Shown here: positions 1 through 64,000 of the stretch, in pieces
Numbering within the stretch: position 1 is the stretch's first letter
How the letters are laid out: each line of letters begins with the position of its first letter
Assembly (NCBI GenBank): GCA_963767275.1
Contig: CAVYDL010000006.1
Coordinates: 941,867 to 1,005,866, forward strand
Length of the DNA: 64,000 nucleotides
Direction of reading: 5' to 3'
Source of the DNA: an uncultured delta proteobacterium
GTDB taxonomy: Bacteria; Desulfobacterota; Binatia; UBA9968
The notes under the pieces: model-generated
What the model was told of the DNA's origin: nothing
The model's input: only the letters and a program-made list of their open reading frames with translations
Database searches by the model: none
Translations under genes and position numbers: made by a program

Positions 1-2319
1 GTGACGAAAGATCTCGGCATCGCCATGCTGATGCGGAAATTCTACCCGCTCACGGGAGGTTATCAAAACCAGGCGTTGCGGCTCGCCACCGAGCTAAGCA
101 AGAGAGGCTTTAGAGTCCATGTCGTCACGCAACGCCACGGGACGCTGCTTCCATATGAAGTCTATCAGGGTATCCCCATTCATCGGGTCTCTGCCTTCCC
201 GTCAGGCCACTTGGCCGCCTGGTCTTATCTGGCTTCAGCATTTTTCTGGATGCTGCGAAACAGACAGCGCTTTCAAATCATTCACGCGAACCGCTCGTCT
301 TCCGGCCTGGTGGCCGGTCTGATCGGGTTCGTGCTGCGGAAACCTGTTCTATACAAATTGACTCGCGGAGACGAGATCGATGTGAAGGGTTTCCGGACTA
401 CTTTGCTAGGCCGATTCAAAGTGCAGTGCTTGAAACATACCGTTGGTAAGTTCGTTGCGATAACCAAGGGGATTGAGGAGGACCTTCGACGGCTGGGTAT
501 TCCGGCAAAGAAACTAGCCAGGATCCCCAACGGAATCGAACTTAAAGATTTTTCAAAATGCTATGACCGCGAGAAAGTCAAGTCAGAATTGGGTTGGGGA
601 CCGGAAACCAAAGTGGCGACTTTTGTCGGCAGACTCATCGCGGTAAAAGGCGTGGACTGGCTGCTTCGAATTTGGCGGGATGTTATCCAGCAGGAAACCC
701 AGGGGCGTCTCTTGATCATCGGAGATGGGCCGGAGCGATCCGCCCTGGAAGCTCAAATTCGCTCTTTCGGCCTTACAGACTCTGTAGCATTGGTGGGGAG
801 GCAAGAAGATGTTTTTAAATTCTTAGCCATAACCGATGTCTTTGTGCTTCCGTCAAGGTTGGAAGGCGTTTCAAATGCCCTTTTAGAAGCAATGTCCCAG
901 GGAGTGCCGGTAATCGTCGCGGACGACGAGCTCGGTGGGAATCGGGAAGTGGTCGATGATTGCATTGACGGCCACGTCGTGAAGATCGGTGATGATAAGT
1001 CCTTTAGCGAAGTTCTAGTTAAACTTCTACGAGATGCAGAACTGCGCAACGACATGGGGCGAAAGGCAAAGCATAAAATCGAGCAACGATTTTCCATGGA
1101 CAGCGTCGTCAATGGGTATTGCCGTATCTACAGTGAATTATCCGCGCTCCACGTCCGACCCGTGGGTGGCCAAAAACCATCCGTAGGAATTTTTTTGGCC
1201 AGGCCGGATCGTAGTTTTCACATGGCCAGGAAACTCCGTGAGAAGGGCTTCGATATCATTCATTACAACAGGGTCGGATATAAAGATGATTCTTACGTCA
1301 AAGTGCGCGGCGGGCCGCTAGCGGCATTAGCGTATCTTTTGCTCCGGACAAAGAACGACATATACTTTACCTCTCTCGGTTTCGTTCCTTCCACTTGGTT
1401 GTATCTGAACAAGTGTTTGCGCGGAAAACCATACGTTTTCAATGCTACCGGCCTGAGGTGGGAGACGTTCGACGACAGGTCGTCTAGAAGACCTTTCTCG
1501 AGCTTTTTTTCGCACCGGTTCTATCCTTTTTTATTAGACTGTACTTTCGCAGGAGCGAGCAGGATCGTCTGTAACAGCCACTTCCTCGAACGGATGATCA
1601 GCGTCCACTATCCAAAATATAAAGAGCGCTTGCTGACGATTTACAACGGCATTGAGTTTGACCGGTACTCATCTGGGCGGCGTCAAGCCCTTCCCCGCGT
1701 TCATAATGGCGAGTTGATTCTTCTCTGCGTGACGGCGCTTAATTTCAAGAATAAATCGAAGGGGCTGCAAATCGTTATAGACGCCTTCGATCATGTCAGA
1801 GCAAAAAGAACGGACGTCAAACTGGTCATCTCTGCCAAGACCTCCAACCCTCTATATCAAAAGGAGGCGGAAAGTTATTTGCGGTCGAAGTCGTGGAGGG
1901 ACTCGGTCACGCTTATGTATAACCATAGCGATATCCCGGACCTGTTGGCGAGCGGCGATATCTTTGTCTACGCCACTCCCAACAACTCCAACGACAGCCT
2001 TCCCAGAGCACTGTTGGAAGCTCAATCGGCGGGTCTGCCGGTCGTCACAACCGACACCAGCGGGTGCCCGGAGATTGTTCGTGACGGAAGGACCGGCTTC
2101 GTCGTTCCGTATGATGCCGCTGAGATGGCGGAAAAAGTTTTGCTGCTGATGGACAATCGGCAGTTACGGCTTGATATGGGTAGAGCCGCCCAGGAATGGA
2201 TCCGACGGCAGTTCAATTGGGATCAGATGGCTGCCGGCTATGCCAAGGTGTTCCTCGAGGTCGCCGCCGGTGAACCACAGATCCTCCAAATGGAAATCAA
2301 TAAGAAAGAGCACATATGA
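1..2319 (+). CDS. Tandem double-domain glycosyltransferase (two GT4/GT-B modules in one 772-aa protein). The ORF begins at the window edge with GTG and may be 5'-truncated.
   Basis: Two separate GT4 C-terminal signatures: 'EAMSQGVPVIVADDELGGNREVV' (~aa 295) and 'EAQSAGLPVVTTDTSGCPEIVRDGRTGFVVP' (~aa 670). Each is preceded by a Rossmann-like N-domain. The stop overlaps the next start as ATGA (2316-2319). Confidence 0.8.
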   Translation: MTKDLGIAMLMRKFYPLTGGYQNQALRLATELSKRGFRVHVVTQRHGTLLPYEVYQGIPIHRVSAFPSGHLAAWSYLASAFFWMLRNRQRFQIIHANRSSSGLVAGLIGFVLRKPVLYKLTRGDEIDVKGFRTTLLGRFKVQCLKHTVGKFVAITKGIEEDLRRLGIPAKKLARIPNGIELKDFSKCYDREKVKSELGWGPETKVATFVGRLIAVKGVDWLLRIWRDVIQQETQGRLLIIGDGPERSALEAQIRSFGLTDSVALVGRQEDVFKFLAITDVFVLPSRLEGVSNALLEAMSQGVPVIVADDELGGNREVVDDCIDGHVVKIGDDKSFSEVLVKLLRDAELRNDMGRKAKHKIEQRFSMDSVVNGYCRIYSELSALHVRPVGGQKPSVGIFLARPDRSFHMARKLREKGFDIIHYNRVGYKDDSYVKVRGGPLAALAYLLLRTKNDIYFTSLGFVPSTWLYLNKCLRGKPYVFNATGLRWETFDDRSSRRPFSSFFSHRFYPFLLDCTFAGASRIVCNSHFLERMISVHYPKYKERLLTIYNGIEFDRYSSGRRQALPRVHNGELILLCVTALNFKNKSKGLQIVIDAFDHVRAKRTDVKLVISAKTSNPLYQKEAESYLRSKSWRDSVTLMYNHSDIPDLLASGDIFVYATPNNSNDSLPRALLEAQSAGLPVVTTDTSGCPEIVRDGRTGFVVPYDAAEMAEKVLLLMDNRQLRLDMGRAAQEWIRRQFNWDQMAAGYAKVFLEVAAGEPQILQMEINKKEHI

Positions 2320-3710
2320 CACGGCGCCCTAACATCTTGCTTATCGTCCTGGATGCCACACGATTTGATTACCTGTCCGCTTACGGGTCTTCCAATACGA
2401 CTCCGAACCTCAACCGCTTGGCGCAAGACGGGATCCTCTTTGAAAGCGCTTTTGCCTCTGCGCCCTGGACCCCGCCATCCCATGCGTCCCTGTTCACGGG
2501 CAACTACCCATCGCGGCACGGGGTCGACGTTAACGAAAATCTTTACTTGAGCAAGGAGAATCGAACCGTAGCAGAAATTCTGTCCGAGAATGGATACCGG
2601 ACTTTCGGGGTGCTGCCCGATGCCCACCTGAGCAGTGATCGAGGATTCCATAAGGGATTCCAGGAATATATCGAGCTGTGGCGGATTCCTTACCTTTATC
2701 CGGAATACGACTGGAATGAGTGCTTGTTGCGGAACCTCCTCTTCGGACGTGACAAGCGGACATATTATACCAATCGGCTGATTCAGCGCTGGTTAAGAGC
2801 GAACTGGCGTGGCACCGACCCCTTTTTCATCTTCTTGAATTACAAGACGGCTCACAACCAGTATCAGCCCCCGCGCGCGTTCAGGCGCAGGTTTGAGAGC
2901 AGGCCCGGAGCGGGGGTGGACATGCGCAAGGTGAAGTTCTATTCCCGCGAGGGCGGTTATCCGTACATGGCTCGGCGTTTCGAGATGACAGATGATGAAT
3001 TGGCCATCCTGAAGTCGTGGTATGCGGGCGCCATCGCTTACATGGACTTCCGGCTCGGGGAACTGATCCAGTCTCTCAAAGAGGCCAGGGCGTATGAGAA
3101 TACGCTGATCATCGTCACGGCTGATCACGGCGAAAATTTTGGCGAGCACCATCTCGCGTATCACATGTTCTGCCTCTACGAGAGTCTTATCCACGTCCCC
3201 TTGATTATGAGCTGGCCGGCAGGCCTGCCTCACGGACGGCGCGTCCCGGGATTGGTATCCCTCACCGATGTGGTGCCGACTCTTGTAGAGCTGCTGCAGC
3301 TCGAAGGGGCAGGAGACGGTCTCCAGGGAACCAGCCTGGTGCCCTTTGATAGCCGGCAGTACCACGACCATGTGTTCGCTGAATTCGGCCGACCCCACTA
3401 CATGCTGAAGCGGCTGCAATCTCGGTTTCCGGGCGACGATTTCTCGCTGTTCGACAAAGGGCTTCGCTGCATCCGAACGGACCAGTTCAAGTTGATCATA
3501 GGGTCGGATGGGAGTGAGGAGTTTTACGATTTAGCGACCGATCCCGGGGAGATCTGCAATCTCTCCGGCAAGCAGTCAAACGTCGCCGCAGAGCTCCGCG
3601 ATAGCCTGGCTAACTGGAGCGGCTCGACGAAAAACTTTACCGCAGCGGCCAAAGAACCAGAAGAAAATGAGTCCGTAAGACGGTCCCTGGAGAAACTGGG
3701 ATATTTCTAA
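2316..3710 (+). CDS. Sulfatase-like protein of the alkaline-phosphatase superfamily. It carries a non-canonical active-site motif (T-P-P-S-H instead of C-x-P-x-R) and appears cytoplasmic (no signal peptide).
   Basis: N-terminus 'ILLIVLDATRFDY ... SAPWTPPSHASLFTG' matches the sulfatase signature region but has Thr and His where the FGly-forming Cys and the Arg normally sit. C-terminal 'TADHGENFGEHH' matches the metal-binding region. Confidence 0.75.
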   Translation: MTRRPNILLIVLDATRFDYLSAYGSSNTTPNLNRLAQDGILFESAFASAPWTPPSHASLFTGNYPSRHGVDVNENLYLSKENRTVAEILSENGYRTFGVLPDAHLSSDRGFHKGFQEYIELWRIPYLYPEYDWNECLLRNLLFGRDKRTYYTNRLIQRWLRANWRGTDPFFIFLNYKTAHNQYQPPRAFRRRFESRPGAGVDMRKVKFYSREGGYPYMARRFEMTDDELAILKSWYAGAIAYMDFRLGELIQSLKEARAYENTLIIVTADHGENFGEHHLAYHMFCLYESLIHVPLIMSWPAGLPHGRRVPGLVSLTDVVPTLVELLQLEGAGDGLQGTSLVPFDSRQYHDHVFAEFGRPHYMLKRLQSRFPGDDFSLFDKGLRCIRTDQFKLIIGSDGSEEFYDLATDPGEICNLSGKQSNVAAELRDSLANWSGSTKNFTAAAKEPEENESVRRSLEKLGYF

Positions 3711-3787
3711 CGGCGCTCCACAGCCGCCGGCGCGTTTCTCACCTGTCTTCCAACCCAGTCCGTTTTTTTACAGAAGGTAGTCAAACC

Positions 3788-4039
3788 ATGGAATGGTTAA
3801 GTCTTATCCGGTGCCCGACATGTTCCGGGACTATTCGCCACGATGGCGAAGGAATGTTCCGCTGCAGTGGCTGCAATGCCAACTATCCGGCCGCGGGGAG
3901 CGTGCCGGACTTTATCGCTAGGGAAGGCGACATCGCCGCCCCGGGGATTGAGCTTGATTATGACTATCACCTGCGCCGCCACACGGCTCCCTGCGCGGTT
4001 TATACAACCGGTTCTGCCGGTCGTTGGAACTTCAATTGA
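3788..4039 (+). CDS. Trm112-like zinc-ribbon protein (CPxC...CxxC). It is probably the N-terminal part of the downstream methyltransferase, split by a frameshift.
   Basis: 'CPTCSGTI...FRCSGCNANY' is a four-Cys ribbon. The same motif is fused to a methyltransferase in the paralog at 23147-24242. It overlaps the next ORF by 16 nt in a different frame. Confidence 0.5.
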   Translation: MEWLSLIRCPTCSGTIRHDGEGMFRCSGCNANYPAAGSVPDFIAREGDIAAPGIELDYDYHLRRHTAPCAVYTTGSAGRWNFN

Positions 4040-4701
4040 TCAAGCGTGAAGCTGACCGGCTCGGTAGGTCTATCGATATGCTTGATGTGGGCTGTGGTAA
4101 TCCCACTCGCTCCAATACCACCTATCATGCACAACTCTTCCCGCTCGCCAGGTTGTACCTCGGGGTAGAACCCTCCCTGCCGCTTGCGTGCCGCGTCCAT
4201 CCTCTTCCATCGGTCGGGCTGGTTCGAGCCAGCGGAGAGCTCCGCGTCTTGAAGGATCGAGTTGTGGATATGGCAATGTCATTCAGGGCACTTGATCGGT
4301 GTGCGGATCCGGACCGCACACTGGCCAACATGGCGGCGGCTATACGACCTGGAGGCCGCATCCTGATCAGCCTGGTCAATAAAAATATCTGGTATGGAGC
4401 GCTGTCCAATCGCTTGCGCGGTATATTGGCCCAACGCTTGTCACCCCAAGAGACGAGGCGCGGCGAGGAAATGTCGCCAAGCGATTTGCGTCGCCGTCTC
4501 GAATCTGTTGGCTTTCAGGATGTCGAACTCTATGACTTGCTCTACTTTTCAGGCCCGCTGAAAAGCAAGGCTTTTAACCGAGTTTTGGACTTGTTCGGAG
4601 AACAGCGGTGTGCCGCCGTTCTCCGCCAGGTTGACCAACTTGGCCGGCGCATCGCCCCCGGCCGGGGTGGCATGTTTGTCGCCGTGGCACGCAAACCGTA
4701 A
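4024..4701 (+). CDS. Class I SAM-dependent methyltransferase
   Basis: Motif I 'MLDVGCGNP'. Domain order matches the fused Trm112-MT paralog at 23147. Confidence 0.65.
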   Translation: MELQLIKREADRLGRSIDMLDVGCGNPTRSNTTYHAQLFPLARLYLGVEPSLPLACRVHPLPSVGLVRASGELRVLKDRVVDMAMSFRALDRCADPDRTLANMAAAIRPGGRILISLVNKNIWYGALSNRLRGILAQRLSPQETRRGEEMSPSDLRRRLESVGFQDVELYDLLYFSGPLKSKAFNRVLDLFGEQRCAAVLRQVDQLGRRIAPGRGGMFVAVARKP

Positions 4702-4940
4702 TGCTAACGATGGAAGGAAGAAAGGTATCCGCGGGTAGTAATCCGGCTGCCGAGCTGACCGAGGAATGTGGCCGGCTTCGTTGCCGCTGTCGAGCGATTG
4801 ATCCGCGACCGAGACCCGGCCTTTAGCTGGGTCAGAACACTGGGTGCCCCAAACCTGTATGTTGGAGGAAAGCGTGATCGGAAGTCATCGGTGTCGAAGA
4901 GCAGAGGAATGGTAGGCAAAATAATTTAATCCTAGGAAGG

Positions 4941-5689
4941 ATGGAGATAACTATGTTTCAGAATCAGAAATGGACGAACTGTTTTCTTATCATCGCCGGC
5001 GCAATCTTGATAGGCCTGAGCTTCAATTCATCTGCCATTGCGCAAACCTGCGGTGGCACCGTTCCGTGCAAGTGCGGGGATAGCGTGATCGCCAGCCGAA
5101 CGATCCGGGGCGATCCGGTCGTCGGTGGTTTCTGTCCGGGCGACGGACTCATCATGGACACGCCCGGTGTAACCCTGACCCTCAAGGGGAATCTCTTTGG
5201 AAGTGCGGATCCGCACACCACGAGGGGCCCGGGCATCGGTATACACATCACCGCCGATAACGTTACTCTCCGAGGCGGAAGAGTCGAAGGTTTTCAGTAT
5301 GGGACCTACGGAACAACCAACGGTTCCTCGATTGGGGCGATCACTAACGATCACAATGCCGTGAGTTCGGTCCACATCACCGGCAACAACAACACGTTCA
5401 ATGGAACCGACGGCGCCCACGTGCTTGGCCCCAACGCTGGCGATGGGTTCGTCGTCATCGGGGACGACAACGACTTCATAGAAACCTTTACCGAGAAGAG
5501 TGCTCCCGGCCAAGTAGGGCTGCGAGTCATAGGCTCTGGTAATTTTTCCGAAAAAATTGGACAAATCAGGGCGAGGGCGGCGGGATCTGGGTAACAGGCG
5601 GGAACAACATTGATGGCGGCGGCAATAAAGCAAAAAACGTAAATGGGCAACCGATATGTGAGATCGACGGGATCCCCTGCAAAAAATAG
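4941..5689 (+). CDS. Secreted Cys-motif parallel beta-helix protein, copy 1. It is frameshifted at an A6 run (5552-5557); the frame-restored C-terminus ends '...GGGNKAKNVNGQPICEIDGIPCKK'.
   Basis: Signal peptide 'MFQNQKWTNCFLIIAGAILIGLSF', then 'AQTCGGTVPCKCGDSVIASRTIRGDPVVGGFCPGD', then ~22-aa PbH1-type repeats (GxxNxxxG). The +1 frame after 'gaaaaaatt' restores the conserved C-x-I-D-G-x-P-C C-terminus seen in copy 2. Confidence 0.7.
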
Positions 5690-5825
5690 CTGAGCTGTTA
5701 ACTGCGGAATAGTGAAAGAGGCGGCCGGCGCGCCATGGTCCGAGATCGCCTGGCTAAAGGCCAGAGTGAATTGACCACAAGCCATAAGATCTGACCGTAA
5801 AGGCAGGCAGTGAAAGGGAGGTAGT

Positions 5826-6575
5826 ATGTGGAGCAAGTGGATAAGCTATTTTGTTTTCAGCAGTGTTGTGATCCTCGCCGGTCTGGTTTTTCCCCTGCCG
5901 GCCCTGGCGCAAACCTGTGGCGGCACCGTTAAATGCAAGTGCGGCGACAGCGTGATAGCCAGCCGGACGATCCAGGGAGACCCGGTCGTTAAGAGTGTCT
6001 GTCCAGGCACCGCACTCTTCATGAGCACGCCCAACGTCACCTTGATCATCAAAAATGGCGGCCTCGTTGGGAGTCTGGATGTGCACTCGCAGTGGGCGAC
6101 CGGCGATGGCATAAACATTTCCGCGGATAACGTCACTGTCCGGAAGGGTAAAATCGAGGGTTTTCAGCATGGGATCTTTGGGATAACCAACGGCTCGACA
6201 ATCTCAGGGGTCACTACCGAGCACAATGCCGTGAACGGCATCAATATATCCGGCAACGGCAACACGATCGAAGCAAGCGCGGGCAGCCACAATACTAGCT
6301 CCTTGGCGCAAGACGGGATCCTGATCACTGGAGACGACAATGTCGTGACCGACAACTATGCAGAAAAGTCGGTCAGCGGCTTCGTAGGTATCAGGGTCGT
6401 GGGCTCTGGCAACTTTCTCCAGGATAACTTCACGAAATTAAATGATGGTGGTGGGGTCCAAGTCACCGGCGATGGCGTCATTGATGGTGACAACATCGAT
6501 GGTGGGGGTAACAAGGCGGGAAAGACCGCCGGGACGCCTAAATGCGAGATCGACGGAAACCCGTGCCTGCCTTGA
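5826..6575 (+). CDS. Secreted Cys-motif parallel beta-helix protein, copy 2 (intact)
   Basis: Signal peptide, then 'AQTCGGTVKCKCGDSVIASRTIQGDPVV...CPGT', beta-helix repeats, and C-terminal 'PKCEIDGNPCLP'. Confidence 0.8.
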   Translation: MWSKWISYFVFSSVVILAGLVFPLPALAQTCGGTVKCKCGDSVIASRTIQGDPVVKSVCPGTALFMSTPNVTLIIKNGGLVGSLDVHSQWATGDGINISADNVTVRKGKIEGFQHGIFGITNGSTISGVTTEHNAVNGINISGNGNTIEASAGSHNTSSLAQDGILITGDDNVVTDNYAEKSVSGFVGIRVVGSGNFLQDNFTKLNDGGGVQVTGDGVIDGDNIDGGGNKAGKTAGTPKCEIDGNPCLP

Positions 6576-6684
6576 GGATTGACCGTTACAGGTGGGACTA
6601 TGGAGCGGACTACGGCGACCTCGCGCAGATCGGAAGTGCCACGAGAGCTGTGACAGGTACCGCAATTTACCGAGAGGAGCAACC

Positions 6685-7680
6685 ATGTTTCAGAATCAGA
6701 AATGGACGAACTGTTTTCTGATCATCATCGGCGCAATCTTCATGGGCCTAGGGTTTTATTCGCCGATCCTAGCGCAAACCTGCGGCGGCAACATCCCATG
6801 TGAATGCGGGGATAATGTGGTGGCCAACCGGACATTGGTTTCCGGTCAAGATCCTATCGTAAGAGCCGTGTGCCCGGGCGATGGGCTAATTATGAACACC
6901 CCAGAAGTCGTCTTGAATCTCAACGGCAACAAAATCTTTGGTTCAGGTAGCGGTGTGGGTATTCTCATTGGCGACGGGGTTAATAACGTCACCATCGAGA
7001 ACACAGGCGGCGGGGGGGCGGGTCCTGATAACTTTGGCGTCGGCATCGCCACCGCTGGCCAGACCAGTGGCTCAAGAATTAGCGCGGTCAGGCCCCATGC
7101 GAACGGATTAGGGACAATACCACTAGGCGATGGGATATTCCTGAAGGGCGATGGGAACGTGTTGATTGGCATCCTGGCAAAAAACAACGGCAACAATGGA
7201 GTCACGGTGATCGGCGATGACAACGTACTCCAAGGTCACAACGATGAATACAATGGGGTCCATGGAATATTTGTGGAAGGTAATGGCAACCAGCTGAATG
7301 CCAATCTGGCAAGCGAGAATCGGAAGAAGTTTCAGGGCGCGGGGATATGGGTGGAGGGGGACGGCAATACGGTCGAACAAAGCAAGATCACCAAGATGAA
7401 CACCTGGGGGATCGTCATCCATGGCGATAACAACAGCTTGAGAAAGAACGATGTCACGAAGCAGGACATCGATGGGATAGTAGTGGTCGGCGATGGCAAC
7501 GTGCTGAAGGACAACAAGTCGCAGAGTTCCAAGGGCGTTGGCATTAGCGTTGAGGAGGATGACGGCGTCCCCAACTCCAACGCCGCCGCCAGTACGGGAA
7601 ATATTGTCAGCGGTAACCGGCAGGGGCCCCAGTGTAGCATCTACGGGGTCACGACGACGCCGACCTGCATCCAGAAATAA
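6685..7680 (+). CDS. Secreted Cys-motif parallel beta-helix protein, copy 3. It is longer (331 aa) and has a Gly-rich insert.
   Basis: Its first 35 nt are identical to copy 1 (atgtttcagaatcagaaatggacgaactgttttct). It has 'AQTCGGNIPCECGDNVVANRTL...CPGD', many GDGN/GNGN beta-helix rungs, and C-terminal 'PQCSIYGVTTTPTCIQK'. RBS GAGAGGAG precedes the start. Confidence 0.8.
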   Translation: MFQNQKWTNCFLIIIGAIFMGLGFYSPILAQTCGGNIPCECGDNVVANRTLVSGQDPIVRAVCPGDGLIMNTPEVVLNLNGNKIFGSGSGVGILIGDGVNNVTIENTGGGGAGPDNFGVGIATAGQTSGSRISAVRPHANGLGTIPLGDGIFLKGDGNVLIGILAKNNGNNGVTVIGDDNVLQGHNDEYNGVHGIFVEGNGNQLNANLASENRKKFQGAGIWVEGDGNTVEQSKITKMNTWGIVIHGDNNSLRKNDVTKQDIDGIVVVGDGNVLKDNKSQSSKGVGISVEEDDGVPNSNAAASTGNIVSGNRQGPQCSIYGVTTTPTCIQK

Positions 7681-7761
7681 GGATTCTTCCAACAGAATGT
7701 CCGTATTCTTTAAGGGCTCTCGCATCGCCGACCTCGGCAGCCATAAGCAGAGGAATATTTA

Positions 7762-8976
7762 ATGAGTACGGGTAAGCTGACAGTTGCGGCCTACAGCCAT
7801 TTCGGCGCCAGAGGCTTGAAAGGGGTCGAGACGTACTACCTCGTGCAAGAGGCCTGGAGGAGAGGATATTTAGAAAAGGTGATTGCCGTATCGAAAAAGC
7901 GTTGCCGTTTTGAGTTCGACCTCGCCCTTGTCGACACGCTTCCGGGAGAGTCACGGCTTATTTCCGGGCTGGTCCAGATCAAGGAAAAAGCCTGGCAGGC
8001 GTTCCCATCGAGGTGGTTCGGCGAGATGATTTTTGACCGCTATGCGGCTTCAAGGCTGAAGCGCTCAGGCGGCACCCTGATCCTGACCCCAGGAATGATC
8101 CACACAGCGCGGAAAGCTAAAGACCTCGGGTATACGATCTTACTGTACGGTGCCACTCCTGACCCTAGATATCTTATGGAGCAGATCCAGACCGAACGGG
8201 CGGCCCTCGGCTTTAAAGGCGGGGAAGATGATAAAGATCGCTCGCGGATGGTGGCACGCTGGACGGCTAGCTTGGCGTTAACAGACCACCTCCTCGCCGT
8301 CTCGGAGTTTTCCAGGGACACCTACGTCAAGTACGGTTTTCCGCTGGAAAGAGTATCGGTCGCTCCTCTTGGGGTCGCTCTGCAACGGTTCCCGCTAACA
8401 GCCCCTCCCACGGATAGCTGTTTCACCTACCTCTTCGTTGGTCACGTGAATGGAACAACGGGAATCGTGAAAGGGTTGCAATATCTCTTGCCGGCCTGGT
8501 GTGAGCTTAAATTGAAAAACGCTAGGTTGCTGGTCTGCGGAAAGATGGGCGCCGAGGGACGGGAAGTGATTCGGAGATATGACGGAAGGCTGCACAATGT
8601 CGAGTTCACTGGGCAAGTTAGTGACCCGGCGGAGTATTATCGCAAAGCGGCGGTGTTTGTCTTGCCATCGGTTGCCGAAGGGATGGCCAAGGTAACAATC
8701 GAGGCTATGGCCACCGGACGACCTGTCATTGTCACCCCAAACTGCGGAGCCGTGGCGCGCGATGGCGTTGATGGTTTCTATGTCCCAGCGCGAGATGTGG
8801 AGGCCTTGAAGGAGAGAATGCTCTATTTCTACAACCATCGCGAAGAGATCGCGAGGATGGGCGCCAACGCCAGTGAATGGGCCCAGAGGTTTACCTGGGA
8901 GAGATTTAGTCGGCAGATCGCTGATGTCATCGTGGGACCTCCACTCTGCAATAAGGTAGAGGTCGAGAAACGATGA
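7762..8976 (+). CDS. GT4 family glycosyltransferase. It is a paralog of the gene at 35680-36930.
   Basis: 'EGMAKVTIEAMATGRPVIVTPNCGAVARDGVDGFYVP' is a GT4 C-domain. Its N-terminus 'AAYSHFGARGLKGVETYYLVQEAWRRGYLEKVIAVSK' is near-identical to the 35680 gene. Confidence 0.85.
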   Translation: MSTGKLTVAAYSHFGARGLKGVETYYLVQEAWRRGYLEKVIAVSKKRCRFEFDLALVDTLPGESRLISGLVQIKEKAWQAFPSRWFGEMIFDRYAASRLKRSGGTLILTPGMIHTARKAKDLGYTILLYGATPDPRYLMEQIQTERAALGFKGGEDDKDRSRMVARWTASLALTDHLLAVSEFSRDTYVKYGFPLERVSVAPLGVALQRFPLTAPPTDSCFTYLFVGHVNGTTGIVKGLQYLLPAWCELKLKNARLLVCGKMGAEGREVIRRYDGRLHNVEFTGQVSDPAEYYRKAAVFVLPSVAEGMAKVTIEAMATGRPVIVTPNCGAVARDGVDGFYVPARDVEALKERMLYFYNHREEIARMGANASEWAQRFTWERFSRQIADVIVGPPLCNKVEVEKR

Positions 8977-10538
8977 AATCGGTCCGGGGGAAGATCGCTA
9001 AGGCAGCCGGCCTGCTTCTGGTGTTGCAAGTCTTTGAGCAGGCCACCGGCCTGATGAAACAGATGGTGATCGCCGCTCAGTTCGGAACTTCGGAAACGAT
9101 GGACGGCTATCTGATAGCGACGACCATTGTCGGGCTTATTCTTCTCTGGGTCGGCCTGCCGATCCGCCAGACTCTGATCCCCATGTTCCGCCACGATCTC
9201 GCGAAGCGGGGTGAACGAGCGGCTTGGGCCAATGCCAGCGTTCTCTTCAATAACCTACTGCTGGTTCTTATCGGTATCGTTCTCTTGGGGACACTAATAG
9301 CTCCTTACCTGGTGAGCATCCTGGCTCCCGGTTTCGATGAGAGCGCGCTGTCCTTGGCCACTTCTTTGGCCCGGATCACGATGGCCAGTGTGGTCTTTGT
9401 CGGTATGGGAAACGTGTTGTCCCAGATATTCTTTTCTTACGAAAGGTTCTTCCAGCCCGGCATCGCGGGCAGCGTGAATAACGTCGTGACGATGTTGGCA
9501 CTGCTCGCTTTAGGTGGCACGTACGGCATCTATGGTCTGGCCGTCGCCGTCGTGATAGGCGGCGGTTTTCACTTCGTGCTTCAGCTGCCGATTCTGTGGG
9601 AGAAGCGGAAATTTTATTCTGCCACGGTGAACTTTCGCCATCCGCACATGGTCGAGACCGGCAAGCTGAGCTTGCCGCTGCTGATTTCCACTGGCGGTAA
9701 CGAGTTGGCGAGAGTTACCGATCGGATCTTTGCCTCGCTCTTGGCTGCCGGAAGCCTCTCGGCCCTTGCGTTTGCCCATAGGCCAATCACGGTCCTGATC
9801 GAATTTCTAATCCACCCGCTTAATACAGCGACTTTGCCTCACTTCGCCAAGCTCAGTGCCGAGGGAGATTTTCGCACGCTGTCCCGCCAGCTCTTTTACT
9901 ATGTTCGTCTTATTGCTTTCTTTACGCTTCCCATCGCCGTCGGCCTCATGCTGCTGGCGGAGGACGCCGTCAGAACGCTCTATGGACGGGGGGCCTTTGA
10001 TGAAGCCTCGGTCCGCTTAACCGGTCAGGCGCTGTTCTTCTATGCGATCGGAGTGCCGGCCCAGGCGATAATGAGAATCTTCAGAAATGCTTTTTTTAAT
10101 CTGAAAGATACCTGGACGCCGACAAAAATAGCCCTTGGTCGTATCGCGCTCAAAATCATTCTCTCTTGGATTCTGGTCCAACCGATGGCCCATCGGGGTA
10201 TCGCCTTGGCCGAGTCTCTCTCGCTGATTGCCAACGCCTTCTTTCTCTTCTGCTTTCTGCCAAGGGAACTGAAGGGCAAAGAGGGATGGAAGACTCTGGC
10301 GGCGTTCGGGCAGACTCTGGCAGGCTGCGTCGTCATGGGAACCGTGGTGTACTTCGCGCAGGAGAAGCTAAACGGAATGATCAGTCTACCGCTGGAGCTC
10401 GTTACCTTGGTCATGCTGGGCGCAGCGACTTATGGCGCTACCGCGCTCCTCTTCCAGGCGGAGGTGAGCCACTCGATCCTAAAGACGGTGACGGAGTTGG
10501 GCGGAAAATACCTCAGAGGAGCTGCCAAAACAACATGA
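8973..10538 (+). CDS. MurJ/MviN-family lipid-linked oligosaccharide flippase (MOP superfamily)
   Basis: 521 aa and polytopic. The N-terminal pattern 'GLMKQMVIAAQFGTSETMDGYLIATTI' fits the MurJ N-terminal consensus (G..R....A..fG.s...DAf..A). Its start overlaps the GT4 stop (ATGA). Confidence 0.75.
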   Translation: MKSVRGKIAKAAGLLLVLQVFEQATGLMKQMVIAAQFGTSETMDGYLIATTIVGLILLWVGLPIRQTLIPMFRHDLAKRGERAAWANASVLFNNLLLVLIGIVLLGTLIAPYLVSILAPGFDESALSLATSLARITMASVVFVGMGNVLSQIFFSYERFFQPGIAGSVNNVVTMLALLALGGTYGIYGLAVAVVIGGGFHFVLQLPILWEKRKFYSATVNFRHPHMVETGKLSLPLLISTGGNELARVTDRIFASLLAAGSLSALAFAHRPITVLIEFLIHPLNTATLPHFAKLSAEGDFRTLSRQLFYYVRLIAFFTLPIAVGLMLLAEDAVRTLYGRGAFDEASVRLTGQALFFYAIGVPAQAIMRIFRNAFFNLKDTWTPTKIALGRIALKIILSWILVQPMAHRGIALAESLSLIANAFFLFCFLPRELKGKEGWKTLAAFGQTLAGCVVMGTVVYFAQEKLNGMISLPLELVTLVMLGAATYGATALLFQAEVSHSILKTVTELGGKYLRGAAKTT

Positions 10539-11349
10539 TGCATACAACACTTCCGATCCAGACGCTGGTGCCTCAGCTCGTTACCCTCGCTCACCGAGCG
10601 GGCGAAGCAGTCATGAAGTTTTATTCTCAAGACGAGTTGGGGACAACTTATAAAGAATTTGACTCGCCGCTGACCTGCGCGGACATCGCGTCCCATGATT
10701 TGATTGTGGAACAACTGCAAGCGCTGACTCCAACCGTGCCGGTATTGTCAGAAGAGTCCAAGGCGGTCCCCTATCAAGTGCGACAGGCATGGCGGACATT
10801 CTGGCTAGTAGACCCACTGGATGGGACCAAAGAATTCATCAAACGCAATGGCGAATTTACCGTTAACATCGCGCTCATCGAGGACGGGCGGCCGGTTTTT
10901 GGTGTCGTGCATGCTCCAGCCATGGAGGTGACTTATCTTGGCCGCTCACGGAATCGGCGCGTTCAAGCAAACCGCTCAGGAGTCAAAACGGATTCCAATC
11001 GCCGTCAGGCAATGCGAGAGCACGAGGCTTAAGGTAGTCGTCGAGCCGTTCACATGCGGGCGATGAGCTCGAAAGATTTCTCGATAAGATCGCGCCTGCT
11101 GGAGTGCTCAGTATCGGTAGCTCGCTAAAAATCTGTCTGGTCGCGGAGGGCGAAGCGCATCTTTACCCACGCCTCGGGCCAACCATGGAGTGGGACACCG
11201 CTGCCGCCCAGTGCGTCGTTGAAATGGCGGGCGGGGCGATCGCCGATCTGGCGAGGGCAAACTCTGAGTATACAATAAGCCCGATTTGGCACAATCCCCA
11301 CTTCATCGTCAGCGGCACTCCCGACCTTTCCCTGGCAGAGTTATTTTGA
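10535..11349 (+). pseudogene. cysQ: 3'(2'),5'-bisphosphate nucleotidase CysQ (PAP phosphatase, inositol-monophosphatase fold), disrupted by two frameshifts
   Basis: 'WLVDPLDGTKEF' is the IMPase motif. The reading continues in a second frame ('LAAHGIGAFKQTAQESKRIPIAVRQCESTRLKVVV') and then a third ('SRSHAGDELERFLDKIAPAGVLSIGSSLKICLVAEGEAHLYPRLGPTMEWDTAAAQCVV'). Confidence 0.7.
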
Positions 11350-11483
11350 GAACAGGGAGTGTGCCGCTGGACGGTGATAAACATGGTGTTGTGATCGCGC
11401 TGTTCAAGGATGCGAGACGATGAAATCAGTATATCAACCCTAAACTACTCCGCACTTGCAGAAGCGTCCATGCGGCTTACCGA

Positions 11484-12283
11484 ATGGCGACTGCGCCGCT
11501 CCGGGTCATGCCGGATTTCCTCTTTATCGGCGGCAACCGATGCGGCACGCCGACGCTCTATGAATACCTGTGCGGCCATCCATGCTTCGCGCCGTCGGTG
11601 CGAAGCGAGAAGTGCATGTATTTCGATCTGCACTTCGCAAAAGGCGTGAACTGGTACAAAGGCATTTTCCGTCGGTCGGATTACAAATACTCCGTCACAC
11701 AATTACAGCAGGAAGAAGTTTTTACCGGAGAGGCAACGACCTATTACATATTTCACCCCATGCCCCCCGGCAGAATCTAGCAAACGTGCCGAAGATCAAG
11801 CTCATCCGCTCTTGCGCAATCCCGTCGACCGCGCCTACGCGCAGTATCATCAGAAAGTCAGGAGAGGTAACGAGCCGCTCTCATTTGAAGACGCGATAGA
11901 CGCGGAGCCTGAGAGACTGCAAGGCGAGAGGGAAAAAATGCTGGCCAATGAACCCTATAACAGCTTCAACTACCGTCGACTATTCCTATCTCACCAGGGG
12001 CGTCTATGTGGATCAGACTCGCGCACTGGATGAATCTGTTCCCAAAGAACAGCTGCTGGTCATGTGCAGCGAAGACTTGCGCAGGGAGCCGAGCCGGGTT
12101 TTGCAAGAGGTTCTACAGTTCCTCGAGCTGCCGGCGTGGGAGCCGCAGGCGCAGAACAATTATGGTCAAGCCGAGTATCCGAAGATGGATGCTGCCGTGC
12201 GGGCACGTCTCATCGAATACTTCCAACCGCACAACCGGCGTTTACATGATTTCTTAGGTCGGGATTTCGGCTGGGACCGGTGA
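11484..12283 (+). pseudogene. Sulfotransferase (subtype A), split over three frames. It is a paralog of the intact gene at 13237-14151.
   Basis: 5'-PSB 'PDFLFIGGNRCGTPTL' and 3'-PB 'RNPVDRAYAQY' lie in different frames. One shift is at a C6 run (11763-11768), another is near 11807-11812, and a third is near 11950-12030. The order of pieces matches the intact paralog. Confidence 0.7.
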
Positions 12284-12352
12284 TCCATGGAGCGCGCAGT
12301 GGCTCACCGCAGTGCTCCTCAGTATAGGGATGATTCAACAGGAGTTACAAGA

Positions 12353-13227
12353 ATGAGGCGACCGGATTTTTTCATCGTCGGCGCACCCAAGTGCGGCACG
12401 ACCGCAATGATCGATTACCTGAAACAACACCCGGAGGTCTTCGTCCCGGACCGCAAAGAGCTTGACTTCTTTGGCAGGGACCTTGTGTTTAAAGGCCATC
12501 GACTCACCGAAGAAGAGTATCTGGATTTTTTTTCGCGGGCGACGGCGGAAAAGCGCGCCGGCGAAGGCTCGGTATGGTATCTGCACTCAAAAACCGCGGC
12601 ATTAGAGATCAAGGATTTTTCCCCGGCGCGCGGATCATAATCATGCTGCGCAATCCTCTCGACATGATGTATTCATTCCATAGCCAGCGTCTTTATAACG
12701 GCAACGAGGATATCGAAAATTTTTCAGCGGCATTGGATGCCGAGGCCGAGCGCAGACGAGGATTGCGCCTGCCCAAGGGCGCGTCGGATGTTTTCGGTTG
12801 GTGTTACCGCGACGTGGCGACTTATACCAAACAGGTCCAAAGATACTTTAACACCTTCGGCAAGGAACATGTTCGCGTCATTATTTACGACGATTTCGCC
12901 AAGGATGCCGGCCTCGCGTATCGAGAAACCTGCCAATTCCTCGATATAGACTCGGACTTTCAACCGGATCTCCGGATCATCAACACCAGGAAGCAGGTAC
13001 GAAGCAAAGCGTTGCGAGAATTCCTGCGACGCCCGCATCCTGCTTCGGGCTGGCTTTTTCGAGCGATAGGACTCCGCCCGGATCGCAACGGGGGATACAA
13101 AGGCTGGCTCAGGCGGTTAAACAGTAGTGACAATTCCCTTCGCCCGATGAATCCGGTATTGAGAAAACAACTGCAACGGGAATTTGCTCCTGAAGTCCGG
13201 CAGCTAAGCGCATTTACTCGGACGTGA
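12353..13227 (+). CDS. Sulfotransferase (subtype B), with a single frameshift near 12620-12635 in a GCGCGCG tract
   Basis: 'RRPDFFIVGAPKCGTTAM' is the PAPS 5'-phosphosulfate loop; '...IIIMLRNPLDMMYS' is the 3'-PB. It is collinear with the intact paralog at 38159-39052. An AGGAG RBS precedes the start. Confidence 0.7.
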
Positions 13228-13236
13228 TTTGAGCCA

Positions 13237-14151
13237 TTGGTGCAAGTCATGAATCGACTCATTGATCCGAAGCCACTGCCGCCTTTTCTGAAGCGGCTAG
13301 TCAAGGCTCCTCGGGCGCTGACGGCCAGAGTCCGACTCCTGCCGGATTTTCTCATCATCGGGGCGCAGCGGTGCGGCACCACTTCTCTGCAAAGGTATTT
13401 AATACAACACCCCTCGATAGCGCCTGCGTTCAGGAAAGAGGTGCATTATTTCGACAAGAATCTGAAGAAGGGGGTGACCTGGTACCGGACGCATTTCCCG
13501 TCAGCGCCCTACAAGTACTTCGTAACCAAAGTCCTCCGTCGGCGGTTTTTGACGGGTGAGGCGAGCGCCGCGTATCTTTTCTATCCGCATGCGCCGAAAA
13601 AGATCCTTGAAACGGTGCCCCGCGCCAAGCTGATCGTTCTGCTACGGAACCCGGTGGATAGGGCGTACTCTCATTACCAGCACGAAGTGAGCTTAGAGCA
13701 TGAAACTTTGCCGTTTGACGAGGCGATCGAGCAGGAGCAGGAACGACTTCGTGGCGAGAGAGAGAAAATGCTCGCCGATCAAAGCTATGACAGTTACAAG
13801 TACCGACACTATTCTTACCTGTCGAGGGGCGCATACGCCGACCAGCTGGCAATCTGGATGAAATTCTTTCCCAGAGATCAGATGCTCATTTTGCGGAGCG
13901 AGGATTTCTTTGCCGAACCGCCCAAGATCTTTCAGAAGGTTCTACGGTTCCTCGATCTGCCCCTATGCGAGCTCGGCGAGTATAAGCAATACAATGCGCG
14001 GGACTACTCAACCATGGATGCGGCAACCAGAGCTCGGTTAATTAAGTACTTCGAACCGCATAATCGCCGCTTACGGCAACTGGTTGGTCGAAAGTTTCGC
14101 CTGGAACCAATAAGCCCCACGCGCTATGAAGTTTGCCATTCGCGACGATGA
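13237..14151 (+). CDS. Sulfotransferase (subtype A), intact
   Basis: 'LPDFLIIGAQRCGTTSL' and 'LLRNPVDRAYSHYQH' are the PAPS-binding motifs. Confidence 0.8.
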   Translation: MVQVMNRLIDPKPLPPFLKRLVKAPRALTARVRLLPDFLIIGAQRCGTTSLQRYLIQHPSIAPAFRKEVHYFDKNLKKGVTWYRTHFPSAPYKYFVTKVLRRRFLTGEASAAYLFYPHAPKKILETVPRAKLIVLLRNPVDRAYSHYQHEVSLEHETLPFDEAIEQEQERLRGEREKMLADQSYDSYKYRHYSYLSRGAYADQLAIWMKFFPRDQMLILRSEDFFAEPPKIFQKVLRFLDLPLCELGEYKQYNARDYSTMDAATRARLIKYFEPHNRRLRQLVGRKFRLEPISPTRYEVCHSRR

Positions 14152-14950
14152 CACGTCGTTCTTCACCCGACCCGAGCAATTGCTGCGCGTGTATGAGGGT
14201 ATCTGGGATAGGGTGCCGGTCTCTCTGTCCGTCGTGCCTTTTCATGGCCGCACCCACACCGAAGGCATCCCGGTTGAGTATTGGTCCGGCGGGAATGAAT
14301 TATACCCGGTGGCCGATAACAGTGATTTGATCGCATTCTTACGGGAGCAAACCGCGAAGAATCGAGTATCGATCATGATGCACGGTTACAGCCACGTCGA
14401 CGAGCCGGATGGCTACGAGTTTGAAACCGCAGCCGATTTGGAGCGCAAGGCGCGCGAGGGTAAACGCTATTTGGAAGAGGTGTTTCGAGTACCGATCCAT
14501 GCGTTCGTCCCGCCCCATAACGCGCTCTCGGCCGCCGGCTACCTAGCGGTGATACGCGCCGGTTTGGATATCGTCCAGATCGTTCGTTTCGGGCATGGCG
14601 TTCGGCCAATCGCGCTGCGTTATTTTTCCCAGCTGGCCCGTTTGGTCTGGTCGAAGTTCAAGTGGAAGCATCCATATCCTTACTATCCTCAAGTGCTCGA
14701 TTTTGGTGGACATCGCGAAGTTGCGTACCACTCGCTTACGCCTTCGGTTACTTTCCAAAAGCGCTTAGACGAGCTGGAATTTTGTCACCGGCGTGGCGGT
14801 GTGTTTGTGCTCGCCACCCACTATTGGGAGCTTGAGCGAAAAACAAAAGACGGGCTGACTTTGCGCCATGCGCTCGAGCGTCTGGTCGACCGTGCGGCTC
14901 AACTCGGTGCGCAGTTTTGTTCTGTGAATCAGGTACTGGGGCGAGAATAG
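14126..14950 (+). CDS. DUF2334 / polysaccharide-deacetylase-like protein
   Basis: N-terminus 'MKFAIRDDDTSFFT' and 'MMHGYSHVDE' are typical of the DUF2334 deacetylase-like fold. There is a paralog at 25444-26238. Confidence 0.6.
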   Translation: MKFAIRDDDTSFFTRPEQLLRVYEGIWDRVPVSLSVVPFHGRTHTEGIPVEYWSGGNELYPVADNSDLIAFLREQTAKNRVSIMMHGYSHVDEPDGYEFETAADLERKAREGKRYLEEVFRVPIHAFVPPHNALSAAGYLAVIRAGLDIVQIVRFGHGVRPIALRYFSQLARLVWSKFKWKHPYPYYPQVLDFGGHREVAYHSLTPSVTFQKRLDELEFCHRRGGVFVLATHYWELERKTKDGLTLRHALERLVDRAAQLGAQFCSVNQVLGRE

Positions 14951-14959
14951 GATGTCCGA

Positions 14960-16230
14960 TCAAAGGTATGGTGTCGCGTTGCCCAGCCGGTTCCAGTTGA
15001 TTCTATGATTTTTTCTCGGATTTTCTGCAAGACGCCAACGTCCAAAGACCGGTCGCGGTCTCGTGCGTTGAGAAAATCTCAGTGGAATTTCACGGGCACA
15101 CCGGCAACAGATCGCGGAGAGATATTTCTGGTCGATCGCGTCGAGCGGCCGCACGCCCGCGCCCGCTAATATCGCACGAGCCGCCGTGCAAGCCTCCTGG
15201 GTATCGACCGGGGGAGCCGGGAAAGGACTCATTTCGTTGCCGACTTTATTGATGTCCTGTTCAAGCTTGTCGGCGCTGTAATTCCCACTGGTATACACCT
15301 TGGCCACAGCGGCTGATTTTTCTCCGCTGCCCTGCATTGCGCCGACGACCAGCGCCTGTTTTTGGTTCTTGGGGAAACTCCGGGGAGAGGAATAAAAGTT
15401 GTTTATGACATTGGCCTTTGAGCCGGACCAGATCAACGTCCCGTATCCGCCGGCCCAGTCCCACACCAGGTTGTTTCTCATATCGAGAGTCGTGTCGGTG
15501 GCGGCCGTCCCGTTGTTGTCGATGGCGACTTGCGGGTTTCTCTGCTGCGCGTTGCACGAAGATGTTGTGATGCAGGCTGATCCGCGAGGGATTATATTTG
15601 ATCAGCATATTTTTCTGAGTTGCGCGAGGTTCCGCGAAGATACTCCAGGATACGGTCACGTCGCGTGAATCGGTTCCGATGTCCAGATTGCCGTCTTCCG
15701 AGCCGTGAATCGAAACGTGATCGATCACGACATTGTATGCGCCTTTGACAACGTTCATGCCGTCGGTTTGTTCTTTGTCGCCTGTTGATCCCAGCATCGC
15801 GCACCCGCATGCCTCGCACGATAATATCGTGGGCTCCGCGTTTTCCACTAATGCTGAGGCCATAGTTCTTGAGCGTAATGCCGGGAGCCGGCGCAGTAAA
15901 CCCATCAATGGTTATGAAAGCACCCCTGATGTAGTACGGTCTTGGTGAGAACAATCTCTCCCGCTACATCGAAGACGACCGTCCGATTCCCTGAGACACG
16001 GCATCACGAAAGCTACCCGGCCCTGAGTCGTTGAGGTTGGCAACGCGGACGATGGCTTTACCAGATCCTCCCGGCGTCTTCGCTCCAAAACCCTGATATG
16101 CCGGATCGGCAGCTTTCGCCCCGGCCGGCGATGAAGGGATCGGGATGAGTTCCCTGGGTTTCCACACCGACAGAAGTCGCCAGCACAAGGGCGCAACTCG
16201 CAAGCAGCTAAAAGCGTCGCATCCAGCCCA
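14960..16230 (-). pseudogene. Pectate-lyase-family-1-like polysaccharide lyase, decayed into at least four frame segments. It is a paralog of the genes at 41722 and 39608.
   Basis: The minus-strand pieces 'AYQGFGAKTPGGSGKAIVRVANLNDSGPGSFRDAVS', 'GAFITIDGFTAPAPGITL...AHDIIVRGMRVR', 'VVIDHVSIHGSEDGNLDIG...ISLHHNIF' and 'RNNLVWDWAGGYG...NFYSS' are collinear with the 41722 protein but lie in different frames. Confidence 0.65.
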
Positions 16231-16305
16231 TTTTTGGCTGCTGAAATTGAAAATTTGCATCGTGAACCTCTAGATATCTATAAATCTACCTCGGGAGATT
16301 TTGCA

Positions 16306-17801
16306 ATGAACTCAATGAGTCAGGTGAAAATCATCGCTACGATCGGTCCAGGCAGCAACACCGCGGCGGCGCTCACGTGCCCTGCTAGAAGCCGGAGCCA
16401 ACGTGGCTCGTCTCAACGGCTCGCACGCCGACTTGGAGTGGCATGCCGCCACGATCAAATTGCTGCGCAAGGTGGTGCCGCAGATGCCGATCCTGCTCGA
16501 TATCCCCGGACGCAAGATCCGCACCGGAGCTTTGGAGCACGAGCCCTGCTTCCAAGCGGGTGATTTTCTGGTGCTGACTACGTCTGCCGATCACAACGGC
16601 CATTTTAAGGTGCCGGTATCGTATCCGAACCTGCACGAAGACCTCTCACCGGGGGACACAATCCTGGCTGACGATGGCCAGTTGCGGTTCACCGTCGAAT
16701 CGGTGGTGGATCGGGATATCGTCTGCAGAGCGGAGGCGGCTGGAACCCTGCGCAGCAGAAAGGGCATCAACTGCCCGGGCGTCACACTTGCGCACGGCGA
16801 TGGTGACGGAACGGGACCGGAGCATGCTGGCCTTCGCCAAAGAACACGGCGTTGATTTTGTCGGCATCAGTTTCGTCGAAAGCGCGGATCACGTCAATGC
16901 GATTCGCGCTGTGATCGATGACGCGAGCCCTCGAATTGTCGCCAAGATCGAAACTCCGGATGCGCTGGAACACTTGGCAGATATCATCGCCGTGTCCGAC
17001 GCGATCATGATCGATCGCGGCGACTTGGCCGTTGAAACCAATCTTTATGGTATCGCGCTGTTGCAAAAGCAGATACTGACCGCTGCCCGCCAGGCCAACA
17101 AGCCGGCTATCGTCGCCACCGAGATGCTGCATTCCATGATAGCGAGCCCGGTGCCGACAAAAGCCGAAGTGACCGACATAACCAATGCCGTCCTCGACGG
17201 CGCCGCGGCGGTGATGCTTTCAGGCGAAACAGCCGTCGGTCAGTTCCCCGCTGCAGCCGTGGCGACGATGCGTCAGATAGCCGACAGAGCTTCGGCCCAT
17301 TTACAATCGACGTTGGACCAGAATGGCAGCCGGGAAGAGTTCAGCGTGCCGCAAGCGGTAGGGGATGCGATCGCTCTCATATGCCGGCGCCTGCCCGTGA
17401 CCAAGATCGTCGCGATTACGATCGCCGGCTACGCCGCGCGCACGGTGGCCATGCACATGCCGCGTCAACCTATCCTCGCCGTCAGCAATGATCCCATCGC
17501 CGCTCGCAGTTTTCACATGCTGCCCGGAACGGAAGGCATCTACGTGGATATTCCGTTCGTGCGAACCAGCACCGACCATATTCCCAAATGCTTGGAGGAA
17601 TTATGGCGGAGCGGAAAATTACTGGACGAGGATCTCGTGTTGGTGACGTCGGTCGGATACCCGAGGTCGGGCAATCGGATGAACCTGATTCAAACGCATA
17701 ACATTGCCGATCTGCGGGAGAGCCTGGGATGGCTATCGATGCCGCAGGGCTCGGTCGGTCCGGGCCTCACCATGATGGCGGCTCCTGCGGACCCGATATG
17801 A
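16306..17801 (+). CDS. pyk: Pyruvate kinase, with two apparent frameshifts (~16370 at a CCC run, ~16800)
   Basis: 'KIIATIGPGSNTAAAL' continues in the next frame as 'LLEAGANVARLNGSHADLEWH', and then as 'MLAFAKEHGVDFVGISFVESADHV...IVAKIETPDALEHL...MIDRGDLAVE'. These are classic PK motifs. Confidence 0.7.
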
Positions 17802-17903
17802 CCGCCGGCCATGGGCTGATAACTTTGGGTCGTCGGCAATTATGATCAATAGCGAAATTACCACAACGATTTCATACAATGATGAAAACATCTGGGTGCA
17901 ACA

Positions 17904-19219
17904 ATGAGAATATTAACCGCCATCAAGTCGGTGACGAGTAAAATAGCGCTGGTTGTCCTTTCCATCGCCATAACCCTCGTGCTGCTGGAGTTTGCTGTCC
18001 GCCTGTTTTCCCCACAGCCGCTCAACCATTACAATTTCACGCTGATTCAAGCAGAGGGCGGCGGCGAGGTGGTTTTAAGGTCAGTCAAATCGGCTGGCTG
18101 GAAAAGCACGAGAGGCTATGGCCCCTACGTTCCCAACCTGTCGACGAATTTTGGCGGGGTCCCGGTGACCATCAATTCGCGCGGTTGGAGAGACGGCGAG
18201 TATTCTTTGAAAAAGCCCGCGGGCGTTCGCAGAATCATGGTCGTCGGAGATTCGGTCACCTTTGGTTATGGAGTCAAGCTTGAGGAAATGTTCGCGAAAT
18301 TGCTCGAACGAGGATTGAACAGCCGAGGGCCGGGACGTTACGAGGTCATCAGCTTGGGCGGGGCCGGCGGCAATACCTATTCTCAAAGTCGGATAATTAA
18401 AGAAAATGTGGCGATTTATGATCCTGACCTGGTGATTCTCGCTTTCAACTTAAACGACATTTTGCCGAAAATCTTTGGCAGACGAAATGCGACGTACACC
18501 GCGTGTCGGCCGTTCAATTTCACGGACCGTCCTTCGATCTGCGAAGGACACTGGACACAGAGTTCCGGGGGCGCTCGCACCTCTTTTTTCTACTTAGGGA
18601 GAGAATGAAAGTCTTGCTGCGAAAGTTCGGCATCGCTGGCGCCGATCAGGGGTTCCGCTGGCGGCATTTGACATGGAAAGCGATTCTGGCCGCGCCGCTT
18701 GGCAGGATACCAGCGGGGCGTTGCTTGAAATCGCCGATCAATTAAATCGCGACAAGGTCAAGTTCTTGCTCGCCGTTCTGCCGGTGGATATGCAGTTGAG
18801 TCCCGAGATCGCGGATATCTACCGACGTGAATACGGATTTGTTTTCGACAATAGCCTGGTCAATGGCCTGCCGCAGAAGAGTAGTAGCCGATTTTGCCCG
18901 GGGCCACGGCATCGCTTACATCGATCTGCTTCCGTCGTTTCGAAAGGATCCGCACGAGCAGACATTTTTTCGCATTTACGGTGGGTCGGTCGATTGGAAC
19001 CACCCAAACCGTTTGGGCCACAAGATCATCGGCGAGCAATTAATGAACGCCGTTCACTCTCTCTGTGCCGATGATACCGGCCTCAATGGTAAAGCCGATC
19101 GAAAATCCTATCCGGACAGACAAAAACAAAGAGAGCGCGCCGTAGCCGTACCGATCTTGGAGTATGACGCGGGGCCTTCGATAGACAGTGTTCCTAAGTC
19201 GCCAAATCAGGGGCTGTGA
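17904..19219 (+). pseudogene. SGNH/GDSL-family hydrolase (candidate polysaccharide O-acetyl esterase/transferase) with an N-terminal TM anchor, split over at least three frames
   Basis: Block I 'IMVVGDSVTFGYG' (GDSL). The C-terminal catalytic 'DWNHPNRLGHKIIGEQL' (DxxH) is found in a different frame (18827 ORF). The intervening piece is in a third frame. Confidence 0.55.
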
Positions 19220-19525
19220 TGGTTGAATGATTAACGAGCAGACACATTTGAATATCGCTGTTGTGGGAACGGGTAATGTGGTCTTGTCACCGGGATGTGT
19301 CTTGCCGAGTTCGGCATGAATGTCATCTGTGCGGACAAGGAAAAACAGAGGAGCTCGCAGTTACCCAAAGTGGAAAATCCGATTGATGAGCCGCGATTCG
19401 CCCGAGCTGCTCCAGCGCAACCTTCAACAAGGACGGTTCACTGCACGACCGACACGGAATATGCGTTAAACAGTCAGTCAAAGCTTGCGGATTCGAATAC
19501 TACGGCTTCGTTCGGGGCTGATACC

Positions 19526-20726
19526 ATGGTCAAGATAAAAGATAGGATACTCCATGTCATCACCGAGTCCGGACCCTACGGCGGTGCCCAGCGCAACACC
19601 TTTCTTACTGTGAAGGGACTGATCGAGGATGGCTATGATGCTGAGCTGATCTGCGGAGCGGGAGGACCACTGATTCAAGAGGCGAGGGCGGCCGGCGTTC
19701 CGGTTTACGTGATGGCGGATCTGGTTCGCCCGGTGCATCCAGTAAAAGATTGCCGCGCGCTGGTCCAATTGTATCGGCTGTTCCGATCCAGGCGCTATCA
19801 CATCGTCCACACCCATTCGGTCAAGGCGGGACTGCTGGGCCGACTGGCTGCTTGGTGCGCGCGGGTTCCTGTGATTATTCACACGCTCCATGGCGTTCCC
19901 TTCCGGATAACCGGAGACTTCAAGTCGCGATTCTACATCGTTTACGAGCGACTCTTGGGCCTCATCACACGCTGTTTTGTTTGTGTCGGCGAGGTTCTTC
20001 GCCAAGAGATATCGGCCTGGAAGATAGCGCCGGAGAAAAAGCTAACGACGATCTACAGCGGCATCGATTTTACTTCGTATGTGCCCCAATACACGGCTCT
20101 GGATACGAAGCAAAAGCTCGGTGTGGAACGGGCATGGCCGATCGTTGGCTGCATCGGCCGCCTTTCTGAGCAGAAAGCGCAACACTACCTCGTTGAAGCC
20201 GTATCATTTTTGACGGACAAATATCCGCACATCAAATTACTGCTTGTGGGCGAAGGCGGGCTGCGCTCCTTTTTGGAAAAACAAATCCGCGACCTTGGCC
20301 TCTCATCGAATGTTTCGCTGCTTGGGGAGCGCGACGACATCGCCGATCTTCTTAATGTTTTCGATGTTTACGCGATGTCGTCCCGTTGGGAAGGCGTCGG
20401 GCGGGCTTTGACGGAAGCGATGCACATGGGACTCCCGGTCGTAGCGACCTCGGTCGACGGGGTAACAGAACTCATCTCTGATGAAAAAACCGGACTGCTC
20501 GTTCCGACCGCAGAATCCTCGGTCATTGGCCGCCGCCATCGATCGGCTGTCTGTGGACCGCGAGCTGGCAAAACGCTTGGGATCAAGCGCGCGCCAGAGA
20601 GTGAAAGAGCTCATGGACGGTCAGCAGATGGTCCGTGCCATCGAGGAACTCTACCAGAAACTAACCGAGCGGCGTATAGATGAGAGCCCGCTCTGTCCGA
20701 GCTTGACATCAGATCAAGCAAAGTGA
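19526..20726 (+). CDS. GT4 family glycosyltransferase, with a C-terminal frameshift near 20515-20530
   Basis: 'ILHVITESGPYGGAQRN' (N-domain) and 'EAMHMGLPVVATSVDGVTELISDEKTGLLVP' (C-domain). The C-terminal tail 'LAAAIDRLSVDRELAKRLGSSARQRVKEL' continues in the ORF at 20481-20726. Confidence 0.7.
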
Positions 20727-21161
20727 CTTGCCCAACAATGTGCAGATGGAAAAATTGGGCCTGGTGGTGGACGGGGCTGCTACCGCTCCTTGTATGGATC
20801 GCGATGATTCTGTGGATCGCTTCCCAACCCAAGACGAGCTTTTTCCCTTCAGAGGTGAAGACCTTTCTGGGCATGCCGCGAGAGTGGCTCCAGTACCCCT
20901 ATCATTTTAGTGTCTTCTTTATCTTGGCGTTTCTTTTCCGCCGAGTCCTCACGTGGTCGACCGGCGGATCTGGCTGGCTATAAACCTGTGGTCTTGTCGT
21001 TCCTCGGCTGCGCTCTCGTTTCCCTATGTTCTGAAGGCCTTCAGTTTTACGTTCCGACGCGGACTCCCGCTGTGCGTGACTTAGCCGTCGATCAGTTCGC
21101 CGCCATCTTAGGACTGGCTCTGATGCGGTTCGTTTCCGAGAAGCTCTTCCGCCTGGGGTAA
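20723..21161 (+). CDS. VanZ-like family membrane protein, split by a frameshift near 20950-20990
   Basis: TM segments 'WAWWWTGLLPLLVWIAMILWIASQP'. The VanZ C-terminal motif 'SEGLQFYVPTRTPAVRDLAVDQFAAILGLAL' is in the second frame. Confidence 0.5.
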
Positions 21162-21184
21162 TAGCTTTAAAGAAAGTAACGCTT

Positions 21185-22940
21185 ATGTGCGGCATTGCCG
21201 GCAAATTGAATTTTCAACAGGGTCGTCCCGTCATGCACGACACCATCGCGCGGATGTGCGCGGTGATGCGGCACCGTGGTCCCGACGACGAGGGGATATA
21301 CCTGGACAGGAATTTCGGCATGGGCATGAGGCGGCTCAGCATTATCGATCTCGCTACCGGCAAACAGCCGATCAGCAACGAGGACGGGTCGATCTGGACG
21401 GTATTGAACGGGGAAATCTACAATTTTTTGGAGCTGCGCGAACCTCTCGAGCAGAAAGGCCACAAGTTTTATACCCATACCGACACCGAGGTGATCGTTC
21501 ATTTGTACGAAGAATACGGAGAAAAGTTCGCCGAACATCTGACCGGCATGTTTGCCGTCGCGGTCTGGGACAAGCGCCAACAGAAGTTGATCCTGGCGCG
21601 GGACCGGCTGGGGATCAAGCCGCTTTACTACTCGGAAGGCCCGAACGGATTACTTTTCGGATCGGAAACCAAGGCGATTTTACAGGACGGCATGGAGCGA
21701 GAGGTCGACTTGCAAGCGCTCCACGATTATCTCTCGTTCAACTACGTGCCGGGGCCGCGTTCGATTTTCAAGCATGTCCGCTCCCTTCCCGCTGGGCATG
21801 TTTTGACTTGCTCGGGAAAGAGCGTGGCGATTGCGCCTTATTGGCAGCTGCAATATCCGACGGCCTCGGCCAATGGCAAGCGGCCGCTCCGAGCAGAGCT
21901 ACTGTGAAGAACTGTACGAGCTGCTGTGCAGCACCGTCAAACAGCACCTGATCAGTGACGTTCCGCTCGGGGTTTTTTTGAGCGGGGGGGTCGATTCCAG
22001 CGCTCTGGTTGCGCTGATGAGCAAAGTTTCCTCGCAAACGATCCGGACTTTTTCCATTGGTTTTGAAGAGAAGTCATACAATGAGCTCGACTATGCCAGG
22101 ATCGTCGCGCGAGAATTTGGCACGGAGCACCACGAGCTGGTTGTCAGTCCCAACATCGTGGATCTGTTGCCCGAACTGGTGCGTTACTTCGATGAGCCGT
22201 TTGCGGATAGCTCGGCGATTCCGGTTTATTGTGTCTCGAAGCTCGCCAGGCAACACGTCAAAGTCGCTCTGAGCGGCGAGGGGGGCGACGAGGTGTTCGC
22301 CGGGTATCACACCTACACCGCCTATAAAATCGCCGAATTGTACAAACGCCTGCCGCGAAAGCTTGCCGCCGAGGTTATTCCGGCCATTGTCAGGCGACTG
22401 CCGGTTTCCCACAAAAAGGTCAGCTTCGATTATAAGGCGAAACGATTTATCGAGGGAGCGCTGCTGGCCCCGGCGGAGGGCCACTATTCGTGGAAGGTGA
22501 TTTTTACCGAGGAGGCAAAAGCCGCGCTTTACGCAAGTAATCGCGAAAGTTTTCAAGACCCCCTCCGGCTATACCAACGCGTCTATGAGGACTGCCCATC
22601 GGCCGATGTACTGACCAGGCTGCAGCACATCGACCTCAAGGTCTACCTGCCGGACGATATTCTCGTTAAGGCCGATCGAATGAGCATGGCCAATTCTTTA
22701 GAGGCGCGGGTGCCGTTCCTCGATCACCGGGTGGTCGAATTCGCCGCCTCGCTGCCGGCGCAGCTCAAACTTCGAGGCTTAACCAAGAAATATATTCTCA
22801 AGCGAACGATGTCGCGTGACCTTCCGGCCAAGGTCCTGAACGGAAAAAAGCGTGGCTTTAACGTTCCCATGCCCGGCTGGCTGCGCCACGAGTTGCGCGA
22901 CGTGGTGCACGAAGTTCTCGGTCCACGGCGGCTCAAATAA
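21185..22940 (+). CDS. asnB: Asparagine synthase (glutamine-hydrolysing) family amidotransferase, copy 1. The N-terminal Cys2 is present. There is a frameshift near 21880-21900.
   Basis: 'MCGIAGKLNF...RGPDDEGIY' is the class-II GATase domain. '...VFLSGGVDSSALVALM' (PP-loop) is in the downstream frame. Confidence 0.75.
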
Positions 22941-23146
22941 TGCCGGGTTTTTCAACCCTGAGGCTGGTGGCCGCGATGATCCGCGATCATGAGAGCATGC
23001 GCATCGATTACAGCCGCAATATTTGGTGCCTCCTGGTCTTCATGCTCTGGCATGACGAGTATGTACGGCATCCACGGGTTGCCGCATGCCAAGAACAAAT
23101 GGCTCTATAGCTTGGTAAATTTTATTTTGCGTCTTGAGGTGTGGTC

Positions 23147-24242
23147 ATGAAAAAACGAGTATTGGATTTTCTTTGTTGCCCCGACTGTCGGCGGGAAAAA
23201 CTCGATCTCAGCGTCTATGCGGGCCGGGAGAACGGCACGCAGGAGATTGTCGAGGGGGATGTCCGCTGTCTTGGGTGTGGGAGCCGCTTCCCTGTGGTCA
23301 ATGGCATTCCACGGATGCTACCGGTGGCGCTGCGACGGTCTCTTGTCCCGTTTCACCGAGACTTCTTCGAGCGGCATCCCGACCTTATCCCGCAAAATGG
23401 AGCCATGGGACCTGATGAGCGGGTGGCGCGGACCCTGGATGGCTACAGCTATCAGCACGTGAAATTGGATGATCATGGAAATGAGTTCCCGCGCTGGAGG
23501 CAAATTTTTTACGATTCCATTCCTGTGGAATGGAGAAAAAGAGATTTTTTCAAGGGCAAAGTGGGCGCCGACATTGGTTGTGGGGAGGGGCGGTTCCTTT
23601 ACTGCGCGCAAGAGTCTGGGGCAGAAATGGTCGGTCTCGACCTCAGCGAGGGGATTGAGGTAGCGAGAAACAACACGATCAAATCTAAATATTGCCACGT
23701 CGTCCAGGGCGATATTCATCACCTGCCATTCAAGCCGGGTGTCTTTGACTTCGCTTTTAGCATTGGCGTACTGCACCATCTGCCCAACCCTCAGAATGGC
23801 TTCCGGCGAATCCTGCCAGCGGTTAAACAAGGCGGCAAAGTCTCCATCTGGGTCTATGGGCTGCAGGGGATGCGCTGGTGGTACCGGTTATCTCATATGA
23901 CGTGGTTGCGGGGTATTGCCCCGCGCCTTCCCAGGTGGGGACAGTACATGGTCAGCTTGGCAGTGGCGAGCGCTTTGGAACTTGGGATCTGGCTGCCGTG
24001 TCGTATAGTGTCGCGTTTTCCCGGCGGGGCAATCTTTGGTCAGCCGGGTTCCCTTCGGCGATGCTTGCCGAAGATCCTTCAGAGCAAAGATCAGAAGCGT
24101 CTTCGATCGGGTCCAGCCGCCGGTGACCCACTATCCCACAGCAGAAGAACTAGACGGCTGGTTCAAGGAGGCGGGGCTGAGAAATGTCACAGTTCTCAGC
24201 AAAAACGGCGCAGGATGGATAGCCGCCGGGGAGAAGGCGTAG
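23147..24242 (+). CDS. Fused Trm112-like zinc ribbon and class I SAM-dependent methyltransferase, with a C-terminal frameshift near 24030-24070
   Basis: 'LDFLCCPDCRRE...VRCLGCGSRF' is the ribbon; 'GADIGCGEGRFLYCAQESGAEMVGLDLSEGI' is motif I/II. The C-terminus continues in the ORF at 24036-24242 ('FDRVQPPVTHYPTAEELDGWFKEAGLRNV'). Confidence 0.7.
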
Positions 24243-24255
24243 CGCGGATAGCACT

Positions 24256-25466
24256 ATGAAAATTACCCACGTGATCAGCGGACTCACCGCCGGCGGCGCG
24301 CAAACGATGCTCTATAAGCTACTCTCGCAGATGGACCGAACAGCTTTTACCGCTGAAGTCATACCACTCGCGGACGTCGGATCCCTAGACAAAAAAATCC
24401 GGGCGCTAGGGGTTCCGGTTCGGACCCTCGGGATGCGCCCGGGAGTACCGAACCCCTGGGGAGTTCATAGACTTGCCCGCTGGCTGCGGCGCGATCCCCC
24501 CGACCTCATTCAAACCTGGATGTACCACGCCGACCTCATTGGCGGCCTCGCGGCTAAGTTAGCCGGCGGCATTCCGGTAGCCTGGAACATTCGCCACAGT
24601 GATCTCGATGCCAATGCGAACAAGCGCAGTACTTTTTGGACCATCAAAGCTTGTGCGGGGTTTCCCGCTGGCTGCCAACCCGGATCGTCTGCTGCGCGGA
24701 ACTCGCTCGCCGAGCGCATACTGAATTCGGCTATTTAGGGGAGAAAATTGTCGTCATTCCCAACGGTTTTGACCTGAAGGCATTCCGACCGGACCCCGCG
24801 GCGCGGCTATCTGTGCGTCAAGAGCTGGGCATCGCCAAAGACGCCTTGATCATTGGATTGGTGGGTCGCTTTCACCCGCTAAAGGATCACGGCAATTTCA
24901 TTGACGCCGCCGCCCGGCTCCAAAGCGAATATCCGGAGATTCACTTCTTACTCTGCGGCGACGATGTGACGCCTGAAAACACGGCGCTTGGCCAATGGAT
25001 CGCAGCGCGCGGCATCGGCGCGCGCTGTCATCTTCTAGGGCCACGAGATGATATTCCAAGAATCAATGCCGCGCTCGATATTGCGTGCTCTTCTTCCTAC
25101 ACGGAAGGGTTTTCCAATGTCATCGGCGAAGCAATGTCTTGCGGTGTGCCTTGTGCCGTGACCGATGTCGGGGATTCGGCGTTGATCGTGGGCGATACGG
25201 GCAGGGTTGTACCACCCAAAAATCCGCGAGCTTTGGCCGATGCGTGGGGCGAATTAATCAAGATGTGTCCGGAGAAAAGATCTCAACTAGGCGCAGCAGC
25301 ACGCCGCCGCATTGGTGAGAAGTTCAGCTTACAGGCGATTGCTCAGAGATATGAGGAATTATACGAAGCGATTGCCGCCCATGCCCCCAACGTCATTACC
25401 GACACCCTGTCAATGGATAAATCCGGGCGCAACGGGCGCATCGATGAAAGCAATAATGCCCGCTAA
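24256..25466 (+). CDS. GT4 family glycosyltransferase, with a frameshift near 24650-24700
   Basis: 'MKITHVISGLTAGGAQTM' (N-domain) and 'EGFSNVIGEAMSCGVPCAVTDVGDSALIVGDTGRVVPP' (C-domain) lie in two frames. Confidence 0.7.
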
Positions 25467-26238
25467 ATACCTCATTCGTTTTGATGACATCTGTCCCACG
25501 ATGAACTGGGATATATGGAAAAAAATCGAGCAGATCCTTATTCAACGGAAGGTAGATCCAATCTTGGCCGTTGTGCCGGATAACAAGGATAAAAATCTGA
25601 TGGTCGGGGAAGCCGAGTTGAGATTTTGGCACGTGGTCCGCTCATGGCAGGCGCGCGGATGGGCAATCGGCATGCACGGCTATCAACATACCTATGTGAC
25701 CGATCGAGCGGGACTTGTCGGACTCAACAACCGAAGCGAGTTTGCCGGTCTTGACGAGCATGAGCAGGAATCCAAACTGAACAAAGCACTGAACCTATTC
25801 CAACAGGAAGAGATTACTCCCGAGGTTTGGATTGCACCGGGGCATTCTTTCGATGCCATAACGCTTCGCGTTCTGAAAAAACTGAAAATAGACGTGGTCA
25901 GTGATGGGTTTTATCTTTCGCCGAACACCGATTCTCTTGGGATCATCCACATACCGCAACAGCTTTGGCGACTTAGACCCATGTCCTTTGGACTCTGGAC
26001 TGTTTGTTACCATCACAACAGCTGGACTAGCAGCGATGTTGAACGATTCGGATCTGACATCGAACACTATCAGCACCAAATCACGGGATTGCGCCGTGTT
26101 CTTGCCTTATATCGCACCCGCAAGCGCAACCTTTCTGATGCACTGTTCTCGCGCGGCTGCCTGATGGCTCTTCAGACCCGAAGCACTGTACGAAAACTGC
26201 TCGCTTCCCATCAACAGTCAGTTACCATCACGAGCTAG
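25444..26238 (+). CDS. DUF2334 / polysaccharide-deacetylase-like protein (paralog of 14126-14950)
   Basis: 'AKYLIRFDDICPTMN' and 'GMHGYQHTY' are hallmarks of DUF2334. Confidence 0.6.
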   Translation: MKAIMPAKYLIRFDDICPTMNWDIWKKIEQILIQRKVDPILAVVPDNKDKNLMVGEAELRFWHVVRSWQARGWAIGMHGYQHTYVTDRAGLVGLNNRSEFAGLDEHEQESKLNKALNLFQQEEITPEVWIAPGHSFDAITLRVLKKLKIDVVSDGFYLSPNTDSLGIIHIPQQLWRLRPMSFGLWTVCYHHNSWTSSDVERFGSDIEHYQHQITGLRRVLALYRTRKRNLSDALFSRGCLMALQTRSTVRKLLASHQQSVTITS

Positions 26239-26287
26239 CACTTAGGTAAGCGGATTCGGCCATTCGCGTCGCCGCAAAAATAAATTT

Positions 26288-27154
26288 TTGAGATTTGACT
26301 TTATGAGCTTGCCAACTTTTTTGGGTATTGGGGCTATGCGATCAGGCACTTCCTGGCTTTATGTGCAGTTACGAAGCCACAAAGATGTTTACATGTCGGA
26401 GCAAAAGGAACTCAACTTCTTCAATGATTTCTATAGCAACGGCATAGAGTGGTACCGTGGACATTTTCCGTTAGAAAAAGAAGCCGCGAACTATAAAGCA
26501 GTCGGAGAAATTACCCCGACGTATATGACGGCTCCGGATGCTCCGTCCAGAATTCATTTTCATATACCCGATTGCCGGTTTATCGCGATTCTTAGAAACC
26601 CGGTCCATCGCGCTTACTCTGAATATACGAAGAGGCTCCGGGATTTCAATTTTAATGGAACGTTCGATGAGTTCGTCGAGCGATTCCACGAAGTGCTTGC
26701 TCGAGGGTACTACGCGGAGCAGCTTAAAAACTATTTTCGACTATTTTCGCGGGATCGATTTCTCATCCTCATTTTTGAGGAAACGGTCGGAAATCATCAA
26801 GCAGCGACGCGAAAATTATCATCGTTTTTGCAGATCGATCCGAATGGGTTTGATCTGAGCCGAATGCAGCAAAAAGTTAATCCCTCATATCTTCCTAGAA
26901 TGCCGAGCCTCTACTCCTCAGCGGTAAAGATGAGGCAATCTCTGGTGAAGAAAAACCTGGGGCGGGTTCTCACGGCTGCCGAAAAGCTCGGGTTAATTCA
27001 TGCCGCTCGACAGGTTGTTCGATTTCGCGGACCTAGATCTGAGCTCCCCAAGATGGATGAAAGAACACGAAAGCGGCTGAACGACGTGTATTTGCAAGAA
27101 ATTCACACTCTCGAAGAACTCCTAGAACACGACTTATCGACCTGGAGGAACTAG
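26288..27154 (+). CDS. Sulfotransferase (subtype C), intact
   Basis: 'LGIGAMRSGTSWL' (5'-PSB) and 'ILRNPVHRAYSEY' (3'-PB). Confidence 0.8.
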   Translation: MRFDFMSLPTFLGIGAMRSGTSWLYVQLRSHKDVYMSEQKELNFFNDFYSNGIEWYRGHFPLEKEAANYKAVGEITPTYMTAPDAPSRIHFHIPDCRFIAILRNPVHRAYSEYTKRLRDFNFNGTFDEFVERFHEVLARGYYAEQLKNYFRLFSRDRFLILIFEETVGNHQAATRKLSSFLQIDPNGFDLSRMQQKVNPSYLPRMPSLYSSAVKMRQSLVKKNLGRVLTAAEKLGLIHAARQVVRFRGPRSELPKMDERTRKRLNDVYLQEIHTLEELLEHDLSTWRN

Positions 27155-27438
27155 TGCAGAAATTGCTCTCATGGCGGGAACGTTCCTGCTCGCTCGGATT
27201 ATCCGCTGCTCCGAATCCTCCCGACTAGTTCATGCTGCATTCAGCGAATCGGACGCCATGATTTGGCCTAAAAAAAAGGTGATGCCCCTTGAATGACTTT
27301 ACTGCAAAGGTAAGGCAGTAGGCGCAAACAACGTTTGCCGATTGGTCCGCGGCCCATTGGTGCTGAAAACTTCGCGGCTAGTGGTCAGCGGACTTTATAT
27401 AATATACATGCATTCCAACTTTTTAAAGGAGAATGGTT

Positions 27439-27846
27439 ATGAGAACGACGATAAACGCAATGATATTCGCGGCCAGCCTGATCACCGGGATAGCATCCGC
27501 TTACGCGGGGTCGCGGACGATTGAAGGCACACTTGTGCAGGAACCCAGGGCAAGCGACAAGTTTGCTTTGCGAAGCAGCCAGGCTGGAGATATCTGCGTC
27601 CAGATCTGCAATGCGGGTCCGATTTTCGACACCTCCTTCGGCGTCACAATCAAGAGTAAAACCGGCGCCAAGGCCTCGGTATTCGCCCCGGTAGGAGGCT
27701 GCGAGACCGTTTGTGTGCCGAACTCGCAGAGAGCCACTGTCTTCATTTTCTGTGACGAGAGCGTGTCCGACTGTGATGACGTCTACTCCGCCGAGTTCAC
27801 TTGCCAAGGCGAGCTCGTCAAACTTACTCAGGAAGGGAATGAATAG
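27439..27846 (+). CDS. Small secreted Cys-rich hypothetical protein (135 aa) with a predicted signal peptide
   Basis: An AAGGAG RBS sits 7 nt upstream. 'MRTTINAMIFAASLITGIASAYA' is a signal peptide. The protein has 8 Cys. I recognise no family match. Confidence 0.4.
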   Translation: MRTTINAMIFAASLITGIASAYAGSRTIEGTLVQEPRASDKFALRSSQAGDICVQICNAGPIFDTSFGVTIKSKTGAKASVFAPVGGCETVCVPNSQRATVFIFCDESVSDCDDVYSAEFTCQGELVKLTQEGNE

Positions 27847-28070
27847 ACCGCGCGCATTAACCCAGCGCGTTCAGCTGGCGATACGGCATTATGATTTTTG
27901 CGCCGCCACCGTCCCGATCGCCCATATCTCTCTGATGTAGCAACACTCTCAGGCAGTTCCCGCGCCACTTAGTGGCCCGGTCGGCGGGCCTTAAAACAGC
28001 GTAAAAAGTTTTCTTCATTCGGCTCAATACTATTGGATAGTGAGCCGGGTAATTCGCAATCTTAGCGCCT

Positions 28071-28234
28071 GAGGAGCAAGCCTCTTCGGTCACGGGCAAT
28101 AGGTCTCTGTCTTAAGGAGGCCGGCAATCTTAAATGATGCCGCGAGCAGCGAGGAGAAAGCACAGCCACTGCCAAGCGCGCGATTCGTCATTATAGTTTT
28201 TCACTCCTGCGTCCGCTCTACGAGGCTTGCTCCT
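28071..28234. repeat. Perfect 14-bp inverted repeat (GAGGAGCAAGCCTC ... GAGGCTTGCTCCTC) enclosing ~136 nt within the 510-nt leader of the PGT fusion gene
   Basis: 28071-28084 is the reverse complement of 28221-28234. Confidence 0.6.
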
Positions 28235-28357
28235 CGTCCACAATGTGTCGTGTGTTTCCTTCGGCACTGAATAAGCAGGCCTTAGCCCGCTGAGCTATTC
28301 CGTATTTCGACCACCTTCACATACTTCACCATTTCTATTTCTTTTAGGGGCGATCCT

Positions 28358-30298
28358 ATGAAACAGCGCAGTTTTTCAACGGCTGACACCGCGGCTAGCG
28401 GGGAAATTTACCCAACCGCCGTCGGATCTCTCCATGGAAAAATATATGAGTCTGACTGGCTTATTTGGGCCGTCCAAGCGTGTATAAGCGTTTTGGGGCT
28501 TATTCTTTTCAGCCCTCTTCTGATTTTGATTGCTTTTACAATTAAGCTTACCGATGGCGGGGATATATTTTACCGCGGCGAACGGGTCGGCCGGGGAAAG
28601 TGTAGATTCAAGATCTACAAATTCCGGACGCTCGTCGAGGATGCAGAAAAAAAGATCGGCGCCCGGCTATTGCGCACCGAAGATCAGGGCATCTATTACA
28701 CGAGGATCGGAAAATTTTTAAAGCGAAGCAAGCTTGATGAATTACCGCAGCTGCTGAACGTTATTCGAGGTGAGATGCGGCTTACGGGTCCTCGACCGGT
28801 GCGTCCTATCTTCCTCGATCAGTTCGAGCGCACCATCCCAAATTACCCTGATCGTTTCTTGGTGCCCCCGGGTATCACAGGGGTTGCCCAACTTCGCGGC
28901 GGTTATTACACTTCACCACGGAACAAACTTCGTTACGATCTCATCTACATCAAGCGGCGGTCCCTGCTTTTCGATTTCAAAGTCGTCTTCTTCACATTCG
29001 CTAAAATACTCAATCGATGGTTCAACAGAGGGTTTTTCGTTCTTTTCCTGTTTCTCTTTGTTTCCTTTCTCCCGGCTGGCTTACAAACTTCTTTATACGT
29101 AACACTCTTCGGCACCAGGATCAGCCTCCTTTATCTATTCATTATCGTTTTAGCGGCTGGACTCTTCTTTAAGAAGGGGCCTACTCAGGTTTGCCTTTAT
29201 CGTGGCCCGCTCAACTTTCCGCTGGTTTTGTTTTTCGCTCTTAGCGCCGTCTCTGCGTTTTTCGCCGAGGATTTGGATCAGGCCCTCTTGAGGGCCGGTT
29301 ATTACATCGTCACGGGGTTCATGGTTGCCTTTCTGATTGTGAACAGCCTCGCGACCAAGGGGTTTATTATTTTGACGGCGCGAGTCATCGCGCTGACCTC
29401 GGTCGTGATGTCGGTGTTTGGGCTATTTCAGATCTTTCTCTTCAATTATACCGTCGCCTTGGCCGCGCCTTTTTCCGGCGAACAACTGGCCGGCTATATC
29501 CGGGCATCTTCCCTTCTTGGCAATCCGGTGGTTCTGGCGGTATACCTCGTTTTGGGACTGCCGCTCCTGCTGTCGGAGGTGACCCGCGCTTCACGGCAGA
29601 GGGAGCGAGACTTCTGGCTCGTCTGCGCCACCCTGTCTTTCGTCGGCATCTTTTTCACTCAGACACGGATCGGACTCTTAGCTCTGCTCGTGACCGGAAC
29701 CGCCTTTCTTTCGCGACGCCGGGGTCACGCGCTCTTCTTTGTCACGATCTGTTTAGTCTGGTTGCTGTCTCTGATTTCGCTCGGCGGCGCTCGCTTCTCA
29801 CCCGCCGGGATGCGGGGCGAGGTGACCGCCTGGGTGGCAAAACAATTGCACATTCTCCGAGAGATTCCGGTTAAGACATGGCTAATTGGTGGCGGAGTCG
29901 TCACACCCTACCCGCTCGTCACAGAACCTATAGCGGAGATCGCTCAGTCCGCAGAGGAAGAGGCCGCCCGCGAGATACCGAACATGCATGTCACTTTAGC
30001 TCTGGAGCATGGAATAATCGGCTGGTGTGTGATCGTCTGGCTCATCCTGACTGCTGTGCGGACGATGACTCAGGCTCATCGAAGTACAAGAGACCACCAG
30101 CTCAAGTCTATTTTATGGGCGATCGTGTCGTCTCTGGTCGGTTTTCTGGTCTCCATGAACGCCATGAACGTTTTTCACAATCTCACGCTGCAGATCTTTT
30201 TCTGGAGTTTGATCGGTATTGGGCTCGGCATCGTGGTGCATCTAAAAGGTTACCGGCGGTCCAATCTGATCTGGCGGTTCGGCGATGCCGGTGATTGA
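28358..30298 (+). CDS. Fusion protein: an N-terminal small (PglC/WbaP-C-like) polyprenyl-phosphate sugar phosphotransferase joined to a C-terminal polytopic O-antigen-ligase/Wzy_C-like domain
   Basis: Residues 1-230 'LILFSPLLILIAFTIKLTDGGDIFYRGERVGRGKCRFKIYKFRT...DELPQLLNVIRGEMRLTGPRP' are the bacterial sugar-transferase domain. Residues ~240-640 contain at least 10 TM helices with 'FTQTRIGLLALL' (Wzy_C/O-antigen-ligase signature). Confidence 0.75.
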   Translation: MKQRSFSTADTAASGEIYPTAVGSLHGKIYESDWLIWAVQACISVLGLILFSPLLILIAFTIKLTDGGDIFYRGERVGRGKCRFKIYKFRTLVEDAEKKIGARLLRTEDQGIYYTRIGKFLKRSKLDELPQLLNVIRGEMRLTGPRPVRPIFLDQFERTIPNYPDRFLVPPGITGVAQLRGGYYTSPRNKLRYDLIYIKRRSLLFDFKVVFFTFAKILNRWFNRGFFVLFLFLFVSFLPAGLQTSLYVTLFGTRISLLYLFIIVLAAGLFFKKGPTQVCLYRGPLNFPLVLFFALSAVSAFFAEDLDQALLRAGYYIVTGFMVAFLIVNSLATKGFIILTARVIALTSVVMSVFGLFQIFLFNYTVALAAPFSGEQLAGYIRASSLLGNPVVLAVYLVLGLPLLLSEVTRASRQRERDFWLVCATLSFVGIFFTQTRIGLLALLVTGTAFLSRRRGHALFFVTICLVWLLSLISLGGARFSPAGMRGEVTAWVAKQLHILREIPVKTWLIGGGVVTPYPLVTEPIAEIAQSAEEEAAREIPNMHVTLALEHGIIGWCVIVWLILTAVRTMTQAHRSTRDHQLKSILWAIVSSLVGFLVSMNAMNVFHNLTLQIFFWSLIGIGLGIVVHLKGYRRSNLIWRFGDAGD

Positions 30299-30575
30299 TG
30301 AAATGGACTAGATCTCACCTTGTCGGAATGCTCCTCGCGCTTTCGTCTCATATACCCGAGAGGAAGGCAAGCGGATACTGCCAGCGTATTGGGTATGACC
30401 ATAGAGCGAGATCGCTACGCCTTCATCGGGCATTAGCGTTGGAAATACGGACGTTGGAAACTACGGATTGGCCGGTAAACGACGAGAAATAACAACAAAG
30501 ATCTCCAGCGCTGGAGATCCAGTAAAGCAAAATTAGCAAAGTCTAGGAAAAGAAGTCAGAGGGAGAAGACTGTTC

Positions 30576-31553
30576 ATGAATATCCTTAAACGAATACTGC
30601 CTCAGCGTGTGTCCGAGACGGCGGCCCAGGCCGTTCAATCTGCTCCTCAATCCACAAGCGCTGCCCAGAAGGATCGGGTCGAGGCTGCACGACCTTCACC
30701 GCAGGCAACCAACAACTACATCATCGTGGTGCTCGATAGCTGTCGCTACGATAGCTTCATGGCCGCGGCGCCTCCCACCTTGAGCCGGCTCGGTCCCATC
30801 GAGCGCCGCTGGAGCTATGCGTCGTGGACCGCTCCCTCGCATTATAACCTGCTGATGGGGTTGCTCCCCCACTCCAGCCCGCCCCATGTCTACGCGTCGG
30901 AGTACTACAAACACGACTTCCTCAAATATCGAGAACGCCTGGGCGCCGAGCAGGTAGAGTTTAAGAGCCTGGTGCCGCACCTCTTCTTGCCCACGTTACT
31001 CAAACAAAAGCTGGGCTATCAGACTCACGCGCTGGTGTCGCTGCCGGTGCTCAATCCCGCGACCCTTATCAACAAAGACTTCGATCGCTTTATTTTAATG
31101 CCCAAGCACAACGACATGGCGGCGATGATCGATCGCATGACATTCTCCCCCGACCGGCCGTCTTTTTACCTGTTGAACGTAGGCGAGACGCACTACCCTT
31201 ATGCGTTGCCGGATGAGCCCGAGGACTGCTGGCCGAAAATTCACGGAGTGCACGGCGTTTTTAAACACTTGGATGACCTGGTGGTGGGAGGAAAGCTGAT
31301 CGAGGACGAAGGAGCACAGGACAAGTTCTTCGACCAGGACAAACTCGACGACCTGCGTGAGCGTCAGATTGGGACCGTGCGTTACCTCGATGGGATCTTC
31401 GCCCGCCTTTTTGACGTGGTGCCGCCCAACACCTATATCACGGTGACCGCCGATCATGGTGAGTTGTTTGGCGAGGAAGGGTACTTTGGCCACGGGCCCA
31501 TTTACCATGAGAAGGCCTACGAGGTGCCCTTCGTCGAGGGTAAAATCCGCTAG
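30576..31553 (+). CDS. Sulfatase-like alkaline-phosphatase-fold protein, copy 2 (325 aa). It has the same Thr/His active-site variant as copy 1.
   Basis: 'YIIVVLDSCRYDSF...ASWTAPSHYNLLMG' and 'TVTADHGELFGEEGYFGHG'. Confidence 0.65.
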   Translation: MNILKRILPQRVSETAAQAVQSAPQSTSAAQKDRVEAARPSPQATNNYIIVVLDSCRYDSFMAAAPPTLSRLGPIERRWSYASWTAPSHYNLLMGLLPHSSPPHVYASEYYKHDFLKYRERLGAEQVEFKSLVPHLFLPTLLKQKLGYQTHALVSLPVLNPATLINKDFDRFILMPKHNDMAAMIDRMTFSPDRPSFYLLNVGETHYPYALPDEPEDCWPKIHGVHGVFKHLDDLVVGGKLIEDEGAQDKFFDQDKLDDLRERQIGTVRYLDGIFARLFDVVPPNTYITVTADHGELFGEEGYFGHGPIYHEKAYEVPFVEGKIR

Positions 31554-31755
31554 GAAGAATTCTTTTGCGTGAGTACTTGCGGTTGCAATCAACTTTGACC
31601 CGCTGACTCGACAGAAGATGCCTGAAATTACTTCAAAGAGTGAGGGCGCGAATAGGTATTGCAGAAAAAATTGATGGGTCGTGAGAGTAGGATTATTTCT
31701 ACCACACATAGTAGAAAAATCACGGGGCCAAAAAAAGCACAGGGAGGATAAGACT

Positions 31756-32819
31756 ATGAACAAGGGAGTCAGCCAAACCGGAGGAGGATCAAAGGTGAAA
31801 ACGAGACAGATGACCCTGTATGTATTTCTTAGCGGCGCAATCTTACTCGCGACAGCGCCGCTTGCTTGGGCGGACATTTGCGGCGGTGCTGGAACCGCGA
31901 AAATCCCCTGTAAGTGCGGCGATACGGTGACTGCGAGTACTACATTGGACCCCATCGTGGACCCCGTCGTGTCCACAAACGACGATGATTTCTGCTCTGA
32001 CGATGGGCTTATTGTTAGTACCACCAACGTCAACCTGAATCTTGGCGGTCAAATAATCCGGGGTTCGGGCCTTGGTTTCGGTTTGGTGTGGGCATTAGAA
32101 TTCTCGGCGTTAATGTTGACAGGGTCCAAGTTAGGAACGGTGGAATTAAGGCCTTCGAGACAGGAATCGCTACCCCTGTCGGCAATAGTTCCAATAGATC
32201 CACGATTCGAAAGGTCGCGGTCAGCGATAACTTACTTTTGGGGATAGACTTGGTGGGCAATACCAACACGCTGGACACCGTCGACTCACTAACAAACGGC
32301 GACACCGGGATAAGGGTCCAGGGCAATGGCACCACAATGCTGATCATCCGATCGAGTCAGAACGGCAACCACGGAATAGAAGTGATTGGCGATGGGACGG
32401 TGCTCCGCTCAGGTCAAGTTAACAGAAATGTCGGAAATGGGATTCAAGTGACGGGTAATGGCAGCCTTTTGGATAAGAATCTGGCAACGAAAAATTTCGA
32501 TGGGATAGTGATAGCCGGTAACGGTGACGGAAACTCGGCCACCCTTGAGTTATTGAAGAACAAAGCTGCGGAAAATGATCGGAATGGAATTATCGTGACC
32601 GGCAATAACCATGTCCTCCAGGAAAACCAGGCACCTCTGAACGGCGAGGATGGCATTGCGGTTAACGGCACGGGAAACCGTCTAAGCACGAACAAGGCTA
32701 ACGACAATGGCGATGACGGGCTCCTCGTCACGGGTGGCGGTAATATCAACGGTGGTGGAAATTTCGGAAAGAGTAACGATGGCGTGATCCAATGTCAAAT
32801 CGACGGGTTAAACTGTTAG
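31756..32819 (+). CDS. Secreted Cys-motif parallel beta-helix protein, copy 4. It is frameshifted near 32071-32090 in a GGTTT-repeat context.
   Basis: GGGAGG RBS. 'MTLYVFLSGAILLATAPLAWADICGGAGTAKIPCKCGDTVTAS' is followed by beta-helix rungs in the second frame (32088-32819) and ends 'VIQCQIDGLNC'. Confidence 0.7.
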
Positions 32820-32940
32820 CTGATAGATAAGAAATGAGCTCAGTTCTCCGCCCCGACCCGCAAACTGATCCTTGTCAATTCACTTCGTAGGTCTTTAGCT
32901 AATCTTTGCGGGTTGTCTTTCCAGTCATAGAGGTCCGTTA

Positions 32941-34305
32941 ATGTCCAGCGATGAGATGGGTTCACTGGTGCTGGCGCTCGGGATACTGATCGCGTTCGCC
33001 CACGTGCTTGGTTACCTTTTCGAGCGCCTGCGCCAGCCCCGCCTAGTCGGCGAGATCCTGGCGGGCGTTCTGTTGGGTCCATTCGTACTGGGTTATTTTG
33101 CCCCATCGCTATCGACAACTATTTTCGGCGACCTTGCGCTCGGTACGGGTAAAACCGAAGTTGTTTTGAATTTCATTTATTGGATCGGTTTGTTCTTGTT
33201 GATGTTCATTTCCGGAAGCGAGACCCGCCGCCTGATGGCAAGGGAGAATCAGCGTGAGACGGCATGGCTCCTCGGGATTGGCAAGGCAGTGCCTCTCTTA
33301 TTGGTTCTTGGGTTAGGTTTTGCTTCGTTGCTTCCTCTGAATGCGATAGTGGCAGACTCGCGTCACACCACGTCCGCGCTGCTGGTGCTGGCTATCGCGG
33401 TGGTGGTGACCTCGATCCCGGTTATCTCTCGGATTTTCTACGACCTGAAAATTCTTCATACGCGTTTCGCCAGTCTTATCCTCGGTTTTGCGGTTGTTGA
33501 AGATATCGTTCTTTGGGGGATGCTGGGGATAGCGACCAACCGTCCTAAGGGCGCGTCACCGGCGAACGGCTATGTAATTAACGATATCGCTGCAGAAATA
33601 GTTGTGACTCTAGTATTCCTGACAGTCGGCCTAGTAATAGCTCCACGGGTGCTCAAGTTTGTGCATAGCGCGCGTTGGAATATCTTGGTGAGAGCATCTT
33701 CTGTAGGCTATTTGTTTGTCATCCTCTTTTCCTACGCTGCCTTGGCTTCCCTGTTTGGCGTCAACCTAGTATTTGCTTCTTTTTTAGCTGGATTTGCTAT
33801 CGTCAATGGCGCTAGTGGCGCTGAAAGAGCGCGCTTTTCTGAATCGCTTGACTCTATCGGAAAAGTCGCGTTCGCCGTATTTATTCCAATCTACTTTGCG
33901 ATCGTCGGCTACAAACTCGTACTAGGCAGAGGTTTTTCGCTTACGATGGTGGTGTTTTTTTTGATCGGTTCGTCTTTGATTTCCATGCTCTCAACTGGTT
34001 TTGCCGCCAAGCTGGCCGGATTTCGTAGGCTAGACATTATGAATCTGGCCATCACCACCAATGCCCGCGGCGGCCCGGGCATAATCCTAGCGAGCGTGGC
34101 ATTCGATGCGGGCATCATCAATGCGCAGTTTTACACGACCCTGGTTTTAACGGCGGTGCTGACGTCGCAGGCAGCAGGAGCATGGCTGCGCTTCGTGCTG
34201 GGTAGAGGATGGCCGCTGCTGTCGACCAACCCAACGGAAATCTGGTCGGGTGCAGACGTCGAACAACCAGCGGAGTTGGAACCAGCACATAAGACTCTAG
34301 CGTGA
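32941..34305 (+). CDS. Cation:proton antiporter (CPA2/Kef-type Na+/H+ exchanger family)
   Basis: 'LGYLFERLRQPRLVGEILAGVLLGP' is the Na_H_Exchanger N-terminal signature. The protein has ~12 TM segments. Confidence 0.8.
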   Translation: MSSDEMGSLVLALGILIAFAHVLGYLFERLRQPRLVGEILAGVLLGPFVLGYFAPSLSTTIFGDLALGTGKTEVVLNFIYWIGLFLLMFISGSETRRLMARENQRETAWLLGIGKAVPLLLVLGLGFASLLPLNAIVADSRHTTSALLVLAIAVVVTSIPVISRIFYDLKILHTRFASLILGFAVVEDIVLWGMLGIATNRPKGASPANGYVINDIAAEIVVTLVFLTVGLVIAPRVLKFVHSARWNILVRASSVGYLFVILFSYAALASLFGVNLVFASFLAGFAIVNGASGAERARFSESLDSIGKVAFAVFIPIYFAIVGYKLVLGRGFSLTMVVFFLIGSSLISMLSTGFAAKLAGFRRLDIMNLAITTNARGGPGIILASVAFDAGIINAQFYTTLVLTAVLTSQAAGAWLRFVLGRGWPLLSTNPTEIWSGADVEQPAELEPAHKTLA

Positions 34306-34449
34306 TCGCGCCGATCTCAAACCCGTAGTCCCGCTTAAGGCTGAGATAGTGATTATGATTAGTGGTAACAGACCATGAGTTTTCCGCTTTCTAGGGCATT
34401 CACACATCGAGCTGAACTTCAGGTTGTCTTTAAAAGGAGGAAAAAAACA

Positions 34450-35649
34450 ATGCAACGAACGTCATTCTCCACATGCTTCGCTGTCGCGGCGGCGTTTATC
34501 GGGCTGCTGTTCGGTACACCATTACACGCACGCGCCGATTCCTTTAACTTCGAGAAAATCGCCGATTTTAACACTGTCATTACCGGTGGGAAGAAGACTC
34601 TTACCGGCCTTCACGATCCTTCTATCAATGATCAGGGGCAAGTGCTGTTCAGGGCAAGAGGTAAGTCCGGTCAGCGCGGCGTTTATGTCTACCAGGGCGG
34701 TATTCTTTCGGTAGTGGCAGACGCCAATACTGTTCTCCCCGGTGAGGCAGGGGTTTTAACGGGCGTTCACGATCTAGCGATGAATGACAGCGGCGAAGTA
34801 GTGTTTGAGGCAACAGGCAGTTCCGGCCAGCAGGGCATTTACTTCAAAGCGGGCGGAAGTCTCGCGGTTGTGGCAGACCGCAAAACGTCCATTCCCGGTG
34901 GAAGCGGAAATTTCACCAATCTCAGCGCTCCTTTTATCAGTAAACAGGGGGAGGTTCTTTTTAAGGGAGACGGCGAGAACGATCAGCACGGTATCTACAG
35001 CTATAGAGGAGGCATACTGGCTATTGTCGCCGACACTAAAACTGCTATTCCTGCGGGAAAAAAATTCTTCGTTAATTTCCGTCATCTTTCGATAAATAGG
35101 GCGGGACAGGTGGTGTTTAACGGCAAGGGCCACTCTGAGCAGCGCGGCATTTATATCCACATGGGCGACCGTCTAGTGGTTGTAGCGGACCGCAACACGC
35201 CTCTTCCTGATGGAAGTAAAACTTTTAAAGCGTTCCGCAAAGCTTCCATTGACGCTGAGGCGGAGGTCGCGTTTAAGGCAAAAGGGAAATCCGATCAGCG
35301 CGGTATTTATACCGACATCGGAGGTAATCTCGCTGTCGTGGCGGACCACAATACGGCAATTCCGGGCGGAGCGGGAAATTTTAATTTATTCGGGATCCCT
35401 TCTATCGATAGCGGGCACGTGGCCTTTACAGCCAACGGCGATAACCAAGGAGGTCTATACACGACCCTCGGCGGATCGCTTACGAAGGTCCTCGCATTGG
35501 GCGATCCGCTTGCTGGAAAGACAGTGACGGAAATAATTTTTCGACCGGACGGCCTTAAAGGTAACAACGTCATCTTCAAAGTCATCTTCGACGATTCTTC
35601 GAGAGGCATCTACCGCGCCGTTCTGGCTACCTCAGCTTCGAGTTCCTGA
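34450..35649 (+). CDS. Secreted repeat protein with ~7 x 48-aa repeats, probably a 7-bladed beta-propeller
   Basis: AAGGAGG RBS. Signal peptide 'MQRTSFSTCFAVAAAFIGLLFGTPLHARA'. The repeating unit is 'G..G.Q.GIY...GG.L..VAD..T.IPGG.G.F..F..P.I...G.V.F.A.G' (e.g. QRGVYVYQGGILSVVADANTVLPGEAG / QQGIYFKAGGSLAVVADRKTSIPGGSG). Confidence 0.6.
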   Translation: MQRTSFSTCFAVAAAFIGLLFGTPLHARADSFNFEKIADFNTVITGGKKTLTGLHDPSINDQGQVLFRARGKSGQRGVYVYQGGILSVVADANTVLPGEAGVLTGVHDLAMNDSGEVVFEATGSSGQQGIYFKAGGSLAVVADRKTSIPGGSGNFTNLSAPFISKQGEVLFKGDGENDQHGIYSYRGGILAIVADTKTAIPAGKKFFVNFRHLSINRAGQVVFNGKGHSEQRGIYIHMGDRLVVVADRNTPLPDGSKTFKAFRKASIDAEAEVAFKAKGKSDQRGIYTDIGGNLAVVADHNTAIPGGAGNFNLFGIPSIDSGHVAFTANGDNQGGLYTTLGGSLTKVLALGDPLAGKTVTEIIFRPDGLKGNNVIFKVIFDDSSRGIYRAVLATSASSS

Positions 35650-35679
35650 ACCGTCAATTTTTTGTGCTCTTTTTCCTAG

Positions 35680-36930
35680 ATGATCATGGACCTTCATTCG
35701 CCTCGCGTGACTCTTGCTGCCTATACCCATTTCGGGGCTAGAGGGCTCAAGGGCGTTGGTATGTATCACATTGTCAAAGAAGCGTGGAGGAGAGGATGGG
35801 TAGAGAAAGTCATTGCAGTGTCGAAGAGCCGTTGCCAATATGACTTCGATCTTCGCCTGGTGGATACACTTCCCGGTGGATCACGCCTGATCCATGGCCT
35901 CGGCCAGGTTCAAGAAAAGCTATGGCGGGGGTTTCCGTCCCGCTGGCTGAATGAGGCGATCTTCGATCAGTATGCTGCGTCCCGGCTGAGAGGCTCAGGC
36001 GGGATATTTATTGCGACTCCGGGTCTGGTTCGGACTGCGCGCAAAGCCAAGAATCTTGGCTATACGACTTTCCTGTACGGCGGCCATTCTGACCCTGCAT
36101 TTCTGTTGCAACAAATACAGATCGAGCGGAGCGCCTTCGGTCTCAACACCACAAATCAAAACAAAGGCCGCTCTTGGGAAATGGCACGCTTCGCGGCGCA
36201 CATCGATACCTCGGATTACATCCTTGCAATTTCGGAGTTTGCCGCCAACACCTACGTGCAGCAGGGCTTCCCACCGGAAAGAATCTTTATTGTCCCGCTC
36301 GGGGTGGATCTGGCCAAATTCTCCGCCACGCCGCCGCCTTCCGGTAACGACTTCACGTATCTGTTCATGGCTCATGCGAGCGGCAGTACGGGAATCTTAA
36401 AGGGCCTTCCATACCTTTTACAGGCATGGGATGAGCTGAGCCTGCAGCACGCTCGGCTGCTAATATGTGGGCATATCGGCCAGGAGGTTCAAGACTTGGT
36501 TGCCAAATATAGAACCAGATTCACCAATGTGGAGTTTACAGGTAGCGTCAGTGATCCCGTGAAGTACTATCAAAGAGCATCCGTCTTTGTCTTTCCCTCA
36601 CTTGCAGAGGGATTCGGGAAAGTCGTTCTTGAAGCCATGGCCAGCGGCCGCCCTGTTATCACTACCGCTATTCCAAAACCGGTCGTTCGGGATGGCATCG
36701 ACGGGTTTTATATCTCCCCTCGCGACGTACCGGATTTGAAAGAAAAGATGCTTTACTTTTACAATCGTCCGGAAGAAGTTGGCCGAATGGGGATGCACGC
36801 GAGCGAGCAAGCCCGCAGGTTCAGTTGGGACAGATTCAGCCTACAGGTGGCCGACATAGTGGCGCGGGCGGCTGCGGAAAGGCCACCTGCGAGTTCCAAT
36901 TTTTCGGTCCAGCCGGCTGAGGGACAGTAA
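35680..36930 (+). CDS. GT4 family glycosyltransferase (paralog of 7762-8976)
   Basis: 'AAYTHFGARGLKGVGMYHIVKEAWRRGWVEKVIAVSK' and 'EGFGKVVLEAMASGRPVITTAIPKPVVRDGIDGFYISP'. Confidence 0.85.
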   Translation: MIMDLHSPRVTLAAYTHFGARGLKGVGMYHIVKEAWRRGWVEKVIAVSKSRCQYDFDLRLVDTLPGGSRLIHGLGQVQEKLWRGFPSRWLNEAIFDQYAASRLRGSGGIFIATPGLVRTARKAKNLGYTTFLYGGHSDPAFLLQQIQIERSAFGLNTTNQNKGRSWEMARFAAHIDTSDYILAISEFAANTYVQQGFPPERIFIVPLGVDLAKFSATPPPSGNDFTYLFMAHASGSTGILKGLPYLLQAWDELSLQHARLLICGHIGQEVQDLVAKYRTRFTNVEFTGSVSDPVKYYQRASVFVFPSLAEGFGKVVLEAMASGRPVITTAIPKPVVRDGIDGFYISPRDVPDLKEKMLYFYNRPEEVGRMGMHASEQARRFSWDRFSLQVADIVARAAAERPPASSNFSVQPAEGQ

Positions 36931-37118
36931 TCGCCGTGGGTTCGCTGGCTAGCAATCTCTGGGGTGCTATTGGATTTTCTGATGAGGGGTAAGAGGATAA
37001 GCAGTAATCCGCGAACGTTCGAAATCTTGCCAGGCCTGCACCCCCTTGATATTTGGATTACGTTCGCGCGCGATACTTACTGTTACGAATTCAGGTTTTC
37101 CTGGGAAGGCAAAACCAT

Positions 37119-38006
37119 ATGAAGAATGCGAGCTATATTGCCGTTGTTCTCGTCATACTGCTGGCGGCACCAGCATCACCCAATACCGACGCTGTAAACC
37201 CTTTGGTTAAATTTTTCGAGGGACGTTTAAGCATCCGTGCTGTGAATATCCCTCTCAAGGAATTGGTCCAGGAAATTCGCAAGAAAAGCGGCATAGTTGT
37301 CGAGCTAAGAGATGCCAAAGCTGCGGAGAAGCGGATTACCGTCGATCTTGTCAATATCTCACCCGCACTCGCACTTGAAGAGATTCTCAGAGGCTTCAGT
37401 TTTGCCTTGCTCTATAATAATAAGGCCCATATTTCCGAAGCTGTGGTCTTGGCGCCCGTAGTTCCTCCCCCGCAGGTCGCTCAATCCAAGCCCCCGCCAC
37501 CCCGGCCGTCGCAGCCTGTGAGACAACCTTCAGTCCCTAGGCCGGATTTTGAAGCGCTTCTACAGCGTAACCGGGACGAAGGCATGCAAGCTATTTCGCT
37601 AGCTCTGAAGGGGAGTAACCGGAGAGATAAGCTTGAGGCTGTGGATGCTCTTGAGAGCTTCGGATCCGCCGACGATCCGGAAATCATTCGGCTTCTGGGA
37701 GAAGCGCTGGCCGATTCCGACAAGGCGGTAAAAAAATCCGCGCTTGAGGCTTTGGCGGATAAAGAAGGAGCGGCTGTGATTCCCCTTCTCGCCGGTGGAC
37801 TAAAAGATCCAGACCCTTCAATCCGTATAGACGCTCTAGATGCTCTAAGCGAAAAGGGGGAATTCCAGCTAGTGAGAAACGCGCTCTCGGATTCAGACAA
37901 AGAGGTCAGAGAAAAAGCGCAGGAGCTTTTAGAGACCGAACGCAAAACCTCTGAAACTAAAGCCAATAGCGCACGGAATACTATTCGGCCCGGCTTGCAG
38001 CGTTAA
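37119..38006 (+). CDS. Secreted protein with an STN-like N-domain, a Pro-rich linker and PBS-lyase/HEAT-like repeats
   Basis: Signal peptide 'MKNASYIAVVLVILLAAPASP'. 'LSIRAVNIPLKELVQEIRKKSGIVVEL' is STN-like. 'PPPQVAQSKPPPPRPSQPVRQPSVPRP' is the linker. The repeats are 'DPEIIRLLGEALADSDKAVKKSALEALAD / LKDPDPSIRIDALDALSE'. Confidence 0.55.
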   Translation: MKNASYIAVVLVILLAAPASPNTDAVNPLVKFFEGRLSIRAVNIPLKELVQEIRKKSGIVVELRDAKAAEKRITVDLVNISPALALEEILRGFSFALLYNNKAHISEAVVLAPVVPPPQVAQSKPPPPRPSQPVRQPSVPRPDFEALLQRNRDEGMQAISLALKGSNRRDKLEAVDALESFGSADDPEIIRLLGEALADSDKAVKKSALEALADKEGAAVIPLLAGGLKDPDPSIRIDALDALSEKGEFQLVRNALSDSDKEVREKAQELLETERKTSETKANSARNTIRPGLQR

Positions 38007-38158
38007 CGAAGATTTTATCCTTAAGAAAGAAGATCGAGAGGCAACTCGCAAACTGTGCCGCTAGAGTTTATACCTTTCTTTGCGTTACTCTTGGCTCACT
38101 TGAGAATTCGACCCTGCCGTGAGAATTCGTCGGACCCATCGGGATCATACGACGGACA

Positions 38159-39052
38159 ATGAGATCGCCTGATTTTTTTATCGTTGGAGCGCCGAAATGT
38201 GGCACCACCGCGATGAATTTTTATCTCAAACAACATCCCGACATCTTCATGTCTGAGAAAGAAATTCATTTTTTCGGTGAGGATTTGCGCTTCACGGTCC
38301 CCAGGGTGACGAGACAACAATATCTCGCCGCTTTTTCCCTTGCGACAGAGGCTAAAAGAGCTGGGGAGGCCGCGGTGTGGTACTTGTACTCGCGGCAGGC
38401 TGCAGACGAAATAAAAGAATTCTCTCCTGCGGCGCGGATCATTATTATGCTTCGCAACCCCGTCGACGTTATGTATTCGCTCTACCGGCAACGCCTGTAT
38501 AACGGCAACGAAGATATCGAAGATTTCGAAGCGGCATTGGATGCCGAGGAGAGTCGAGAGTTGGGAGAACGCATGCCGCGACGGCCGTCGAATCTCATGG
38601 GGTGCTTTTACCGGGCGAGCGTGAAATTCACGAGTCAAGTCCGGCGCTATTTCGATCGGTTCGATCGGCAGAATGTGCATGTCATCATTTTCGACGATTT
38701 CCAGAAAGATGCAGCTCTGGTCTACAGCCAATGCTGTGATTTCCTCGATGTAGATAATCGTTTTCGGCCAAGCTTCCCCGTCATTAATGCTAGGCAACGT
38801 GCCCGCAGCGAGTTTATACGCGATCTATTGCACGATCCTCCCCAATCCTTTCACTGGCTTGCCAGGGCGTTGATGCTTCGGCGGAACCGCCAGGGGGGAT
38901 ACAAAGGCTGGCTAAAGCGTTTAAATACCACTCACGCCAAAATTCCGCCGATGAAACCGGAGTTGCAGCGGTCACTGAAGAAAGAGTTCCGGCCAGAAGT
39001 GGAAAAGTTAAGCGAGTTGCTCGACCGCGATCTAACCACCTGGTGCAAGTGA
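38159..39052 (+). CDS. Sulfotransferase (subtype B), intact
   Basis: 'RSPDFFIVGAPKCGTTAM' and 'IIIMLRNPVDVMYSLY'. Confidence 0.85.
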   Translation: MRSPDFFIVGAPKCGTTAMNFYLKQHPDIFMSEKEIHFFGEDLRFTVPRVTRQQYLAAFSLATEAKRAGEAAVWYLYSRQAADEIKEFSPAARIIIMLRNPVDVMYSLYRQRLYNGNEDIEDFEAALDAEESRELGERMPRRPSNLMGCFYRASVKFTSQVRRYFDRFDRQNVHVIIFDDFQKDAALVYSQCCDFLDVDNRFRPSFPVINARQRARSEFIRDLLHDPPQSFHWLARALMLRRNRQGGYKGWLKRLNTTHAKIPPMKPELQRSLKKEFRPEVEKLSELLDRDLTTWCK

Positions 39053-39575
39053 TGAGAACTAGCACTGAATCAGGGCCGCTCCCTGGAGCAATATCGCAGA
39101 CCGTTGCCCGCACAGGTACTAACCAGCAATAACACATTAGCCACCTCTACCCTGTGGCGTCTTTCCGTCTTCTTAGTTAAGCTCTCTCGGTATCATTATC
39201 GCTCATTCGTTTTCTTATGCATTTGAAAATTTCGCGAGCCACTTTCTAACACTCACAAAACCACCTCCGTTCTAAGCAATGCTAGTTTTATAAGAGGTTC
39301 CGCCTAAAAATGACCGGACAGCAACATTTTTGAACTTCACGGATGTAATGAATCCCATTCACTTTAACTGTGTTTTCTGTATGAAATTGCAGTCAACCTA
39401 TTGGCAGCGCAGGTATGTGAGGGCGGTGTCGTGATTCTTTTTTCAGCGTGAAATGAGTACGGCTGCATGTCCCAATTTGTGCAAAGGCAGCGGCAGAGGA
39501 CGGCTTTGATAAAATGATTTGGTGCGCTGATCGATTCAGTCCTGGTTTCTCAACGGTTTACACACCAGGCTTGTC

Positions 39576-39591
39576 TGGCACTGCCCTTGCA
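39576..39591 (+). promoter_or_regulatory. Candidate sigma-54 (-24/-12) promoter, TGGCACtgcccTTGCA
   Basis: It matches the consensus TGGCACG-N4-TTGCW at 11 of 12 defined positions, with the GG/GC spacing exact. It sits 17 nt upstream of the 39608 ATG. Confidence 0.4.
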
Positions 39592-39607
39592 CATGGCGTC
39601 GGGAACC

Positions 39608-41083
39608 ATGAAATTCCCGATACTCATATCCATGTTTGCCGTGGCCAATCTATTTTTGAGTTTGCCTGCGTTTGCGAAAGACAAACCACCGACCGAACCC
39701 GTAGTGATCGACGACGGGGCCTACACTAGCTCTTTTATAAAGCTACATGCGAAGTGGACTAGCCCTAGTCCCGAATCGGGAACCGTCAAATTTAGATATC
39801 AAATCCGCGAGGGGTCAACTTCAGGCCCTATCATAGTTGGCTGGCAGTCGGTTGGTCTGGCAACCGAAATCACCCATCTTGGGTTAAGTCTTTTCAACGG
39901 GAAGACCTATTATATTGGGGTGAAGGCGATAAATAGCGAAGGCAAGACGTCCGACGTGGGTTACTCGGACGGGATCACAGTACAAAATAGTTCCGCACCG
40001 CCGCCACCACCGCCACCGCCACCACCGCCGCCGCCACCACCGCCGCCGCCACCACCGCCACCACCACCACCGCCGCCACCACCAACGAGCGGGGTACTGG
40101 AAGGATTTGGCTCTCAAACATCAGGTGGTGCGGGGAAGCCAATCGTCTTTGTTAGCAATCTGAACGATTCCGGTCCAGGCTCTCTCAGGACTGCGCTGTC
40201 TGGTGGAGATAGGACGATTCAATTCTTGGTGGGTGGTTTGATCCCGCTTACCAGTACTCTGCGTGTGAATGGAGCAAATATCACGCTTGACGGTTGCAGT
40301 GCCCCTGCACCAGGAATCACTCTTGTTGGTCGTCCGGTAGACATTCGCGGCAACTACGGTGCGCACGATGTTATCGTTCAATGTATTCGTAGCCGAGATT
40401 CTATTGATGATGGTTTCACTATTAGCGAAGGGGCGTTTAACATAGTCCTGGATCGGGTAAGTGTTGCTAATGCTGCTGACGGAGCTATCGACATTGGTAG
40501 TTGGAACGGAAAGCATACGCACGATATAACTATCCAGCGTTCGTTAATGACTCAGCCACGTAAGATCATGTTGGTGAAATATTTTGATGTTAAACGGGTT
40601 AGTTTACATCATAATTTATTTGCTGATTCGACTGATCGGAGCCCGCGCATTGCCTATAACCAGAGCGGCGGGTTGCCAGCGAATGAAATTACCGTCGACT
40701 TGCGCAACAACGTGATCGCCAATTGGAGGGGAGGAATCGGCACGGATGCATCCTGCGGCGCTAAAGCCAATATAGTAGGAAATTACTTTTCCAATTCTGG
40801 TGCATCGGTGACCGATCAGAAGCAGGGAATCGTTGTGTCCAGTGCATCCGAAACTTGCCTCCAAGGTTTTGCATACGTGGAGGGCAACGAGAGTGCAGAT
40901 GTTCCGGATATAGACAACACGCCTTATATTCGCGTGCCCAAAGAAACCATCCCGTTTGCCGCACCACTGATCACAGAGCAGAACGCATGTGGCGCTGCGC
41001 AAATCGTTCTAGCCACGGCTGGCCATCCGATTCGCGACGACATTGATCAAGCTGCGGTCGGCAGAGTGAGAATCAATTGCTAA
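39608..41083 (+). CDS. Secreted multidomain polysaccharide lyase: FN3-like domain, ~30-residue polyproline linker, then a pectate-lyase-family-1-like beta-helix catalytic domain
   Basis: Signal peptide 'MKFPILISMFAVANLFLSLPAFA'. '...VKFRYQIREGS...YYIGVKAINSEGKTS' is FN3-like. Then come the Pro run and 'GKPIVFVSNLNDSGPGSLRTAL ... IVLDRVSV ... SLHHNLF ... DRSPRIAY' (PL1 vWiDH / HHN / RxPxxR-like motifs). Confidence 0.75.
   Translation: MKFPILISMFAVANLFLSLPAFAKDKPPTEPVVIDDGAYTSSFIKLHAKWTSPSPESGTVKFRYQIREGSTSGPIIVGWQSVGLATEITHLGLSLFNGKTYYIGVKAINSEGKTSDVGYSDGITVQNSSAPPPPPPPPPPPPPPPPPPPPPPPPPPPPPTSGVLEGFGSQTSGGAGKPIVFVSNLNDSGPGSLRTALSGGDRTIQFLVGGLIPLTSTLRVNGANITLDGCSAPAPGITLVGRPVDIRGNYGAHDVIVQCIRSRDSIDDGFTISEGAFNIVLDRVSVANAADGAIDIGSWNGKHTHDITIQRSLMTQPRKIMLVKYFDVKRVSLHHNLFADSTDRSPRIAYNQSGGLPANEITVDLRNNVIANWRGGIGTDASCGAKANIVGNYFSNSGASVTDQKQGIVVSSASETCLQGFAYVEGNESADVPDIDNTPYIRVPKETIPFAAPLITEQNACGAAQIVLATAGHPIRDDIDQAAVGRVRINC
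39996..40084 (+). repeat. (CCG/CCA)n simple repeat encoding ~29 consecutive prolines
   Basis: An uninterrupted run of ccg/cca codons. The antisense strand reads as a W/R-rich ORF, which is an artefact. Confidence 0.9.
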
Positions 41084-41224
41084 ATGGCTTGGCATGTCTC
41101 CACAGTCCCGATAGCGGCGAGACGGAACTAACGCATCACTCGATGGCTTGGCGCGGCTTTGTTCCGGTGAACGCAGCGCCGGTTACATAGACGCCGGTAT
41201 CGTCAATCTTTTTTCAGCAGCCAA

Positions 41225-41506
41225 ATGACTACGACTGCTCGGCCTAGTTCAGCGTTGGCAAACAAACTGCCATCGGCAACAAGCCCCTTGTTATTTGCCG
41301 AATATGAACACGGAATCATCGTGTCGTCGTTTCAGAAGGGTTTGGCTGCGGCCTTTGCGGTATCTGAGGGTGTAGGTAACGGGGCGCCTGGATCCCTCGA
41401 TGAATTTATGGCGAGCTTGCCGGACAACATGGTTCCCTCACGCTCCGGTAACAATCTTTACCTGACCGGTTCAGGAAAAGTTGCAGTTGCGGATCTGCTA
41501 AATTGA
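41225..41506 (+). CDS. Hypothetical small protein (93 aa); weak call
   Basis: An ORF in a 640-nt gap with no recognisable motif. Confidence 0.2.
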   Translation: MTTTARPSSALANKLPSATSPLLFAEYEHGIIVSSFQKGLAAAFAVSEGVGNGAPGSLDEFMASLPDNMVPSRSGNNLYLTGSGKVAVADLLN

Positions 41507-41721
41507 CATTTTCTTTTCAGGATAGCCCGCCGTAAACCCGCGTTCTTGGATAAGCGACCCAATACATAAATTCTCCCGTCGGGCTCATAATCCTTCTGGA
41601 AGTTGCAACGGGTTTTACCGCCCCGGCGGCCTCGTTGACTAAGCTTCGCTGTGTGAGGTAAAAACTCGGGCAGCGTCGTGGCGTGCTCGAGAGCGTCCAC
41701 CCGGCCTGAAAGGACCCAATT

Positions 41722-43398
41722 ATGGCGATTCTAGAAACGCTGAATAAAGGCTTTAAGAGAATCGGCGCGGCGAGGCTGGGTCTTCTAGTAACCGTGACAA
41801 TTCTCTCCGCGCTCTATCCAGCTATTCCATCCCTGGCACAACCGTATCAAGGATTTGGAGCGAATACGCCAGGCGGGACGGGGCAGCCAGTTTACCAGGT
41901 GACAAACCTCAACGATTCCGGACCCGGAAGCCTGCGTGACGCCGTGTCTCTGGGAAATCGGACCGTCGTGTTCGATGTGGCCGGGGAGATTGTGCTTTCA
42001 AGTGAGATCTACGTGAAAGGCGCTTTCATCACCATCGATGGTTTTAGCGCCCCCTCGCCGATAACTCTGGTTAACGATGGCCTGAGAATCGTCGGGAATA
42101 TCGGCGCACATGACATCATCGTGCGGGGAATACGGGTGCGGAATGCTATAGGGGATAGCATCACGATCCGTGACGGGGCGCATAACGTTCTCATCGATCA
42201 TATCTCCTCCCAGGGGGCGACCGATGGGGCCATCGACATCACCAGGGGCGCGCACGACGTGACTGTCCAGTGGAGTATCCTCGCTGAGAACGGGCCGGAA
42301 CATAACTTCCTGGCATTGGTTGAGTTTCAAGCCCTACGTGTCACCTTTCATCACAACCTGTTTGTGAAAGGGCAAAGTCGAAACCCGCAGTCCGGCTGGG
42401 ATACTACTTTAGCCACAACCGCGCCGGAGATCGTCACTGATATCCGCAACAACCTGATTTGGGATTTCTCTGATTACGGGACCGTGGCTACTAAGAAGAC
42501 GAAAGCCAATGTAGTGAACAACTTTTACTATTCCTCGCTTAATCCGAAAGCTAAAAGAGCACTCTATGTGACTCAGGGCAGCCAGGTCTTTGCCGCAGGC
42601 AACTACAGTCATAACGGTGCGAACGTTGATGGGGAGGGGAATCAGCAGGCTCCTTTCCCTGTCCATGAAGGTGCGGTGGATATCACCGACGCCTGCACCG
42701 CTGCTCACCAGGTACTTGCCGAGGCGGGAGTAAATCCGCGGGACGTAGTAGACCAGCAGTATCTCTCGGCCGTGTCGCTACCGTCATGCGGTGCGCCTAA
42801 CCCAACTATCGCAGTCAGCCCGGCTGGGCTCAATTTTTCGGCCACCATCGGGGCACCAAACCCATCCCCGAAGGTACTGACGATCACCGACTCTGGTGGT
42901 GGCGTGTCTTGGAATGCGACTATCAGTGCGCCGTGGCTCTCAGTTTCCCCTATGGGAGGGAAAACTCCATCTAATGTGACGGTGACCGCGAACTCGTCCG
43001 GCCTGCCGGTAGGCTCCCACCTAACGACGATTAGCATTATCGCTCCAGACGCAGAGAATCCTCCATTGTCGGTCCCGGTAACTCTGACAGTGTCCCCCAC
43101 TGTTACGACGATACCCCAGATCACTACGCCGATACCAGGTGCAGCACTTCCGGGTTCAAGCGTCACTTTCGGCTGGGTCACCAACGGTGCGAATGTCGAC
43201 AAGTGGCAGCTGTATGTCGGGTCCAGTCAAGGCGCGAAAAACCTTCACGACAGTGGCAAGTTTGGCGGAAGTTCAACCACCTCTAAAACTGTATCCGGCT
43301 TGCCGGTCGATGGACGCACAATCTGGGTGCAACTTCGCTTCAAAATCGGCGCGAATTGGCAGTTCGCCGATTTTCAGTACACCGCTGCTCCGCAGTAA
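41722..43398 (+). CDS. Secreted PL1-like polysaccharide lyase with a C-terminal BACON-like/Ig-like domain and a further beta-sandwich domain
   Basis: 'AQPYQGFGANTPGGTGQPVYQVTNLNDSGPGSLRDAV', 'VLIDHIS', 'VTFHHNLF' and 'SRNPQSGW' are the PL1 motifs. The C-terminal 'AVSPAGLNFSATIGAPNPSPKVLTITDSGGGVSWNATISAPWLSVSPMGGKTPSNVTVTA' fits the BACON pattern. Confidence 0.75.
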   Translation: MAILETLNKGFKRIGAARLGLLVTVTILSALYPAIPSLAQPYQGFGANTPGGTGQPVYQVTNLNDSGPGSLRDAVSLGNRTVVFDVAGEIVLSSEIYVKGAFITIDGFSAPSPITLVNDGLRIVGNIGAHDIIVRGIRVRNAIGDSITIRDGAHNVLIDHISSQGATDGAIDITRGAHDVTVQWSILAENGPEHNFLALVEFQALRVTFHHNLFVKGQSRNPQSGWDTTLATTAPEIVTDIRNNLIWDFSDYGTVATKKTKANVVNNFYYSSLNPKAKRALYVTQGSQVFAAGNYSHNGANVDGEGNQQAPFPVHEGAVDITDACTAAHQVLAEAGVNPRDVVDQQYLSAVSLPSCGAPNPTIAVSPAGLNFSATIGAPNPSPKVLTITDSGGGVSWNATISAPWLSVSPMGGKTPSNVTVTANSSGLPVGSHLTTISIIAPDAENPPLSVPVTLTVSPTVTTIPQITTPIPGAALPGSSVTFGWVTNGANVDKWQLYVGSSQGAKNLHDSGKFGGSSTTSKTVSGLPVDGRTIWVQLRFKIGANWQFADFQYTAAPQ

Positions 43399-43558
43399 TT
43401 CATTGAGAGCCAGGGGAAGACTTGGCGTGATCCGCTCTGCAACTGTGGTGGCGGACTGAGTTCATTGCACCGAAATTCACGACCCACCCTTCAGGCCATC
43501 CATTGCAACCCCGGCGACGACAAAATTCGCCAAACCAACTGGTATCATAAGACCGGAC

Positions 43559-43835
43559 GATGAGATCGCCTGATTTTTTATAGTCGGAGCGCCAAAGTGT
43601 GGTACGACGGGGATGCATCATTATCTCAACCAGCATCCAGAGATCTTCATGTCCGAAAAGGAACTGCACTTCTTCGGCAGTGATCCTCCCCGCTCTTTTC
43701 GTTGACTAGCCAGAGCCTTGGGGCTTCGGCGGAATCGACACGGCGGGTACAAAGGCTGGCTGAAGCGCTTGAATACTAGCCACGCGAAACTACTACCCAT
43801 AAACCCGGAACTGAGACGCAGCCTGCAGAAATAGT
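43559..43835 (+). pseudogene. Remnant of a subtype-B sulfotransferase, with a frameshift at codon 7 and a ~600-nt internal deletion
   Basis: 'atgagatcgcctgatttttta' is near-identical at the DNA level to the 38159 start. It retains only the N-terminal ~40 codons ('GAPKCGTTGMHHYLNQHPEIFMSEKELHFFG') joined directly to the C-terminal '...RRNRHGGYKGWLKRLNTSHAKLLPINPELRRSLQK'. Confidence 0.6.
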
Positions 43836-43889
43836 TTTCTCCGCAGTCGAGCAGCTCAGTAGTTTACCCCGCCGTGACCAAATGCACTG

Positions 43890-45506
43890 GTGCAACCGAT
43901 GAAAGAATATACCGAGCCTGCGCGTCTCTCCCTATCCGGCGAACGCGTTGCGCATGTCCTTGGCGCCCTAGGATTTGCATCGGTCGGAAGATTCTTGTTC
44001 TGGTCGTTGGCATTCGGTGTTGCCTACACGCAAGCACCGCTTTACACGTCAAATCAAAACACCAAATTTCTTATTGGATTGGCAGACGCTGGTTTGGGAT
44101 TTTTGAACGAGGACTGGCTGGCCAATACCTTAGACCCTTTTCCGCTCTTTAGCTTCTTAGTCTATGCGACTTATCGCTACCTTCACGCAAACGCGTTCTA
44201 CTTCTACAATATTATTATCTTCGGCGTTTATCTTTATAGCGTGGCAGGGATCGTGGCGAAAATCTGCAACATCAAGGAACCACGACCTAAATATCTTACG
44301 TTCCTGGTCACTACTATTGCACTTCATTCTTACGTTTTAGACTCTCTCTCTATGAGAATTTTTGGTTTTGAACTGGCACAGCTCCACTATGGCATGGCCG
44401 AATATCATATCATCGGGCGAATATTTCAGCCTAGCGTATTTGGCGTTTTCATTCTCTTATCAATCTACGCGTTTCTTAGTAAACGTCTCTTTTCGGCTGC
44501 TTTTTTGTTGGTTTTCGCGGCAATAATTCATCCCACTTACCTTTTAATTTCTGCGGTACTGACAGTCGCATATATGTTAGTTGTTTACCGAGAGGAAAAA
44601 AGCTTAAAGAAGTCACTCTCTCTAGGGCTTTTCAATCTGACGTTGATACTGCCGGTCTTGGGCTATCTCTTCATCTACTTTAGCCCAACGTCGCCTGAGT
44701 TGTGGAGCAACTCGAAAGCGGTGTTGATCAATATCAGGAGCCCGCATCACTTCAACCCGGAAGTTTGGCTTGGCGGGCTCGTGTATATCAAACTAGGCAT
44801 TACGGCAGTGGCTATTTATCTGGTCAGAAACACGCGGCTTTTCCCGATCATGTTGTTACCTTTTGCGGTTGCCGTAATTCTGACCATGACACAGGTAATA
44901 TGGGGAAATAACGGCCTTGCGGCTCTTACGCCCTGGCGTATGTTCATTGTCTTAGTGCCGCTGGCGCTCGCTATTATTGTCGGATATCTCGTTTCGCGAT
45001 TTTTCGAGAAGTTCTTCAATCCGGCCGGGGAACGATATGCAGTAACGACTCTGGTAAATTTTACGGTACTGCTGGTGCTGGTTCTCTATGGCGCGAATAC
45101 GCAGATGAAACGTTTTACGAATTACTATGGCGGCGAAACGATGCCGATGATGAACTTTGTAAGGGAAGCGAAATCTTTCGGTGACAACTTTCTCATACCC
45201 GTCGAATTTGAAGACTTTCGACTTTATACAGGCGCGCCTATCTTGGTAAATTTCAAGTCAGGGCCATACAAGGATACTGAATACATGGAGTGGTATCAGC
45301 GCTTCATCGGAGCTAGCGATTTTTACAATGCCCGGGACGAGGCCGCTTGCGACATTCTTCAAAGGTTGCACGATAGGTACAAGCTAACGCACGTTGTCGT
45401 CAAAGGCGCCCATCCCGGCGCACGGTGCGGGAATTTGGCGAAATTATACGAAGATGATCACTATAGCGTTTATAGAATACAGAAAGAGAATTCATCAGGC
45501 AGCTAG
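43890..45506 (+). CDS. Polytopic integral membrane protein of unknown function with a C-terminal soluble domain. It is a possible GT-C-like glycosyltransferase or polymerase, but that is speculative.
   Basis: There are at least 11 hydrophobic segments in residues 1-400, and a hydrophilic tail 'YGGETMPMMNFVREAKSFGDNFLIPVEFEDF...'. I see no diagnostic motif. Confidence 0.55.
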   Translation: MQPMKEYTEPARLSLSGERVAHVLGALGFASVGRFLFWSLAFGVAYTQAPLYTSNQNTKFLIGLADAGLGFLNEDWLANTLDPFPLFSFLVYATYRYLHANAFYFYNIIIFGVYLYSVAGIVAKICNIKEPRPKYLTFLVTTIALHSYVLDSLSMRIFGFELAQLHYGMAEYHIIGRIFQPSVFGVFILLSIYAFLSKRLFSAAFLLVFAAIIHPTYLLISAVLTVAYMLVVYREEKSLKKSLSLGLFNLTLILPVLGYLFIYFSPTSPELWSNSKAVLINIRSPHHFNPEVWLGGLVYIKLGITAVAIYLVRNTRLFPIMLLPFAVAVILTMTQVIWGNNGLAALTPWRMFIVLVPLALAIIVGYLVSRFFEKFFNPAGERYAVTTLVNFTVLLVLVLYGANTQMKRFTNYYGGETMPMMNFVREAKSFGDNFLIPVEFEDFRLYTGAPILVNFKSGPYKDTEYMEWYQRFIGASDFYNARDEAACDILQRLHDRYKLTHVVVKGAHPGARCGNLAKLYEDDHYSVYRIQKENSSGS

Positions 45507-46040
45507 CGGCTGCTTTCGGCGAAAACGACCACAGCCGCCGGCTATAAGACCGGCCACATACAAGTATTTAGATCTCCACGGGCATAGTTAATCCCAGTCA
45601 AGTTAACGGTTTCAAGAGACGTTCGGCGGCTGCCGACCGACGGTCGTACTATTATATGGGTACAACTACGGTTCCAAATTGATTGCGCACAGCAATTTGC
45701 CGATTTTCATTTCAAAGTCGCGCCTAGGTAATTAGCGGCGTTGTGTAGACCACCGCAATCTCTCGCCGCGGGAACCGCGCAGCTCGCTGCTTCAACTCAT
45801 GACAAGGCTCTTTGCCACGCATATTAATATCAACCGAGCAGGTGAGAATCGTGAGAAGCTCGCTTTGAGTCGTCGGCGGGTTTTTGCCGGCACCTCATTT
45901 TAGCGCTTATTCATCGAGCGACCCCTTTGTATCGCTGGTTTGGCCCGGCAGGCCGGTACGAATGGTAGGCGTGACATGCCTGATCGCGTCAACTCGCGGT
46001 CCTAATCCATCTCTGTCCCTTCTTCAAACACAGCGCAGAC

Positions 46041-47735
46041 ATGAAAAGAGATCCTTCGCGACTGGCTGGTCGGATTTTCGATATTGCTGTCGTCGGCGGG
46101 GGAATCTATGGGATGAGCGTGGCGAGAGACGCCGCCTTAAGAGGACTGACGGTAAGCTTGGTCGAGCAAGGGGACTTCGGCAATGCCGCTTCCTCGAATC
46201 ATCACAAGATCATCCATGGAGGGTTTCGATATCTGCAACACGCGGACTTTTCAAGGATGCGCGAATCAATTAAGGAGCGCAACATTCTTATGCGAATGGC
46301 TCCGCATCTCGTCCACCCATTACCGTGCGTCATACCGACTTACGGTCACCGTCTAAAAGAAAAACTCATGTTTGCGGTGGCGCTGAAGTTAAATGATTTG
46401 ATCAGCTTTGATCGCAATCGAAAGCTGCGAGAGGACCAAAAAATCCCCGCTGGACGTATTTTATCAACGGCGCAATGTCTGCAGCTTTGCCCCAATATCG
46501 ATCAACGCGGGTTGAGTGGAGGCGCACTTTTTTTCGACGCCCAGGTCGACAACCCCGACCGTCTCAACCTATCGGTTTTGTTTTCCGCCGCAGCGGCCGG
46601 GGCGGACTTCGCAAATTACGTGGAGATGACTGAATTCCTGCGAGACGGTTCTGCGGTTTCAGGCATACGGGTTAGGGATACGCTTTCGGGAGCAGAGTTT
46701 GCGATTCGCGCTCGGGTTGTTGTCAATTGCACCGGTCCTAGGCCGGAGCAGGTTCTCCACTTGCTCGGACGGCCGCCGAGCGAAATACCTACTAAGCTGT
46801 TGAAAGCGATAGTACTGGTAACGCGGCCTGTAGTGGGCAATACAGCGGTTGGCATACGCAGTACATCGCCCTATACCGATCGAGACGCCGTGGTTCAAAA
46901 AGGGTACAGGTTCTTTTTTATCACACCCTGGCGACATAAGTCGCTGGTCGGCACGTTTGAAACCCCGTACAAAGCGGATCGCGACGGCCGGGATGTAAGT
47001 GAAAACGAGATTACGGATTTCCTCCGACAAATCAACGATGCTTTCTCGGGTGCCCGCCTTCAACGGGAGGACGTGGTTGGAGTTTTGAGCGGCCTTGTCC
47101 CCGCTGCTGACGCGGCGGAGCAAAATAGTCACGCGCAACGCCAGAATCACTGGACCATACGAGATCACGGAGCCGAAGACGGTATACCAGGGCTGCTATC
47201 TGTTGTCGGAGTGAAATATACGACGGCGAGAGGCATTGCCGAGAGAACCGTCAACCTGGTGTTAACGAAACTTGGCCGCAAGTTTATAAGATCTCGAACT
47301 GCGGAAACTCCAGTGGCCGGGGCCGTCATCAATGGCTGGGACGAATTTGCCGATCGAGCGGCAAAAGAACGCACTAGGCGGATCAGCACGGAGACGCTTA
47401 GGCATTTGTTGCAGTGCTACGGATCTGAATACCGCAATATTCTGCGCTATTGCGACGAAGATTCGCGCTGGAGCCGGTCTATCAGCAGTGACGCGCCGAC
47501 GATACGGGCTGAAGTGCTCCATGGCATACGGTCCGAGATGGCTCGCAAACTGAGCGATATCATTTTCCGACGCACGGAGTTAGGGACGGCGGGGCATCCA
47601 GGAGATGCATGCCTGCACGCGTCCGCGGAAATCATGCGCGCTGAATTGAACTGGAACAAAGCAACCATGTTTCGAGAGTTGGATGAAGTTCAGCAGGGAT
47701 TTTCTTACGAAAGACAACCAAGCCGTGCAGGTTGA
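46041..47735 (+). CDS. FAD-dependent oxidoreductase, glycerol-3-phosphate dehydrogenase (GlpD/GlpA)-like
   Basis: 'DIAVVGGGIYGMSVARDAALRGLTVSLVEQGDFGNAASSNHHKIIHGGFRYL' matches the GlpD N-terminal FAD-binding region closely. Confidence 0.75.
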   Translation: MKRDPSRLAGRIFDIAVVGGGIYGMSVARDAALRGLTVSLVEQGDFGNAASSNHHKIIHGGFRYLQHADFSRMRESIKERNILMRMAPHLVHPLPCVIPTYGHRLKEKLMFAVALKLNDLISFDRNRKLREDQKIPAGRILSTAQCLQLCPNIDQRGLSGGALFFDAQVDNPDRLNLSVLFSAAAAGADFANYVEMTEFLRDGSAVSGIRVRDTLSGAEFAIRARVVVNCTGPRPEQVLHLLGRPPSEIPTKLLKAIVLVTRPVVGNTAVGIRSTSPYTDRDAVVQKGYRFFFITPWRHKSLVGTFETPYKADRDGRDVSENEITDFLRQINDAFSGARLQREDVVGVLSGLVPAADAAEQNSHAQRQNHWTIRDHGAEDGIPGLLSVVGVKYTTARGIAERTVNLVLTKLGRKFIRSRTAETPVAGAVINGWDEFADRAAKERTRRISTETLRHLLQCYGSEYRNILRYCDEDSRWSRSISSDAPTIRAEVLHGIRSEMARKLSDIIFRRTELGTAGHPGDACLHASAEIMRAELNWNKATMFRELDEVQQGFSYERQPSRAG

Positions 47736-47748
47736 CAATCTGAAAATT

Positions 47749-49024
47749 CTGATGATCGCACCCACGCCATTTTTTGCGGACCGTGGGTGTCACATCCGTA
47801 TTCTAGGCGAAGCCAAGGCGCTGATTAACTTAGGCCACGAATTAATCCTGTGTACGTATTTCCTCGGTCGGGATATCGAAGGTGTCCGGGTTGTGCGTAC
47901 CTTGTCCGTTCCGTGGTACAACAAGCTGTCTGCCGGACCATCATGGCATAAGTTCTACATCGATTTGTTACTGTTGGGAAAAGTCGTCTCGGTGTGCCGT
48001 ACGTTTCGGCCCCATGTCATTCACGCGCATCTACATGAGGGAGTCGTTATCGGCAAGATCGCAAGTCTGCTTTTTGGGATTCCGCTGGTTGCGGATCTTC
48101 AGGGCGGCCTGACCGATGAGCTCCTGGCTCACAGGTTCATCCCAGAGGTCCCCATCTTGGTAAAGCTCGTCCGCTGGATTGAGAAAAAGATCGACCAGAT
48201 GCCGATACACCTGATTGTCAGCTCCAAGCAAACTGCCCAGAGCTGCGTCGATACCTATGGTATCTCTGGAGACCGGGTCAGTTCGGTGACCGACGGCGTC
48301 GATCTCGATATTTTTTCGCCGCGCGAAAAAGATTTGGTTCTGCAAGCGGCTCTAGGCATTCACAAAGGCGGTGGGAACGATGAATGATAGGGTGGTCATT
48401 TTCGTTGGGCTGCTTTCCCAATATCAGGGAATAGACTTGTTGCTGGAGACTATACCTATTGTGGCGCGAGAAGTACCCGAGGTGAAGTTTTTGATCGTCG
48501 GATATCCGGGTGAACAAATTTATCGGGATAGGGCGCGCGCGTTGGGAGTAGAGAGATGGACCCATTTCACCGGCAGGATTTCCTACGAAGATGTGCCGCG
48601 TTATCTGGCGTTGGCGGAGGTCGCGGTTTCTCCGAAGATTTCTACTACGGAGGCGAATTTAAAGCTGTTCACATACATGGCTATGGGACTTCCGACGGTC
48701 GTTTTTGATAATCCCATTAACCGTGAAATTCTCGATGATGTCGGAATCTATGCTAAATATGGCGACGTAGAATCGCTGGCGGCGGCATTGATCAGAGTTC
48801 TTCAAGATCGAGCATGGGGTCGCCAACTCGGTGAGCGGAGCCGCCAAAAAGCAGCGGCCAGCCATTCTTGGTTACAAGTCGGAAGACGATTGGGCGACAT
48901 CTACCATTCGATAGGCGCTTATACTGCCTCGGATCCGAAGGAGCGACACAATGGGCAAGGAAAAGGTATTAGTCACAGGGGGGGCCGGTTTCATCGGTTC
49001 CCATTTAGTAAACGAATTGGTTAG
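47749..49024 (+). CDS. GT4 family glycosyltransferase, with a frameshift near 48360-48385
   Basis: 'KILMIAPTPFFADRGCHIRIL' (N-domain) and 'VVIFVGLLSQYQGIDLL...FLIVGYPGEQ...VAVSPKISTTEANLKLFTYMAMGLPTVVFD' (C-domain) are in two frames. Confidence 0.65.
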
Positions 49025-49982
49025 ACGCGGCTATCGTGTCACGGTCTTAGATGATCTGAGCGGTGGATTTGCGGAGAATGTCCAGCAGAAAGCTAGGTTG
49101 ATCCAAGGTAGCGTAACCGACGAAAATCTAATTAAAGTTATCTTCTTTAGAGAAAAGTTTGATTATGTCTTTCACCTGGCTGCATATGCTGCGGAAGGGC
49201 TCAGTCATTTCATTAAGAGATTTAACTATGAAAATAATCTTATAGGTAGCGTCAATCTCATCAATGCGTCGATAAACCACCACGTGAAATGTTTTATCTT
49301 TACGTCGTCCATCGCAGTTTACGGAAAGAACCAGACTCCCATGGTTGAAGATATGATCCCGCTGCCGGAAGATCCTTATGGAATCGCGAAGCTGGCAGTG
49401 GAACACGAATTGCGGGTGAGCCAAGAAATTTTCGGGCTCGATTATGTCATCTTCAGGCCGCACAATGTCTATGGCGAACGCCAAAACATCGGGGATCGAT
49501 ACCGCAATGTAGTCGGCATTTTTATGAACCAGATCATGCAGGGTCAACCTATGACTATTTTCGGCGATGGAGAGCAGACCCGCGCATTCACATATGTTCA
49601 AGACATTGTACCGGTCCTGGCTGAAGCACCGCTCAACCCACTTGCGCGAAACCGGGTCTTTAACGTTGGAGCAGATACGCCTTATACGGTCAATGAACTG
49701 GCCAGGAGCACGGCAATTGCGATGGGCGTTCCGGCGAGGATAAAATATTTGGATGAGAGAAATGAAGTTAAGCACGTGATTGGTAATCATAATCGTCTCC
49801 ACGAAATCTTTGGATATCGAGCACGGCTTCCATTAGAAGCGGGTCTCGAGAGAATGGCACGCTGGGCCCGTTCGGTCGGACCCCGGCAGAGCAAGCTTTT
49901 TGATAAGGTGGAAATCGATAAGAATATGCCAAAGAGCTGGCAAGAAGAGTTGGTTTCGGCGCGCATGTGTATGGGAAGATGA
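48951..49982 (+). CDS. NAD-dependent epimerase/dehydratase (extended SDR; GalE/WbpP-like nucleotide-sugar epimerase)
   Basis: '[35 protein letters not shown]' and a YxxxK catalytic pair ('DPYGIAK'). Confidence 0.85.
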   Translation: [343 protein letters not shown]

Positions 49983-50965
49983 GAATTTTGGTGACAGGTG
50001 GCACCGGGTTTGCCGGAAGCCGTCTCGTAAATCGACTATTGGAGAGAGGCCATGAAGTCCGCGTGATGGATAATCAGCGCGGCCTATTCTATCAGGAGCT
50101 TAAAGCCAAGGGCGCCGTTATCGAACTAGGAAGTGTCACGGATAAGCAGCTGGTGGACAAACTGGTGAGAGGGTGCGATGTGGTACATCATCTCGCCGCG
50201 GCGTTTAGGCAATTAAACGTCCCCAAGCGGTACTATTGGGATGTAAATGTAGAAGGAACCCGCAATGTTGTCAGTGCAGCCCTTCGATTCGAGGTAGGAA
50301 GGGTCGTTTACTGCAGCACGCAGGGGGTGCACGGCCATATAACGCAACCGCCGGGAAACGAACAGTCGCCGATAGCGCCAGAGGATTACTATCAACTGAC
50401 GAAGTACGAAGGCGAGAAAGTAGTGGCTGAATATTCGGACAGAGGGCTTAATGCCGTAACGCTTCGTCCGACCGCTATTTATGGCCCCGGAGACCCAGAA
50501 AGATTTCTTATCCTTTTTCGACTTGTGAAACGGAAGTCGTTTCTGATGTTTGGTGATGGCAAGACCTTCTATCATCCAGTGTACATCGACAACTTGGTGG
50601 ATGCATTTGAGCTCGCGGGCTCGAAAAATAGCATTCGCGGTCAAACGTATATTATTGCGGATGAGCACTATTACTCCTTAAACGACCTAGTTCAGCATAT
50701 TGCTGACGCTTTAGGAGTCTCGATCCAAATCCGGCATCTTCCATTTCTGCCACTGTGGTCCGCTGCCGTGCTATGTGAGATCGCCTGTAAACCTCTCCGC
50801 CTTAGACCGCCGCTTTTCCGCCGGCGTGTCGACTGGTTTCGGCAGGTTCGTGCCTTTAGCATCGACAAGGCTAAGGGCGAGCTAGGATACGAGCCGAAGT
50901 TGGGCTTAAGAGAAGGTTTGGCCTTAACCGCTCGCTGGTACGAGAAGCAAGGCTACCTGGCCTGA
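49979..50965 (+). CDS. NAD-dependent epimerase/dehydratase (extended SDR), second copy
   Basis: 'MRILVTGGTGFAGSRLVNRLLERGHEVRVMD' and 'YYQLTKYEGEK' (YxxxK). Its start overlaps the upstream stop as ATGA. Confidence 0.8.
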   Translation: MRILVTGGTGFAGSRLVNRLLERGHEVRVMDNQRGLFYQELKAKGAVIELGSVTDKQLVDKLVRGCDVVHHLAAAFRQLNVPKRYYWDVNVEGTRNVVSAALRFEVGRVVYCSTQGVHGHITQPPGNEQSPIAPEDYYQLTKYEGEKVVAEYSDRGLNAVTLRPTAIYGPGDPERFLILFRLVKRKSFLMFGDGKTFYHPVYIDNLVDAFELAGSKNSIRGQTYIIADEHYYSLNDLVQHIADALGVSIQIRHLPFLPLWSAAVLCEIACKPLRLRPPLFRRRVDWFRQVRAFSIDKAKGELGYEPKLGLREGLALTARWYEKQGYLA

Positions 50966-50975
50966 GAAGCAGCCA

Positions 50976-52754
50976 ATGATAGTATTAGGTATTACCGACG
51001 GCGACGATAGTGGAGCATGCATTATAGGCGACGGAGTTGTACTTGCCGCGGTGAATGAAGAACGCTTGAACCGTAAGAAGCAGGTGATTGGCTTTCCATC
51101 GCTGTCGATTGAAGAAGTCATTCGACTGAGCGGCATACAAGCCGCGGACGTCGAAGCCGTGGGCGTGGCGGCAATAAGCGAAAAGTTCAATCCGCAACCC
51201 TTAGAAAACAACGGATGGTTTAGAACGAAGGAGGGTTTCGTAAAACGCTTTCGCGACGACGTCTCCTCAGCTCTAGCTCCTTATGTGGGAGACTACGGAT
51301 TGGCCAAAAAGATCTATCATCGCATGCGGGTAAGAATCAGCCACCAACGGCGAGCAGGTGTTCCTAGGCTCCTGCGGGACCTCGGCGTTAATGCCCCGAT
51401 TCGTTATTACAATCATCACCTGTGTCATGCGCTTTCTGCTTATCACACGAGCGGCTTCGAATCGGCGCTCACTTTGACACTGGACGGCGGGGGAGATGGC
51501 TCATGTTCCCATACGTATCTAGCCGATGGGCGGTCATTTCGGCGTCTATCGACTCTGGACAGTTTTCATTCTATCGGAAACTTCTACGCTTATGTTACTT
51601 ATCTGTGCGGATTCAAGCCTGCCATTCATGAAGGGAAAATTACCGGACTGGCCGCCTACGGGCGGCCTGAATATGAGGATCTCTTCAGCCGCTTAATAGG
51701 CTACCGCGATGGACAAATCATCAATACCGGAAACGTTTATCGTTGGAGCGCCATTCGTGAGATTAAACGGATGCTGCCGCCATCCTTCAAATTGGAAGAT
51801 CTTGCCGCAAGTATTCAGACGGTTCTCGAAAAAACTACCCTGGACTATGTTCGGCATTGGATCGGACGATCCGGAGCGAGGAATGTCGCGCTCGCGGGAG
51901 GAGTATTCTCCAATGTCAAGTTGAATCAGATGATCGCCGAGCTCCCTGAGGTCGACGCGCTCCATGTATTTCCGCAAATGGGAGACGGAGGGTTGGCCGT
52001 CGGCGCAGCTTATGCTTTCCCAGCGCCGAACGGGCGCGGCGAAATGTTCACCCGCCGCCTAGAAAACGTGTATCTTGGGCCGGCTTATACTGACACGGAA
52101 ATGCGCGGCGAATTGGATGCGGCCGGTCTCGTCTATGTGCACCACCATGACGTGGAAAGGCAAATCGCCAAACTTCTCGCGGCGGGAAAGGTTGTAGCTC
52201 GGTTCGATGGCAAGATGGAGTTTGGCCCGAGGGCTTTGGGAAATCGCTCGATTTTATACGGGCCGACAGATCCGACGATCAACGACTGGTTGAATAAGCA
52301 ACTGAAGCGAACAGAGTTCATGCCCTTTGCGCCTTCTGTTCTGGCGGAGTATGCCGACCAATGTTTCAAAACCAGCAAAACGAGCTCTCACGCTACTCGA
52401 TTCATGACGATGACTCTTAGTTGCACTGATTGGATGAAACGAAATTGCCCCGCGGTTGTCCATGTGGACGGCACCGCTAGACCGCAAATGGTAGATCAAC
52501 AGACCAGCCCGAGTTTCTACACAATCATCAACGAATTTCGGAAACTTACGTCTTTACCCTGCGTTATCAATACCAGCTTCAACATGCATGAAGAGCCTAT
52601 CGTCTGTAGTCCACGCGATGCCATCCGCGCTTTCAAGCTCGGCCGCCTGGATTATTTGGCGATGGGCAACCTTGTAGTCAAGAATCCGGCTCTATCGCTA
52701 GATTCTTTGATCCCAGACAGGCGATCCGTGGGCGGCCTTCAACCCACTTACTAG
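50976..52754 (+). CDS. NodU/CmcH-family O-carbamoyltransferase
   Basis: 'MIVLGITDGDDSGACIIGDGVVLAAVNEERLNRKKQVIGFP' is Carbam_trans_N. The 592-aa length and C-terminal 'HVDGTARPQMVDQQTSP' (Carbam_trans_C) agree. Confidence 0.85.
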   Translation: MIVLGITDGDDSGACIIGDGVVLAAVNEERLNRKKQVIGFPSLSIEEVIRLSGIQAADVEAVGVAAISEKFNPQPLENNGWFRTKEGFVKRFRDDVSSALAPYVGDYGLAKKIYHRMRVRISHQRRAGVPRLLRDLGVNAPIRYYNHHLCHALSAYHTSGFESALTLTLDGGGDGSCSHTYLADGRSFRRLSTLDSFHSIGNFYAYVTYLCGFKPAIHEGKITGLAAYGRPEYEDLFSRLIGYRDGQIINTGNVYRWSAIREIKRMLPPSFKLEDLAASIQTVLEKTTLDYVRHWIGRSGARNVALAGGVFSNVKLNQMIAELPEVDALHVFPQMGDGGLAVGAAYAFPAPNGRGEMFTRRLENVYLGPAYTDTEMRGELDAAGLVYVHHHDVERQIAKLLAAGKVVARFDGKMEFGPRALGNRSILYGPTDPTINDWLNKQLKRTEFMPFAPSVLAEYADQCFKTSKTSSHATRFMTMTLSCTDWMKRNCPAVVHVDGTARPQMVDQQTSPSFYTIINEFRKLTSLPCVINTSFNMHEEPIVCSPRDAIRAFKLGRLDYLAMGNLVVKNPALSLDSLIPDRRSVGGLQPTY

Positions 52755-52784
52755 CCGAGCGGTCAGCAATCACCAGTCAATCGA

Positions 52785-54552
52785 ATGGGCGCTATATATG
52801 GCATTGTCGGGGAGACGAGTCGCTCCGCGGTTCGTTCCATGGGCGAACGCCTCACGCATCGCGGCGCGGTAGCAGCGGAGTGGACACTCTCGCCAACGGT
52901 TCATCTGGGGCAGCGGTTCGAGGACGATCAGATAGTTTCATCGAAGCACCACTGCATAGTTTTCGACGGTTTTATCAATAACCTTAACGAGCTTATCAAG
53001 CTTCTGGGTAGAACCCATCCTCCTGCGGAGGCGGATCCCGCAGAGATTGTCTTCGATATCGTTCATAAGTTTGGGGTCAATGGGTTTCAGTTCCTACAAG
53101 GGCATTTTGCAGTCGCGATATGGGACGAAAAAAATCACTGCCTCATTCTGGCGCGCGACCGGGTGGGAGGGCGCCCGCTGGTTTATGCGCAACTGCCGCA
53201 TTGCTTTCTATTCGCAAGCGAGTACAAGGCGCTGTTGGCTATCGATGAATTGCCCGCGCAGCCCAACCGGGATGCCATTCAATACGTGCAATGTACGAAG
53301 ACTGCGCATGTCCACGCCTGCTGTCTGGAAGGAGTCTATCAAGTTCCCCCCGGGCATTGGCTGAAAGTCGATGATAGCGGTATAGAACGCATCAGATATT
53401 GGGATATCGCCCTTCCGGTGTCGAAAGCGTCGGAACGCATGCAGGTAGTGGCTTTTCGGAAAGCTTTTGACCAGGCCGTCCAGAAACAAATCACAGGCTA
53501 TGATGAGATCGGCGTCGCGCTTAGTGGCCTAGATTCCGCAGCGACGCTTGCCGGGTTGCGGCAAACCGCACCGTCGCGAGTTGTCCATACCTTTACGGCA
53601 GGTTTCGGGCCGGACGATATGGACTTGGTCCTTTGCTCAGAGTTGGCGCGTCATTTTAGAACCATTCATCACGAAATTGTGCTCCAGGCCAACGATCTTG
53701 AGGAGATCTTACCTTATTTGGTTTGGCTCATGGGAGATCCGGTGGGAAGGGAGGACAAGCCTTATCTTTTCGTCACTAATCGTGAGGCGGCAAAGTATGT
53801 CAAACTGTTACTGACCGGATATTATTCGGATTATCTCTTTGGCGGCATGCCCCGTCACAAACTTGTAAAGGCTGCCGCGATGCCGTTATTATCGCGTCCG
53901 ATTGAGGAGTTTTACCGGTTTACTCAAACCGGAGAGATGCCCGATTCATTGTTCGGCCGCTCTCTGGTGAGACTGTATTTCCGCGGCAAGGACTATCCTC
54001 CCCCGACTGTCATCGGCGCGAACGGCTTTCCTGCGCTGGATCCCCTGCGTTGCAACAATGGGCAGCCCTTAAACACGCACCTGCGAAGTCAGATTTTTGC
54101 GAATCCGGGCTTTGCCTCGGGAGAATCTATTTACGCTGCATTTGGCCTTTCCTACAATTCCCCGTTTATGGATCCGTCTGTCATCCAAGCCGCGTTCGAA
54201 ATTCCCGATTGCCTGAAAATGCCCGCTTTTAACGGCAAATACATCCTTCGCAGGGCATTTTCCGGACTGCTTCCGGAATCTATTTTAAGGCAGAGAAAAA
54301 CGCTTCTGCGACTAAAGCACGATGAGCGCTTTGCTCGCATTCTGGATTCCTTGGCAGAACGATTTCTCTCGCTCGACGTCGTGTGCTTCCAGGGGTCTTT
54401 TTGAGCGCAGCTACATCGAGCAACTGCGCCGAAAAAGACGTCACCCCTACTCCAGCGAGCGCGGATACCGTCTATGGTCGATAATCCTAACCGAGATATG
54501 GTGTCGCATATATCTGGACCACCGAGGCGTTTCGGCTGAAATGACGGTTTAG
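52785..54552 (+). CDS. Asparagine-synthase-like amidotransferase, copy 2. It lacks the catalytic N-terminal Cys (Gly2 instead) and has a frameshift near 54380-54410.
   Basis: 'MGAIYGIVGE' stands in place of MCGI. The AsnB core 'GVALSGLDSAATLAGL' (PP-loop) is present. The C-terminal 'ERSYIEQLRRKRRHPYSSERGYRLWSIILTEIW' is in the next frame. Confidence 0.7.
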
Positions 54553-55781
54553 CTGCCGGAGCTTGCCGGCTGTTCTTCAAGAAGAGGCCTGGCAATGTAA
54601 GAACAGACATAGATACGGCCGATCCAACCAAGCCCGACGCCATAGATCACTCCGGTAAGTCCCCAGGCGGCGCCTAAAATGGCGCCGGCGGCGCCCACAA
54701 GCACCGATATCCACATCAGTAGATTTAGGTAAATTAATTCGCGTTCACCGCCGAGCGCGGTAGCCGTCGCTTTGCCGATACCGCCGAGTACCTTTAAGAC
54801 TCCTGTAACAATCCCGGCCATCACCAGTCCGGAAGATAGTTCGTACTGTTCGGAAAGAAACCCATGAACAACAAGCGGCGCGAAGTAAAGAATCGCAACA
54901 CTTACAAGCAAAATGAGTAAGAGTGCACTCATCAGCTCTTGGGTGACGAGCCGGCGCCGCTCACTTGCTAACATTGTCGTGCAAAGCTTCGGAAAAAGCG
55001 TGTACCCGACGCCCAATTGGAGAACTCGAAACGGTCCGATGACCACCGCGGCGAGAATTCCGAATACGGCCAAGTCTTCGAGCGGAAGAAGTTTCGGGAT
55101 AAGGAGCCTTTCCAACTGCAATAGGAGCAACGCTGATGCATTGATTCCCGCATACGGCAAACTCTCGCGCCAGGAAAAACAGAGCACAGAATTGTCAGCG
55201 AAAGCTCTCTGCTTGAACAGTTGCCACCAGCCCAAGCTTGCGGCCAAGCCGTAACCGACAACCATGAGGCCGACGGGCAATTGAGGGCTTTGATGCATAA
55301 GAAACGCCACAGTTAGCGAAGCAAGCAGCAAAAAGGCATTGCAGATATGTGCAGTTGACAGCGACCACATGAAACGTTGGGCGTTTTGAAACTTTGCAGC
55401 CGCAACAGTCGTGGCACCCCCGGCGATGGTGCCCGTAAGAAGCCACAGCACCATCGCCGAACTGAGGTCATAAATGAGAGCAGCCAAAATTGCCATGCCG
55501 AACCCTACTGCGGCCGATGTAATAAGGGTACGGATTAAAAGCCATGGTCCGGGAACAATGGACTTGCGGTTGACCACACCATCTATGCCTGCGGGGGCAA
55601 CTAACGCGCCTAAGTTCAACAAGGTAATCGCAAGAGTGGCCAGCGCATACTCAAGAATCGGCAGGTAGTGCGCTAACAAAAGATTTGCCAATGCGACTGC
55701 TAAACTAGAGAAAGCAAAGAATATAGAGTTATAAAAAGTTCTTGATGAAAGAAACGATCTCCATGCAGAGTCCTGATTCAT
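54549..55781 (-). CDS. Polysaccharide-biosynthesis flippase-like (Wzx/PST-type MOP superfamily) membrane protein
   Basis: 410 aa with ~12 hydrophobic segments. The first periplasmic region shows the Wzx-like pattern (FSSLAVALANLLLAHYL...). No soluble domain. Confidence 0.6.
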   Translation of the reverse strand: MNQDSAWRSFLSSRTFYNSIFFAFSSLAVALANLLLAHYLPILEYALATLAITLLNLGALVAPAGIDGVVNRKSIVPGPWLLIRTLITSAAVGFGMAILAALIYDLSSAMVLWLLTGTIAGGATTVAAAKFQNAQRFMWSLSTAHICNAFLLLASLTVAFLMHQSPQLPVGLMVVGYGLAASLGWWQLFKQRAFADNSVLCFSWRESLPYAGINASALLLLQLERLLIPKLLPLEDLAVFGILAAVVIGPFRVLQLGVGYTLFPKLCTTMLASERRRLVTQELMSALLLILLVSVAILYFAPLVVHGFLSEQYELSSGLVMAGIVTGVLKVLGGIGKATATALGGERELIYLNLLMWISVLVGAAGAILGAAWGLTGVIYGVGLGWIGRIYVCSYIARPLLEEQPASSGS

Positions 55782-55941
55782 AGTCCCTTCACTGATTCTC
55801 GTAAAACTTTGCTTTAAGTATCAAGAAAGCGAAAACCGATCATCAGAGCAATTTTGTTTATTTCTTTGCCTGGCCTAATTCAAGCCGTGAAGACTGCGCG
55901 CTGCCCAAGTCCACGGACGACTGCAGTCGCATATGCGCTGA

Positions 55942-56589
55942 TTGTTGTCGATCCTGTTATTGTGGCCATTCGACTTCCATATGCCTTTTTCAATAAATCA
56001 CGTTAGATGGATCCAGGGAATGAACGGTATAGAGTTCGTTGGTCCTGGAGCCATTCAGTTGTGCTCATCCGCCAACGCTTTGCACAGCGCGTTGCTTTCA
56101 GGCAATGGCCTAACTATCGAGGTCTGGGCGGCTACCAGGACCAATGACCAAGAGGGTCCTGCGCGGATCGTGTCTTATTCCAAGAATACGCGGTTAAGAA
56201 ATTTCAGCCTTGGCCAGGCGCACGGTGATCTTGTCATGCGCCTGCGAACATCCGAGAGCGACATAAACGGAACAGATCGCGTTCTAATCGGCAAAAGCTT
56301 GTTCCGACCCAACGAGCCTCAGCATGTCACGGTCACCTATGATTTCTCTCAACAACAAATCTATGTCGATGGCGACATGCGCTTGCGCACGACGATGCCG
56401 TGGGGCAGATTTGCAACATGGGATCCGTCGTATTCTTTCGTAGTCGGCAATGAAGCTACCGGGAATCGTCCTTGGCTGGGTAAGCTTTTTTTACTGGCAG
56501 TCTACGATAGGGCCTTATCGGAGGACGAGATCCGGAGAAATTATGCAGCCGGCAGACTGATTGCACCGCAATCAAATCGGCGCCGGTGA
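55942..56589 (+). CDS. LamG-like (concanavalin-A-like) jellyroll domain protein
   Basis: 'NGLTIEVWAATRTNDQ...RIVSYS...NFSLGQ...LVMRL' is a LamG beta-sandwich pattern. It overlaps the next ORF by 29 nt in another frame. Confidence 0.45.
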   Translation: MLSILLLWPFDFHMPFSINHVRWIQGMNGIEFVGPGAIQLCSSANALHSALLSGNGLTIEVWAATRTNDQEGPARIVSYSKNTRLRNFSLGQAHGDLVMRLRTSESDINGTDRVLIGKSLFRPNEPQHVTVTYDFSQQQIYVDGDMRLRTTMPWGRFATWDPSYSFVVGNEATGNRPWLGKLFLLAVYDRALSEDEIRRNYAAGRLIAPQSNRRR

Positions 56590-57106
56590 ACGCGTTGAGC
56601 GAGGACTGCTTGCGCTTTACATATTCGCCGAGGGAAAGGGAAAGCAGGTTTTTAATCGCGGCGGGGAACTGCCTTCAGCTGATCTCGACATCCCCGCACT
56701 AATTAAAACTAGCGGCCGAGCGTATCTGACGAGTCCTTATGCCGAGTTTCGCTCGGAATCTCTAACATTCCGCCGGGCCATCGACATTAGCGGGAACATA
56801 TTTGTTTTCATCCCGTTTGGACTGCTCCTACATGGGGCGTTAACAGGGTGCTACCGTTCACCGCGTCAAAGAGTTGCGTGGGCTCTCGCGGCGGGAATTT
56901 TGTTCACGTTCACCATGGAATCATTGCAGTATTTTTCCCAGACAAGATATTCTTCAATGACCGACGTCATCGCCAATGCGATTGGCACGATTTTGGGCGT
57001 TGAGCATCGATACGCGCGCAGCGTGGCGGCAATAGCCGCAACAGGAACGGCGATGTCCAAGAGGGGCTTTGTCTTTGACGCTAAGGTTTTGCAAGAATTC
57101 GCTTAG
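56561..57106 (+). CDS. VanZ-like family membrane protein. It is possibly fused to the upstream LamG domain via a frameshift.
   Basis: 'FIPFGLLLHGAL' and 'ESLQYFSQTRYSSMTDVIANAIGTILG' are VanZ signatures. Confidence 0.5.
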   Translation: MHRNQIGAGERVERGLLALYIFAEGKGKQVFNRGGELPSADLDIPALIKTSGRAYLTSPYAEFRSESLTFRRAIDISGNIFVFIPFGLLLHGALTGCYRSPRQRVAWALAAGILFTFTMESLQYFSQTRYSSMTDVIANAIGTILGVEHRYARSVAAIAATGTAMSKRGFVFDAKVLQEFA

Positions 57107-57794
57107 GTTGCTTTACGTCAGTGTAGCGGCTGCGGATATTGCTATTTTAGCCGCGTACTTCTTGCTGCGAACCCAGTCGTTTGGGCCTCTCAATTTCATT
57201 CGAGCGCAACTTGACCTTAGACATGAGAATGTTGCCGCCGTCTGGTACTCAGGCATAATTTTGTTTTTAACTAGCATAGCCGCGCTTTTCTGTTTTCATG
57301 TAGATTCTAGAATCAGGTCGTCTCCGAAATTAGGAAACACGTTGCGTTACGGTTGGCTTGTCATCGCGCTCATATTTGCGGGATTCTCATTTGACGAGAT
57401 CGGTTCGATACATGAGCGCTCTGATTTGATAGTGTCTGGAGCATCTTACACTCTGGGACTGGCAGGATGGGTAGGTGTGCTGTGGCCATTCATGGCGCTG
57501 GTGTTTTCCTATTTTGTTCTATTCTTTTATTTTTATCTTTCTCGCTCAAGGATCTCTCAAGTATTGGCTTTAATAGGCGGCGGGCTTCTAATATCCGTTC
57601 CAATTCAAGAGTTTTTAGAATCAAAATTGCGATTAGGAGGGCAAACGCGGGGAACTGTTCTGGGGATGTTAGAAGAAGGGTCAGAGATTATTGGCACTAC
57701 ACTTATTCTTATATCTTTCTTGGAGTTCGCCATCATGAGCAGCTGCATGGGACCTGCGAAGGGATTTGTTTCTCCGCGTCCGGAGATAACCTGA
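57069..57794 (+). CDS. Hypothetical polytopic membrane protein
   Basis: Multiple TM helices and no recognisable motif. It may continue into the next ORF via a frameshift. Confidence 0.35.
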   Translation: MSLTLRFCKNSLRLLYVSVAAADIAILAAYFLLRTQSFGPLNFIRAQLDLRHENVAAVWYSGIILFLTSIAALFCFHVDSRIRSSPKLGNTLRYGWLVIALIFAGFSFDEIGSIHERSDLIVSGASYTLGLAGWVGVLWPFMALVFSYFVLFFYFYLSRSRISQVLALIGGGLLISVPIQEFLESKLRLGGQTRGTVLGMLEEGSEIIGTTLILISFLEFAIMSSCMGPAKGFVSPRPEIT

Positions 57795-58420
57795 TTCAGA
57801 TTAGAATCAGCGATCACTTCGTTAAACTGACCTATTCCGTACTTGTGCTGTCAGCTATAGCAGCGTTGGCTATGGCCTGGTTTTTAGTTCCGCATTTAAG
57901 CGATTTACATCATCGTGGCAATCCAAGTGTATGGCATCCTAGCGTAGCCTTATTCGTTGCTGGTGTTGCAGCTTTTATCAATTTTTCGTTAGAATGTAAG
58001 AGTAAAAACCACCTGCTTGGGTACTCGTTCAAATGGACGTGGGTTCTGGTGGGGATAGTTTGTTTATGGTTCTCGGTTGAGTTTGAGTCCGGTATTAACA
58101 CCGCAATCTATGCCTCTATAAAATCTCTTTCAGATATGTTGTTTATTTCGGCTCGACGTGGCGAAATACTACTTTCGGTAACTATCCTTACTATGGGTTT
58201 CGCTGCGTTTTTTGCTCTTTTTGGCATCAATTTCAATCGTGCAGGTCAATGGTTATTTTGCCTGGGCATCGTATCATGGGCAGGAGTTTTTACCACTGGT
58301 TCGTGGGAGACCAAAGAAGCGCTAAAGATTTTGAGTCCCTCCCTATTTTTAGTGTCCTTTATCGAGTCCATGAAATGTCTTTACGTTCAAGTTTCTCATA
58401 CGACTTCAAACGCAGGTTAA
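57467..58420 (+). CDS. Hypothetical polytopic membrane protein. The true start is probably ~57875 or a frameshift continuation of the previous ORF.
   Basis: Hydrophobic segments 'LVLSAIAALAMAWFLV', 'VALFVAGVAAFINF', 'WVLVGIVCLWF' and others. Confidence 0.3.
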   Translation: MGRCAVAIHGAGVFLFCSILLFLSFSLKDLSSIGFNRRRASNIRSNSRVFRIKIAIRRANAGNCSGDVRRRVRDYWHYTYSYIFLGVRHHEQLHGTCEGICFSASGDNLIQIRISDHFVKLTYSVLVLSAIAALAMAWFLVPHLSDLHHRGNPSVWHPSVALFVAGVAAFINFSLECKSKNHLLGYSFKWTWVLVGIVCLWFSVEFESGINTAIYASIKSLSDMLFISARRGEILLSVTILTMGFAAFFALFGINFNRAGQWLFCLGIVSWAGVFTTGSWETKEALKILSPSLFLVSFIESMKCLYVQVSHTTSNAG

Positions 58421-58445
58421 AGAAGAATCTGCTTCGCACCTCGAT

Positions 58446-59057
58446 TTGACGCAAATGGCTACTTCATTGGGTCACTACTTGTTGGGCCTTTCGATCACGC
58501 GCGCTGTGGCTTCTAACAATACCGAGAAAAGCAGAGGGCTGTGGTTGGCTTTGATTGCTTGTGTGCCTGACCTCGATGTCATTCCGGGTTTCTTTGTCGG
58601 TAAACTGGGTCAATTCCATCATGGCATCACCCACAGCTTTGCGGCTGCGCTGATTTTTTCGGTGATCACTTGGGTTTTATTCAGACCGAGGGGCGAAAGG
58701 TCTCTGAAGCTAAGTATTCTCGTTTTTTTTCTTTACGCGTCCCATGTCGTCCTGGATTATTTCACTATGGATACGGGGGCTCCATATGGAGTTCCGCTCT
58801 ACTGGCCTATATCTCATGACACCTACCAGTCGCCGTGGGCTTTGCTGCCGAACGTTCAACACACGCGCGCCCCTCTTTTCAGCGCGCACAATGTCTTGCT
58901 GATGGTCCGAGAGGGAGTAATCTTTCTTCCTCTAATCGGATTTATCCGTGCATTGAACCATTCTCAAACCGCTTGTCGAGTACGAAGCGCGTGGCTCTAC
59001 GGCGGGTGGTTTATCATTGCGGTCTGGGCTTCGCTGGTTTCTCTTCACGAGGGGTAG
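58446..59057 (+). CDS. Membrane-bound metal-dependent hydrolase (YdjM/DUF457-like)
   Basis: 'LGHYLLGLSI...HHGITHSFAAALIF...HVVLDYFT' is the His-rich pattern of the YdjM family. Confidence 0.55.
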   Translation: MTQMATSLGHYLLGLSITRAVASNNTEKSRGLWLALIACVPDLDVIPGFFVGKLGQFHHGITHSFAAALIFSVITWVLFRPRGERSLKLSILVFFLYASHVVLDYFTMDTGAPYGVPLYWPISHDTYQSPWALLPNVQHTRAPLFSAHNVLLMVREGVIFLPLIGFIRALNHSQTACRVRSAWLYGGWFIIAVWASLVSLHEG

Positions 59058-59097
59058 CCCACACTATTCCTGGTAATTTCGGCAGTTAAATACGTAA

Positions 59098-60966
<1,869 letters not shown>

Positions 60967-61220
60967 CTCGGACGCTACAACCAGGAAAACCTTCGACCCT
61001 CTGGTGCTACGTGTCATCCCACAAAAGTAAAATGTTGAATTAAGGTACCGGTACGAAATGTATGTTTCGTGCGCGGCACTTTGTTTGACTTGCGCTGCTG
61101 ATCTCACAAGCAACGCGCTCTTGAATATTCATCGACAGTGGCTTTGCCCTAATTACGGCGATTAAATCCCGCCCGCGAATAGCGTCGTTTAATTGACTCA
61201 TACAGCTCAAGGAAAAGTAA

Positions 61221-62012
61221 TTGGAAGACATATCGCTGCTTTTTGTAGTTCTTTTAGTTGGCGCGGGGGGACAACTTCTCGACGGAACGTTGGGAATGGG
61301 ATTCGGAGTTTTCTCCGCCTCCGCGCTGCTCGCGGCCGGGTTTCCGCCGGTTACGGTGGTAGCCACAGTAAACGCTGCAAAGCTTTTAACCGGCATCTTT
61401 TCGGGCATCGCTCACTGGAGGGCCGGCAACGTCCGTTCGGATTGGCTGCTGCCTCTGATCATACCTGGAGTCGTGGGAGGCGTGTTAGGCGCATATCTCC
61501 TGGGTTCTCTGCCGCAGGAGAATTTCCGTTTCTGGATGGCTGTGGTGTTGTTGGGAATGGGCATGATCATTTTATGCCGAACTCTTTTTCCCGCTATCTT
61601 TTCGGTTGGATCCGCGGCGGCGGGTGAGCCTCCCCGACGCTTTTCTCGCCGTTTCTACCTCGCGATAGTAGGTTTCGTCGCCGGGGCTCTCAACGCTATC
61701 AGCGGCGCTTACGGCCCCTTCGCAACTTCGGGGGTAATGCTAATCGGCAAAGCTAAGCCCGCCCGCGCCATCGGTACGGCCAACATGGCGGAGATATTTG
61801 TGGCAGGAGCCGTGATTTCCAGTTTTCTCACTGCGCGAGGGCTGCAAACCGTATCCTGGGACTTGGCGATTGCCTTGGATCTGGGGGGCGCCCTCACTGC
61901 TCCACTGGCAGCTTATGCCTGCTCGCGGCTACCTTCCAGGGTGCTTCAGCTCGGAGTCGGGATGGTCTTGATCGGTCTTAACTTGAAAGTGGTCATCGCC
62001 CAGATCGGGTGA
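61221..62012 (+). CDS. TauE/SafE (TSUP, DUF81) family anion permease, a candidate sulfate/sulfite transporter
   Basis: 263 aa with 8 TM segments. The Gly-rich repeats 'LLVGAGGQLLDGTLGMGFGVF' and 'AIVGFVAGALNAISGAYGP' are typical of TSUP. Confidence 0.75.
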   Translation: MEDISLLFVVLLVGAGGQLLDGTLGMGFGVFSASALLAAGFPPVTVVATVNAAKLLTGIFSGIAHWRAGNVRSDWLLPLIIPGVVGGVLGAYLLGSLPQENFRFWMAVVLLGMGMIILCRTLFPAIFSVGSAAAGEPPRRFSRRFYLAIVGFVAGALNAISGAYGPFATSGVMLIGKAKPARAIGTANMAEIFVAGAVISSFLTARGLQTVSWDLAIALDLGGALTAPLAAYACSRLPSRVLQLGVGMVLIGLNLKVVIAQIG

Positions 62013-62341
62013 GTCTTGCCGCTCTAAAAATTAACGTCGTTGCCAACCTATTCAAGACGCACCCCACCGAAAGGCCAACCTGCTGATTGCTCGCTTTTCT
62101 GATTGTGCGGTCACTGTAGAAAGCACAGTTCGAAGTACGCGGTTGTCTCTAGGAATGTCACCTACGTCTCGAAAACCATCTCGCTGGATAATAATCATCG
62201 GCCCGGGGCCACATAATGAAAGCTTTACATGTCGGTGACGATGTTTTGTTTCCTCGGAAATAGTCAGTTTTTTGTTTTCAAAATGGTTATTGTCGTTGAT
62301 CGAGGCGCACCGGGGCATACTTCCGCCGGATTATTCAAAGC

Positions 62342-63706
62342 ATGGGGGAGGATAAAGTGATGGAGTTGATGGCGGAGACTGTTGTTGAAAATCGAAGTAA
62401 TTCTGTTCACGAGGATTGGGAAGCAAAGATTCGTGATCGCTCCGCAAAACTCGGAGTTATTGGCTTAGGCTGCGTCGGACTGCCACTGGCCATCGAAATG
62501 GCTCGCGAGGGTTTTCAAGTGACCGGGATTGATATTAACGGCAGCAGGGCGGCATCCGTCAATGCAGGCGTATCGTATGTTTTAGACGTGCCAAGTAACG
62601 TTCTCCATGCCGCCGTTGCTAATCGGAGCCTGAGAGCGACGCAGTCATTCGCCGCGTTGGAATCGGTTGACACTATCAGCATATGTGTCCCGATGCCTTT
62701 GCGGAAATCCAAGGATCCCGATCTTTCGTACATCGTGGCCGCCGTGGAAGCCGTTCATAATCACCTTACGCCCGGAAAGTTGATCGTTATCGAGAGCACC
62801 ACATATCCTGGAACTACTCGGGAGGTTGTGCTTCCCATTTTGGAAAAATCAGGTCTCAAGGCCGGTGAAGACTTTTTCCTGGCATTCTCCCCCGATAGAG
62901 TCGATCCTGGCAATCAGACTTATACGATACGAAACATTCCGAAAATCATTGGCGGCCTGACTGCCCGTTGTACTGCCATGGCGACGCTTCTTTACCGGCA
63001 GTTTGTCGACAGCGTTATTCCGATGTCCTCTTCGGAGTCGGCAGAAATGGTTAAGCTTTTGGAAAATACTTTCAGGAGCGTCAATATCGCTTTGGTCAAC
63101 GAAATGGCTCGCATGTGCTGCCAGTTCGGTATCAACGTCTGGGAAGTCATTGACGCCGCTAAAACAAAGCCGTTTGGTTTCATGCCGTTTTATCCCGGAC
63201 CCGGCCTGGGGGGGCATAGCATTCCGATCGTTCCGGACGATCTCACATGGAAAAGTAGAATGAACGGTTTTCAACCGCGCCTGATCGAGACGGCCGCACT
63301 TGTCAATAGCCAGATGCCGGAATTTACCGTCAGCCGAGTCGCATCTGCGCTCAACCAAAAAAAGAAGAGCATAAAAGGCTCTCGCCTCCTTGCACTCGGA
63401 ATTGCCTACAAGCGGGATGTTAGCGATACGAGGGAATCGCCGGCACTCGAGGTGGCAAGAGCTCTAATAGAAAAAGGCGCGGCGCTCGAGTATTCGGATC
63501 CCTATGTACCGATGGTTTCTATAGGCGAAGAAACTCTCGTGTCGGTTCCCTTGACCGCACAACTAATTCAATCGATGGATTGCGTGTTGATATTGACGGA
63601 CCATCCCGCTTTTGACTACCCCATGATCGCAACCCATAGTGCTGTAGTAGTGGATTGCCGAAACGCGCTCAAAAATTTCTCTGGTGCAAACGTGATGCCG
63701 CTCTAA
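62342..63706 (+). CDS. Nucleotide-sugar dehydrogenase (UDP-glucose/GDP-mannose dehydrogenase family; WecC/WbpA-like UDP-N-acetylhexosamine 6-dehydrogenase). Ser stands at the catalytic Cys position.
   Basis: 'KLGVIGLGCVGLPLA' (NAD Rossmann) and 'PGPGLGGHSIPIVPDD', where the family consensus is GGHC(I/F)P. The codon is agc at ~63208-63210. Confidence 0.8.
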   Translation: MGEDKVMELMAETVVENRSNSVHEDWEAKIRDRSAKLGVIGLGCVGLPLAIEMAREGFQVTGIDINGSRAASVNAGVSYVLDVPSNVLHAAVANRSLRATQSFAALESVDTISICVPMPLRKSKDPDLSYIVAAVEAVHNHLTPGKLIVIESTTYPGTTREVVLPILEKSGLKAGEDFFLAFSPDRVDPGNQTYTIRNIPKIIGGLTARCTAMATLLYRQFVDSVIPMSSSESAEMVKLLENTFRSVNIALVNEMARMCCQFGINVWEVIDAAKTKPFGFMPFYPGPGLGGHSIPIVPDDLTWKSRMNGFQPRLIETAALVNSQMPEFTVSRVASALNQKKKSIKGSRLLALGIAYKRDVSDTRESPALEVARALIEKGAALEYSDPYVPMVSIGEETLVSVPLTAQLIQSMDCVLILTDHPAFDYPMIATHSAVVVDCRNALKNFSGANVMPL

Positions 63707-64000
63707 CAACCTCTCTATTCTTTCCTTCCCGCGAAGGCTCACCCTTAGAATAATCATTGCTCCCATCGTTCCTTAGTCCGATCCCCGTTAGTACAGCCAC
63801 CTTCTCCTTACCCATCCCGCCTTGACGCAAACCCTATCGGCTCCAAGAGAGGCCAATCCCTCTCTTCAGTCGTCGAACTCTCCCACTGCTGGCATTCTTC
63901 CTATTCGTTCTCCTTGGACCGATTTATGGACAAGACAGACAGCGGAGCTTTATCCAAAACAATTCCCAGAGTGCCAATTCAAACTCCCTCGCACGCCGCT

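Follow-up and report, generated by a model that had tools for sequence, protein, structure and literature searches.

Within the 64,000-nucleotide stretch of DNA analyzed here (the window), ORF A and ORF B, both annotated as sulfatase genes, lie in a sulfated-exopolysaccharide (EPS) gene cluster (Table 1). Their products share the sulfatase fold and fall within the alkaline phosphatase (AP) superfamily. The ORF A start codon, an ATG, shares bases with the stop codon of the double GT4 glycosyltransferase gene that precedes it (ATGA) and follows a purine-rich putative ribosome binding site (aagaaagag); the ATG of ORF B is preceded by a GGGAGA ribosome binding site. The cluster also encodes a flippase, a priming sugar transferase and four canonical PAPS-type sulfotransferases. 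Judged by their domains, the PAPS synthase fusion, the TauE transporter and the CysQ-like phosphatase constitute the window's own supply of activated sulfate. No FGE or radical-SAM (anSME) domain was found among the window ORFs scanned.

Table 1. Genes of the cluster and active-site features of ORF A and ORF B, in window coordinates.
Feature	Position	Strand	Remarks
Double GT4 glycosyltransferase	1..2319	+	ORF open at window base 1; gene may extend further upstream
ORF A	2316..3710	+	464 aa; soluble sulfatase-fold Thr-type AP-superfamily enzyme (family A); ATG at 2316
D13	2352..2354	+	First metal-ligand Asp; next residue A14 in place of second sulfatase Asp
W51-T52-P53-P54-S55-H56	2466..2483	+	T52 at FGly/nucleophile position, H56 at sulfatase Arg position
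H180	2853..2855	+	Invariant; aligned to conserved sulfatase His of the H-x-P segment
D270-H271-G272-E273	3123..3134	+	Metal-binding DHGE segment; D270, H271 invariant
H283	3162..3164	+	Invariant; stands where sulfatases have conserved Lys
L458-E-K-L-G-Y-F464	3687..3707	+	C-terminal tail; family hallmark L-x-x-[LM]-G-Y-x
MurJ/Wzx-like flippase	8973..10538	+
ORF with CysQ-like inositol-monophosphatase domain	10166..11032	+	Domain at residues 136-267; true start probably beyond flippase stop
Canonical sulfotransferase	12574-13227
Canonical sulfotransferase (Sulfotransfer_1/3)	13237..14151	+
Canonical sulfotransferase	26288-27154
Priming sugar transferase (Bac_transf) fused to polytopic membrane domain	28358..30298	+	Directly upstream of ORF B
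ORF B	30576..31553	+	325 aa; compact Thr-type AP-superfamily enzyme (family B); no C-terminal subdomain, no LGY tail; ATG at 30576
W84-T85-A86-P87-S88-H89	30825..30842	+	ORF B nucleophile motif
D293-H294-G-E ... H306	31452..31493	+	H306 aligned to conserved Lys of PMH/sulfatases
Canonical sulfotransferase	38159-39052
PAPS synthase fusion (PUA_2 + ATP-sulfurylase + APS kinase)	59191..60966	+
TauE-family transporter	61221-62012		After PAPS synthase fusion

ORF A matches the Pfam families Sulfatase (PF00884, 4.5e-46), Phosphodiest (PF01663, 5.5e-19) and SGSH_C (2e-12). Its AF2 model (pLDDT 92.5) retrieves S1 sulfatases, phosphonate monoester hydrolases (PMH) and choline sulfatase as the top Foldseek matches (E ~1e-29; TM 0.66-0.75 to S1 sulfatases and PMH). 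By both sequence and structure the best matches are S1 sulfatases and PMH (6PT6, 4UPH, 7OZ8, 2W8S), with which ORF A shares the two-subdomain fold, the first Asp, the His of the H-x-P segment and the D-H/N-G metal segment. It differs from them in carrying Thr for the Cys/Ser of the formylglycine (FGly) position, His for the Arg and His for the distal Lys, and in lacking a signal peptide; in addition, its family replaces the second Asp with Ala, Thr, Ser or Cys and has no conserved K-x-H. In HMMER alignments to the solved sulfatases 6pt6 (C84S), 4uph and 7oz8, T52 coincides with the Cys/Ser that is converted to FGly, and H56 with the Arg. In the model, T52 opens helix 52-61, following strand 40-46, D13 ends strand 6-12, and D270/H271 come after strand 263-268. 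An identity as S1 FGly sulfatases was rejected, given that T52/H56 in ORF A and T85/H89 in ORF B replace C/S-x-P-x-R, in each case family-wide. Neither protein possesses a signal peptide or membrane segment (highest 19-residue Kyte-Doolittle means of 1.28 for ORF A and 0.87 for ORF B), which is consistent with a cytoplasmic location.

An earlier note on this DNA had described two cytoplasmic-looking, sulfatase-like proteins and argued against their being FGly sulfatases, a T-x-P-S-H motif having placed Thr at the nucleophile position and His at that of the Arg. The alignments, the helix-initial T52 and the hydropathy profiles described above bear this out, and both ORFs lie where they had been placed and contain the peptides quoted for them, SAPWTPPSHASLFTG in ORF A and ASWTAPSHYNLLMG in ORF B. 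The motif is also no chance occurrence: among the listed ORF A homologues in which it was found, 99 of 107 keep the Thr form and 7 more have Ser, and 118 of the 120 listed ORF B homologues retain it. What did not survive is the idea that two divergent paralogs changed in concert, since the motif is old and family-wide in two families, one (A) with at least 659 homologues and the other (B) with 5907, and no parallel change took place in this genome. ORF A and ORF B do align over ~300 aa (25% identity, E 1e-12), with WTPPSH opposite WTAPSH, but 'paralogs' is a loose term for what their sequences indicate to be members of two different, separately widespread families, each with the motif ancestral. 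Thr in the place of Cys is well known within PF00884, where 30 of 59 seed sequences carry it; formation of FGly from Thr has never been demonstrated (PMC5066984).

Residue conservation in family A was counted over 259 full-length sequences, down to ~33% identity. R16, W51, P54, H180, D244, D270, H271 and H283 occur in 259/259 each, K392 in 258, D13 in 257, H56 in 247 and T52 in 244, with Ser in the other 15. Asp appears at position 14 only once, and residues 102-104, where sulfatases have K-x-H, show no conservation; the second Asp, the Arg and both Lys of sulfatases are replaced or lost, and H180 alone is retained of the sulfate-binding Lys/His set. Near-invariance of the Thr, the metal ligands and the His residues is as expected of an active site that selection maintains. 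With the canonical sulfatase signature lost, ORF A and ORF B might otherwise be taken for catalytically inactive remnants of sulfatases, serving as scaffold or glycan-binding subunits, yet with Thr, metal ligands and three His essentially invariant across these 259 sequences and the ORF B family, such a role is highly improbable.

The closest relatives of ORF A belong to Candidatus Binatia (88% identity), and some relatives bear 4-7 N-terminal TM helices in the manner of LtaS and EptA. NCBI labels such proteins 'sulfatase-like hydrolase/transferase'. Most full-length family-A members end in an [LM]GY tail. When all ORFs of at least 200 aa in the window and the fetched loci were counted (n=286), 25 carried an L-x-x-[LM]-G-Y-x tail, and 25/25 of these were AP-like with a D[HNQ]G motif. 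The tail-bearing Haloarcula paralogs show other nucleophile motifs.

ORF B matches Pfam Sulfatase at 1.7e-8, has no match of its own to PF01663 in the Pfam search, and lacks the C-terminal subdomain of S1 sulfatases. Its family is very strongly conserved and distinct from family A. Its catalytic core matches that of ORF A (D54, T85, H206, D293, H294, H306), including the same Lys-to-His swap (H283 in ORF A, H306 in ORF B), set on a compact domain of EptA/LtaS size. Both ORFs yield weak partial matches (E ~1e-16) to NF038075, the STM4013/SEN3800 family hydrolases, which are compact AP-superfamily proteins of ~260-330 aa and thus resemble ORF B in size; membership was rejected, the scores being 60.4 bits (ORF A) and 58.4 bits (ORF B) against a cutoff of 250. 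ORF B probably performs a related Thr-based group transfer or hydrolysis. Its close orthologues sit in varied contexts outside EPS clusters, so sharing a cluster with ORF A does not by itself make it a partner.

Genomic contexts of family A were sampled in the window and nine distinct loci. Glycan clusters surround the family-A genes in the window and in 6/9 of the loci (L001, L002, L004, L005, L022, L024), in bacteria and haloarchaea, often with several paralogs near AglB, glycosyltransferases and flippases. L001 is a PEP-CTERM-type EPS cluster with the order GT4, family-A gene, flippase, sulfotransferase; L002 and L024 are AglB clusters of Halobellus and Haloarcula, the latter with five AP-like paralogs; and in L022 GT4 genes flank three tandem AP-like genes. 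Two haloarchaeal homologues (L021, L023) have no obvious glycan cluster around them, a point against the sulfotransferase reading set out below. Most clusters with several family-A paralogs contain no canonical sulfotransferase within the stretch examined.

A functional precedent comes from Halobacterium salinarum, in which Agl30 (VNG1056C, Q9HQQ3) and Agl31 (VNG1057C, Q9HQQ2), sulfatase-like proteins with an AP-like core encoded in the aglB cluster, were identified as N-glycan sulfotransferases (Zaretsky et al. 2025, PMC11980604). Sulfation of the DolP-tetrasaccharide needs both proteins, deletion of the sulfatase-like genes lowers rather than raises sulfation, and either protein alone suffices to sulfate the Haloferax volcanii glycan; Agl31 is cytosolic and soluble, Agl30 membrane-bound (PMC11980604). 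This evidence consists of genetics and heterologous expression, and names neither donor nor mechanism (PMC11980604); the kind of enzyme was recognized only in 2025. C-termini that we decoded from the published cloning primers read ...LEELGYT in Agl31 and ...HLEDLGYL in Agl30, as compared with SLEKLGYF in ORF A. The tail, a criterion deduced here from these primers and not a published one, is absent from ORF B. ORF A also shares with the two proteins the AP-like sulfatase fold and a gene position amid glycosyltransferases and a flippase, with Agl31 its soluble, cytosolic nature, and haloarchaeal members of family A occupy AglB-anchored clusters (L002, L024). Judged by the tail, by how the paper describes the two proteins and by the similar gene surroundings, ORF A is probably homologous to Agl30 and Agl31. 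It differs from them in being bacterial, in its proposed acceptor, an exopolysaccharide unit in place of a DolP N-glycan, and in a cluster that also holds canonical sulfotransferases.

Our leading, still tentative reading, to which we assign a probability of roughly 0.45, is that ORF A functions as a Thr-type transferase that most likely O-sulfates a lipid-linked repeat unit. One AP-superfamily metal site would be kept (D13, T52, D270, H271), with T52 bound to metal, and the conserved H56 and H283, together with H180, would replace the sulfate-binding Arg/Lys of true sulfatases. Because Thr is not known to yield formylglycine, FGly elimination would not be open to an intermediate in which Thr carries a sulfuryl or phosphoryl group on its oxygen; resolution would have to await attack by a second nucleophile, a need that would suit a ping-pong transferase. 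EptA and LtaS carry out just such ping-pong transfer through a covalent Thr intermediate. Translational coupling to a glycosyltransferase, PAPS synthesis within the cluster, the flippase and the priming transferase suggest that ORF A modifies the lipid-linked repeat unit of the exopolysaccharide at the cytoplasmic face, in parallel to the sulfation of the dolichol-phosphate-linked N-glycan by Agl31 and Agl30. The group added would most likely be sulfate, or else another anionic group. What the analysis establishes for ORF A is its fold, motif, residue conservation and gene neighborhood; from these and the precedent we infer a covalent Thr nucleophile, the nature of the transferred group and of the acceptor, PAPS or APS as donor, and membership in one family with Agl31. 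Cytoplasmic sulfoester transfer, one of several options that the earlier note listed, is now the best-supported function on the basis of the Agl30/Agl31 work (PMC11980604).

ORF A, and ORF B with it, could instead perform phosphoryl chemistry, adding or trimming phosphate, phosphoglycerol or phosphoethanolamine on a lipid-linked glycan or a nucleotide-activated precursor. T-x-P-x-H is the nucleophile motif type of nucleotide pyrophosphatases/phosphodiesterases (NPP, type I phosphodiesterases), and the Thr-type phosphodiesterase likeness anticipated in the earlier note is indeed present. ORF A scores 69.4 bits on PF01663 (gathering cutoff 23) and, like NPP (Xanthomonas 2GSN), has the motif T-x-P-x-H(-Y) with ..TG after it, as well as a metal site of the form D...DHG; in ORF B, the motif region aligns weakly (E 0.03-0.3) to the Xanthomonas NPP nucleophile segment SLTFPNHYTLVTG (TFPNHY). 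However, overall similarity to NPP is far weaker than to sulfatases, and NPP lacks an SGSH_C-type C-terminal subdomain. As to the two-metal site of NPP (second site D-x-x-x-H plus distal His), the invariant H180 and H283 of ORF A stand at sulfatase His/Lys positions, and no acidic partner was identified. EptA/MCR-1, EptC, LtaS and GacH share with our proteins a Thr nucleophile, a single acidic residue with D-H ligands and a DHGE-x(n)-H segment, and this last segment gives partial matches to EptA, MCR, LtaS and YejM models. His in place of the cationic Arg and Lys also recalls Thr-type phosphotransferases, the low-confidence ORF B model first matches EptC, GacH, LtaS and YejM, and some family-A relatives carry polytopic N-terminal membrane domains comparable to those of LtaS and EptA. 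Yet ORF A and ORF B are cytoplasmic proteins with a different nucleophile motif and no membrane domain, to which the outer-face phospholipid head-group donors of EptA/LtaS would be inaccessible. No curated phosphotransferase model reached its cutoff in the profile search with either ORF; with the best EptA score at 32 bits against 561 and no TM segments, membership among phosphoethanolamine transferases or LtaS was rejected. S1 sulfatases and PMH being nearest, sulfate activation genes being present in the cluster, and the sole sulfatase-like proteins of comparable clusters with experimental data being linked to sulfation (PMC11980604), we regard phosphoryl chemistry as rather unlikely. The His-rich Thr site and the partial matches to PF01663, EptA and MCR fit phosphoryl chemistry equally well.

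Distinctly unlikely in our estimation is that ORF A is a pathway-editing hydrolase, an FGly-independent sulfatase or phosphatase that would use Thr and water to remove misplaced sulfate or phosphate from pathway intermediates or to degrade PAPS, APS or PAP. The sulfatase fold with its SGSH_C subdomain and the NCBI name would accommodate it, and canonical sulfotransferases co-occurring in Binatia-type clusters leave room for editing. Nevertheless, ORF A has none of the residues on which S1 enzymes rely to bind sulfate esters and activate them (FGly, Arg, both Lys, second Asp), the cluster already encodes a CysQ-like PAP phosphatase, and most multi-paralog clusters, having no canonical sulfotransferase in the stretch examined, offer nothing to edit. 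The lowered sulfation of the Hbt. salinarum deletion strains (PMC11980604) is likewise opposite to what editing predicts.

Extended beyond ORF A, the sulfotransferase reading becomes a possible though doubtful generalization, namely that the LGY-tail AP-like proteins of glycan clusters, family A included, form a mechanistically new class of carbohydrate sulfotransferases on a sulfatase fold, passing sulfate from PAPS or APS through a covalent Thr-O-sulfate at the metal site to a sugar hydroxyl. If so, the class would occur widely across exopolysaccharide pathways of bacteria and N-glycan pathways of archaea, its members systematically mis-annotated as 'arylsulfatase A-like', and the T-x-P-S-H motif with the invariant His triad would be its catalytic signature. 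Against the sulfotransferase reading of ORF A, the window already holds four canonical sulfotransferases and does not require a further one.

ORF calls and HMMER alignments bore out both genes and both T-x-P-S-H motifs described in the earlier note: ORF A, a Thr-type sulfatase-fold protein of the alkaline phosphatase (AP) superfamily, and ORF B, a compact Thr-type member of a separate family. Pfam matches of ORF A are to Sulfatase (4.5e-46), Phosphodiest (5.5e-19), and SGSH_C (2e-12), and that of ORF B is to Sulfatase alone (1.7e-8). The NCBIfam matches of both proteins (arylsulfatase, choline sulfatase, STM4013, EptA, and MCR) are all sub-threshold, ORF A reaches no curated cutoff, and a literature search on STM4013 found no functional data. 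Alignment of ORF A with the solved sulfatases 6pt6 (C84S), 4uph, and 7oz8 using HMMER places T52 on the formylglycine (FGly) Cys/Ser and H56 on the signature Arg. The two proteins are 25% identical to each other (E 1e-12) with both motifs in register, and the distal sulfatase Lys corresponds to H283 in ORF A and H306 in ORF B. A weak alignment also links the motif region of ORF B to the NPP nucleophile segment from Xanthomonas, SLTFPNHYTLVTG. No hydrophobic segment is present in either protein.

Coordinates and gene contexts of ORF A, ORF B, and associated features (L numbers denote loci of homologues)
Feature	Location	Position	Strand	Remarks
ORF A	window	2316-3710	+	464 aa; ATG start overlaps stop of upstream double GT4 glycosyltransferase (ATGA)
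ORF A C-terminal tail	window	3687-3707		
ORF B	window	30576-31553	+	325 aa; own ribosome-binding site GGGAGA
PAPS synthase	window	59191-60966		PUA_2 + ATP-sulfurylase + APS-kinase fusion
TauE-family transporter	window	61221-62012		
CysQ-like protein	window	10166-11032		inositol-monophosphatase family
DAO + DAO_C gene	window	46041-47735		
Secreted paralog	window	4941-5594		
Secreted paralog	window	5826-6575		
Secreted paralog	window	6592-7680		
Secreted paralog	window	31681-32819		
Apparently split/truncated	window	21185-22940		
Apparently split/truncated	window	24256-25466		
Apparently split/truncated	window	47683-49024		
Apparently split/truncated	window	12574-13227		
Apparently split/truncated	window	16674-17801		
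Apparently split/truncated	window	3788-4701		
Family-A context	L001			PEP-CTERM-type EPS cluster: GT4, family A, flippase, sulfotransferase
Family-A context	L002			Halobellus salinus AglB cluster
Family-A context	L004			cluster with GT, radical-SAM, flippase
Family-A context	L005			RGP, A-like, ORF B orthologue (73% identity), GT1, methyltransferase
Family-A context	L022	8001-12234		bacterial; three AP-like genes in tandem between GT4 genes
Family-A context	L024			Haloarcula onubensis AglB cluster, five AP-like genes
Tail-bearing	L002	8923-9888		
Tail-bearing	L002	13241-14233		
Tail-bearing	L002	16346-17314		
Tail-bearing	L024	2489-3838	-	
Tail-bearing	L024	5379-6764	-	
Tail-bearing	L024	6859-7830		
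Tail-bearing	L024	11451-12797	-	
Tail-bearing	L022	9410-10825		
ORF B orthologue	L005	11541-12554		
ORF B family locus	L025	8001-8966		

Among the candidates scored, at least 659 are homologues of ORF A (family A) at E ≤ 1e-10; the closest listed is a Candidatus Binatia protein of 88% identity, and the list reaches haloarchaeal ‘sulfatases’. Where the motif was found among the listed homologues, it reads T-x-P-x-H in 99/107 and S-x-P-x-H in 7/107. A MAFFT alignment of 259 full-length members reveals that R16, W51, P54, H180, D244, D270, H271, and H283 are invariant, and that D13 (257/259), T52 (244/259, the other 15 being Ser), H56 (247/259), and K392 (258/259) are rarely replaced; the position of the second sulfatase Asp holds A, T, S, or C, and the sulfatase K-x-H region is unconserved. 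An exhaustive search with a haloarchaeal family-A seed returned 16,417 50%-identity cluster representatives at E ≤ 1e-30, a number that will include true sulfatases. Wherever W-[CSTA]-x-P matches in the best 150 of these, the nucleophile position is Thr or Ser, never Cys. Some relatives of 650–730 aa (P0371, P0372, P0404, P0415, P0421, P0424, P0437, P0444, and others) have four to seven predicted N-terminal TM helices before the W-T-x-P-S-H domain, in the manner of LtaS and EptA; others, of 900–1500 aa, contain the domain in two copies.

An AlphaFold2 model of ORF A computed from 54 sequences (mean pLDDT 92.5) shows strand 40–46 followed by helix 52–61 with T52 as its first residue, D13 at the end of strand 6–12, and D270 and H271 after strand 263–268, which is where the AP superfamily canonically has its nucleophile and metal ligands. 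The top Foldseek matches in the PDB are S1 sulfatases, phosphonate monoester hydrolases, and choline sulfatase (E ~1e-29). The model of ORF B is poor (pLDDT 64.5, active-site loops below 50), and its best matches, EptC, GacH, LtaS, and YejM intermixed with sulfatases, are therefore a mere hint.

ORF B has 5,907 homologues at E ≤ 1e-5, of which the best 120 are all 72–95% identical to it and 118 of those 120 keep SYASWTAPSHYNLLMG. Its L005 orthologue is 73% identical, whereas the family-A protein of the same genome is only 33% identical to ORF A. Neighborhoods were compared for the window gene and for L005, L008, L009, L025, and L026. In two independent loci, the gene before the close orthologue encodes a class II aldolase, and in one it encodes UDP-glucose dehydrogenase; another orthologue is flanked by cysS and an LPG_synthase_TM/GT87/GT2 group, and that of L005 adjoins a family-A gene. 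The family of ORF B is distinct from family A and very strongly conserved, and lacks a stable glycan context. It shares the catalytic core of ORF A; on function, we commit solely to a probable Thr-based group transfer or hydrolysis. Given that the motif is conserved across each family, the ‘coordinated change in two paralogs’ claimed earlier is incorrectly framed; it is a family-wide trait in two separate families. Replacement of Cys by Thr within PF00884 is itself on record, in 30 of 59 Pfam seed sequences (PMC5066984).

The window is a large polysaccharide cluster encoding many GT4 glycosyltransferases, a MurJ/Wzx-like flippase, a priming sugar transferase fused with a polytopic membrane domain, DUF2334-type deacetylases, AsnB-like amidotransferases, methyltransferases, and a carbamoyltransferase. 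Four canonical Sulfotransfer_1/3 genes are accompanied by a complete sulfate-activation set (PAPS synthase fusion, TauE transporter, and CysQ-like phosphatase), and a sulfated product is therefore expected. No FGE or anSME domain was seen among the window ORFs scanned. The cluster also holds a glycerol-3-phosphate oxidase/dehydrogenase-type gene (DAO + DAO_C), of possible relevance should the product bear a glycerol-phosphate substituent.

Besides the window, six of nine other distinct loci of ORF A homologues are glycan clusters; the haloarchaeal homologues in L021 and L023 have no obvious glycan cluster around them. Across the window and these nine loci, family A and canonical sulfotransferases occur together only in two Binatia-type clusters. 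In L024 and L022, several AP-like paralogs stand side by side, and the stretches examined show no canonical sulfotransferase, a pattern to be expected of regiospecific tailoring enzymes.

Zaretsky et al., 2025 (PMC11980604) examined three proteins with an ‘alkaline phosphatase domain’ from the aglB cluster of Halobacterium salinarum. Agl30 (VNG1056C) is a membrane protein and Agl31 (VNG1057C) a cytosolic one of the InterPro arylsulfatase family; the best structural neighbors of both are S1 sulfatases, each is needed for one of two sulfates on a DolP-linked tetrasaccharide, and expression of either in Haloferax volcanii leads to sulfation of its glycan (PMC11980604). That paper makes no mention of formylglycine, active site, donor, mechanism, or catalytic motif for either protein. 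C-termini deduced from the published cloning primers are ...LEELGYT for Agl31 and ...HLEDLGYL for Agl30, and ORF A ends in SLEKLGYF. This tail, L-x-x-[LM]-G-Y-x, is nearly invariant in the 259-sequence alignment (L458 in 252, G462 in 251, Y463 in 248) and lies outside the alignments of ORF A with the solved FGly sulfatases. Of the 286 ORFs of at least 200 aa in the window and all fetched loci, 25 carry the tail, and all 25 are AP-like. It could serve in oligomerization, in membrane or partner docking, or as an active-site lid. Divergent AP-like paralogs whose nucleophile motifs differ have the tail as well; it therefore puts Agl30 and Agl31 into a wider tail-bearing group but is no proof of W-T-x-P-S-H in them. 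This set includes haloarchaeal proteins of ~320 aa with no Pfam match and different nucleophile motifs.

The 120 best homologues of the Halobellus family-A member include no Halobacterium or Haloferax entry, and no sequence with the primer-deduced termini is among the best 150 of the 16,417 representatives. A genome-contig scan returned the query's own locus alone, and metagenome scans with the exact primer and a degenerate tail pattern yielded nothing relevant. Compared by description and primer-deduced termini, ORF A resembles Agl30/Agl31 in fold, context, and C-terminal tail, and Agl31 in solubility. Haloferax volcanii Agl7 (HVO_2046), presumably sulfatase-like, was not used as evidence. 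It is needed for DolP-hexose sulfation (PMC3892788).

ORF A fails the defining tests of an S1 sulfatase. By sequence and model, it is a sulfatase-fold protein with a single metal site intact (D13, T52, D270, and H271) and with H56, H180, and H283 at the sulfatase Arg, His, and Lys positions. The Thr-type superfamily members NPP, EptA/MCR-1, and LtaS form a covalent Thr intermediate, which in the transferases is resolved by an acceptor hydroxyl. Thr has never been shown to give formylglycine (PMC5066984). ORF A would take a group from an activated donor to form a Thr-O-sulfuryl (or Thr-O-phosphoryl) intermediate, and would then pass it to a hydroxyl of the lipid-linked repeat unit on the cytoplasmic face before flipping. 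We tentatively favor sulfate as the group transferred (confidence 0.45), given the genetics of Agl30/Agl31 and a cluster that makes PAPS.

The main rival, phosphoryl chemistry, finds support in the NPP-type motif, in a DHGE...H segment resembling that of EptA, and in membrane-fused relatives that have four to seven TM helices; we consider it less likely than sulfate transfer. EptA and LtaS, moreover, possess a membrane domain that ORF A lacks. A hydrolytic editing enzyme on the same fold is a still weaker prospect, and a non-catalytic ORF A is highly improbable. A role as the pathway PAP/PAPS phosphatase was dropped, since the cluster already contains the CysQ-like gene.

With sulfate transfer as the preferred reading, ORF A is a candidate bacterial, EPS-cluster member of a recently recognized kind, the archaeal sulfatase-like sulfotransferases. 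In the literature since 2023, as searchable, only PMC11980604 ties sulfatase-like proteins to sulfotransferase activity, and the motif is undescribed there; the T-x-P-S-H/His-triad is thus a useful, testable addition, not a new category. Thousands of database proteins are called ‘arylsulfatase’ or ‘sulfatase’ without any residue on which sulfatase activity relies, and genetics in one archaeon indicates that proteins of sulfatase appearance attach sulfate instead of removing it (PMC11980604). The W-T-x-P-S-H / D...H...DH...H constellation offers a concrete catalytic hypothesis, testable by mutation, and carries the idea beyond haloarchaeal N-glycans into bacterial exopolysaccharide clusters. 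If true, annotation of sulfated-polysaccharide pathways would have to be corrected, and glycan sulfation would gain a new enzyme scaffold.

Four predicted secreted proteins of the window are paralogs without any Pfam match, and one of them is encoded immediately downstream of ORF B. In all four, an N-terminal hydrophobic segment leads into A-Q-T-C-G-G-x-(V/I)-x-C-x-C-G-D and repeats rich in Gly and Asn (GNGN, GDGN), which suggest a beta-helix. Several other window genes appear split or truncated: the GATase and synthase halves of an AsnB lie in overlapping frames, two GT4 genes are divided into N- and C-domains on separate overlapping ORFs, the profile matches of one sulfotransferase and one pyruvate kinase are confined to the C-terminal part, and a Trm112-like zinc ribbon lies apart from its methyltransferase. 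These could be assembly frameshift errors or pseudogenes.

Follow-up and report, generated by a model that had tools for sequence, protein, structure and literature searches.

[quoted passage not shown] Outside the cyanobacteria, PF13469/PF00685 STs sit within GT2/GT4-rich clusters in the putative sulfated glycosaminoglycan cluster of Pontiella sulfatireligans F21 (PMC7356697) and in ST searches of granular-sludge EPS (PMC10483923), with chemical evidence of sulfated EPS from both systems. Rhizobial NodH and KpsS and mycobacterial Stf0 are likewise bacterial PAPS-dependent carbohydrate STs, and their targets are a lipo-chitooligosaccharide, capsule or trehalose. At the level of the enzyme, a review of PSTs lists as defining features Lys/Arg in the PSB, Ser in the PB and a Glu base in HS3ST1/NST1 (PMC11625862).

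The DNA analysed here, a single 64-kb stretch that we call the window, is best explained as a portion of a conserved surface or extracellular polysaccharide biosynthesis locus of at least 60 kb from an uncultured Binatia-type soil bacterium, with a self-contained sulfation module within it; taken as a whole, we consider this explanation probable. The locus encodes about eight GT4 glycosyltransferases, a priming phosphoglycosyl transferase, a MurJ/Wzx-like flippase and sugar-nucleotide enzymes, and also a carbamoyltransferase, two AsnB-type amidotransferases and methyltransferases, all three of which a first-pass annotation had reported. Its sulfation genes comprise five ST genes and one dead remnant, the PAP phosphatase CysQ, the PAPS synthase Sat-CysC and a TauE/TSUP permease (Table 1). 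The first-pass proposal that STs occur together with PAPS synthesis, PAP removal and a TSUP permease in a large glycan-assembly locus is supported.

Table 1. Features of the polysaccharide locus, with their positions in the window and the evidence for each.
Feature	Position	Strand	Evidence
MurJ/MOP-family flippase (Wzx-like)	8973..10538	+	Pfam MurJ 8e-72 and Polysacc_synt_3
CysQ 3'(2'),5'-bisphosphate nucleotidase (PAP phosphatase)	10535..11377	+	Pfam Inositol_P on both pieces, 7e-31 and 2e-12
Sulfotransferase A1	11410..12283	+	last piece matches PF00685; repaired protein PF00685 2e-20
Sulfotransferase B1	12353..13252	+	pieces match PF00685/PF13469
Sulfotransferase A2	13249..14113	+	PF00685 7e-23; essentially intact
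DUF2334 (polysaccharide-deacetylase-like) protein	14126..14950	+	Pfam DUF2334 9e-12; last gene of CysQ-ST block
Sulfotransferase C	26288..27154	+	PF00685 1e-18; intact
Priming phosphoglycosyl transferase (Bac_transf) fused to multi-TM region	28358..30298	+	Pfam Bac_transf 3e-52; 12 hydrophobic segments
Sulfotransferase B2	38159..39052	+	PF00685 2e-16, PF13469 1e-15; intact
Pseudogene remnant of B2-type sulfotransferase	43524..43899	+	blastn vs B2, frameshift-aware alignment
NodU/CmcH-type carbamoyltransferase	50976..52754	+	Pfam Carbam_trans_N 1.5e-40, Carbam_trans_C 7e-62
Sat-CysC, bifunctional sulfate adenylyltransferase/APS kinase (PAPS synthase)	59191..60966	+	Pfam PUA_2, ATP-sulfurylase, APS_kinase
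TauE/SafE (TSUP) family permease	61221..62012	+	Pfam TauE PF01925 2e-34; 6 hydrophobic segments

Gene order in this locus is conserved. The whole order recurs in the Binatia MAG GCA_050735675.1 and in two relative contigs, L004 (92% nucleotide identity) and L114 (96.5%). The flippase gene is intact, shows no indels relative to L004 and overlaps the CysQ start by 4 nt, a junction found likewise in relatives; the DUF2334 gene lies directly 3' of A2 in all relatives, a second DUF2334 gene precedes ST C, and the priming transferase gene is kept in two relatives (L110 and L112). The carbamoyltransferase is identical to its L114 ortholog (100% amino acid identity over the best tblastn segment). At the other end, TauE adjoins Sat-CysC in every relative examined, and YdjM-SatCysC-TauE is kept in L114, L115 and L116, where it lies at the edge of the locus. 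Sat-CysC scores 840 bits on NF004040 (cut-off 669), and the substrate of the neighbouring permease is presumed to be a sulfur oxyanion. The "sulfatase" of the locus lacks the formylglycine motif and therefore lends no support to sulfate turnover.

A tblastn self-search with the three intact ST proteins picked up six ST-like regions in the window, with nothing beyond these, and an identity matrix separates three subtypes (A1/A2 53% and B1/B2 57% identical, 28–37% between subtypes). Together with significant Pfam matches, these results uphold the first-pass count of six regions in three subtypes accompanied by CysQ, Sat-CysC and TauE, at or near the positions first proposed. Several limits (A1 11484-12283, B1 12353-13227, A2 13237-14151, CysQ 10535-11349, remnant 43559-43835) have been revised, those of CysQ, A1, B1 and A2 by ortholog-guided alignment. 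The B1 stop overlaps the A2 start (ATGA), and A2 probably does not begin at the TTG at 13237. Neither a TM segment nor a signal peptide was found in the STs. Against their homologs, A2 is 95.5% identical to P0001, ST C 69% identical to its L110 ortholog and B2 95% identical to P0121 and 74% to the Binatia ortholog P0124, with no frameshift in C or B2.

Judged by sequence and, for subtype A, by a predicted fold, all three subtypes most closely resemble heparan-sulfate (HS) 3-O-/N-sulfotransferases and retain both the catalytic Glu and the loops that bind PAPS. In phmmer searches of the PDB, each subtype matched 3RNL best (E-values from 2e-36 for B2 to 2e-21 for C), followed by HS 3-OST-1/3/5 and the NDST1 ST domain (e.g., ST C vs. 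3-OST-1, 4e-15), and Stf0 was absent from the matches of any subtype at E<=0.01. In these alignments GEA/GEG/GEI falls opposite the Glu of E-K-[ST]-P-x-Y, and the subtype A family shows no variation at E104, in the G38..G43-T44 loop or in R133-N-P-x-D137-R138. An AF2 model of subtype A (pLDDT 90.7) gave Foldseek TM scores of 0.64–0.77 to 3RNL/3-OST/NDST vs. ~0.4 for other ST classes. Loss of a conserved catalytic base had been named beforehand as evidence against the assignment; the Glu and the PAPS-binding residues are kept, and the subtype A model superposes best on HS 3-OST/NDST. The broader first-pass statement that all six regions carry a Lys-type 5'-PSB and a 3'-PB needs qualification. 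Lys occurs in the 5'-PSB loop of subtype B only (GAPKCGTT), while A and C have Arg (RCGT(T/P), MRSGTS); the 3'-PB reads RNPVDRAYS in A2, RNPVDRAYA in A1 (the Ser to Ala change is also present in the intact ortholog), RNP(L/V)D(M/V)MYS in B and RNPVHRAYS in C; and the remnant retains the 5'-PSB only, the catalytic Glu and 3'-PB falling in its deleted part.

That remnant, at the position given in Table 1, is the only genuine pseudogene in the window. What is left of this B2-type gene is ~35 nt from upstream of it, its first 40 or so codons and approximately the last 70. Inside the gene 556 nt are deleted, in-frame stops stand at 43703 and 43832, and a frameshift lies in a T-run at 43846. Blastn aligns the remnant to B2 in two segments, one of 155 nt at 79% identity and the other of 128 nt at 77%, and between them the match skips from B2 position 38277 to 38834. 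The remnant adjoins a DUF6798 gene, and in L110 an intact B2 directly adjoins DUF6798; the remnant is probably what a rearrangement involving B2 and the DUF6798 gene left behind.

Other reading frames are broken in a different manner. As given, CysQ is broken up by six +1 insertions (10943, 11043, 11254, 11270, 11289 and 11326) and A1 by 13–14 indels of one or two bases, also seen in a DNA alignment to L004. B1, correctly called as an ST but credited with one frameshift in the first-pass annotation, has two frame breaks (a 1-nt deletion at ~12621–12625 and a +1 at 13213), and a +1 insertion at ~14092–14094 changes the last residues of A2 and lets its ORF run on to 14151. The first-pass annotation took CysQ, A1 and B1 to be decayed, frameshifted or broken as a matter of biology. 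This state is probably not biological, because the same 1-nt indels occur in at least 15 genes across the window, have an error-like spectrum and are absent from the short-read contigs of relatives. We are fairly confident that the apparent decay of these three genes and a dozen others represents residual long-read consensus error, in which case the organism would have five functional STs and an intact CysQ.

The other reading, which we regard as improbable, is genuine pseudogenisation: the left half of the locus (CysQ, A1, B1, a pectate-lyase-like gene, pyruvate kinase (PK), GT4s, AsnB and others) would be truly decaying, and the organism would be losing or remodelling its sulfated glycan with A2, C and B2 as the only STs kept. 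The ORFs are, after all, objectively broken in the given sequence, the locus holds one undoubted pseudogene, gene turnover is known to be high in glycan loci, and divergence from L114 is mosaic here (0.9% to 11%). The breaks are also clustered rather than uniform (24 indels in 10.94–12.13 kb, none in genes across the compared stretch 1.3–10.9 kb and one in 25.5–48.3 kb), and the CysQ-3'/A1 segment is 11.3% divergent, with Ts/Tv of 0.81 vs. ~1.4 and a third-position fraction of 0.49–0.57 (0.49 in the densest indel cluster, CysQ 3' half plus A1), i.e., codon-position-blind substitution; genuine relaxed selection on both genes would also fit this raised substitution. Yet the indel spectrum is unlike natural bacterial mutation. 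Nearly all of the ~70 frame-breaking indels are of 1 nt, and among the 52 one-nt coding indels insertions exceed deletions by 35 to 17, 33 (63%) are flanked by no identical base and only 2 fall within runs of at least 4, while intergenic indels have a broad, natural size range. After its 13–14 events, A1 remains within 1 nt of its expected length and has no large deletions, quite unlike the true remnant with its long deletion, stops and homopolymer slip.

The coding signal of the repaired genes argues in the same direction. All frame-corrected genes together contain at most 1 in-frame stop; a model of eight of them, with 38 indels in 9.5 kb, gives P<=0.008 if substitutions had accompanied indels at >=5:1. 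Repaired A1 aligns over its full length with the intact ortholog P0051 (290 aa; 85% identity, 0 stops). Identity to the L004 ortholog is 97% at the amino acid level for repaired B1 (0 stops) and 89% for CysQ in a frameshift-aware alignment (0 stops); repaired CysQ even outscores an intact ortholog on the curated model TIGR01331 (316.5 vs. 311 bits; cut-off 228.8). The breaks are not specific to sulfation genes, striking the conserved pyruvate kinase and both AsnB genes as well. PK and AsnB keep a signature of purifying selection (third-codon-position bias 0.77 and 0.71), and the bias is also retained in B1 (0.77). Every short-read relative is intact: MurJ-CysQ-A1-B1-A2-DUF2334-PecLy-PK are all unbroken in the relatives' short-read contigs, CysQ of relatives measures 277–280 aa, the B1 insertion at 13213 is missing from short-read contig L001, and the A2 insertion is missing from both L001 and L004. 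Scattered frameshifts of this sort also turn up in other long-read assemblies of the clade (L004 at 8890 and 10516; a split AsnB in L115).

A four-step route can be proposed. Sulfate would be converted to PAPS via the TSUP permease and the Sat-CysC fusion; five soluble cytoplasmic STs (A1, B1, A2, C and B2) of the HS 3-OST/NST-like clade would then move sulfate from PAPS, each to a different position on a lipid-linked repeat unit or nascent glycan, the conserved Glu acting as base and the PSB-loop Lys or Arg stabilising the transition state. CysQ would hydrolyse the inhibitory by-product PAP, and the MurJ-like flippase, translationally coupled to CysQ, would flip the decorated unit. We infer the acceptor, the sulfation of a polymer and the order of these steps. 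From the gene content, a sulfated, carbamoylated, amidated and methylated exopolysaccharide can reasonably be predicted as the product. An unlikely rival is that the STs decorate no secreted exopolysaccharide but some other glycoconjugate made by the locus, such as a cell-bound polymer (O-antigen- or capsule-like), the glycan of an S-layer or a protein, or a sulfated glycolipid (as for NodH, Stf0 and KpsS), or else a small molecule. Pfam annotation found no Wza/Wzc-type export proteins (PCP/OPX) within the 64-kb window and only multi-TM candidates, with no confident assignment, for Wzy; a MurJ-family flippase and a large Bac_transf enzyme are equally typical of O-antigen/capsule pathways; and characterised bacterial carbohydrate STs act mostly on lipo-oligosaccharides, glycolipids and capsules (PMC8205485; PMC11625862). 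However, the embedding of the STs among GT4s, a priming transferase and a flippase, in an order conserved across Binatia, argues for a lipid-linked oligosaccharide acceptor, and the fold is nearest that of polysaccharide (HS) STs, with Stf0 missing from the PDB sequence matches. The locus also encodes secreted pectate-lyase/beta-helix proteins, which point to an extracellular polymer trimmed outside the cell.

Compared with known enzymes, the closest solved structure for all three subtypes is 3RNL, a structural-genomics entry for an Alicyclobacillus acidocaldarius ST, which aligns over almost the full length and includes the C-terminal helix common to B and C; as its function is uncharacterised, it gives no help with the substrate of the Binatia STs. 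The best sequence and fold matches after it are the animal HS 3-O-sulfotransferases and NDST N-sulfotransferase domain (PDB 3UAN, 1T8T, 3BD9, 1NST), which share with the Binatia STs the PSB loop, the RxxxDxxxS 3'-PB helix and the Glu base in E-x-[ST]-x-x-Y. Identity is only 24–28%, however, and the Binatia proteins are soluble, without a Golgi membrane anchor; subtypes A and C have Arg where the animal PSB has Lys, and the acceptor is not necessarily a glucosamine-containing polymer. The Arg-type PSB loop (RxG) also occurs in NodH and Stf0 (PMC11625862), though the genomic context of NodH/KpsS/Stf0 differs from that of the Binatia locus.

As for clusters, the first-pass description of such systems as rare applies to those that have been characterised but not to the genes: subtype A has matches at E<=1e-10 in ~21,500 clusters (50% identity), and loci combining STs with PAPS enzymes recur in other phyla. 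The Binatia locus is larger and richer in STs than that of Pontiella, in which one ST and no PAPS-cycle genes were reported. With the xss cluster it shares the Wzx-type make-up, the interspersed GTs and more than one ST of distinct subfamilies (PF00685/PF13469). The cyanobacterial xss has XssQ/R/S-type regulators, none of which was seen within the window, and two STs; the Binatia locus has five and a remnant, together with CysQ, Sat-CysC and a TSUP permease that are not listed for xss.

Exactly six sulfotransferase (ST)-like regions were found in the window when the three intact STs were used as tblastn queries. With a score above the gathering cut-off of PF00685 or PF13469 as the test for an ST domain, A2, B2, and C score above it as they stand, and frame-repaired A1 and B1 reach 73.8 bits (PF00685) and 53.6 bits, respectively, on ST domain models (cut-off 22 bits). 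After ortholog-guided frame repair, three groups emerge: A1 and A2 share 53% identity, B1 and B2 share 57%, and all cross-group pairs share 28–37%. The six ST-like regions in three subtypes listed in the first-pass annotation are thus confirmed. The STs have neither signal peptide nor transmembrane segment, which implies that they act in the cytoplasm.

Features of the window with coordinates, Pfam-scan matches (PF00685 cut-off, 22 bits), and frame-breaking indels counted by frameshift-aware alignment of the window against intact orthologs
Feature	Coordinates	Domain match	Frame-breaking indels
Sulfatase-like gene 1	2316-3710	PF00884 + SGSH_C	
CysQ	10535-11377	two Inositol_P fragments	6, all +1 insertions
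ST A1	11410-12283 (matched fragment, 11948-12283)	Pfam match	13-14
ST B1	12353-13252 (matched fragments, 12353-12640 and 12574-13227)	Pfam match	2
ST A2	13237-14151	PF00685, 7e-23, 81.7 bits	1, C-terminus
Pectate-lyase-like (minus strand)	15246-16260		7
Pyruvate kinase	16255-17801		2
orf443			4
GT4b			1
AsnB	21185-23110		3
GT4c			2
orf373			1
AsnB2			1
ST C	26288-27154	PF00685, 1e-18, 68.2 bits	0
Sulfatase-like gene 2	30576-31553		
ST B2	38159-39052	PF00685, 2e-16, 60.4 bits	0
ST remnant	43524-43899		
LamG-VanZ			4
orf457	57075-58446		2
Sat-CysC	59191-60966	PUA_2, ATP-sulfurylase, APS_kinase	0
TauE permease	61221-62012		

The toolkit said to accompany these genes—a PAPS synthase, the PAP phosphatase CysQ, and a TSUP permease—is likewise present, each member by Pfam and the two enzymes above curated cut-offs. 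Sat-CysC carries both catalytic domains and scores 839.8 bits on NF004040 (cut-off 669). The CysQ start and the flippase stop overlap by 4 nt. As given, CysQ is interrupted, its six insertions splitting it over several frames; once repaired, it scores 316.5 bits on TIGR01331 (equivalog cut-off 228.8; 310.6 for the ortholog in L004, a long-read relative's contig), and the insertions are probable sequence errors. The YdjM-SatCysC-TauE(-UGDH) module on the right-hand side of the locus recurs in three genomes, with unrelated genes beyond the module.

The PAPS-binding motifs are less uniform than first described, i.e., a Lys-type 5′-PSB and an RNPxDR-type 3′-PB in every copy. The PSB loop is indeed found in all three subtypes (GxxRCGT(T/P) in A, GAPKCGTT in B, GAMRSGTS in C), but its Lys is confined to subtype B, with Arg in A and C—an accepted variant present in NodH and Stf0 (PMC11625862). 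The full 3′-PB, RxxxDxxxS, is complete in A2 (RNPVDRAYS) and in B1 and B2 (RNPxDxMYS), but deviates in C, where His takes the place of Asp (RNPVHRAYS), and in A1, where Ala replaces Ser (RNPVDRAYA), as it also does in the intact A1 ortholog P0051.

The catalytic base, whose loss the first-pass annotation had named as grounds for rejecting its reading, is retained. Across 27 subtype A homologs G38, G43, and T44 of the PSB, E104, and R133-N-P-x-D-R138 are invariant, and in HMMER alignments the conserved Glu (GEAS in A, GE(G/A) in B, GEIT in C) aligns with the Glu of the E-K-[ST]-P-x-Y motif of heparan-sulfate 3-O-sulfotransferases (3-OSTs; here 3-OST-1/5), the residue that serves HS3ST1 and NST1 as their catalytic base (PMC11625862). 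All three subtypes have as their best PDB sequence match 3RNL, an Alicyclobacillus acidocaldarius ST without characterised function, followed by animal heparan-sulfate 3-OSTs and the N-sulfotransferase domain of NDST1 (A, 2e-19; C, 4e-15; B, 6e-9). An AlphaFold model of subtype A (pLDDT 90.7) gave TM scores of 0.64–0.77 to 3RNL, 3-OST-1/3/5, and NDST1 and ~0.4 to other ST classes by whole-model superposition; the Glu equivalence comes from sequence alignment. With the Glu conserved and the fold matched, the base thus gives no ground for rejection, and alignments and model together place these proteins in a PAPS-dependent ST fold of the heparan-sulfate 3-OST/NST-like clade, with transfer activity predicted. 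Two other relationships were set aside at E ≤ 0.01 in the PDB sequence searches: Stf0 gave no match, and matches to cytosolic SULTs were weak and limited to subtype C.

CysQ, A1, and B1 had been called broken, decayed, or frameshifted, yet the frame breaks extend well beyond these three genes. Some 70 frame-breaking indels, most of them single-nucleotide, disrupt 15 genes or more (within 10940-25410, at 32085, at ~48380, and within 54385-58417), including both AsnB genes, three GT4 genes, pyruvate kinase, the pectate-lyase-like gene, LamG-VanZ, and orf457; Bac_transf and many others, in addition to those scored 0 in the table, have none. B1 carries two breaks rather than the single frameshift first reported. 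A GT4 gene at 47683-49024 probably carries one, as judged solely from its two overlapping half-domain ORFs; the GT4 of L110, from the Binatia MAG GCA_050735675.1, is not orthologous and was rejected as a reference for it. Relatives keep the CysQ-ST block whole: a short-read JGI contig of 96% identity has MurJ, CysQ (277 aa), A1 (290), B1 (299), A2 (287), and DUF2334 without breaks, and the MurJ-to-DUF2334 block is likewise intact in L035 and L002/L003.

In bacteria, indels that arise naturally are biased towards deletions and gather in homopolymers. Among the 52 one-nt coding indels, insertions outnumber deletions (35 to 17), an identical flanking base is missing at 33, and only two fall in runs of at least four; inserted bases unlike both neighbours make up 71%, against a random expectation of 56%. 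Intergenic indels relative to the same relatives, by comparison, look natural (2, 5, 6, 7, 10, 11, and 39 nt). The repaired proteins are 83–97% identical to their orthologs with at most one in-frame stop across all (P ≤ 0.008 if each indel came with at least five substitutions, as modelled on eight genes with 38 indels over 9.5 kb). Third-codon-position excess (0.71–0.77 in pyruvate kinase, B1, GT4b, and AsnB) matches that of unbroken neighbours, though in genes with one to three indels this test is blind between very recent decay and error. The transition/transversion ratio in indel-dense segments (0.81 vs. ~1.3–1.4) discriminates weakly and was given little weight. Other long-read MAG contigs from this clade show isolated breaks of the same kind: L004 has frameshifts at its positions 8890 (A1) and 10516 (A2) that are absent from the window and from the short-read contig L001, and AsnB is split in L115 (1848-3717) by a frameshift that neither the short-read contigs nor the window has at that site.

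Genuine relaxed selection on the densest segment (10.94–12.13 kb) would also fit, as the indels are clustered in the window and divergence in this segment is raised to 11.3% and blind to codon position; however, clustering and codon-blind divergence fit strain-mixed or low-depth consensus noise as well. Measured against the signs by which we recognized pseudogenes (nonsense codons, larger deletions, deletion bias, homopolymer slips, and loss of profile score), A1, B1, and CysQ show 0 stops after repair, indels of 1–2 nt throughout, more insertions than deletions, most of them outside homopolymers, and profile scores that are kept. Given the many genes affected, the error-like spectrum, and the intact relatives, the reported decay of CysQ, A1, and B1 is probably not real; from the sequence comparisons we consider artefact the likely source of their frame breaks. 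Clustered 1-nt frameshifts in long-read MAGs can mimic gene decay, and pseudogene calls should be compared with short-read relatives and the indel spectrum; in this window, any such call has to be confirmed with reads.

The sixth ST-like region, unlike A1, B1, and CysQ, shows every one of those pseudogene signs. Its first part (43524-43677) matches B2 at 79%, including ~35 nt upstream of the B2 start codon, and its second (43682-43809) matches B2 at 77% from codon ~226 onward; a 556-nt internal deletion has removed the catalytic Glu and the 3′-PB, and the reading frame is further broken by two stops and by a slip within a run of T. Judged by these features, it is a true ST pseudogene. In L110 (10001-16074), intact B2 directly adjoins DUF6798, with two secreted lyase-like genes (PelZ-like orf480 and a BACON-lyase) downstream, whereas in the window (39587-43899) it is the remnant that adjoins DUF6798, and intact B2 lies 5 kb upstream with the two lyase-like genes between. 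This difference in order argues that the remnant is a scar of rearrangement or duplication.

The STs are embedded among GT4 genes with a flippase and a priming transferase, an order kept in relatives. The window encodes ~8 GT4 proteins, a MurJ/MOP flippase, a Bac_transf priming enzyme, two DUF2334 deacetylase-like proteins, two epimerases, a UDP-glucose dehydrogenase, several secreted pectate-lyase/beta-helix proteins, and a set of tailoring enzymes (a NodU-type carbamoyltransferase, two AsnB-type amidotransferases, and two methyltransferases). The Pfam scans of the window gave no Wzy, Wzz, or Poly_export match, and neither Wza/Wzc nor a clear Wzy was found there; orf410 and DUF6798 (the latter a Pfam domain of unknown function) are multi-TM proteins not assigned to a family, with eight hydrophobic segments each, and export genes may lie outside the window.

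The closest proteins come from Candidatus Binatia MAGs, and a GCA_050735675.1 contig (L002, L110) keeps the window's gene order over >40 kb: sulfatase-like, MT, GT4, MurJ, (ST, beta-helix), CysQ, ST, ST, ST, DUF2334, pectate-lyase-like (minus strand), and PK; then UGDH, GT4, VanZ, AsnB, MT, GT4, DUF2334, ST-C, Bac_transf, sulfatase-like, and Na/H exchanger; then GT4, ST-B2, DUF6798, orf480, BACON-lyase ... epimerase, GT4, and carbamoyltransferase. L004 (a Microflora-Danica-type MAG contig, 92% nt identity) is colinear with 1349-23892, and the ENA contig L114 (96.5% overall, 99.1% in parts) with 49132-64000.

Several details of this layout stand apart. Divergence from L114, the closest relative, is mosaic (0.9% over 49.1–54.3 kb, 2.2% over 59.2–63.7 kb, 11% in orf457, and 4.5% in LamG-VanZ), a pattern that points to recombination or to hypervariable cassettes within the locus. 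The pyruvate kinase gene sits inside this polysaccharide locus at the same position in all relatives examined (L002, L004, L035). A ~2-kb segment (4702-6675) encoding two small secreted proteins (4941-5594 and 5826-6575) is missing from L004; the leader MFQNQKWTNCFLII is common to orf217 and neighbouring orf362 (6592-7680), the N-terminal motif AQTCGGTV(P/K)CKC is common to orf217 and orf249, and these are probably duplicated beta-helix proteins.

The first sulfatase-like gene is kept at the same place in Binatia relatives. Its protein has no signal peptide and carries T-P-P-S-H in place of the formylglycine motif C/S-x-P-x-R, pointing to a Thr nucleophile like that of phosphotransferases in the alkaline-phosphatase superfamily. 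The protein is thus probably not a sulfatase, and a reading of it as a sign of sulfate turnover in the locus was set aside on these two features. The second sulfatase-like gene also lacks the formylglycine motif.

A decorated exopolysaccharide had been predicted from the locus, and a route can be sketched. The TSUP permease and Sat-CysC would supply PAPS, the five soluble STs would sulfate a lipid-linked repeat unit at different positions, and CysQ would clear the PAP; other tailoring enzymes would add carbamoyl, amide, and methyl groups, and the MurJ-like flippase would export the decorated unit. We tentatively advance, as a possibility somewhat short of probable, that members of Binatia—an uncultured, soil-abundant class—make a multi-position-sulfated, carbamoylated, and amidated glycosaminoglycan-like polysaccharide from a conserved ~60-kb locus in which five heparan-sulfate-type STs, each with its own position, are served by their own PAPS cycle (TSUP, Sat-CysC, CysQ). 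If true, it would provide the first multi-sulfated EPS pathway to be delineated genetically outside cyanobacteria, as well as a source of bacterial heparan-sulfate-like regiospecific STs. Soluble bacterial STs of this kind could also be mined for enzymatic glycan sulfation.

The best-studied genetic model of sulfated EPS is cyanobacterial synechan. Sulfated EPS is chemically widespread (PMC10483923), with chemical detection of sulfated extracellular polymers in granular sludge, in microbial mats, and in soils, though the bacteria and enzymes that make them are largely unknown (PMC10483923, PMC7356697); for soil, the Binatia locus, with five heparan-sulfate-type STs and a PAPS cycle, offers concrete candidate genes. 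Our literature search for Binatia or Binatota with sulfotransferase found no paper linking the two. The ST family itself is very large (matches to subtype A among clusters at 50% identity: 39,908 at E ≤ 1e-3, 21,536 at E ≤ 1e-10, and 2,868 at E ≤ 1e-30), and STs co-located with PAPS enzymes or CysQ occur in Paenibacillus sp. yr247, a Gemmatimonadota contig, and a Bacteroidetes contig. The last (Bacteroidetes bacterium SZAS-60, JAFDYS010000023.1, 20.6 kb) holds six ST-like regions, a CysQ homolog (45%), and a GT4 within ~20 kb, so loci with multiple STs and CysQ are not confined to Binatia. In the cultured isolate yr247, three tandem STs (Sulfotransfer_2-like, a Sulfotransfer_1 48% identical to subtype A, and Sulfotransfer_2-like) precede genes for a PHP-domain protein (possibly a PAP phosphatase), for an APS kinase, and for a GT4 (locus L007, 9091-15069); this analogous set of sulfation genes sits in a culturable organism, which could be used as an experimental proxy. 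ST-containing polysaccharide clusters are also on record for synechan (xss; PMC8205485) and Pontiella (PMC7356697). Given this family size, these other loci, and these known clusters, the Binatia locus, although amply equipped with five STs and a complete PAPS cycle, is not categorically new, and its most striking feature, gene decay, is probably an artefact. It resembles the Wzx/Wzy-type xss cluster in that its STs lie between glycosyltransferase genes and are accompanied by a flippase and a priming transferase.

Follow-up and report, generated by a model that had tools for sequence, protein, structure and literature searches.

How bacteria match the start and the end of surface-glycan synthesis is an open question. 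At stake is the trapping of undecaprenyl phosphate, a scarce carrier that is also needed for the cell wall. The evidence for coupling has so far been mostly genetic inference, as in the feedback model of Hong and Reeves, in which WaaL was proposed to signal to WbaP (PMC4863624). The locus studied here raises the question of whether both ends of such a pathway can reside in one polypeptide. It lies in a 64-kb stretch of DNA, here called the window, which was analysed as a whole (coordinates refer to it and to the + strand unless stated otherwise). One ORF (28358..30298; 646 aa, ATG start) joins a phosphoglycosyl transferase (PGT) to a Wzy_C/WaaL-like domain, and the initial annotation had read it as a fusion of a small PglC-type PGT with a Wzy_C/O-antigen-ligase-like polytopic domain.

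The ORF listing gave 28358..30298 as one ORF with no internal stop or frameshift, and an identical 646-aa protein had been called independently on a 2.35-Mb metagenome contig; the claim of a single ORF was thus borne out. The strings quoted in the initial annotation were located at residues 127–147 (DELPQLLNVIRGEMRLTGPRP) and 432–438 (FTQTRIG). We found at least 115 full-length homologues with the same architecture, from independent assemblies, and both domains lay in a single reading frame in 24 of 24 loci from different studies and phyla, with C-domain identities among these loci as low as 33 %. The hosts were Binatia, Rokubacteria/Methylomirabilota and others, all members coming from uncultured soil bacteria. 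The comparative sequence data confirm that the fusion is real and conserved; it is also rare, and the initial annotation had already called it unusual. That the long ORF is an artefact, either an assembly mis-join or a frameshift joining two neighbouring genes, has practically no chance of being correct and was dropped on the homologues, the independent assembly and the 24 single-frame loci: other window genes do show indel-type frameshifts relative to a 98.9 %-identical contig, but the identical protein in an independent assembly, the recurrence of the architecture across several studies and phyla and the junction, which is a conserved helix, all speak against it.

The stretch in which a mis-join had been suspected (29050–29100, residues ~231–248) is the first transmembrane helix of the C-terminal domain and is among the better conserved, gap-free parts of the family alignment (A1, 40 sequences). 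In the AF2 model, the junction is a continuous helix (residues 203–237; 28964..29068) in which the last part of the PGT merges with TM1 of the C-domain. It is gap-free and conserved in A1, and R220, W221, F232, S236, F237 and P239 around it are conserved in at least 90 % of the sequences. The ORF might still yield two separate polypeptides in vivo, through an internal translation start or through proteolysis after residue ~220. Nothing specific favours this reading, and we consider it very improbable: the junction lacks a conserved Met and is predicted to form one continuous helix, and stand-alone copies of the fused C-domain clade are essentially absent. A search with the C-domain only returned almost exclusively fused proteins. 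In the tree, one split held all 44 fused C-domains and two other sequences, a fragment and a 407-aa protein of uncertain status. Values of dN/dS were 0.13–0.24 for the N-domain and 0.10–0.135 for the C-domain, which indicates that both domains are under purifying selection.

The N-terminal part of the protein had been described as a complete monotopic PGT, and this proved correct. Its catalytic domain (residues ~36–220; 28463..29017), predicted to lie on the cytoplasmic face, matched Pfam PF02397 (Bac_transf) with 177.2 bits (cut-off 27; E 3e-52) over residues 40–218, a match spanning profile positions 5–178 of 179. Profile searches of the PDB matched PglC (8e37/8g1n) and WbaP, and Foldseek placed the domain close to PglC (8e37_A; TM 0.82). 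A re-entrant membrane helix (residues ~36–66; 28463..28555) was recognized by a hydropathy peak at 42–60 and by AF2 helices at 26–50 and 52–65, with a break at S52–P53; P53 is conserved in at least 90 % of the sequences. The catalytic dyad Asp127–Glu128 (28736..28741) lies in the motif KLDELPQ, of which K125, L126, D127, E128, P130 and Q131 are invariant in 40 homologues, and the GPRP motif is invariant in A1. The domain thus shares Pfam family, fold, Ser–Pro re-entrant helix and Asp–Glu dyad with PglC of Campylobacter and with the catalytic domain of WbaP/WcaJ, and the assignment as a small PglC-type initiating PGT is supported by these sequence and fold matches. An extra domain fused to the catalytic core also characterizes the Bi-PGT class of the Imperiali/Allen classification, for which acetyltransferases or glycosyltransferases are named as partners (PMC11626204). 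Unlike in those Bi-PGTs, the partner here is a 12-helix integral membrane domain with a predicted site on the other face of the membrane.

That partner (residues ~222–630; 29021..30247) was placed in the Wzy_C/O-antigen-ligase superfamily by Foldseek, HMM and bridging-profile searches. Its top Foldseek match, obtained with the predicted model, was WaaL (7tpg_B; E 1.2e-7, probability 1.0, target TM 0.57). Pfam Wzy_C (PF04932) did not match the window protein at E≤10, either with the whole protein or with the C-domain alone. However, eight homologues reached 24.9–31.2 bits over the whole profile (gathering cut-off 31.7), and a profile of the C-domain retrieved, with E 1e-33 to 1e-18, stand-alone proteins which are themselves accepted by Pfam Wzy_C. 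An HMM built from 67 stand-alone Wzy_C relatives in turn matched the window C-domain with E 2.6e-66. In PDB sequence searches, profiles of the fused family only (A1 and A2) gave no match for the C-domain, whereas a bridging profile with the stand-alone relatives included reached 7tpg at E 9.7e-19. The nearest named families were IctB, PEP_O_lig_1, TfpM and RfaL, and no Wzy polymerase model matched the C-domain in an NCBIfam search. These results support the view that the C-domain is a divergent member of the superfamily; the earlier Wzy_C assignment holds by fold, by family profiles and by the sub-threshold matches of homologues, but not as a Pfam match in the window protein itself. Homologues, domain profiles and fold thus agree on a PglC-type PGT and a Wzy_C/O-antigen-ligase-like domain in one chain.

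We then asked how closely the C-domain resembles WaaL. Hydropathy and the AF2 model, the confidence of which is moderate (pLDDT 75, pTM 0.67), gave one re-entrant helix (~36–66) and a C-terminal domain of 12 helices, which agrees with the earlier count of at least 10. Like WaaL of Cupriavidus metallidurans (7tpg), the domain has 12 helices with both ends predicted to be cytoplasmic, and a large periplasmic loop precedes the final three. The predicted cytoplasmic loops contain 19 Lys and Arg in 71 residues, compared with 9 in 131 periplasmic residues. This bias supports the claim that the two active sites face opposite sides of the membrane, as far as the predicted topology goes.

The large periplasmic loop (residues 477–548; 29786..30001), delimited by hydropathy, AF2 and charge, carries R479 and G511xG513, which are conserved in fused and stand-alone sets alike. 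It is the only large one; the loop at 362–390 is short and poorly conserved. A further periplasmic turn, T434-Q-T-R437 (29657..29668), contains R437, which corresponds to R191 of C. metallidurans WaaL (CmWaaL) in the 7tpg alignment and is invariant in alignments A2 and A3. We compared the domain with the strict WaaL motif H[NSQ]x9Gxx[GTY], in which the catalytic His is H313 in CmWaaL and H337 in E. coli, and with the conserved Arg residues R191 and R265 of CmWaaL (R215 and R288 in E. coli). H313-N314 of 7tpg aligned to the P541 column and N542 within P541-N542-M543-H544 (29978..29989). Pro thus occupies the position of the catalytic His, in a column that is variable across the clade (S/G/P/A), and a His at +3, H544, is conserved instead. 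N542, G552 and G555 are kept, so that N-x9-G-xx-G is preserved from the ligase motif along with the first Arg. The column aligned to R265 is at about E488 and has no conserved Arg, although the alignment of this loop is uncertain and the conserved R479 is nearby. Unlike WaaL, the domain has a variable H313 position, apparently no R265 equivalent and a score below the Pfam Wzy_C threshold. By its sequence the C-domain is not a canonical WaaL, and because the catalytic His and, as far as the alignment shows, the second Arg are missing, it can be called no more than a putative ligase. Its chemistry may differ from that of WaaL, or it may not be a transferase at all.

In the latter case, the C-domain would be a membrane anchor, an oligomerization scaffold or a regulator of the PGT that senses Und-PP-glycan in the periplasm, comparable with the extra N-terminal domains of WbaP-like large PGTs. 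The lost WaaL residues fit such a role, large PGTs bear non-catalytic membrane domains (PMC10942596), and a feedback idea exists already in the work on WaaL and WbaP cited above. Two cytoplasmic motifs point in the same direction. R417-D418-F-W420 (29606..29617), in the TM6–TM7 loop, is invariant in A1; its D is found in 68 % and its W in 84 % of fused proteins, and neither occurs in stand-alone relatives. The C-terminal tail NLIWRFGDAGD (30263..30295) has W639 invariant and R640 and F641 conserved in at least 90 % of A1, and IWRFGD is absent from the stand-alone consensus. That only fused proteins conserve the RDFW loop and the IWRFGD tail suggests communication between the domains, and signalling to the PGT would be one form of it. 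However, the conserved C-domain residues fall in predicted periplasmic loops, and R437, R479, G511, G513, N542, E550 and G552 are strongly conserved in common with true Wzy_C proteins. Furthermore, dN/dS is no higher for the C-domain than for the catalytic N-domain. We therefore regard a purely non-catalytic C-domain as improbable.

The neighbouring genes are those of an exopolysaccharide-type cluster. Neighbour families were counted by targeted BLAST with annotated neighbours; single-linkage clustering of six-frame ORFs was discarded since spurious overlapping frames merged families. A conserved partner gene encodes an AsnB-like glutamine amidotransferase (21187..23109). It is split by a frameshift in the window and intact (624 aa) in locus L001, is present in 18 of 23 loci and adjoins the fusion gene in 13. 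A MurJ/MOP-family flippase (8973..10538) was identified by Pfam MurJ (E 8e-72) and TIGR01695 (257 bits, above cut-off); the exact protein of ORF 8973–10535 is not on record. The other neighbours include GT4 glycosyltransferases, deacetylase-like proteins, methyltransferases and sulfotransferases. Within the 64-kb window we found no chain-length regulator, Wzz/Wzc co-polymerase, outer-membrane exporter or recognizable acceptor pathway, and no LPS core genes were seen. The initial annotation had stated that no separate Wzy or WaaL is present. No other recognizable Wzy_C protein was found in the window, which agrees with this statement, but the window also encodes two polytopic proteins whose family is unknown, DUF6798 at 43890–45506 and a protein with about nine helices (nine hydropathy peaks) at 54549–55781 on the − strand. 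In five related loci, the fusion gene is accompanied by an additional, neighbouring Wzy_C gene of the stand-alone type.

Some of these genes resemble the XrtA/PEP-CTERM system. The amidotransferase and two GT4 neighbours best match NCBIfam models of that system, TIGR03108 for the former (615 bits; cut-off 817) and TIGR03088 for the latter (196 bits for a GT4 neighbour; cut-off 409). TIGR03013 (EpsB_2) is the second-best NCBIfam match of the PGT domain (185 versus 393 bits), and the C-domain weakly matches TIGR03097 (PEP_O_lig_1; 22 versus 188 bits). In XrtA/PEP-CTERM loci, separate genes encode the sugar transferase and the ligase-like protein. The window genes examined included no exosortase, and the choice-of-anchor repeat protein at 34375–35649 has no PEP-CTERM end. 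With all scores below their cut-offs in addition, membership in an exosortase/PEP-CTERM system was dropped.

A Wzy-type repeat-unit polymerase is another possible identity of the C-domain. The protein would then couple initiation to polymerization, and the pathway would either be completed by a different protein or lack ligation. The fusion is the sole recognizable Wzy_C-superfamily protein in the window, and the absence of a second Wzy_C gene fits a fused polymerase equally well. Moreover, a MOP/MurJ-type flippase is encoded in the cluster, in line with a Wzx/Wzy pathway. Wzy enzymes depend mainly on Arg residues, so that the lack of the WaaL His and, apparently, of the second Arg would also be in keeping with a polymerase. 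On the other hand, no Wzz/Wzc co-polymerase accompanies it in the window. In Wzy of P. aeruginosa, Arg-rich motifs lie in two large periplasmic loops, whereas there is a single large loop here (477–548). The nearest named families are ligase- or oligosaccharyltransferase-like, with no polymerase model matching, and the stand-alone Wzy_C gene of the five related clusters leaves room for a separate polymerase. Ligase- or oligosaccharyltransferase-type transfer is for these reasons somewhat more likely than Wzy polymerization, and the polymerase, although a serious candidate, seems doubtful to us.

We propose, with about an even chance of being right, that the fusion is a bifunctional inner-membrane enzyme which couples chain initiation to the final transfer of the Und-PP-linked glycan. 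The N-terminal PGT would start the glycan on the cytoplasmic face. The GT4s, the AsnB-like amidotransferase, the deacetylase-like proteins, the methyltransferases and the sulfotransferases would build and decorate it, and the MurJ/MOP-type flippase would carry it across the membrane. The C-domain, with R437, R479, G511xG513, N542, H544 and E550 facing the periplasm, would take the Und-PP-linked glycan, pass it en bloc to an acceptor and free Und-PP. The fusion would fix a 1:1 stoichiometry of the first and the last carrier-lipid steps in the same membrane patch, so that initiation is matched to consumption and scarce carrier lipid is reused locally. The analysis shows the architecture, the homology and fold of the two domains, their predicted topology, their conservation under purifying selection and the gene neighbourhood; that both domains are active, what the acceptor is and that the two steps are coupled are inferred from these data. 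A bolder form of this proposal, which we offer as speculation and think rather unlikely in all its parts, is a 'carrier-lipid loop' enzyme. It would load Und-P inside and unload the finished glycan outside; through the RDFW loop and IWRFGD tail, initiation would be gated from the periplasmic site, and non-canonical chemistry without the WaaL His would put a sulfated, amidated glycan on an acceptor new to the superfamily.

The proposed ligase-type enzyme differs from WaaL in being fused to a PGT and in being encoded in an exopolysaccharide-type rather than an LPS core cluster. A precedent is WadA of Brucella, which was shown to be bifunctional (Servais et al. 2023, PMC9938171): its glycosyltransferase domain is cytoplasmic, and its O-antigen ligase domain is periplasmic. 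Both proteins combine, in one chain, a cytoplasmic sugar transferase with a C-terminal polytopic ligase-type domain, with sites (predicted in the case of the fusion) on either side of the inner membrane. Unlike the conventional glycosyltransferase of WadA, which prepares the acceptor by adding the last core sugar, the cytoplasmic domain of the fusion is a PGT that would make the lipid-linked donor. The coupling logic would therefore differ, being a donor cycle instead of acceptor preparation.

Both component families are known, whereas the PGT–Wzy_C/WaaL-like arrangement is rare and so far unnamed. Leaving aside O'Toole et al. 2021 (PNAS 118:e2018289118), which is said to be a catalogue of PGT fusions, a full-text literature search returned no paper that describes it. 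The clade also exposes a blind spot of annotation. Because the second domain scores slightly too low for Pfam, the databases name these proteins only 'sugar transferase', and an InterPro query for the PF02397 plus PF04932 architecture would mostly miss the clade since its Wzy_C relation is sub-threshold. The fusion extends the idea of dual-face membrane enzymes, of which there is one earlier description, that of Brucella WadA. As a conserved natural fusion of what would be the first and the last carrier-dependent enzymes, it offers one protein in which coupling can be tested. If the 'carrier-lipid loop' were true, it would be a natural and structurally tractable case of WbaP–WaaL feedback between initiation and ligation.

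The initial annotation described a phosphoglycosyl transferase (PGT) of the PglC/WbaP-C type fused to a Wzy_C/O-antigen-ligase-like domain. This observation was confirmed, and homologues, reading frame, fold and profile searches supported its reading. The ORF listing returned a single 646-codon ORF with an ATG start (28358-30298, plus strand), exactly as claimed, and both quoted peptides were located in the 646-aa protein, at residues 127-147 and 432-438 (FTQTRIG). An independent metagenome contig of 2.35 Mb (ENA ERZ25039516 contig_213; locus L001) encodes an identical 646-aa protein. Over 20.8 kb, this contig and the window were 98.9% identical with 19 gap openings, so the window represents a close relative that was assembled separately. 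A possible assembly mis-join at 29050-29100, raised in the initial annotation, was rejected: the region encodes the transmembrane helix with which the C-domain begins and is conserved and gap-free in the family alignment. In the AF2 model, one unbroken helix (residues 203-237) spans the domain junction.

A full-length search covering JGI, ENA, Logan and NCBI assemblies found at least 115 clusters of fused proteins (590-683 aa) that covered 91-100% of the query, with identities down to 43%. Searching with the C-domain only yielded 147 proteins, the complete ones all with PF02397; the short matches come from contigs no longer than a few kb and therefore look like fragments. When one genome of each GTDB species was scanned, 18 fusion loci emerged, every one of them in a MAG. 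Most belonged to Binatia and the remainder to Rokubacteria/Methylomirabilota, 'delta proteobacterium' bins, Thermodesulfobacteriota and Limnocylindria. The PGT domain lay directly upstream of the C-domain in the same reading frame in all loci compared (24/24). In a neighbour-joining tree of 126 C-domains, which carries no bootstrap support, one split held all 44 fused sequences together with P0147, a fragment, and P0187, a 407-aa protein of uncertain status. This grouping indicates a single origin of the fusion. Measured against three relatives, the N-domain had dN/dS ratios of 0.13-0.24 and the C-domain ratios of 0.10-0.135. We regard it as near certain that the fused architecture is real; judged by these comparisons, the fusion is also old and under selection. 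Our full-text literature search found no description of a PGT fused to Wzy_C or to a ligase partner; the fusion catalogue of O'Toole et al. (2021) lay outside this search, and an earlier listing is possible. Source annotations named the fused proteins only 'sugar transferase' or 'glycosyltransferase'. In the PGT-Wzy_C-like fusion, two known families are combined in an architecture that is rare but conserved.

Pfam Bac_transf (PF02397) matched residues 40-218 of the N-domain (E 3e-52; 177 bits vs a cut-off of 27), and among NCBIfam models the domain was nearest to the catalytic domains of EPS, WcaJ and WbaP-type transferases. Searched against the PDB, a profile of 40 family members matched only PglC (8e37, 8g1n) and WbaP, with the match spanning residues 34-223. 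The AF2 model of the whole protein had a mean pLDDT of 75 and a pTM of 0.67, and Foldseek superposed its PGT domain on PglC 8e37_A (target TM-score 0.82). K125, L126, D127, E128, P130, Q131 and the GPRP motif (144-147) were invariant in the 40 members; S52-P53 lies inside the hydrophobic re-entrant helix (residues 42-60). Since only ~35 residues precede this helix, the domain corresponds to a small-PGT core and not to a WbaP-type large PGT.

Hydropathy and the AF2 model placed 12 helices and a 72-residue loop (477-548) within residues ~222-630. Lys and Arg made up 19 of 71 predicted cytoplasmic loop residues vs 9 of 131 predicted periplasmic ones, which fits a C-domain that enters from the cytoplasm right after the PGT domain and ends there. 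Pfam Wzy_C did not match the window protein; eight homologues matched the whole profile at 24.9-31.2 bits (cut-off 31.7). In Foldseek, the only strong match of the C-domain was the O-antigen ligase WaaL of Cupriavidus metallidurans (CmWaaL; 7tpg_B, E 1.2e-7, probability 1.0), followed by SEDS polymerases (E 3e-3 to 0.2). A C-domain profile searched against 1.84 billion representative proteins found 46 at E<=1e-30. The complete ones were almost all 600-663 aa long and matched over ~200-650, hence fused; P0180, a stand-alone protein of 414 aa, also scored in this range. Weaker matches were stand-alone proteins of 400-490 aa, and the six that were scanned all passed Pfam Wzy_C, at E 1e-9 to 1e-24. 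The window C-domain was matched over its full length by an HMM of 67 stand-alone proteins (E 2.6e-66), and a mixed profile of fused and stand-alone sequences reached 7tpg at E 9.7e-19. These results make membership in the Wzy_C/O-antigen-ligase superfamily secure despite the failed curated Pfam test. The search of 1.84 billion proteins also returned a 981-aa MurJ flippase-Wzy_C fusion (P0238) and a protein of 807 aa in which Wzy_C occurs twice (P0186).

Residues were mapped by alignment to 7tpg and by column statistics of 44 fused and 80 stand-alone sequences. CmWaaL R191 and N314 correspond to R437 and N542, both conserved in the fused clade. The catalytic H313 corresponds to P541, a position variable in the fused clade (S/G/P/A) and His (45%) or Asp (42%) in stand-alone relatives. 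R265 falls near E488 in an uncertain loop alignment, where the fused clade has no conserved Arg. At H544, three residues past the canonical His position, at least 90% of close family members and 63% of the broader fused set have His, whereas stand-alone relatives have Tyr or Phe. The fused clade retains the ligase-motif glycines G552 and G555 as well as E550; fused and stand-alone sequences alike conserve R479, G511 and G513. By these residues, the C-domain is not a canonical WaaL. Its nearest named families, and those of its stand-alone relatives, were IctB, PEP_O_lig_1, the O-oligosaccharyltransferase TfpM and RfaL, all below cut-offs; NCBIfam polymerase models matched neither group.

Two motifs set the fused clade, where they are conserved, apart from the stand-alone relatives, which lack them: D418 and W420 of the loop RDFW (417-420), and the C-terminal tail NLIWRFGD (with W639), which has low pLDDT in the AF2 model. 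Both are predicted to be cytoplasmic, beside the PGT domain, and we infer that they may make up the domain-domain interface or regulate it.

The window further encodes several GT4 glycosyltransferases, epimerases, a UDP-glucose dehydrogenase, methyltransferases, DUF2334 deacetylase-like proteins, a carbamoyltransferase and two AsnB-like amidotransferases. Sulfate supply and transfer are represented by four sulfotransferases, a fused ATP sulfurylase/APS kinase, a CysQ-like phosphatase and a TauE-family exporter, and a sulfatase and a sulfatase-like hydrolase are also present (toolkit at 10166-11032, 12574-14151, 26288-27154, 38159-39052, 59191-62012, 2316-3710 and 30576-31553). This dense sulfation gene set suggests that the organism, a Binatia-like soil bacterium, makes a sulfated exopolysaccharide. 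A MurJ/MOP flippase (8973-10538) scored above the NCBI equivalog cut-off for the lipid II flippase MurJ (257 vs 236 bits); it looks untypical of Wzx and may be the cell's own MurJ or a MurJ-like glycan flippase. Taken together, these genes suggest that a flippase-dependent pathway produces a sulfated heteropolysaccharide, which probably contains uronic acid and is amidated. No recognisable separate Wzy_C, Wzz/Wzc or Wza was found within the 64-kb window. A DUF6798 polytopic protein (43890-45506) and a 410-aa polytopic protein matching nothing in Pfam or NCBIfam (54549-55781, minus strand), each with nine hydropathy peaks, are candidates for a divergent polymerase or flippase. An ORF running off the window start (1-2319) has a 772-aa product with two GT4 modules. 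The AsnB-like gene at 21187-22940 and a 353-aa gene at 31681-32819 are each split over two frames and intact on L001, reflecting either long-read indel errors or recent pseudogenes. The gene at 39587-41083 encodes a secreted 498-aa protein with ~34 consecutive prolines before a pectate-lyase-like region (NCBIfam PelZ, E 1e-16), and its homologues recur in seven related loci. The product of 34375-35649 has a signal peptide and NxxGxxAF 'choice-of-anchor' tandem repeats (DUF7453), and showed no PEP-CTERM or other recognisable C-terminal anchor.

Across related loci, an AsnB-like amidotransferase occurred in 18 of 23, and in 13 of these less than 100 nt or so separated it from the fusion gene; its top NCBIfam match was TIGR03108 (XrtA/PEP-CTERM amidotransferase), below cut-off. 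GT4 genes recurred in 15 loci, and a Polysacc_deac_1 deacetylase in seven, adjoining the fusion gene in most. NRPS and polyketide synthase genes, including an MbtH protein and an NRPS with a sulfotransferase domain, directly adjoin the fusion gene in three unrelated loci (L002, 1-9669; L003, 13010-21926; L006, 15289-21890), which could be coincidence or a glycan-lipopeptide link.

PGTs make Und-PP-sugar on the inside of the membrane, and Wzy_C-family enzymes use Und-PP-linked glycans outside, releasing Und-PP. Both domains of the fusion are intact, under selection and assignable to known enzyme families; they are predicted on opposite membrane faces, and their gene lies in a flippase-containing glycan cluster. 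For the outer reaction, we lean towards a ligase-type transfer to an acceptor, given the ligase-like nearest named relatives, the single large loop and the presence, in five related loci (L005, L006, L014, L017, L024), of a further stand-alone Wzy_C gene lying 6-9 kb upstream. Repeat-unit polymerisation, which these three observations make the less favoured reading, would fit the window having no other recognisable Wzy_C, and the missing WaaL catalytic His counts against a ligase. Coupling of initiation to terminal transfer, as originally proposed, is plausible. It echoes a published hypothesis that WaaL signals to WbaP (PMC4863624). Brucella WadA, demonstrated to be a fusion of glycosyltransferase and ligase whose sites lie on the two membrane faces (PMC9938171), offers a parallel, the two-sided arrangement being predicted here. 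Such a fusion would link the first carrier-lipid step to the last, both in location and in stoichiometry, and its fusion-specific cytoplasmic motifs might supply feedback as well.

Follow-up and report, generated by a model that had tools for sequence, protein, structure and literature searches.

The gene at positions 39608..41083 (+ strand) of the window, as we call the whole stretch of 64,000 nucleotides that was analysed, encodes a modular PL1-like lyase (lyase1), predicted to be secreted, in which an FN3-fold module and a catalytic beta-helix domain are joined by an uninterrupted tract of 29 prolines. This is an enzyme of a familiar type, a modular PL1-like lyase in an EPS locus, and it does not overturn current understanding. 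The sole unusual feature is the length of the linker together with its rapid change between close relatives, which have between 7 and 31 prolines; its length is not fixed by design. The tract is an unusually long, length-unstable linker, with putative functions as a rigid rod or in the control of polymer length.

Organization of the lyase1 gene

The open reading frame list and the translation give a product of 491 aa plus stop, with an ATG start; the other in-frame starts are a TTG at 39587 and an ATG at 39593. By eye, the first 23 residues (MKFPILISMFAVANLFLSLPAFA; 39608..39676, +) were read as a predicted Sec-type signal peptide, since residue 2 is a Lys and a hydrophobic core and an A-F-A site are present; the cut is predicted before KDK. 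No lipobox Cys was seen in it, and the same pattern is kept in P0001, P0002 and P0004. There follow the FN3-fold module (aa 24-130; 39677..39997, +), assigned with AF2 and Foldseek, the polyproline tract (aa 131-159; 39998..40084, +), made of 29 CCR codons, and a PL1-like right-handed parallel beta-helix domain of 332 residues (aa 160-491; 40085..41080, +). Homologs of 472-480 aa share this architecture; the exact 491-, 496- and 498-aa versions had no match in the protein collection searched. A promoter and terminator scan of positions 38900..41900 gave counts at shuffle expectation and is therefore uninformative on transcription units. The host is a Binatia-like soil bacterium.

An FN3-fold module behind the signal peptide

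The sequence-only reading had placed an FN3-like domain at the N-terminus, and fold searches agree. The AF2 model of aa 25-130, of moderate confidence (pLDDT 70.6), has six beta strands by DSSP, and its top 50 Foldseek matches in the PDB are all FN3 domains (E ~1e-4, TM 0.6-0.7, probability 1.00), including that of Bacillus circulans chitinase A1 (PDB 1K85). As judged from this search with a predicted model, the module would adopt the seven-strand beta-sandwich of FN3 topology, and the FN3 pattern of a B-strand Trp, a C-strand Tyr and an F-strand Tyr is visible in its alignment. At the sequence level, Pfam returned no family for aa 25-130 at E<=10, fn3 (PF00041) included, phmmer against the PDB gave weak matches to cytokine-receptor FN3 only (E 0.7-2), and a word-indexed protein search for homologs retrieved three close fragments only. 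A metagenome locus scan located related modules, repeated in tandem, in predicted proteins of very large size. The fold is shared with the FN3 domain of chitinase A1, both being accessory to a polysaccharide-cleaving enzyme; compared with the FN3 modules of CAZymes, however, that of lyase1 is N-terminal, right after the signal peptide, lacks a Pfam fn3 match, and has its sequence relatives in tandem arrays of giant surface proteins. It is probably a portable accessory module, which may have a binding role.

The polyproline tract and its variation in length

The linker, estimated at about 29 residues in the sequence-only reading, consists of exactly 29 uninterrupted prolines encoded by 16 CCA and 13 CCG codons, a restriction to two codons with p ~6.5e-8 given local proline codon usage. 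It is the sole run of at least five prolines in the window when all six frames are examined, and is far beyond chance. TRF describes it as a 15-nt minisatellite (period 15, 5.8 copies, 93% matches). Since a conserved domain adjoins it in the same frame on either side, and a Pro-rich stretch occupies the corresponding position in every relative, we conclude that it is translated as polyproline. A reading of the tract on another frame or strand was rejected, because in all relatives the conserved domains flank the proline frame.

A comparison of assemblies fits the expectation that such a tract is prone to contraction and expansion. There are 29 prolines in the window and 30 and 31 in two other assemblies (L003 and L004) with 100% identical flanks, all differences among the three over 12-14 kb falling within the tract; other relatives have 17, 15, 11, 10 and 7. 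In relatives at 90-98% identity the tract has graded lengths of 10-17 codons and its codon content differs, and all length variants remain in frame. As assemblies with identical flanks carry 30 and 31, the count of 29 is one state of a variable, or hard-to-assemble, tract. In the Binatia ortholog the linker is Pro-rich but interrupted (PPSPPPPAAPPPSPPDEPP), with fewer long runs, its extended character being kept. The counterpart of lyase1 was left uncalled as a gene in L003, and in L001 a single nucleotide is deleted shortly upstream of the proline codons.

In the AF2 model the tract has a pLDDT of 59-69 and no assigned secondary structure. If fully extended as PPII, it would span ~9 nm, a figure of arithmetic only (29 x 0.31 nm, all-trans). 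Free polyproline chains are only semi-rigid, with kinks at cis-Pro. Runs of 25-64 prolines serve as inter-domain linkers in other bacteria, in OmpA-family proteins, subtilases and TrbI. Uninterrupted runs of 25-56 prolines lie between the beta-barrel and OmpA domains, behind S8 subtilase domains, and in TrbI, FecR-like proteins and metalloproteases encoded by other genomes. A genome-wide (CCN)25 scan yielded at least 120 stretches, which speaks for presence in many lineages and gives no frequency; among the matches listed, which did not include the genome of the window, poly-C homopolymers made up about half, most of them located at the ends of contigs or in scaffold gaps. The (PT)n linkers of cellulases, the OmpA hinge and TrbI resemble lyase1 in placing a proline spacer between independently folded extracytoplasmic domains, whereas the lyase1 tract differs from known proline linkers in being a young, codon-homogeneous minisatellite. 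We know of no polysaccharide lyase with such a proline tract, and none was found in a brief literature search either.

The catalytic domain belongs to a divergent PL1-like clade

Profile and fold searches uphold the proposal that the C-terminal part of the protein is a PL1-like beta-helix lyase. The AF2 model of aa 160-491 (pLDDT ~97) has the right-handed parallel beta-helix expected of PL1, and matched VexL (PDB 6FI2; 1e-13) and PfPL1 (PDB 9BUJ; 4e-13) in Foldseek, followed by PelA and Bacillus PL1 enzymes, the twelve best PDB matches (E 1e-13 to 3.5e-6) all being PL1 pectate/pectin lyases. With the family profile against the PDB, VexL (1.6e-33) and PfPL1 (2.8e-31) again came first, followed by Jun a 1 and PelA. 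These nearest solved relatives belong to PL1 subfamilies 13 (VexL) and 2 (PfPL1), respectively (PMC11229556).

The putative active-site segment (40409..40648, +) was delimited with an 88-sequence family alignment and with profile alignments. It contains an acidic triad, D268 (40409), D291 (40478) and D295 (40490), the lysine K319 (40562), and an R-x-P-R motif formed by R344 (40637), P346 and R347 (40646) after the HHN rung at 334-336. The triad is conserved in 82, 87 and 77 of the 88 sequences, in that order, K319 in 67, R344 in 86 and P346 in all 88. In the profile alignments R344 coincides with R232 of VexL and with the R-x-P of PelA and Jun a 1, and the region of D268, D291, D295 and K319 aligns with the PelA segments 'WDAMNI', 'HDGALDI' and 'HDKTMLIG'. 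Lyase1 therefore has, as far as alignment can tell, the catalytic Arg in R-x-P and the acidic triad plus Lys that characterise PL1, and the Asp/Arg constellation whose absence would have spoken for a non-enzymatic beta-helix is present. The vWiDH-like motif is altered to LDR (D282-R283). A conserved Cys pair, C461-C491, appears in the family alignment and fits an oxidising, extracytoplasmic location.

Pfam was of little help: PF00544 (Pectate_lyase_4) did not match lyase1 at E<=1, the whole protein gave only a sub-threshold Beta_helix match, and the best NCBIfam match, to PelZ, was partial (1e-16), with 60 bits against an equivalog cut-off of 840. The paralogous lyase described below scored 16 bits with PF00544, for which the cut-off is 24, and some lyase1 homologs carry precomputed matches to it. 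With no Pfam match of lyase1 above threshold, domain calls were taken from the profile searches against the PDB and the fold searches, and since PF00544 was unmatched lyase1 is filed as PL1-like, in a divergent clade. It is in our view a PL1-like lyase with its catalytic constellation intact, predicted to be competent.

VexL, the Vi-antigen lyase of Achromobacter denitrificans, is thus the best match by sequence, profile and fold. Like lyase1 it is a beta-helix lyase with a signal peptide, and its gene belongs to the locus that synthesises its own substrate polymer. Its residues K195, R232 and R235 correspond to K319, R344 and R347, and its C-terminal disulfides have a counterpart in the conserved Cys pair. 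In assays the K195A, R232A/K and R235A variants were inactive, and 5% of the wild-type activity was left in R235K (PMC6003464). The two proteins are only ~22% identical, however, VexL has a single domain, and it works with an ABC-transporter capsule system, whereas the lyase1 locus has a Wzx/MurJ-like flippase and Bac_transf. VexL is also metal-independent, with Q148, R172 and N175 where lyase1 has D268, Gly292 and D295, so lyase1 does not have the VexL-type site in which the Ca ligands are replaced and Arg172 is present, and a dependence on Ca2+ would be deduced from its retained Asp triad alone. The beta-helix and the catalytic Arg are also common to PfPL1, second-best by structure and profile, and to PelZ, likewise of PL1 subfamily 2; PfPL1 carries a 125-aa helical C-terminal decoration, and enzymes of this type, in contrast to what is proposed for lyase1, are catabolic and encoded in pectin-utilisation loci (PMC11229556). 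With the Ca2+-dependent PL1 enzymes PelA, PelC, Bacillus Pel and Jun a 1, lyase1 has in common the fold, the three Asp, the Lys and R-x-P; it departs from them in its low identity (13-20%), LDR in place of WiDH, A349 instead of Arg at the sixth motif position and the missing PF00544 match.

A second lyase, a gene relic and the sharing of modules

A paralogous PL1-like lyase (lyase2; 41722..43398, +; 558 aa) follows downstream, with a signal peptide, the catalytic domain, a BACON_2 domain and, beyond it, a further C-terminal domain of ~100 aa to which no family was assigned. The BACON domain noted in the sequence-only reading was recovered by Pfam at ~42799..43095, with 33 bits for the excised segment and 29.4 bits for the whole protein. 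The claim that both lyases have the same catalytic core stands as far as overall similarity (39% identity, E 1e-64) and the Asp/Arg residues (D145, D168, D172 and R220) are concerned, but has to be qualified, as in lyase2 the conserved Lys is missing and Gln takes the place of the second Arg.

Between the two genes, tblastn and translation identified what is left of a GH140-like (apiosidase-like) gene, a 3'-end relic (41204..41512, +), with 74% identity in tblastn to residues 434-534 of the L128 protein and with stop codons upstream of the matching stretch. In a relative the GH140-like gene is intact beside the lyase, and the L128 protein has the Pfam domains Apiosidase and BACON_2. The FN3 module of lyase1 (86% identity) heads a neighbouring GH140-like enzyme in a relative, and the BACON domain of the GH140-like enzyme is 51% identical to that of lyase2. 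The idea that targeting modules may be interchangeable between enzymes of the locus gains support from these sequence matches.

The locus and its conservation

The surrounding genes agree with the suggestion of a sulfated-EPS locus. A sulfotransferase (38159..39052, +; Pfam Sulfotransfer_1 and Sulfotransfer_3) lies directly upstream of lyase1, and others are found at 12574, 13237 and 26288, the locus total being four or five. PAPS would be supplied by a bifunctional ATP sulfurylase/APS kinase (59191..60966, +; Pfam ATP-sulfurylase, APS_kinase and PUA_2). An enzyme of the UDP-glucose/GDP-mannose dehydrogenase family (62342..63706, +; Pfam UDPG_MGDP_dh N-terminal, central and C-terminal domains) could supply uronic acids, which the substrate of a beta-elimination lyase must contain. 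The locus also has a Bac_transf priming transferase, many GT4 genes, a MurJ/Wzx-like flippase, a carbamoyltransferase and AsnB-like genes. As judged from its gene content, this is a large locus for biosynthesis of a sulfated EPS, predicted to be able to make uronic acids and sulfate esters, and the predicted signal peptide of lyase1 together with this location in an acidic-polysaccharide biosynthesis locus reproduces the VexL-type arrangement. A Binatia MAG contains the lyase pair with the same neighbours (sulfotransferase, GT4, Bac_transf and DUF6798) at 77% protein identity, and the arrangement recurs in ENA contigs as well. A single-domain homolog with 46% identity lies in a similar sulfotransferase/Bac_transf/GT4 locus. 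Several genes are split in the window and in its relatives.

Proposed function and alternative explanations

Taken as a whole, the explanation we consider most probable, if with some reserve, is that lyase1 is a Sec-exported, catalytically competent PL1-type lyase, its location beyond Sec export being presumed, which would most likely cleave a uronate-containing polymer by beta-elimination, probably Ca2+-assisted, with Arg344 acting as the base. Its likeliest substrate would be the sulfated, uronic-acid-containing EPS made by the locus itself. Its task would then be the trimming, release or clearance of this polymer, comparable to that of VexL for the Vi antigen and of AlgL for alginate. The polyproline spacer, presumably in PPII conformation, would join the portable FN3 module to the enzyme and hold the two domains apart, and its 15-nt minisatellite would expand and contract in frame, its length not being conserved.

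Lyase1 might instead be a catabolic, secreted pectate or uronan lyase acting on foreign polysaccharide, with an incidental position in the EPS locus and with the FN3 module and the proline tract as usual CAZyme accessories. Characterised relatives other than VexL all degrade pectin or pectate (PMC11229556 among the sources), source records name members of the family 'pectate lyase', and many of these carry BACON or the CBM6, CARDB or PKD modules typical of catabolic secreted enzymes. Two homologs (P0008 and P0060) lie outside recognisable EPS loci, and the GH140-like, apiosidase-type neighbour in a relative belongs to a family known from pectin breakdown. Yet the two-lyase cassette holds its place among EPS genes in the 77%-identity locus, the 46%-identity homolog has EPS-type neighbours, the locus itself seems able to make uronic acids and sulfate esters, and no uronate transport, uronate catabolism or PUL-type genes were found among the ~50 window ORFs scanned, all of which makes a catabolic role unlikely in our opinion. 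A far less probable option, which we regard as close to negligible, is a beta-helix that serves as adhesin or scaffold and has no enzymatic activity, as the sub-threshold Pfam pectate lyase model and the change of vWiDH to LDR could suggest; it was rejected on residue conservation, as D268, D291, D295, K319, R344, P346 and R347 are all present and family-conserved, and VexL cannot do without the residues equivalent to K319, R344 and R347 (PMC6003464).

With respect to the tract, an artefact of assembly or consensus calling could account for its extreme length and for the 29/30/31 differences, the true tract being long but fixed, or shorter. The restriction of the differences between the window, L003 and L004 to the tract would agree with this, as would contig names in the style of long-read assemblers, the split genes and the deletion in L001. 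Against it, three independent assemblies all have at least 29 codons, the relatives with 10-17 codons form a graded series and differ in codon content, which represents real divergence, every variant is in frame, and the lack of any disagreement in the rest of 13.7 kb argues for accurate consensus sequences; we see an artefact as the less likely case, albeit one to be kept in mind. It is very unlikely, in turn, that the tract acts mainly in translation, through an EF-P-dependent stall that throttles synthesis or separates the co-translational export or folding of the domains. Consecutive prolines stall ribosomes, and polyproline is enriched in inter-domain linkers, possibly for the timing of folding (PMC12856214), but a few prolines suffice for stalling and 29 are unneeded, and the interrupted linker of the Binatia ortholog keeps the extended character with fewer long runs. 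Such a role would in any case be compatible with that of a spacer.

A more speculative view, which we consider quite doubtful, is that the tract, as a fast-mutating in-frame minisatellite, is a length-tunable molecular ruler, the FN3 module gripping a fixed layer and the lyase cutting at a distance set by how many prolines there are. FN3 would then hold the cell surface, the base of the EPS or a partner protein, and slippage by 3 or 15 nt would make EPS chain length or capsule thickness vary within a population, much like phase variation but by degrees. By analogy, the similar length of the 25-32 Pro hinges of OmpA-family proteins in other bacteria (~8-10 nm) hints that envelope distances may be measured in this way generally.

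Lyase1 is, then, a candidate processing enzyme for the sulfated, uronate-containing EPS of Binatia/Binatota, to our knowledge a candidate class (SeqCode/Candidatus names) known only from metagenome-assembled genomes. Its clade is large, with over 1,500 clusters of proteins described as 'pectate lyase-like', in which no characterised member closer to lyase1 than VexL (~22% identity) was found; were lyase1 characterised, the clade would gain a substrate. The concept of a lyase that forms part of a biosynthesis locus, derived from VexL and AlgL, would likewise be widened to Wzx-type, sulfated EPS systems. As the linker forms a natural series of 7-31 prolines on an otherwise constant protein, it offers a ready-made experiment on linker length in a two-domain secreted enzyme, and the same series suits the study of how bacteria translate very long proline runs.

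Domain organization and active site of the lyase

The gene at 39608..41083 (+) encodes a lyase (lyase1) that stands out by its long and unstable proline linker, modular PL1-like lyases of EPS loci being a type already known. It is a single long ORF on the + strand with its stop at 41083; translation from the ATG at 39608 gives 491 aa, and other in-frame starts are found at TTG 39587 and ATG 39593. Residues 1-23 (MKFPILISMFAVANLFLSLPAFA) form a predicted Sec-type signal peptide with charge, hydrophobic core and A-x-A, a pattern also present in homologs, and no lipobox cysteine could be read in this segment. Residues 24-130 appear in the AF2 model as a beta-sandwich (pLDDT 70.6) whose 50 best PDB matches, the FN3 domain of Bacillus circulans chitinase A1 among them, are all fibronectin type III (Foldseek E ~1e-4, TM 0.6-0.7). 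Pfam returned no match for this module even at E<=10, so its FN3 identity comes from the fold and not from a family model; related modules (40-53% identity) are found repeated in tandem in predicted metagenomic surface proteins of very large size. Exactly 29 prolines follow (aa 131-159), and then the catalytic domain. The sequence-only reading had proposed an FN3-like domain, an uninterrupted linker of about 29 prolines and a PL1-like lyase core; the observation is real and the annotation correct.

The assignment of the core rests on sequence, profile and fold searches, in all of which the Vi-antigen lyase VexL of Achromobacter denitrificans (PDB 6FI2) was the best match: 4.7e-13 in a phmmer search of PDB with lyase1; 1.6e-33 with an 88-sequence family profile, followed by the PL1 pectin/pectate lyase PfPL1 (PDB 9BUJ, 2.8e-31), Jun a 1, Thermotoga maritima PelA and Dickeya PelA; and 1e-13 in Foldseek with the full-length model, followed by PfPL1 (4e-13), PelA and Bacillus PL1 enzymes. 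Lyase1 did not reach the threshold of Pfam PF00544 and its match to NCBIfam PelZ was partial, for which reason we call it PL1-like and qualify its membership in PL1. In the profile alignment D268 corresponds to the 'D' of PelA 'WDAMNI', D291 and D295 to 'DGALDI', K319 to 'HDKTMLIG' and to VexL K195, and R344-S-P346-R347 to VexL R232-N-P-R235. Conservation among the 88 homologs is high for D268 (82), D282 (79), D291 (87), D295 (77), K319 (67), R344 (86) and P346 (88), while HHN 334-336 and D364/R366/N367/N368 vary hardly or not at all. In VexL, where R232 is the proposed base, the changes K195A, R232A, R232K and R235A left no activity in the reported assays and R235K retained 5% of that of the wild type (PMC6003464). 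The metal-independent VexL carries Q148, R172 and N175 at the positions of the metal site, whereas lyase1 keeps the acidic triad of the Ca2+-dependent PL1 enzymes, from which we infer a Ca2+-assisted beta-elimination. A cysteine pair conserved in the family (C461 in 82 and C491 in 78 of the 88 sequences) parallels the terminal disulfides of VexL and would fit an extracytoplasmic enzyme.

Variation of the proline tract

The tract is encoded at 39998..40084 (+) by 16 CCA and 13 CCG codons, and is the only run of at least five prolines in the six frames of the 64-kb window. It is in frame with conserved flanks, and a proline-rich stretch occupies the same position in all relatives, which makes it a translated polyproline and not a chance or non-coding repeat. 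The AF2 model assigns no secondary structure to the linker, at pLDDT 59-69. As DNA, the tract is resolved by TRF into 5.8 copies of a 15-nt unit (CCGCCGCCACCACCG), with matches of 93%. CCA and CCG are its only codons although they make up 57% of the proline codons in the surrounding genes, a restriction with a probability of ~6.5e-8 by chance over 29 codons; CCT and CCC also occur in the shorter tracts of relatives. The long tract looks like a recent amplification.

Two contigs that are 100% identical to the window outside the tract, L003 (13.7 kb) and L004 (12.3 kb), carry 30 and 31 prolines respectively, all differences falling within 39996..40060. The run is of 17 in L140 (94.5% nucleotide identity to the window), 15 in L001 (98% amino acid identity in the C-terminal domain), 11 in L141 (90% nucleotide identity), 10 in P0001 from L002 (93% amino acid identity), seven, then VEPP, in P0002 (91%) and eight in P0061 (42% in the catalytic domain). 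P0004 belongs to an NCBI MAG that bears the label Candidatus Binatia and shares the gene neighbourhood of the window, which makes a Binatia-like bacterium the probable source of the window; the protein is 77% identical in amino acids and has an interrupted run (PPSPPPPAAPPPSPPDEPP). The position and proline character of the tract are conserved and its length is not. Two of these contigs show other peculiarities. At L001 1540..1566 (ENA ERZ25039597 contig_33407) a 1-nt deletion ~20 nt upstream of the 15-codon tract breaks the gene into two called ORFs (P0121 and P0003), as a pseudogene or a sequencing error. At L003 3863..5362 (ENA ERZ25039516 contig_213) gene calling passed over the intact 30-proline ORF in favour of short ORFs on the two strands, which may be why the exact lyase1 protein is absent from the protein collection.

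A word-indexed search with the catalytic domain found more than 1,500 homologous clusters, most of them consisting of signal peptide and catalytic domain and some with C-terminal CARDB, CBM6, PKD or BACON domains. The FN3-proline-lyase architecture is restricted to one small clade, made up of the window, P0001, P0002, P0004 and P0061; the homolog P0008 has another N-terminal module followed by eight prolines.

The longest natural proline run of B. subtilis is four (PMC12856214), and a run of 29 is far outside the range of model bacteria. When prokaryotic genomes, one for each species, were scanned for stretches of 25 CCN codons in a row, at least 120 were obtained; among the matches listed, about half were poly-C artefacts, and at least ~50 lay within long ORFs and encoded 25 to >60 prolines with mixed codons. 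According to Pfam, the long runs (25-56 prolines) in the scanned proteins are inter-domain linkers. Uninterrupted runs of 25-32 prolines lie between the beta-barrel and the peptidoglycan-binding OmpA domain of alphaproteobacterial outer-membrane proteins (L052, L057, L058, L013, L077, L106), hinges that would measure ~8-10 nm if fully extended, similar to the lyase1 linker. Other examples are 37 prolines after an S8 subtilase domain (L038), 29 in a TrbI protein (L043), 56 in a GSDH-like protein (L096), and long linkers in FecR-like proteins and metalloproteases. Long polyproline spacers are thus a rare but recurrent device of envelope and secreted proteins; for polysaccharide lyases, none came to light in a shallow search of the literature.

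Genomic context and the paralogous lyase

The gene content of the window is that of a large locus for polysaccharide biosynthesis, with a Bac_transf priming transferase (28358), many GT4 glycosyltransferases, a MurJ/Wzx-like flippase (8973), at least four sulfotransferases (12574 and 13237, within 12574..14151; 26288..27154; 38159), sulfatase-family proteins (2316..3710, 30576), DUF2334/deacetylase-like proteins, methyltransferases, a carbamoyltransferase, AsnB-like amidotransferases and NAD-dependent epimerases. A bifunctional ATP sulfurylase/APS kinase (59191..60966) is a source of PAPS and a UDP-sugar dehydrogenase (62342..63706) a source of uronic acid, a residue that a beta-elimination lyase requires in its substrate. 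Together, PAPS synthesis, dehydrogenase, sulfotransferases and sulfatase-family genes give this Binatia-like genome a self-contained set of tools for a polysaccharide that is acidic and sulfated. Several ENA contigs and the Binatia MAG have the same cassette, in which lyase1 and its paralog lyase2 stand amid genes for HEAT proteins, a sulfotransferase and a DUF6798 membrane protein; in most cases a GlpD-like or epimerase gene follows farther along. Gene content and recurring cassette support the sulfated-EPS locus originally proposed. The window also encodes a DUF7453 protein (34375..35649) and a multi-pass DUF6798 membrane protein (43890..45506), which may be a polymerase- or ligase-like component and whose gene lies at most two genes from the lyase pair in all related loci examined.

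Lyase2 (41722..43398, +) is 39% identical to lyase1 in the catalytic domain (E 1e-64) and has a BACON_2 domain, in agreement with the C-terminal BACON attributed to it, and a further C-terminal domain of ~100 aa. The idea of a same catalytic core holds for the acidic triad and the catalytic Arg, but F196 occupies the K319 column and Q223 the R347 position, so that the two cores are not equivalent. The missing Lys and second Arg are residues essential in VexL, and lyase2 may differ in specificity or be less active. In JGI contig Ga0214473_10003776 (L128 2393..4045) a GH140-like (apiosidase-like) protein with signal peptide, FN3 and BACON_2 is encoded directly downstream of the lyase1 ortholog P0002. 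Its FN3 is 86% identical to that of lyase1 (39608..39982) and its BACON 51% identical to that of lyase2 (42799..43095), identities that point to exchange of both modules among enzymes of this locus and would be compatible with a shared targeting role. Of the GH140-like gene the window retains, between the lyases at 41204..41512 (+; ORF 41225..41506), only a relic that covers the last ~100 codons, 74% identical and with upstream stop codons.

Proposed function and alternatives

At the level of domains the interpretation is near certain; substrate, location and spacer mechanics are what we infer beyond it. As a whole, we consider it fairly probable that lyase1 is an active PL1-type lyase, exported through Sec, which would trim or release the sulfated, uronate-containing EPS of the locus, with its FN3 accessory module kept apart from the enzyme by a proline spacer that would span ~9 nm (29 x 0.31 nm) if all-trans PPII and whose length would drift rapidly. 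The rigid rod and the length control suggested from the sequence are reasonable as hypotheses. A linker of such variable length speaks against a finely tuned distance, unless tunability itself is the point, which we regard as quite improbable; a mainly translational role of the tract seems slightly less probable still.

Our best guess that the substrate is the polymer of the locus itself comes from the EPS context and the analogy with VexL and AlgL. A single-domain homolog (46% identity) lies between Bac_transf, sulfotransferase, GT4 and carbamoyltransferase genes, and two further homologs are without such EPS-type neighbours; a catabolic lyase for foreign pectin-like polymers is, in our opinion, rather unlikely. 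That the beta-helix is an inactive adhesin devoid of the Asp/Arg constellation is hardly credible and was discarded, given that D268, D291, D295, K319, R344, P346 and R347 are present and conserved. For the 29/30/31 series two readings remain, true slippage between populations or consensus noise of long-read assemblies. An artefact of assembly, which would be compatible with the trimming or release of EPS by lyase1, is suggested by contig names in the style of long-read assemblers and by several split genes, but the flanks of the window, L003 and L004 agree perfectly, and we find it somewhat doubtful.

Several genes of the window appear to be split into overlapping ORFs (47683..48387 / 48371..49024 and 21185..21907 / 21831..22940; possibly also 24256/24636, 31681/32088 and 56561/57069/57467), among them the N- and C-halves of GT4 and the GATase and synthase halves of AsnB. 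They are frameshifts, which reflect either pseudogenes or systematic errors of long-read assembly. In L003 and L004, which are independent assemblies, the GT4 N-terminal half is likewise called as a gene of its own, with the same 234 aa.
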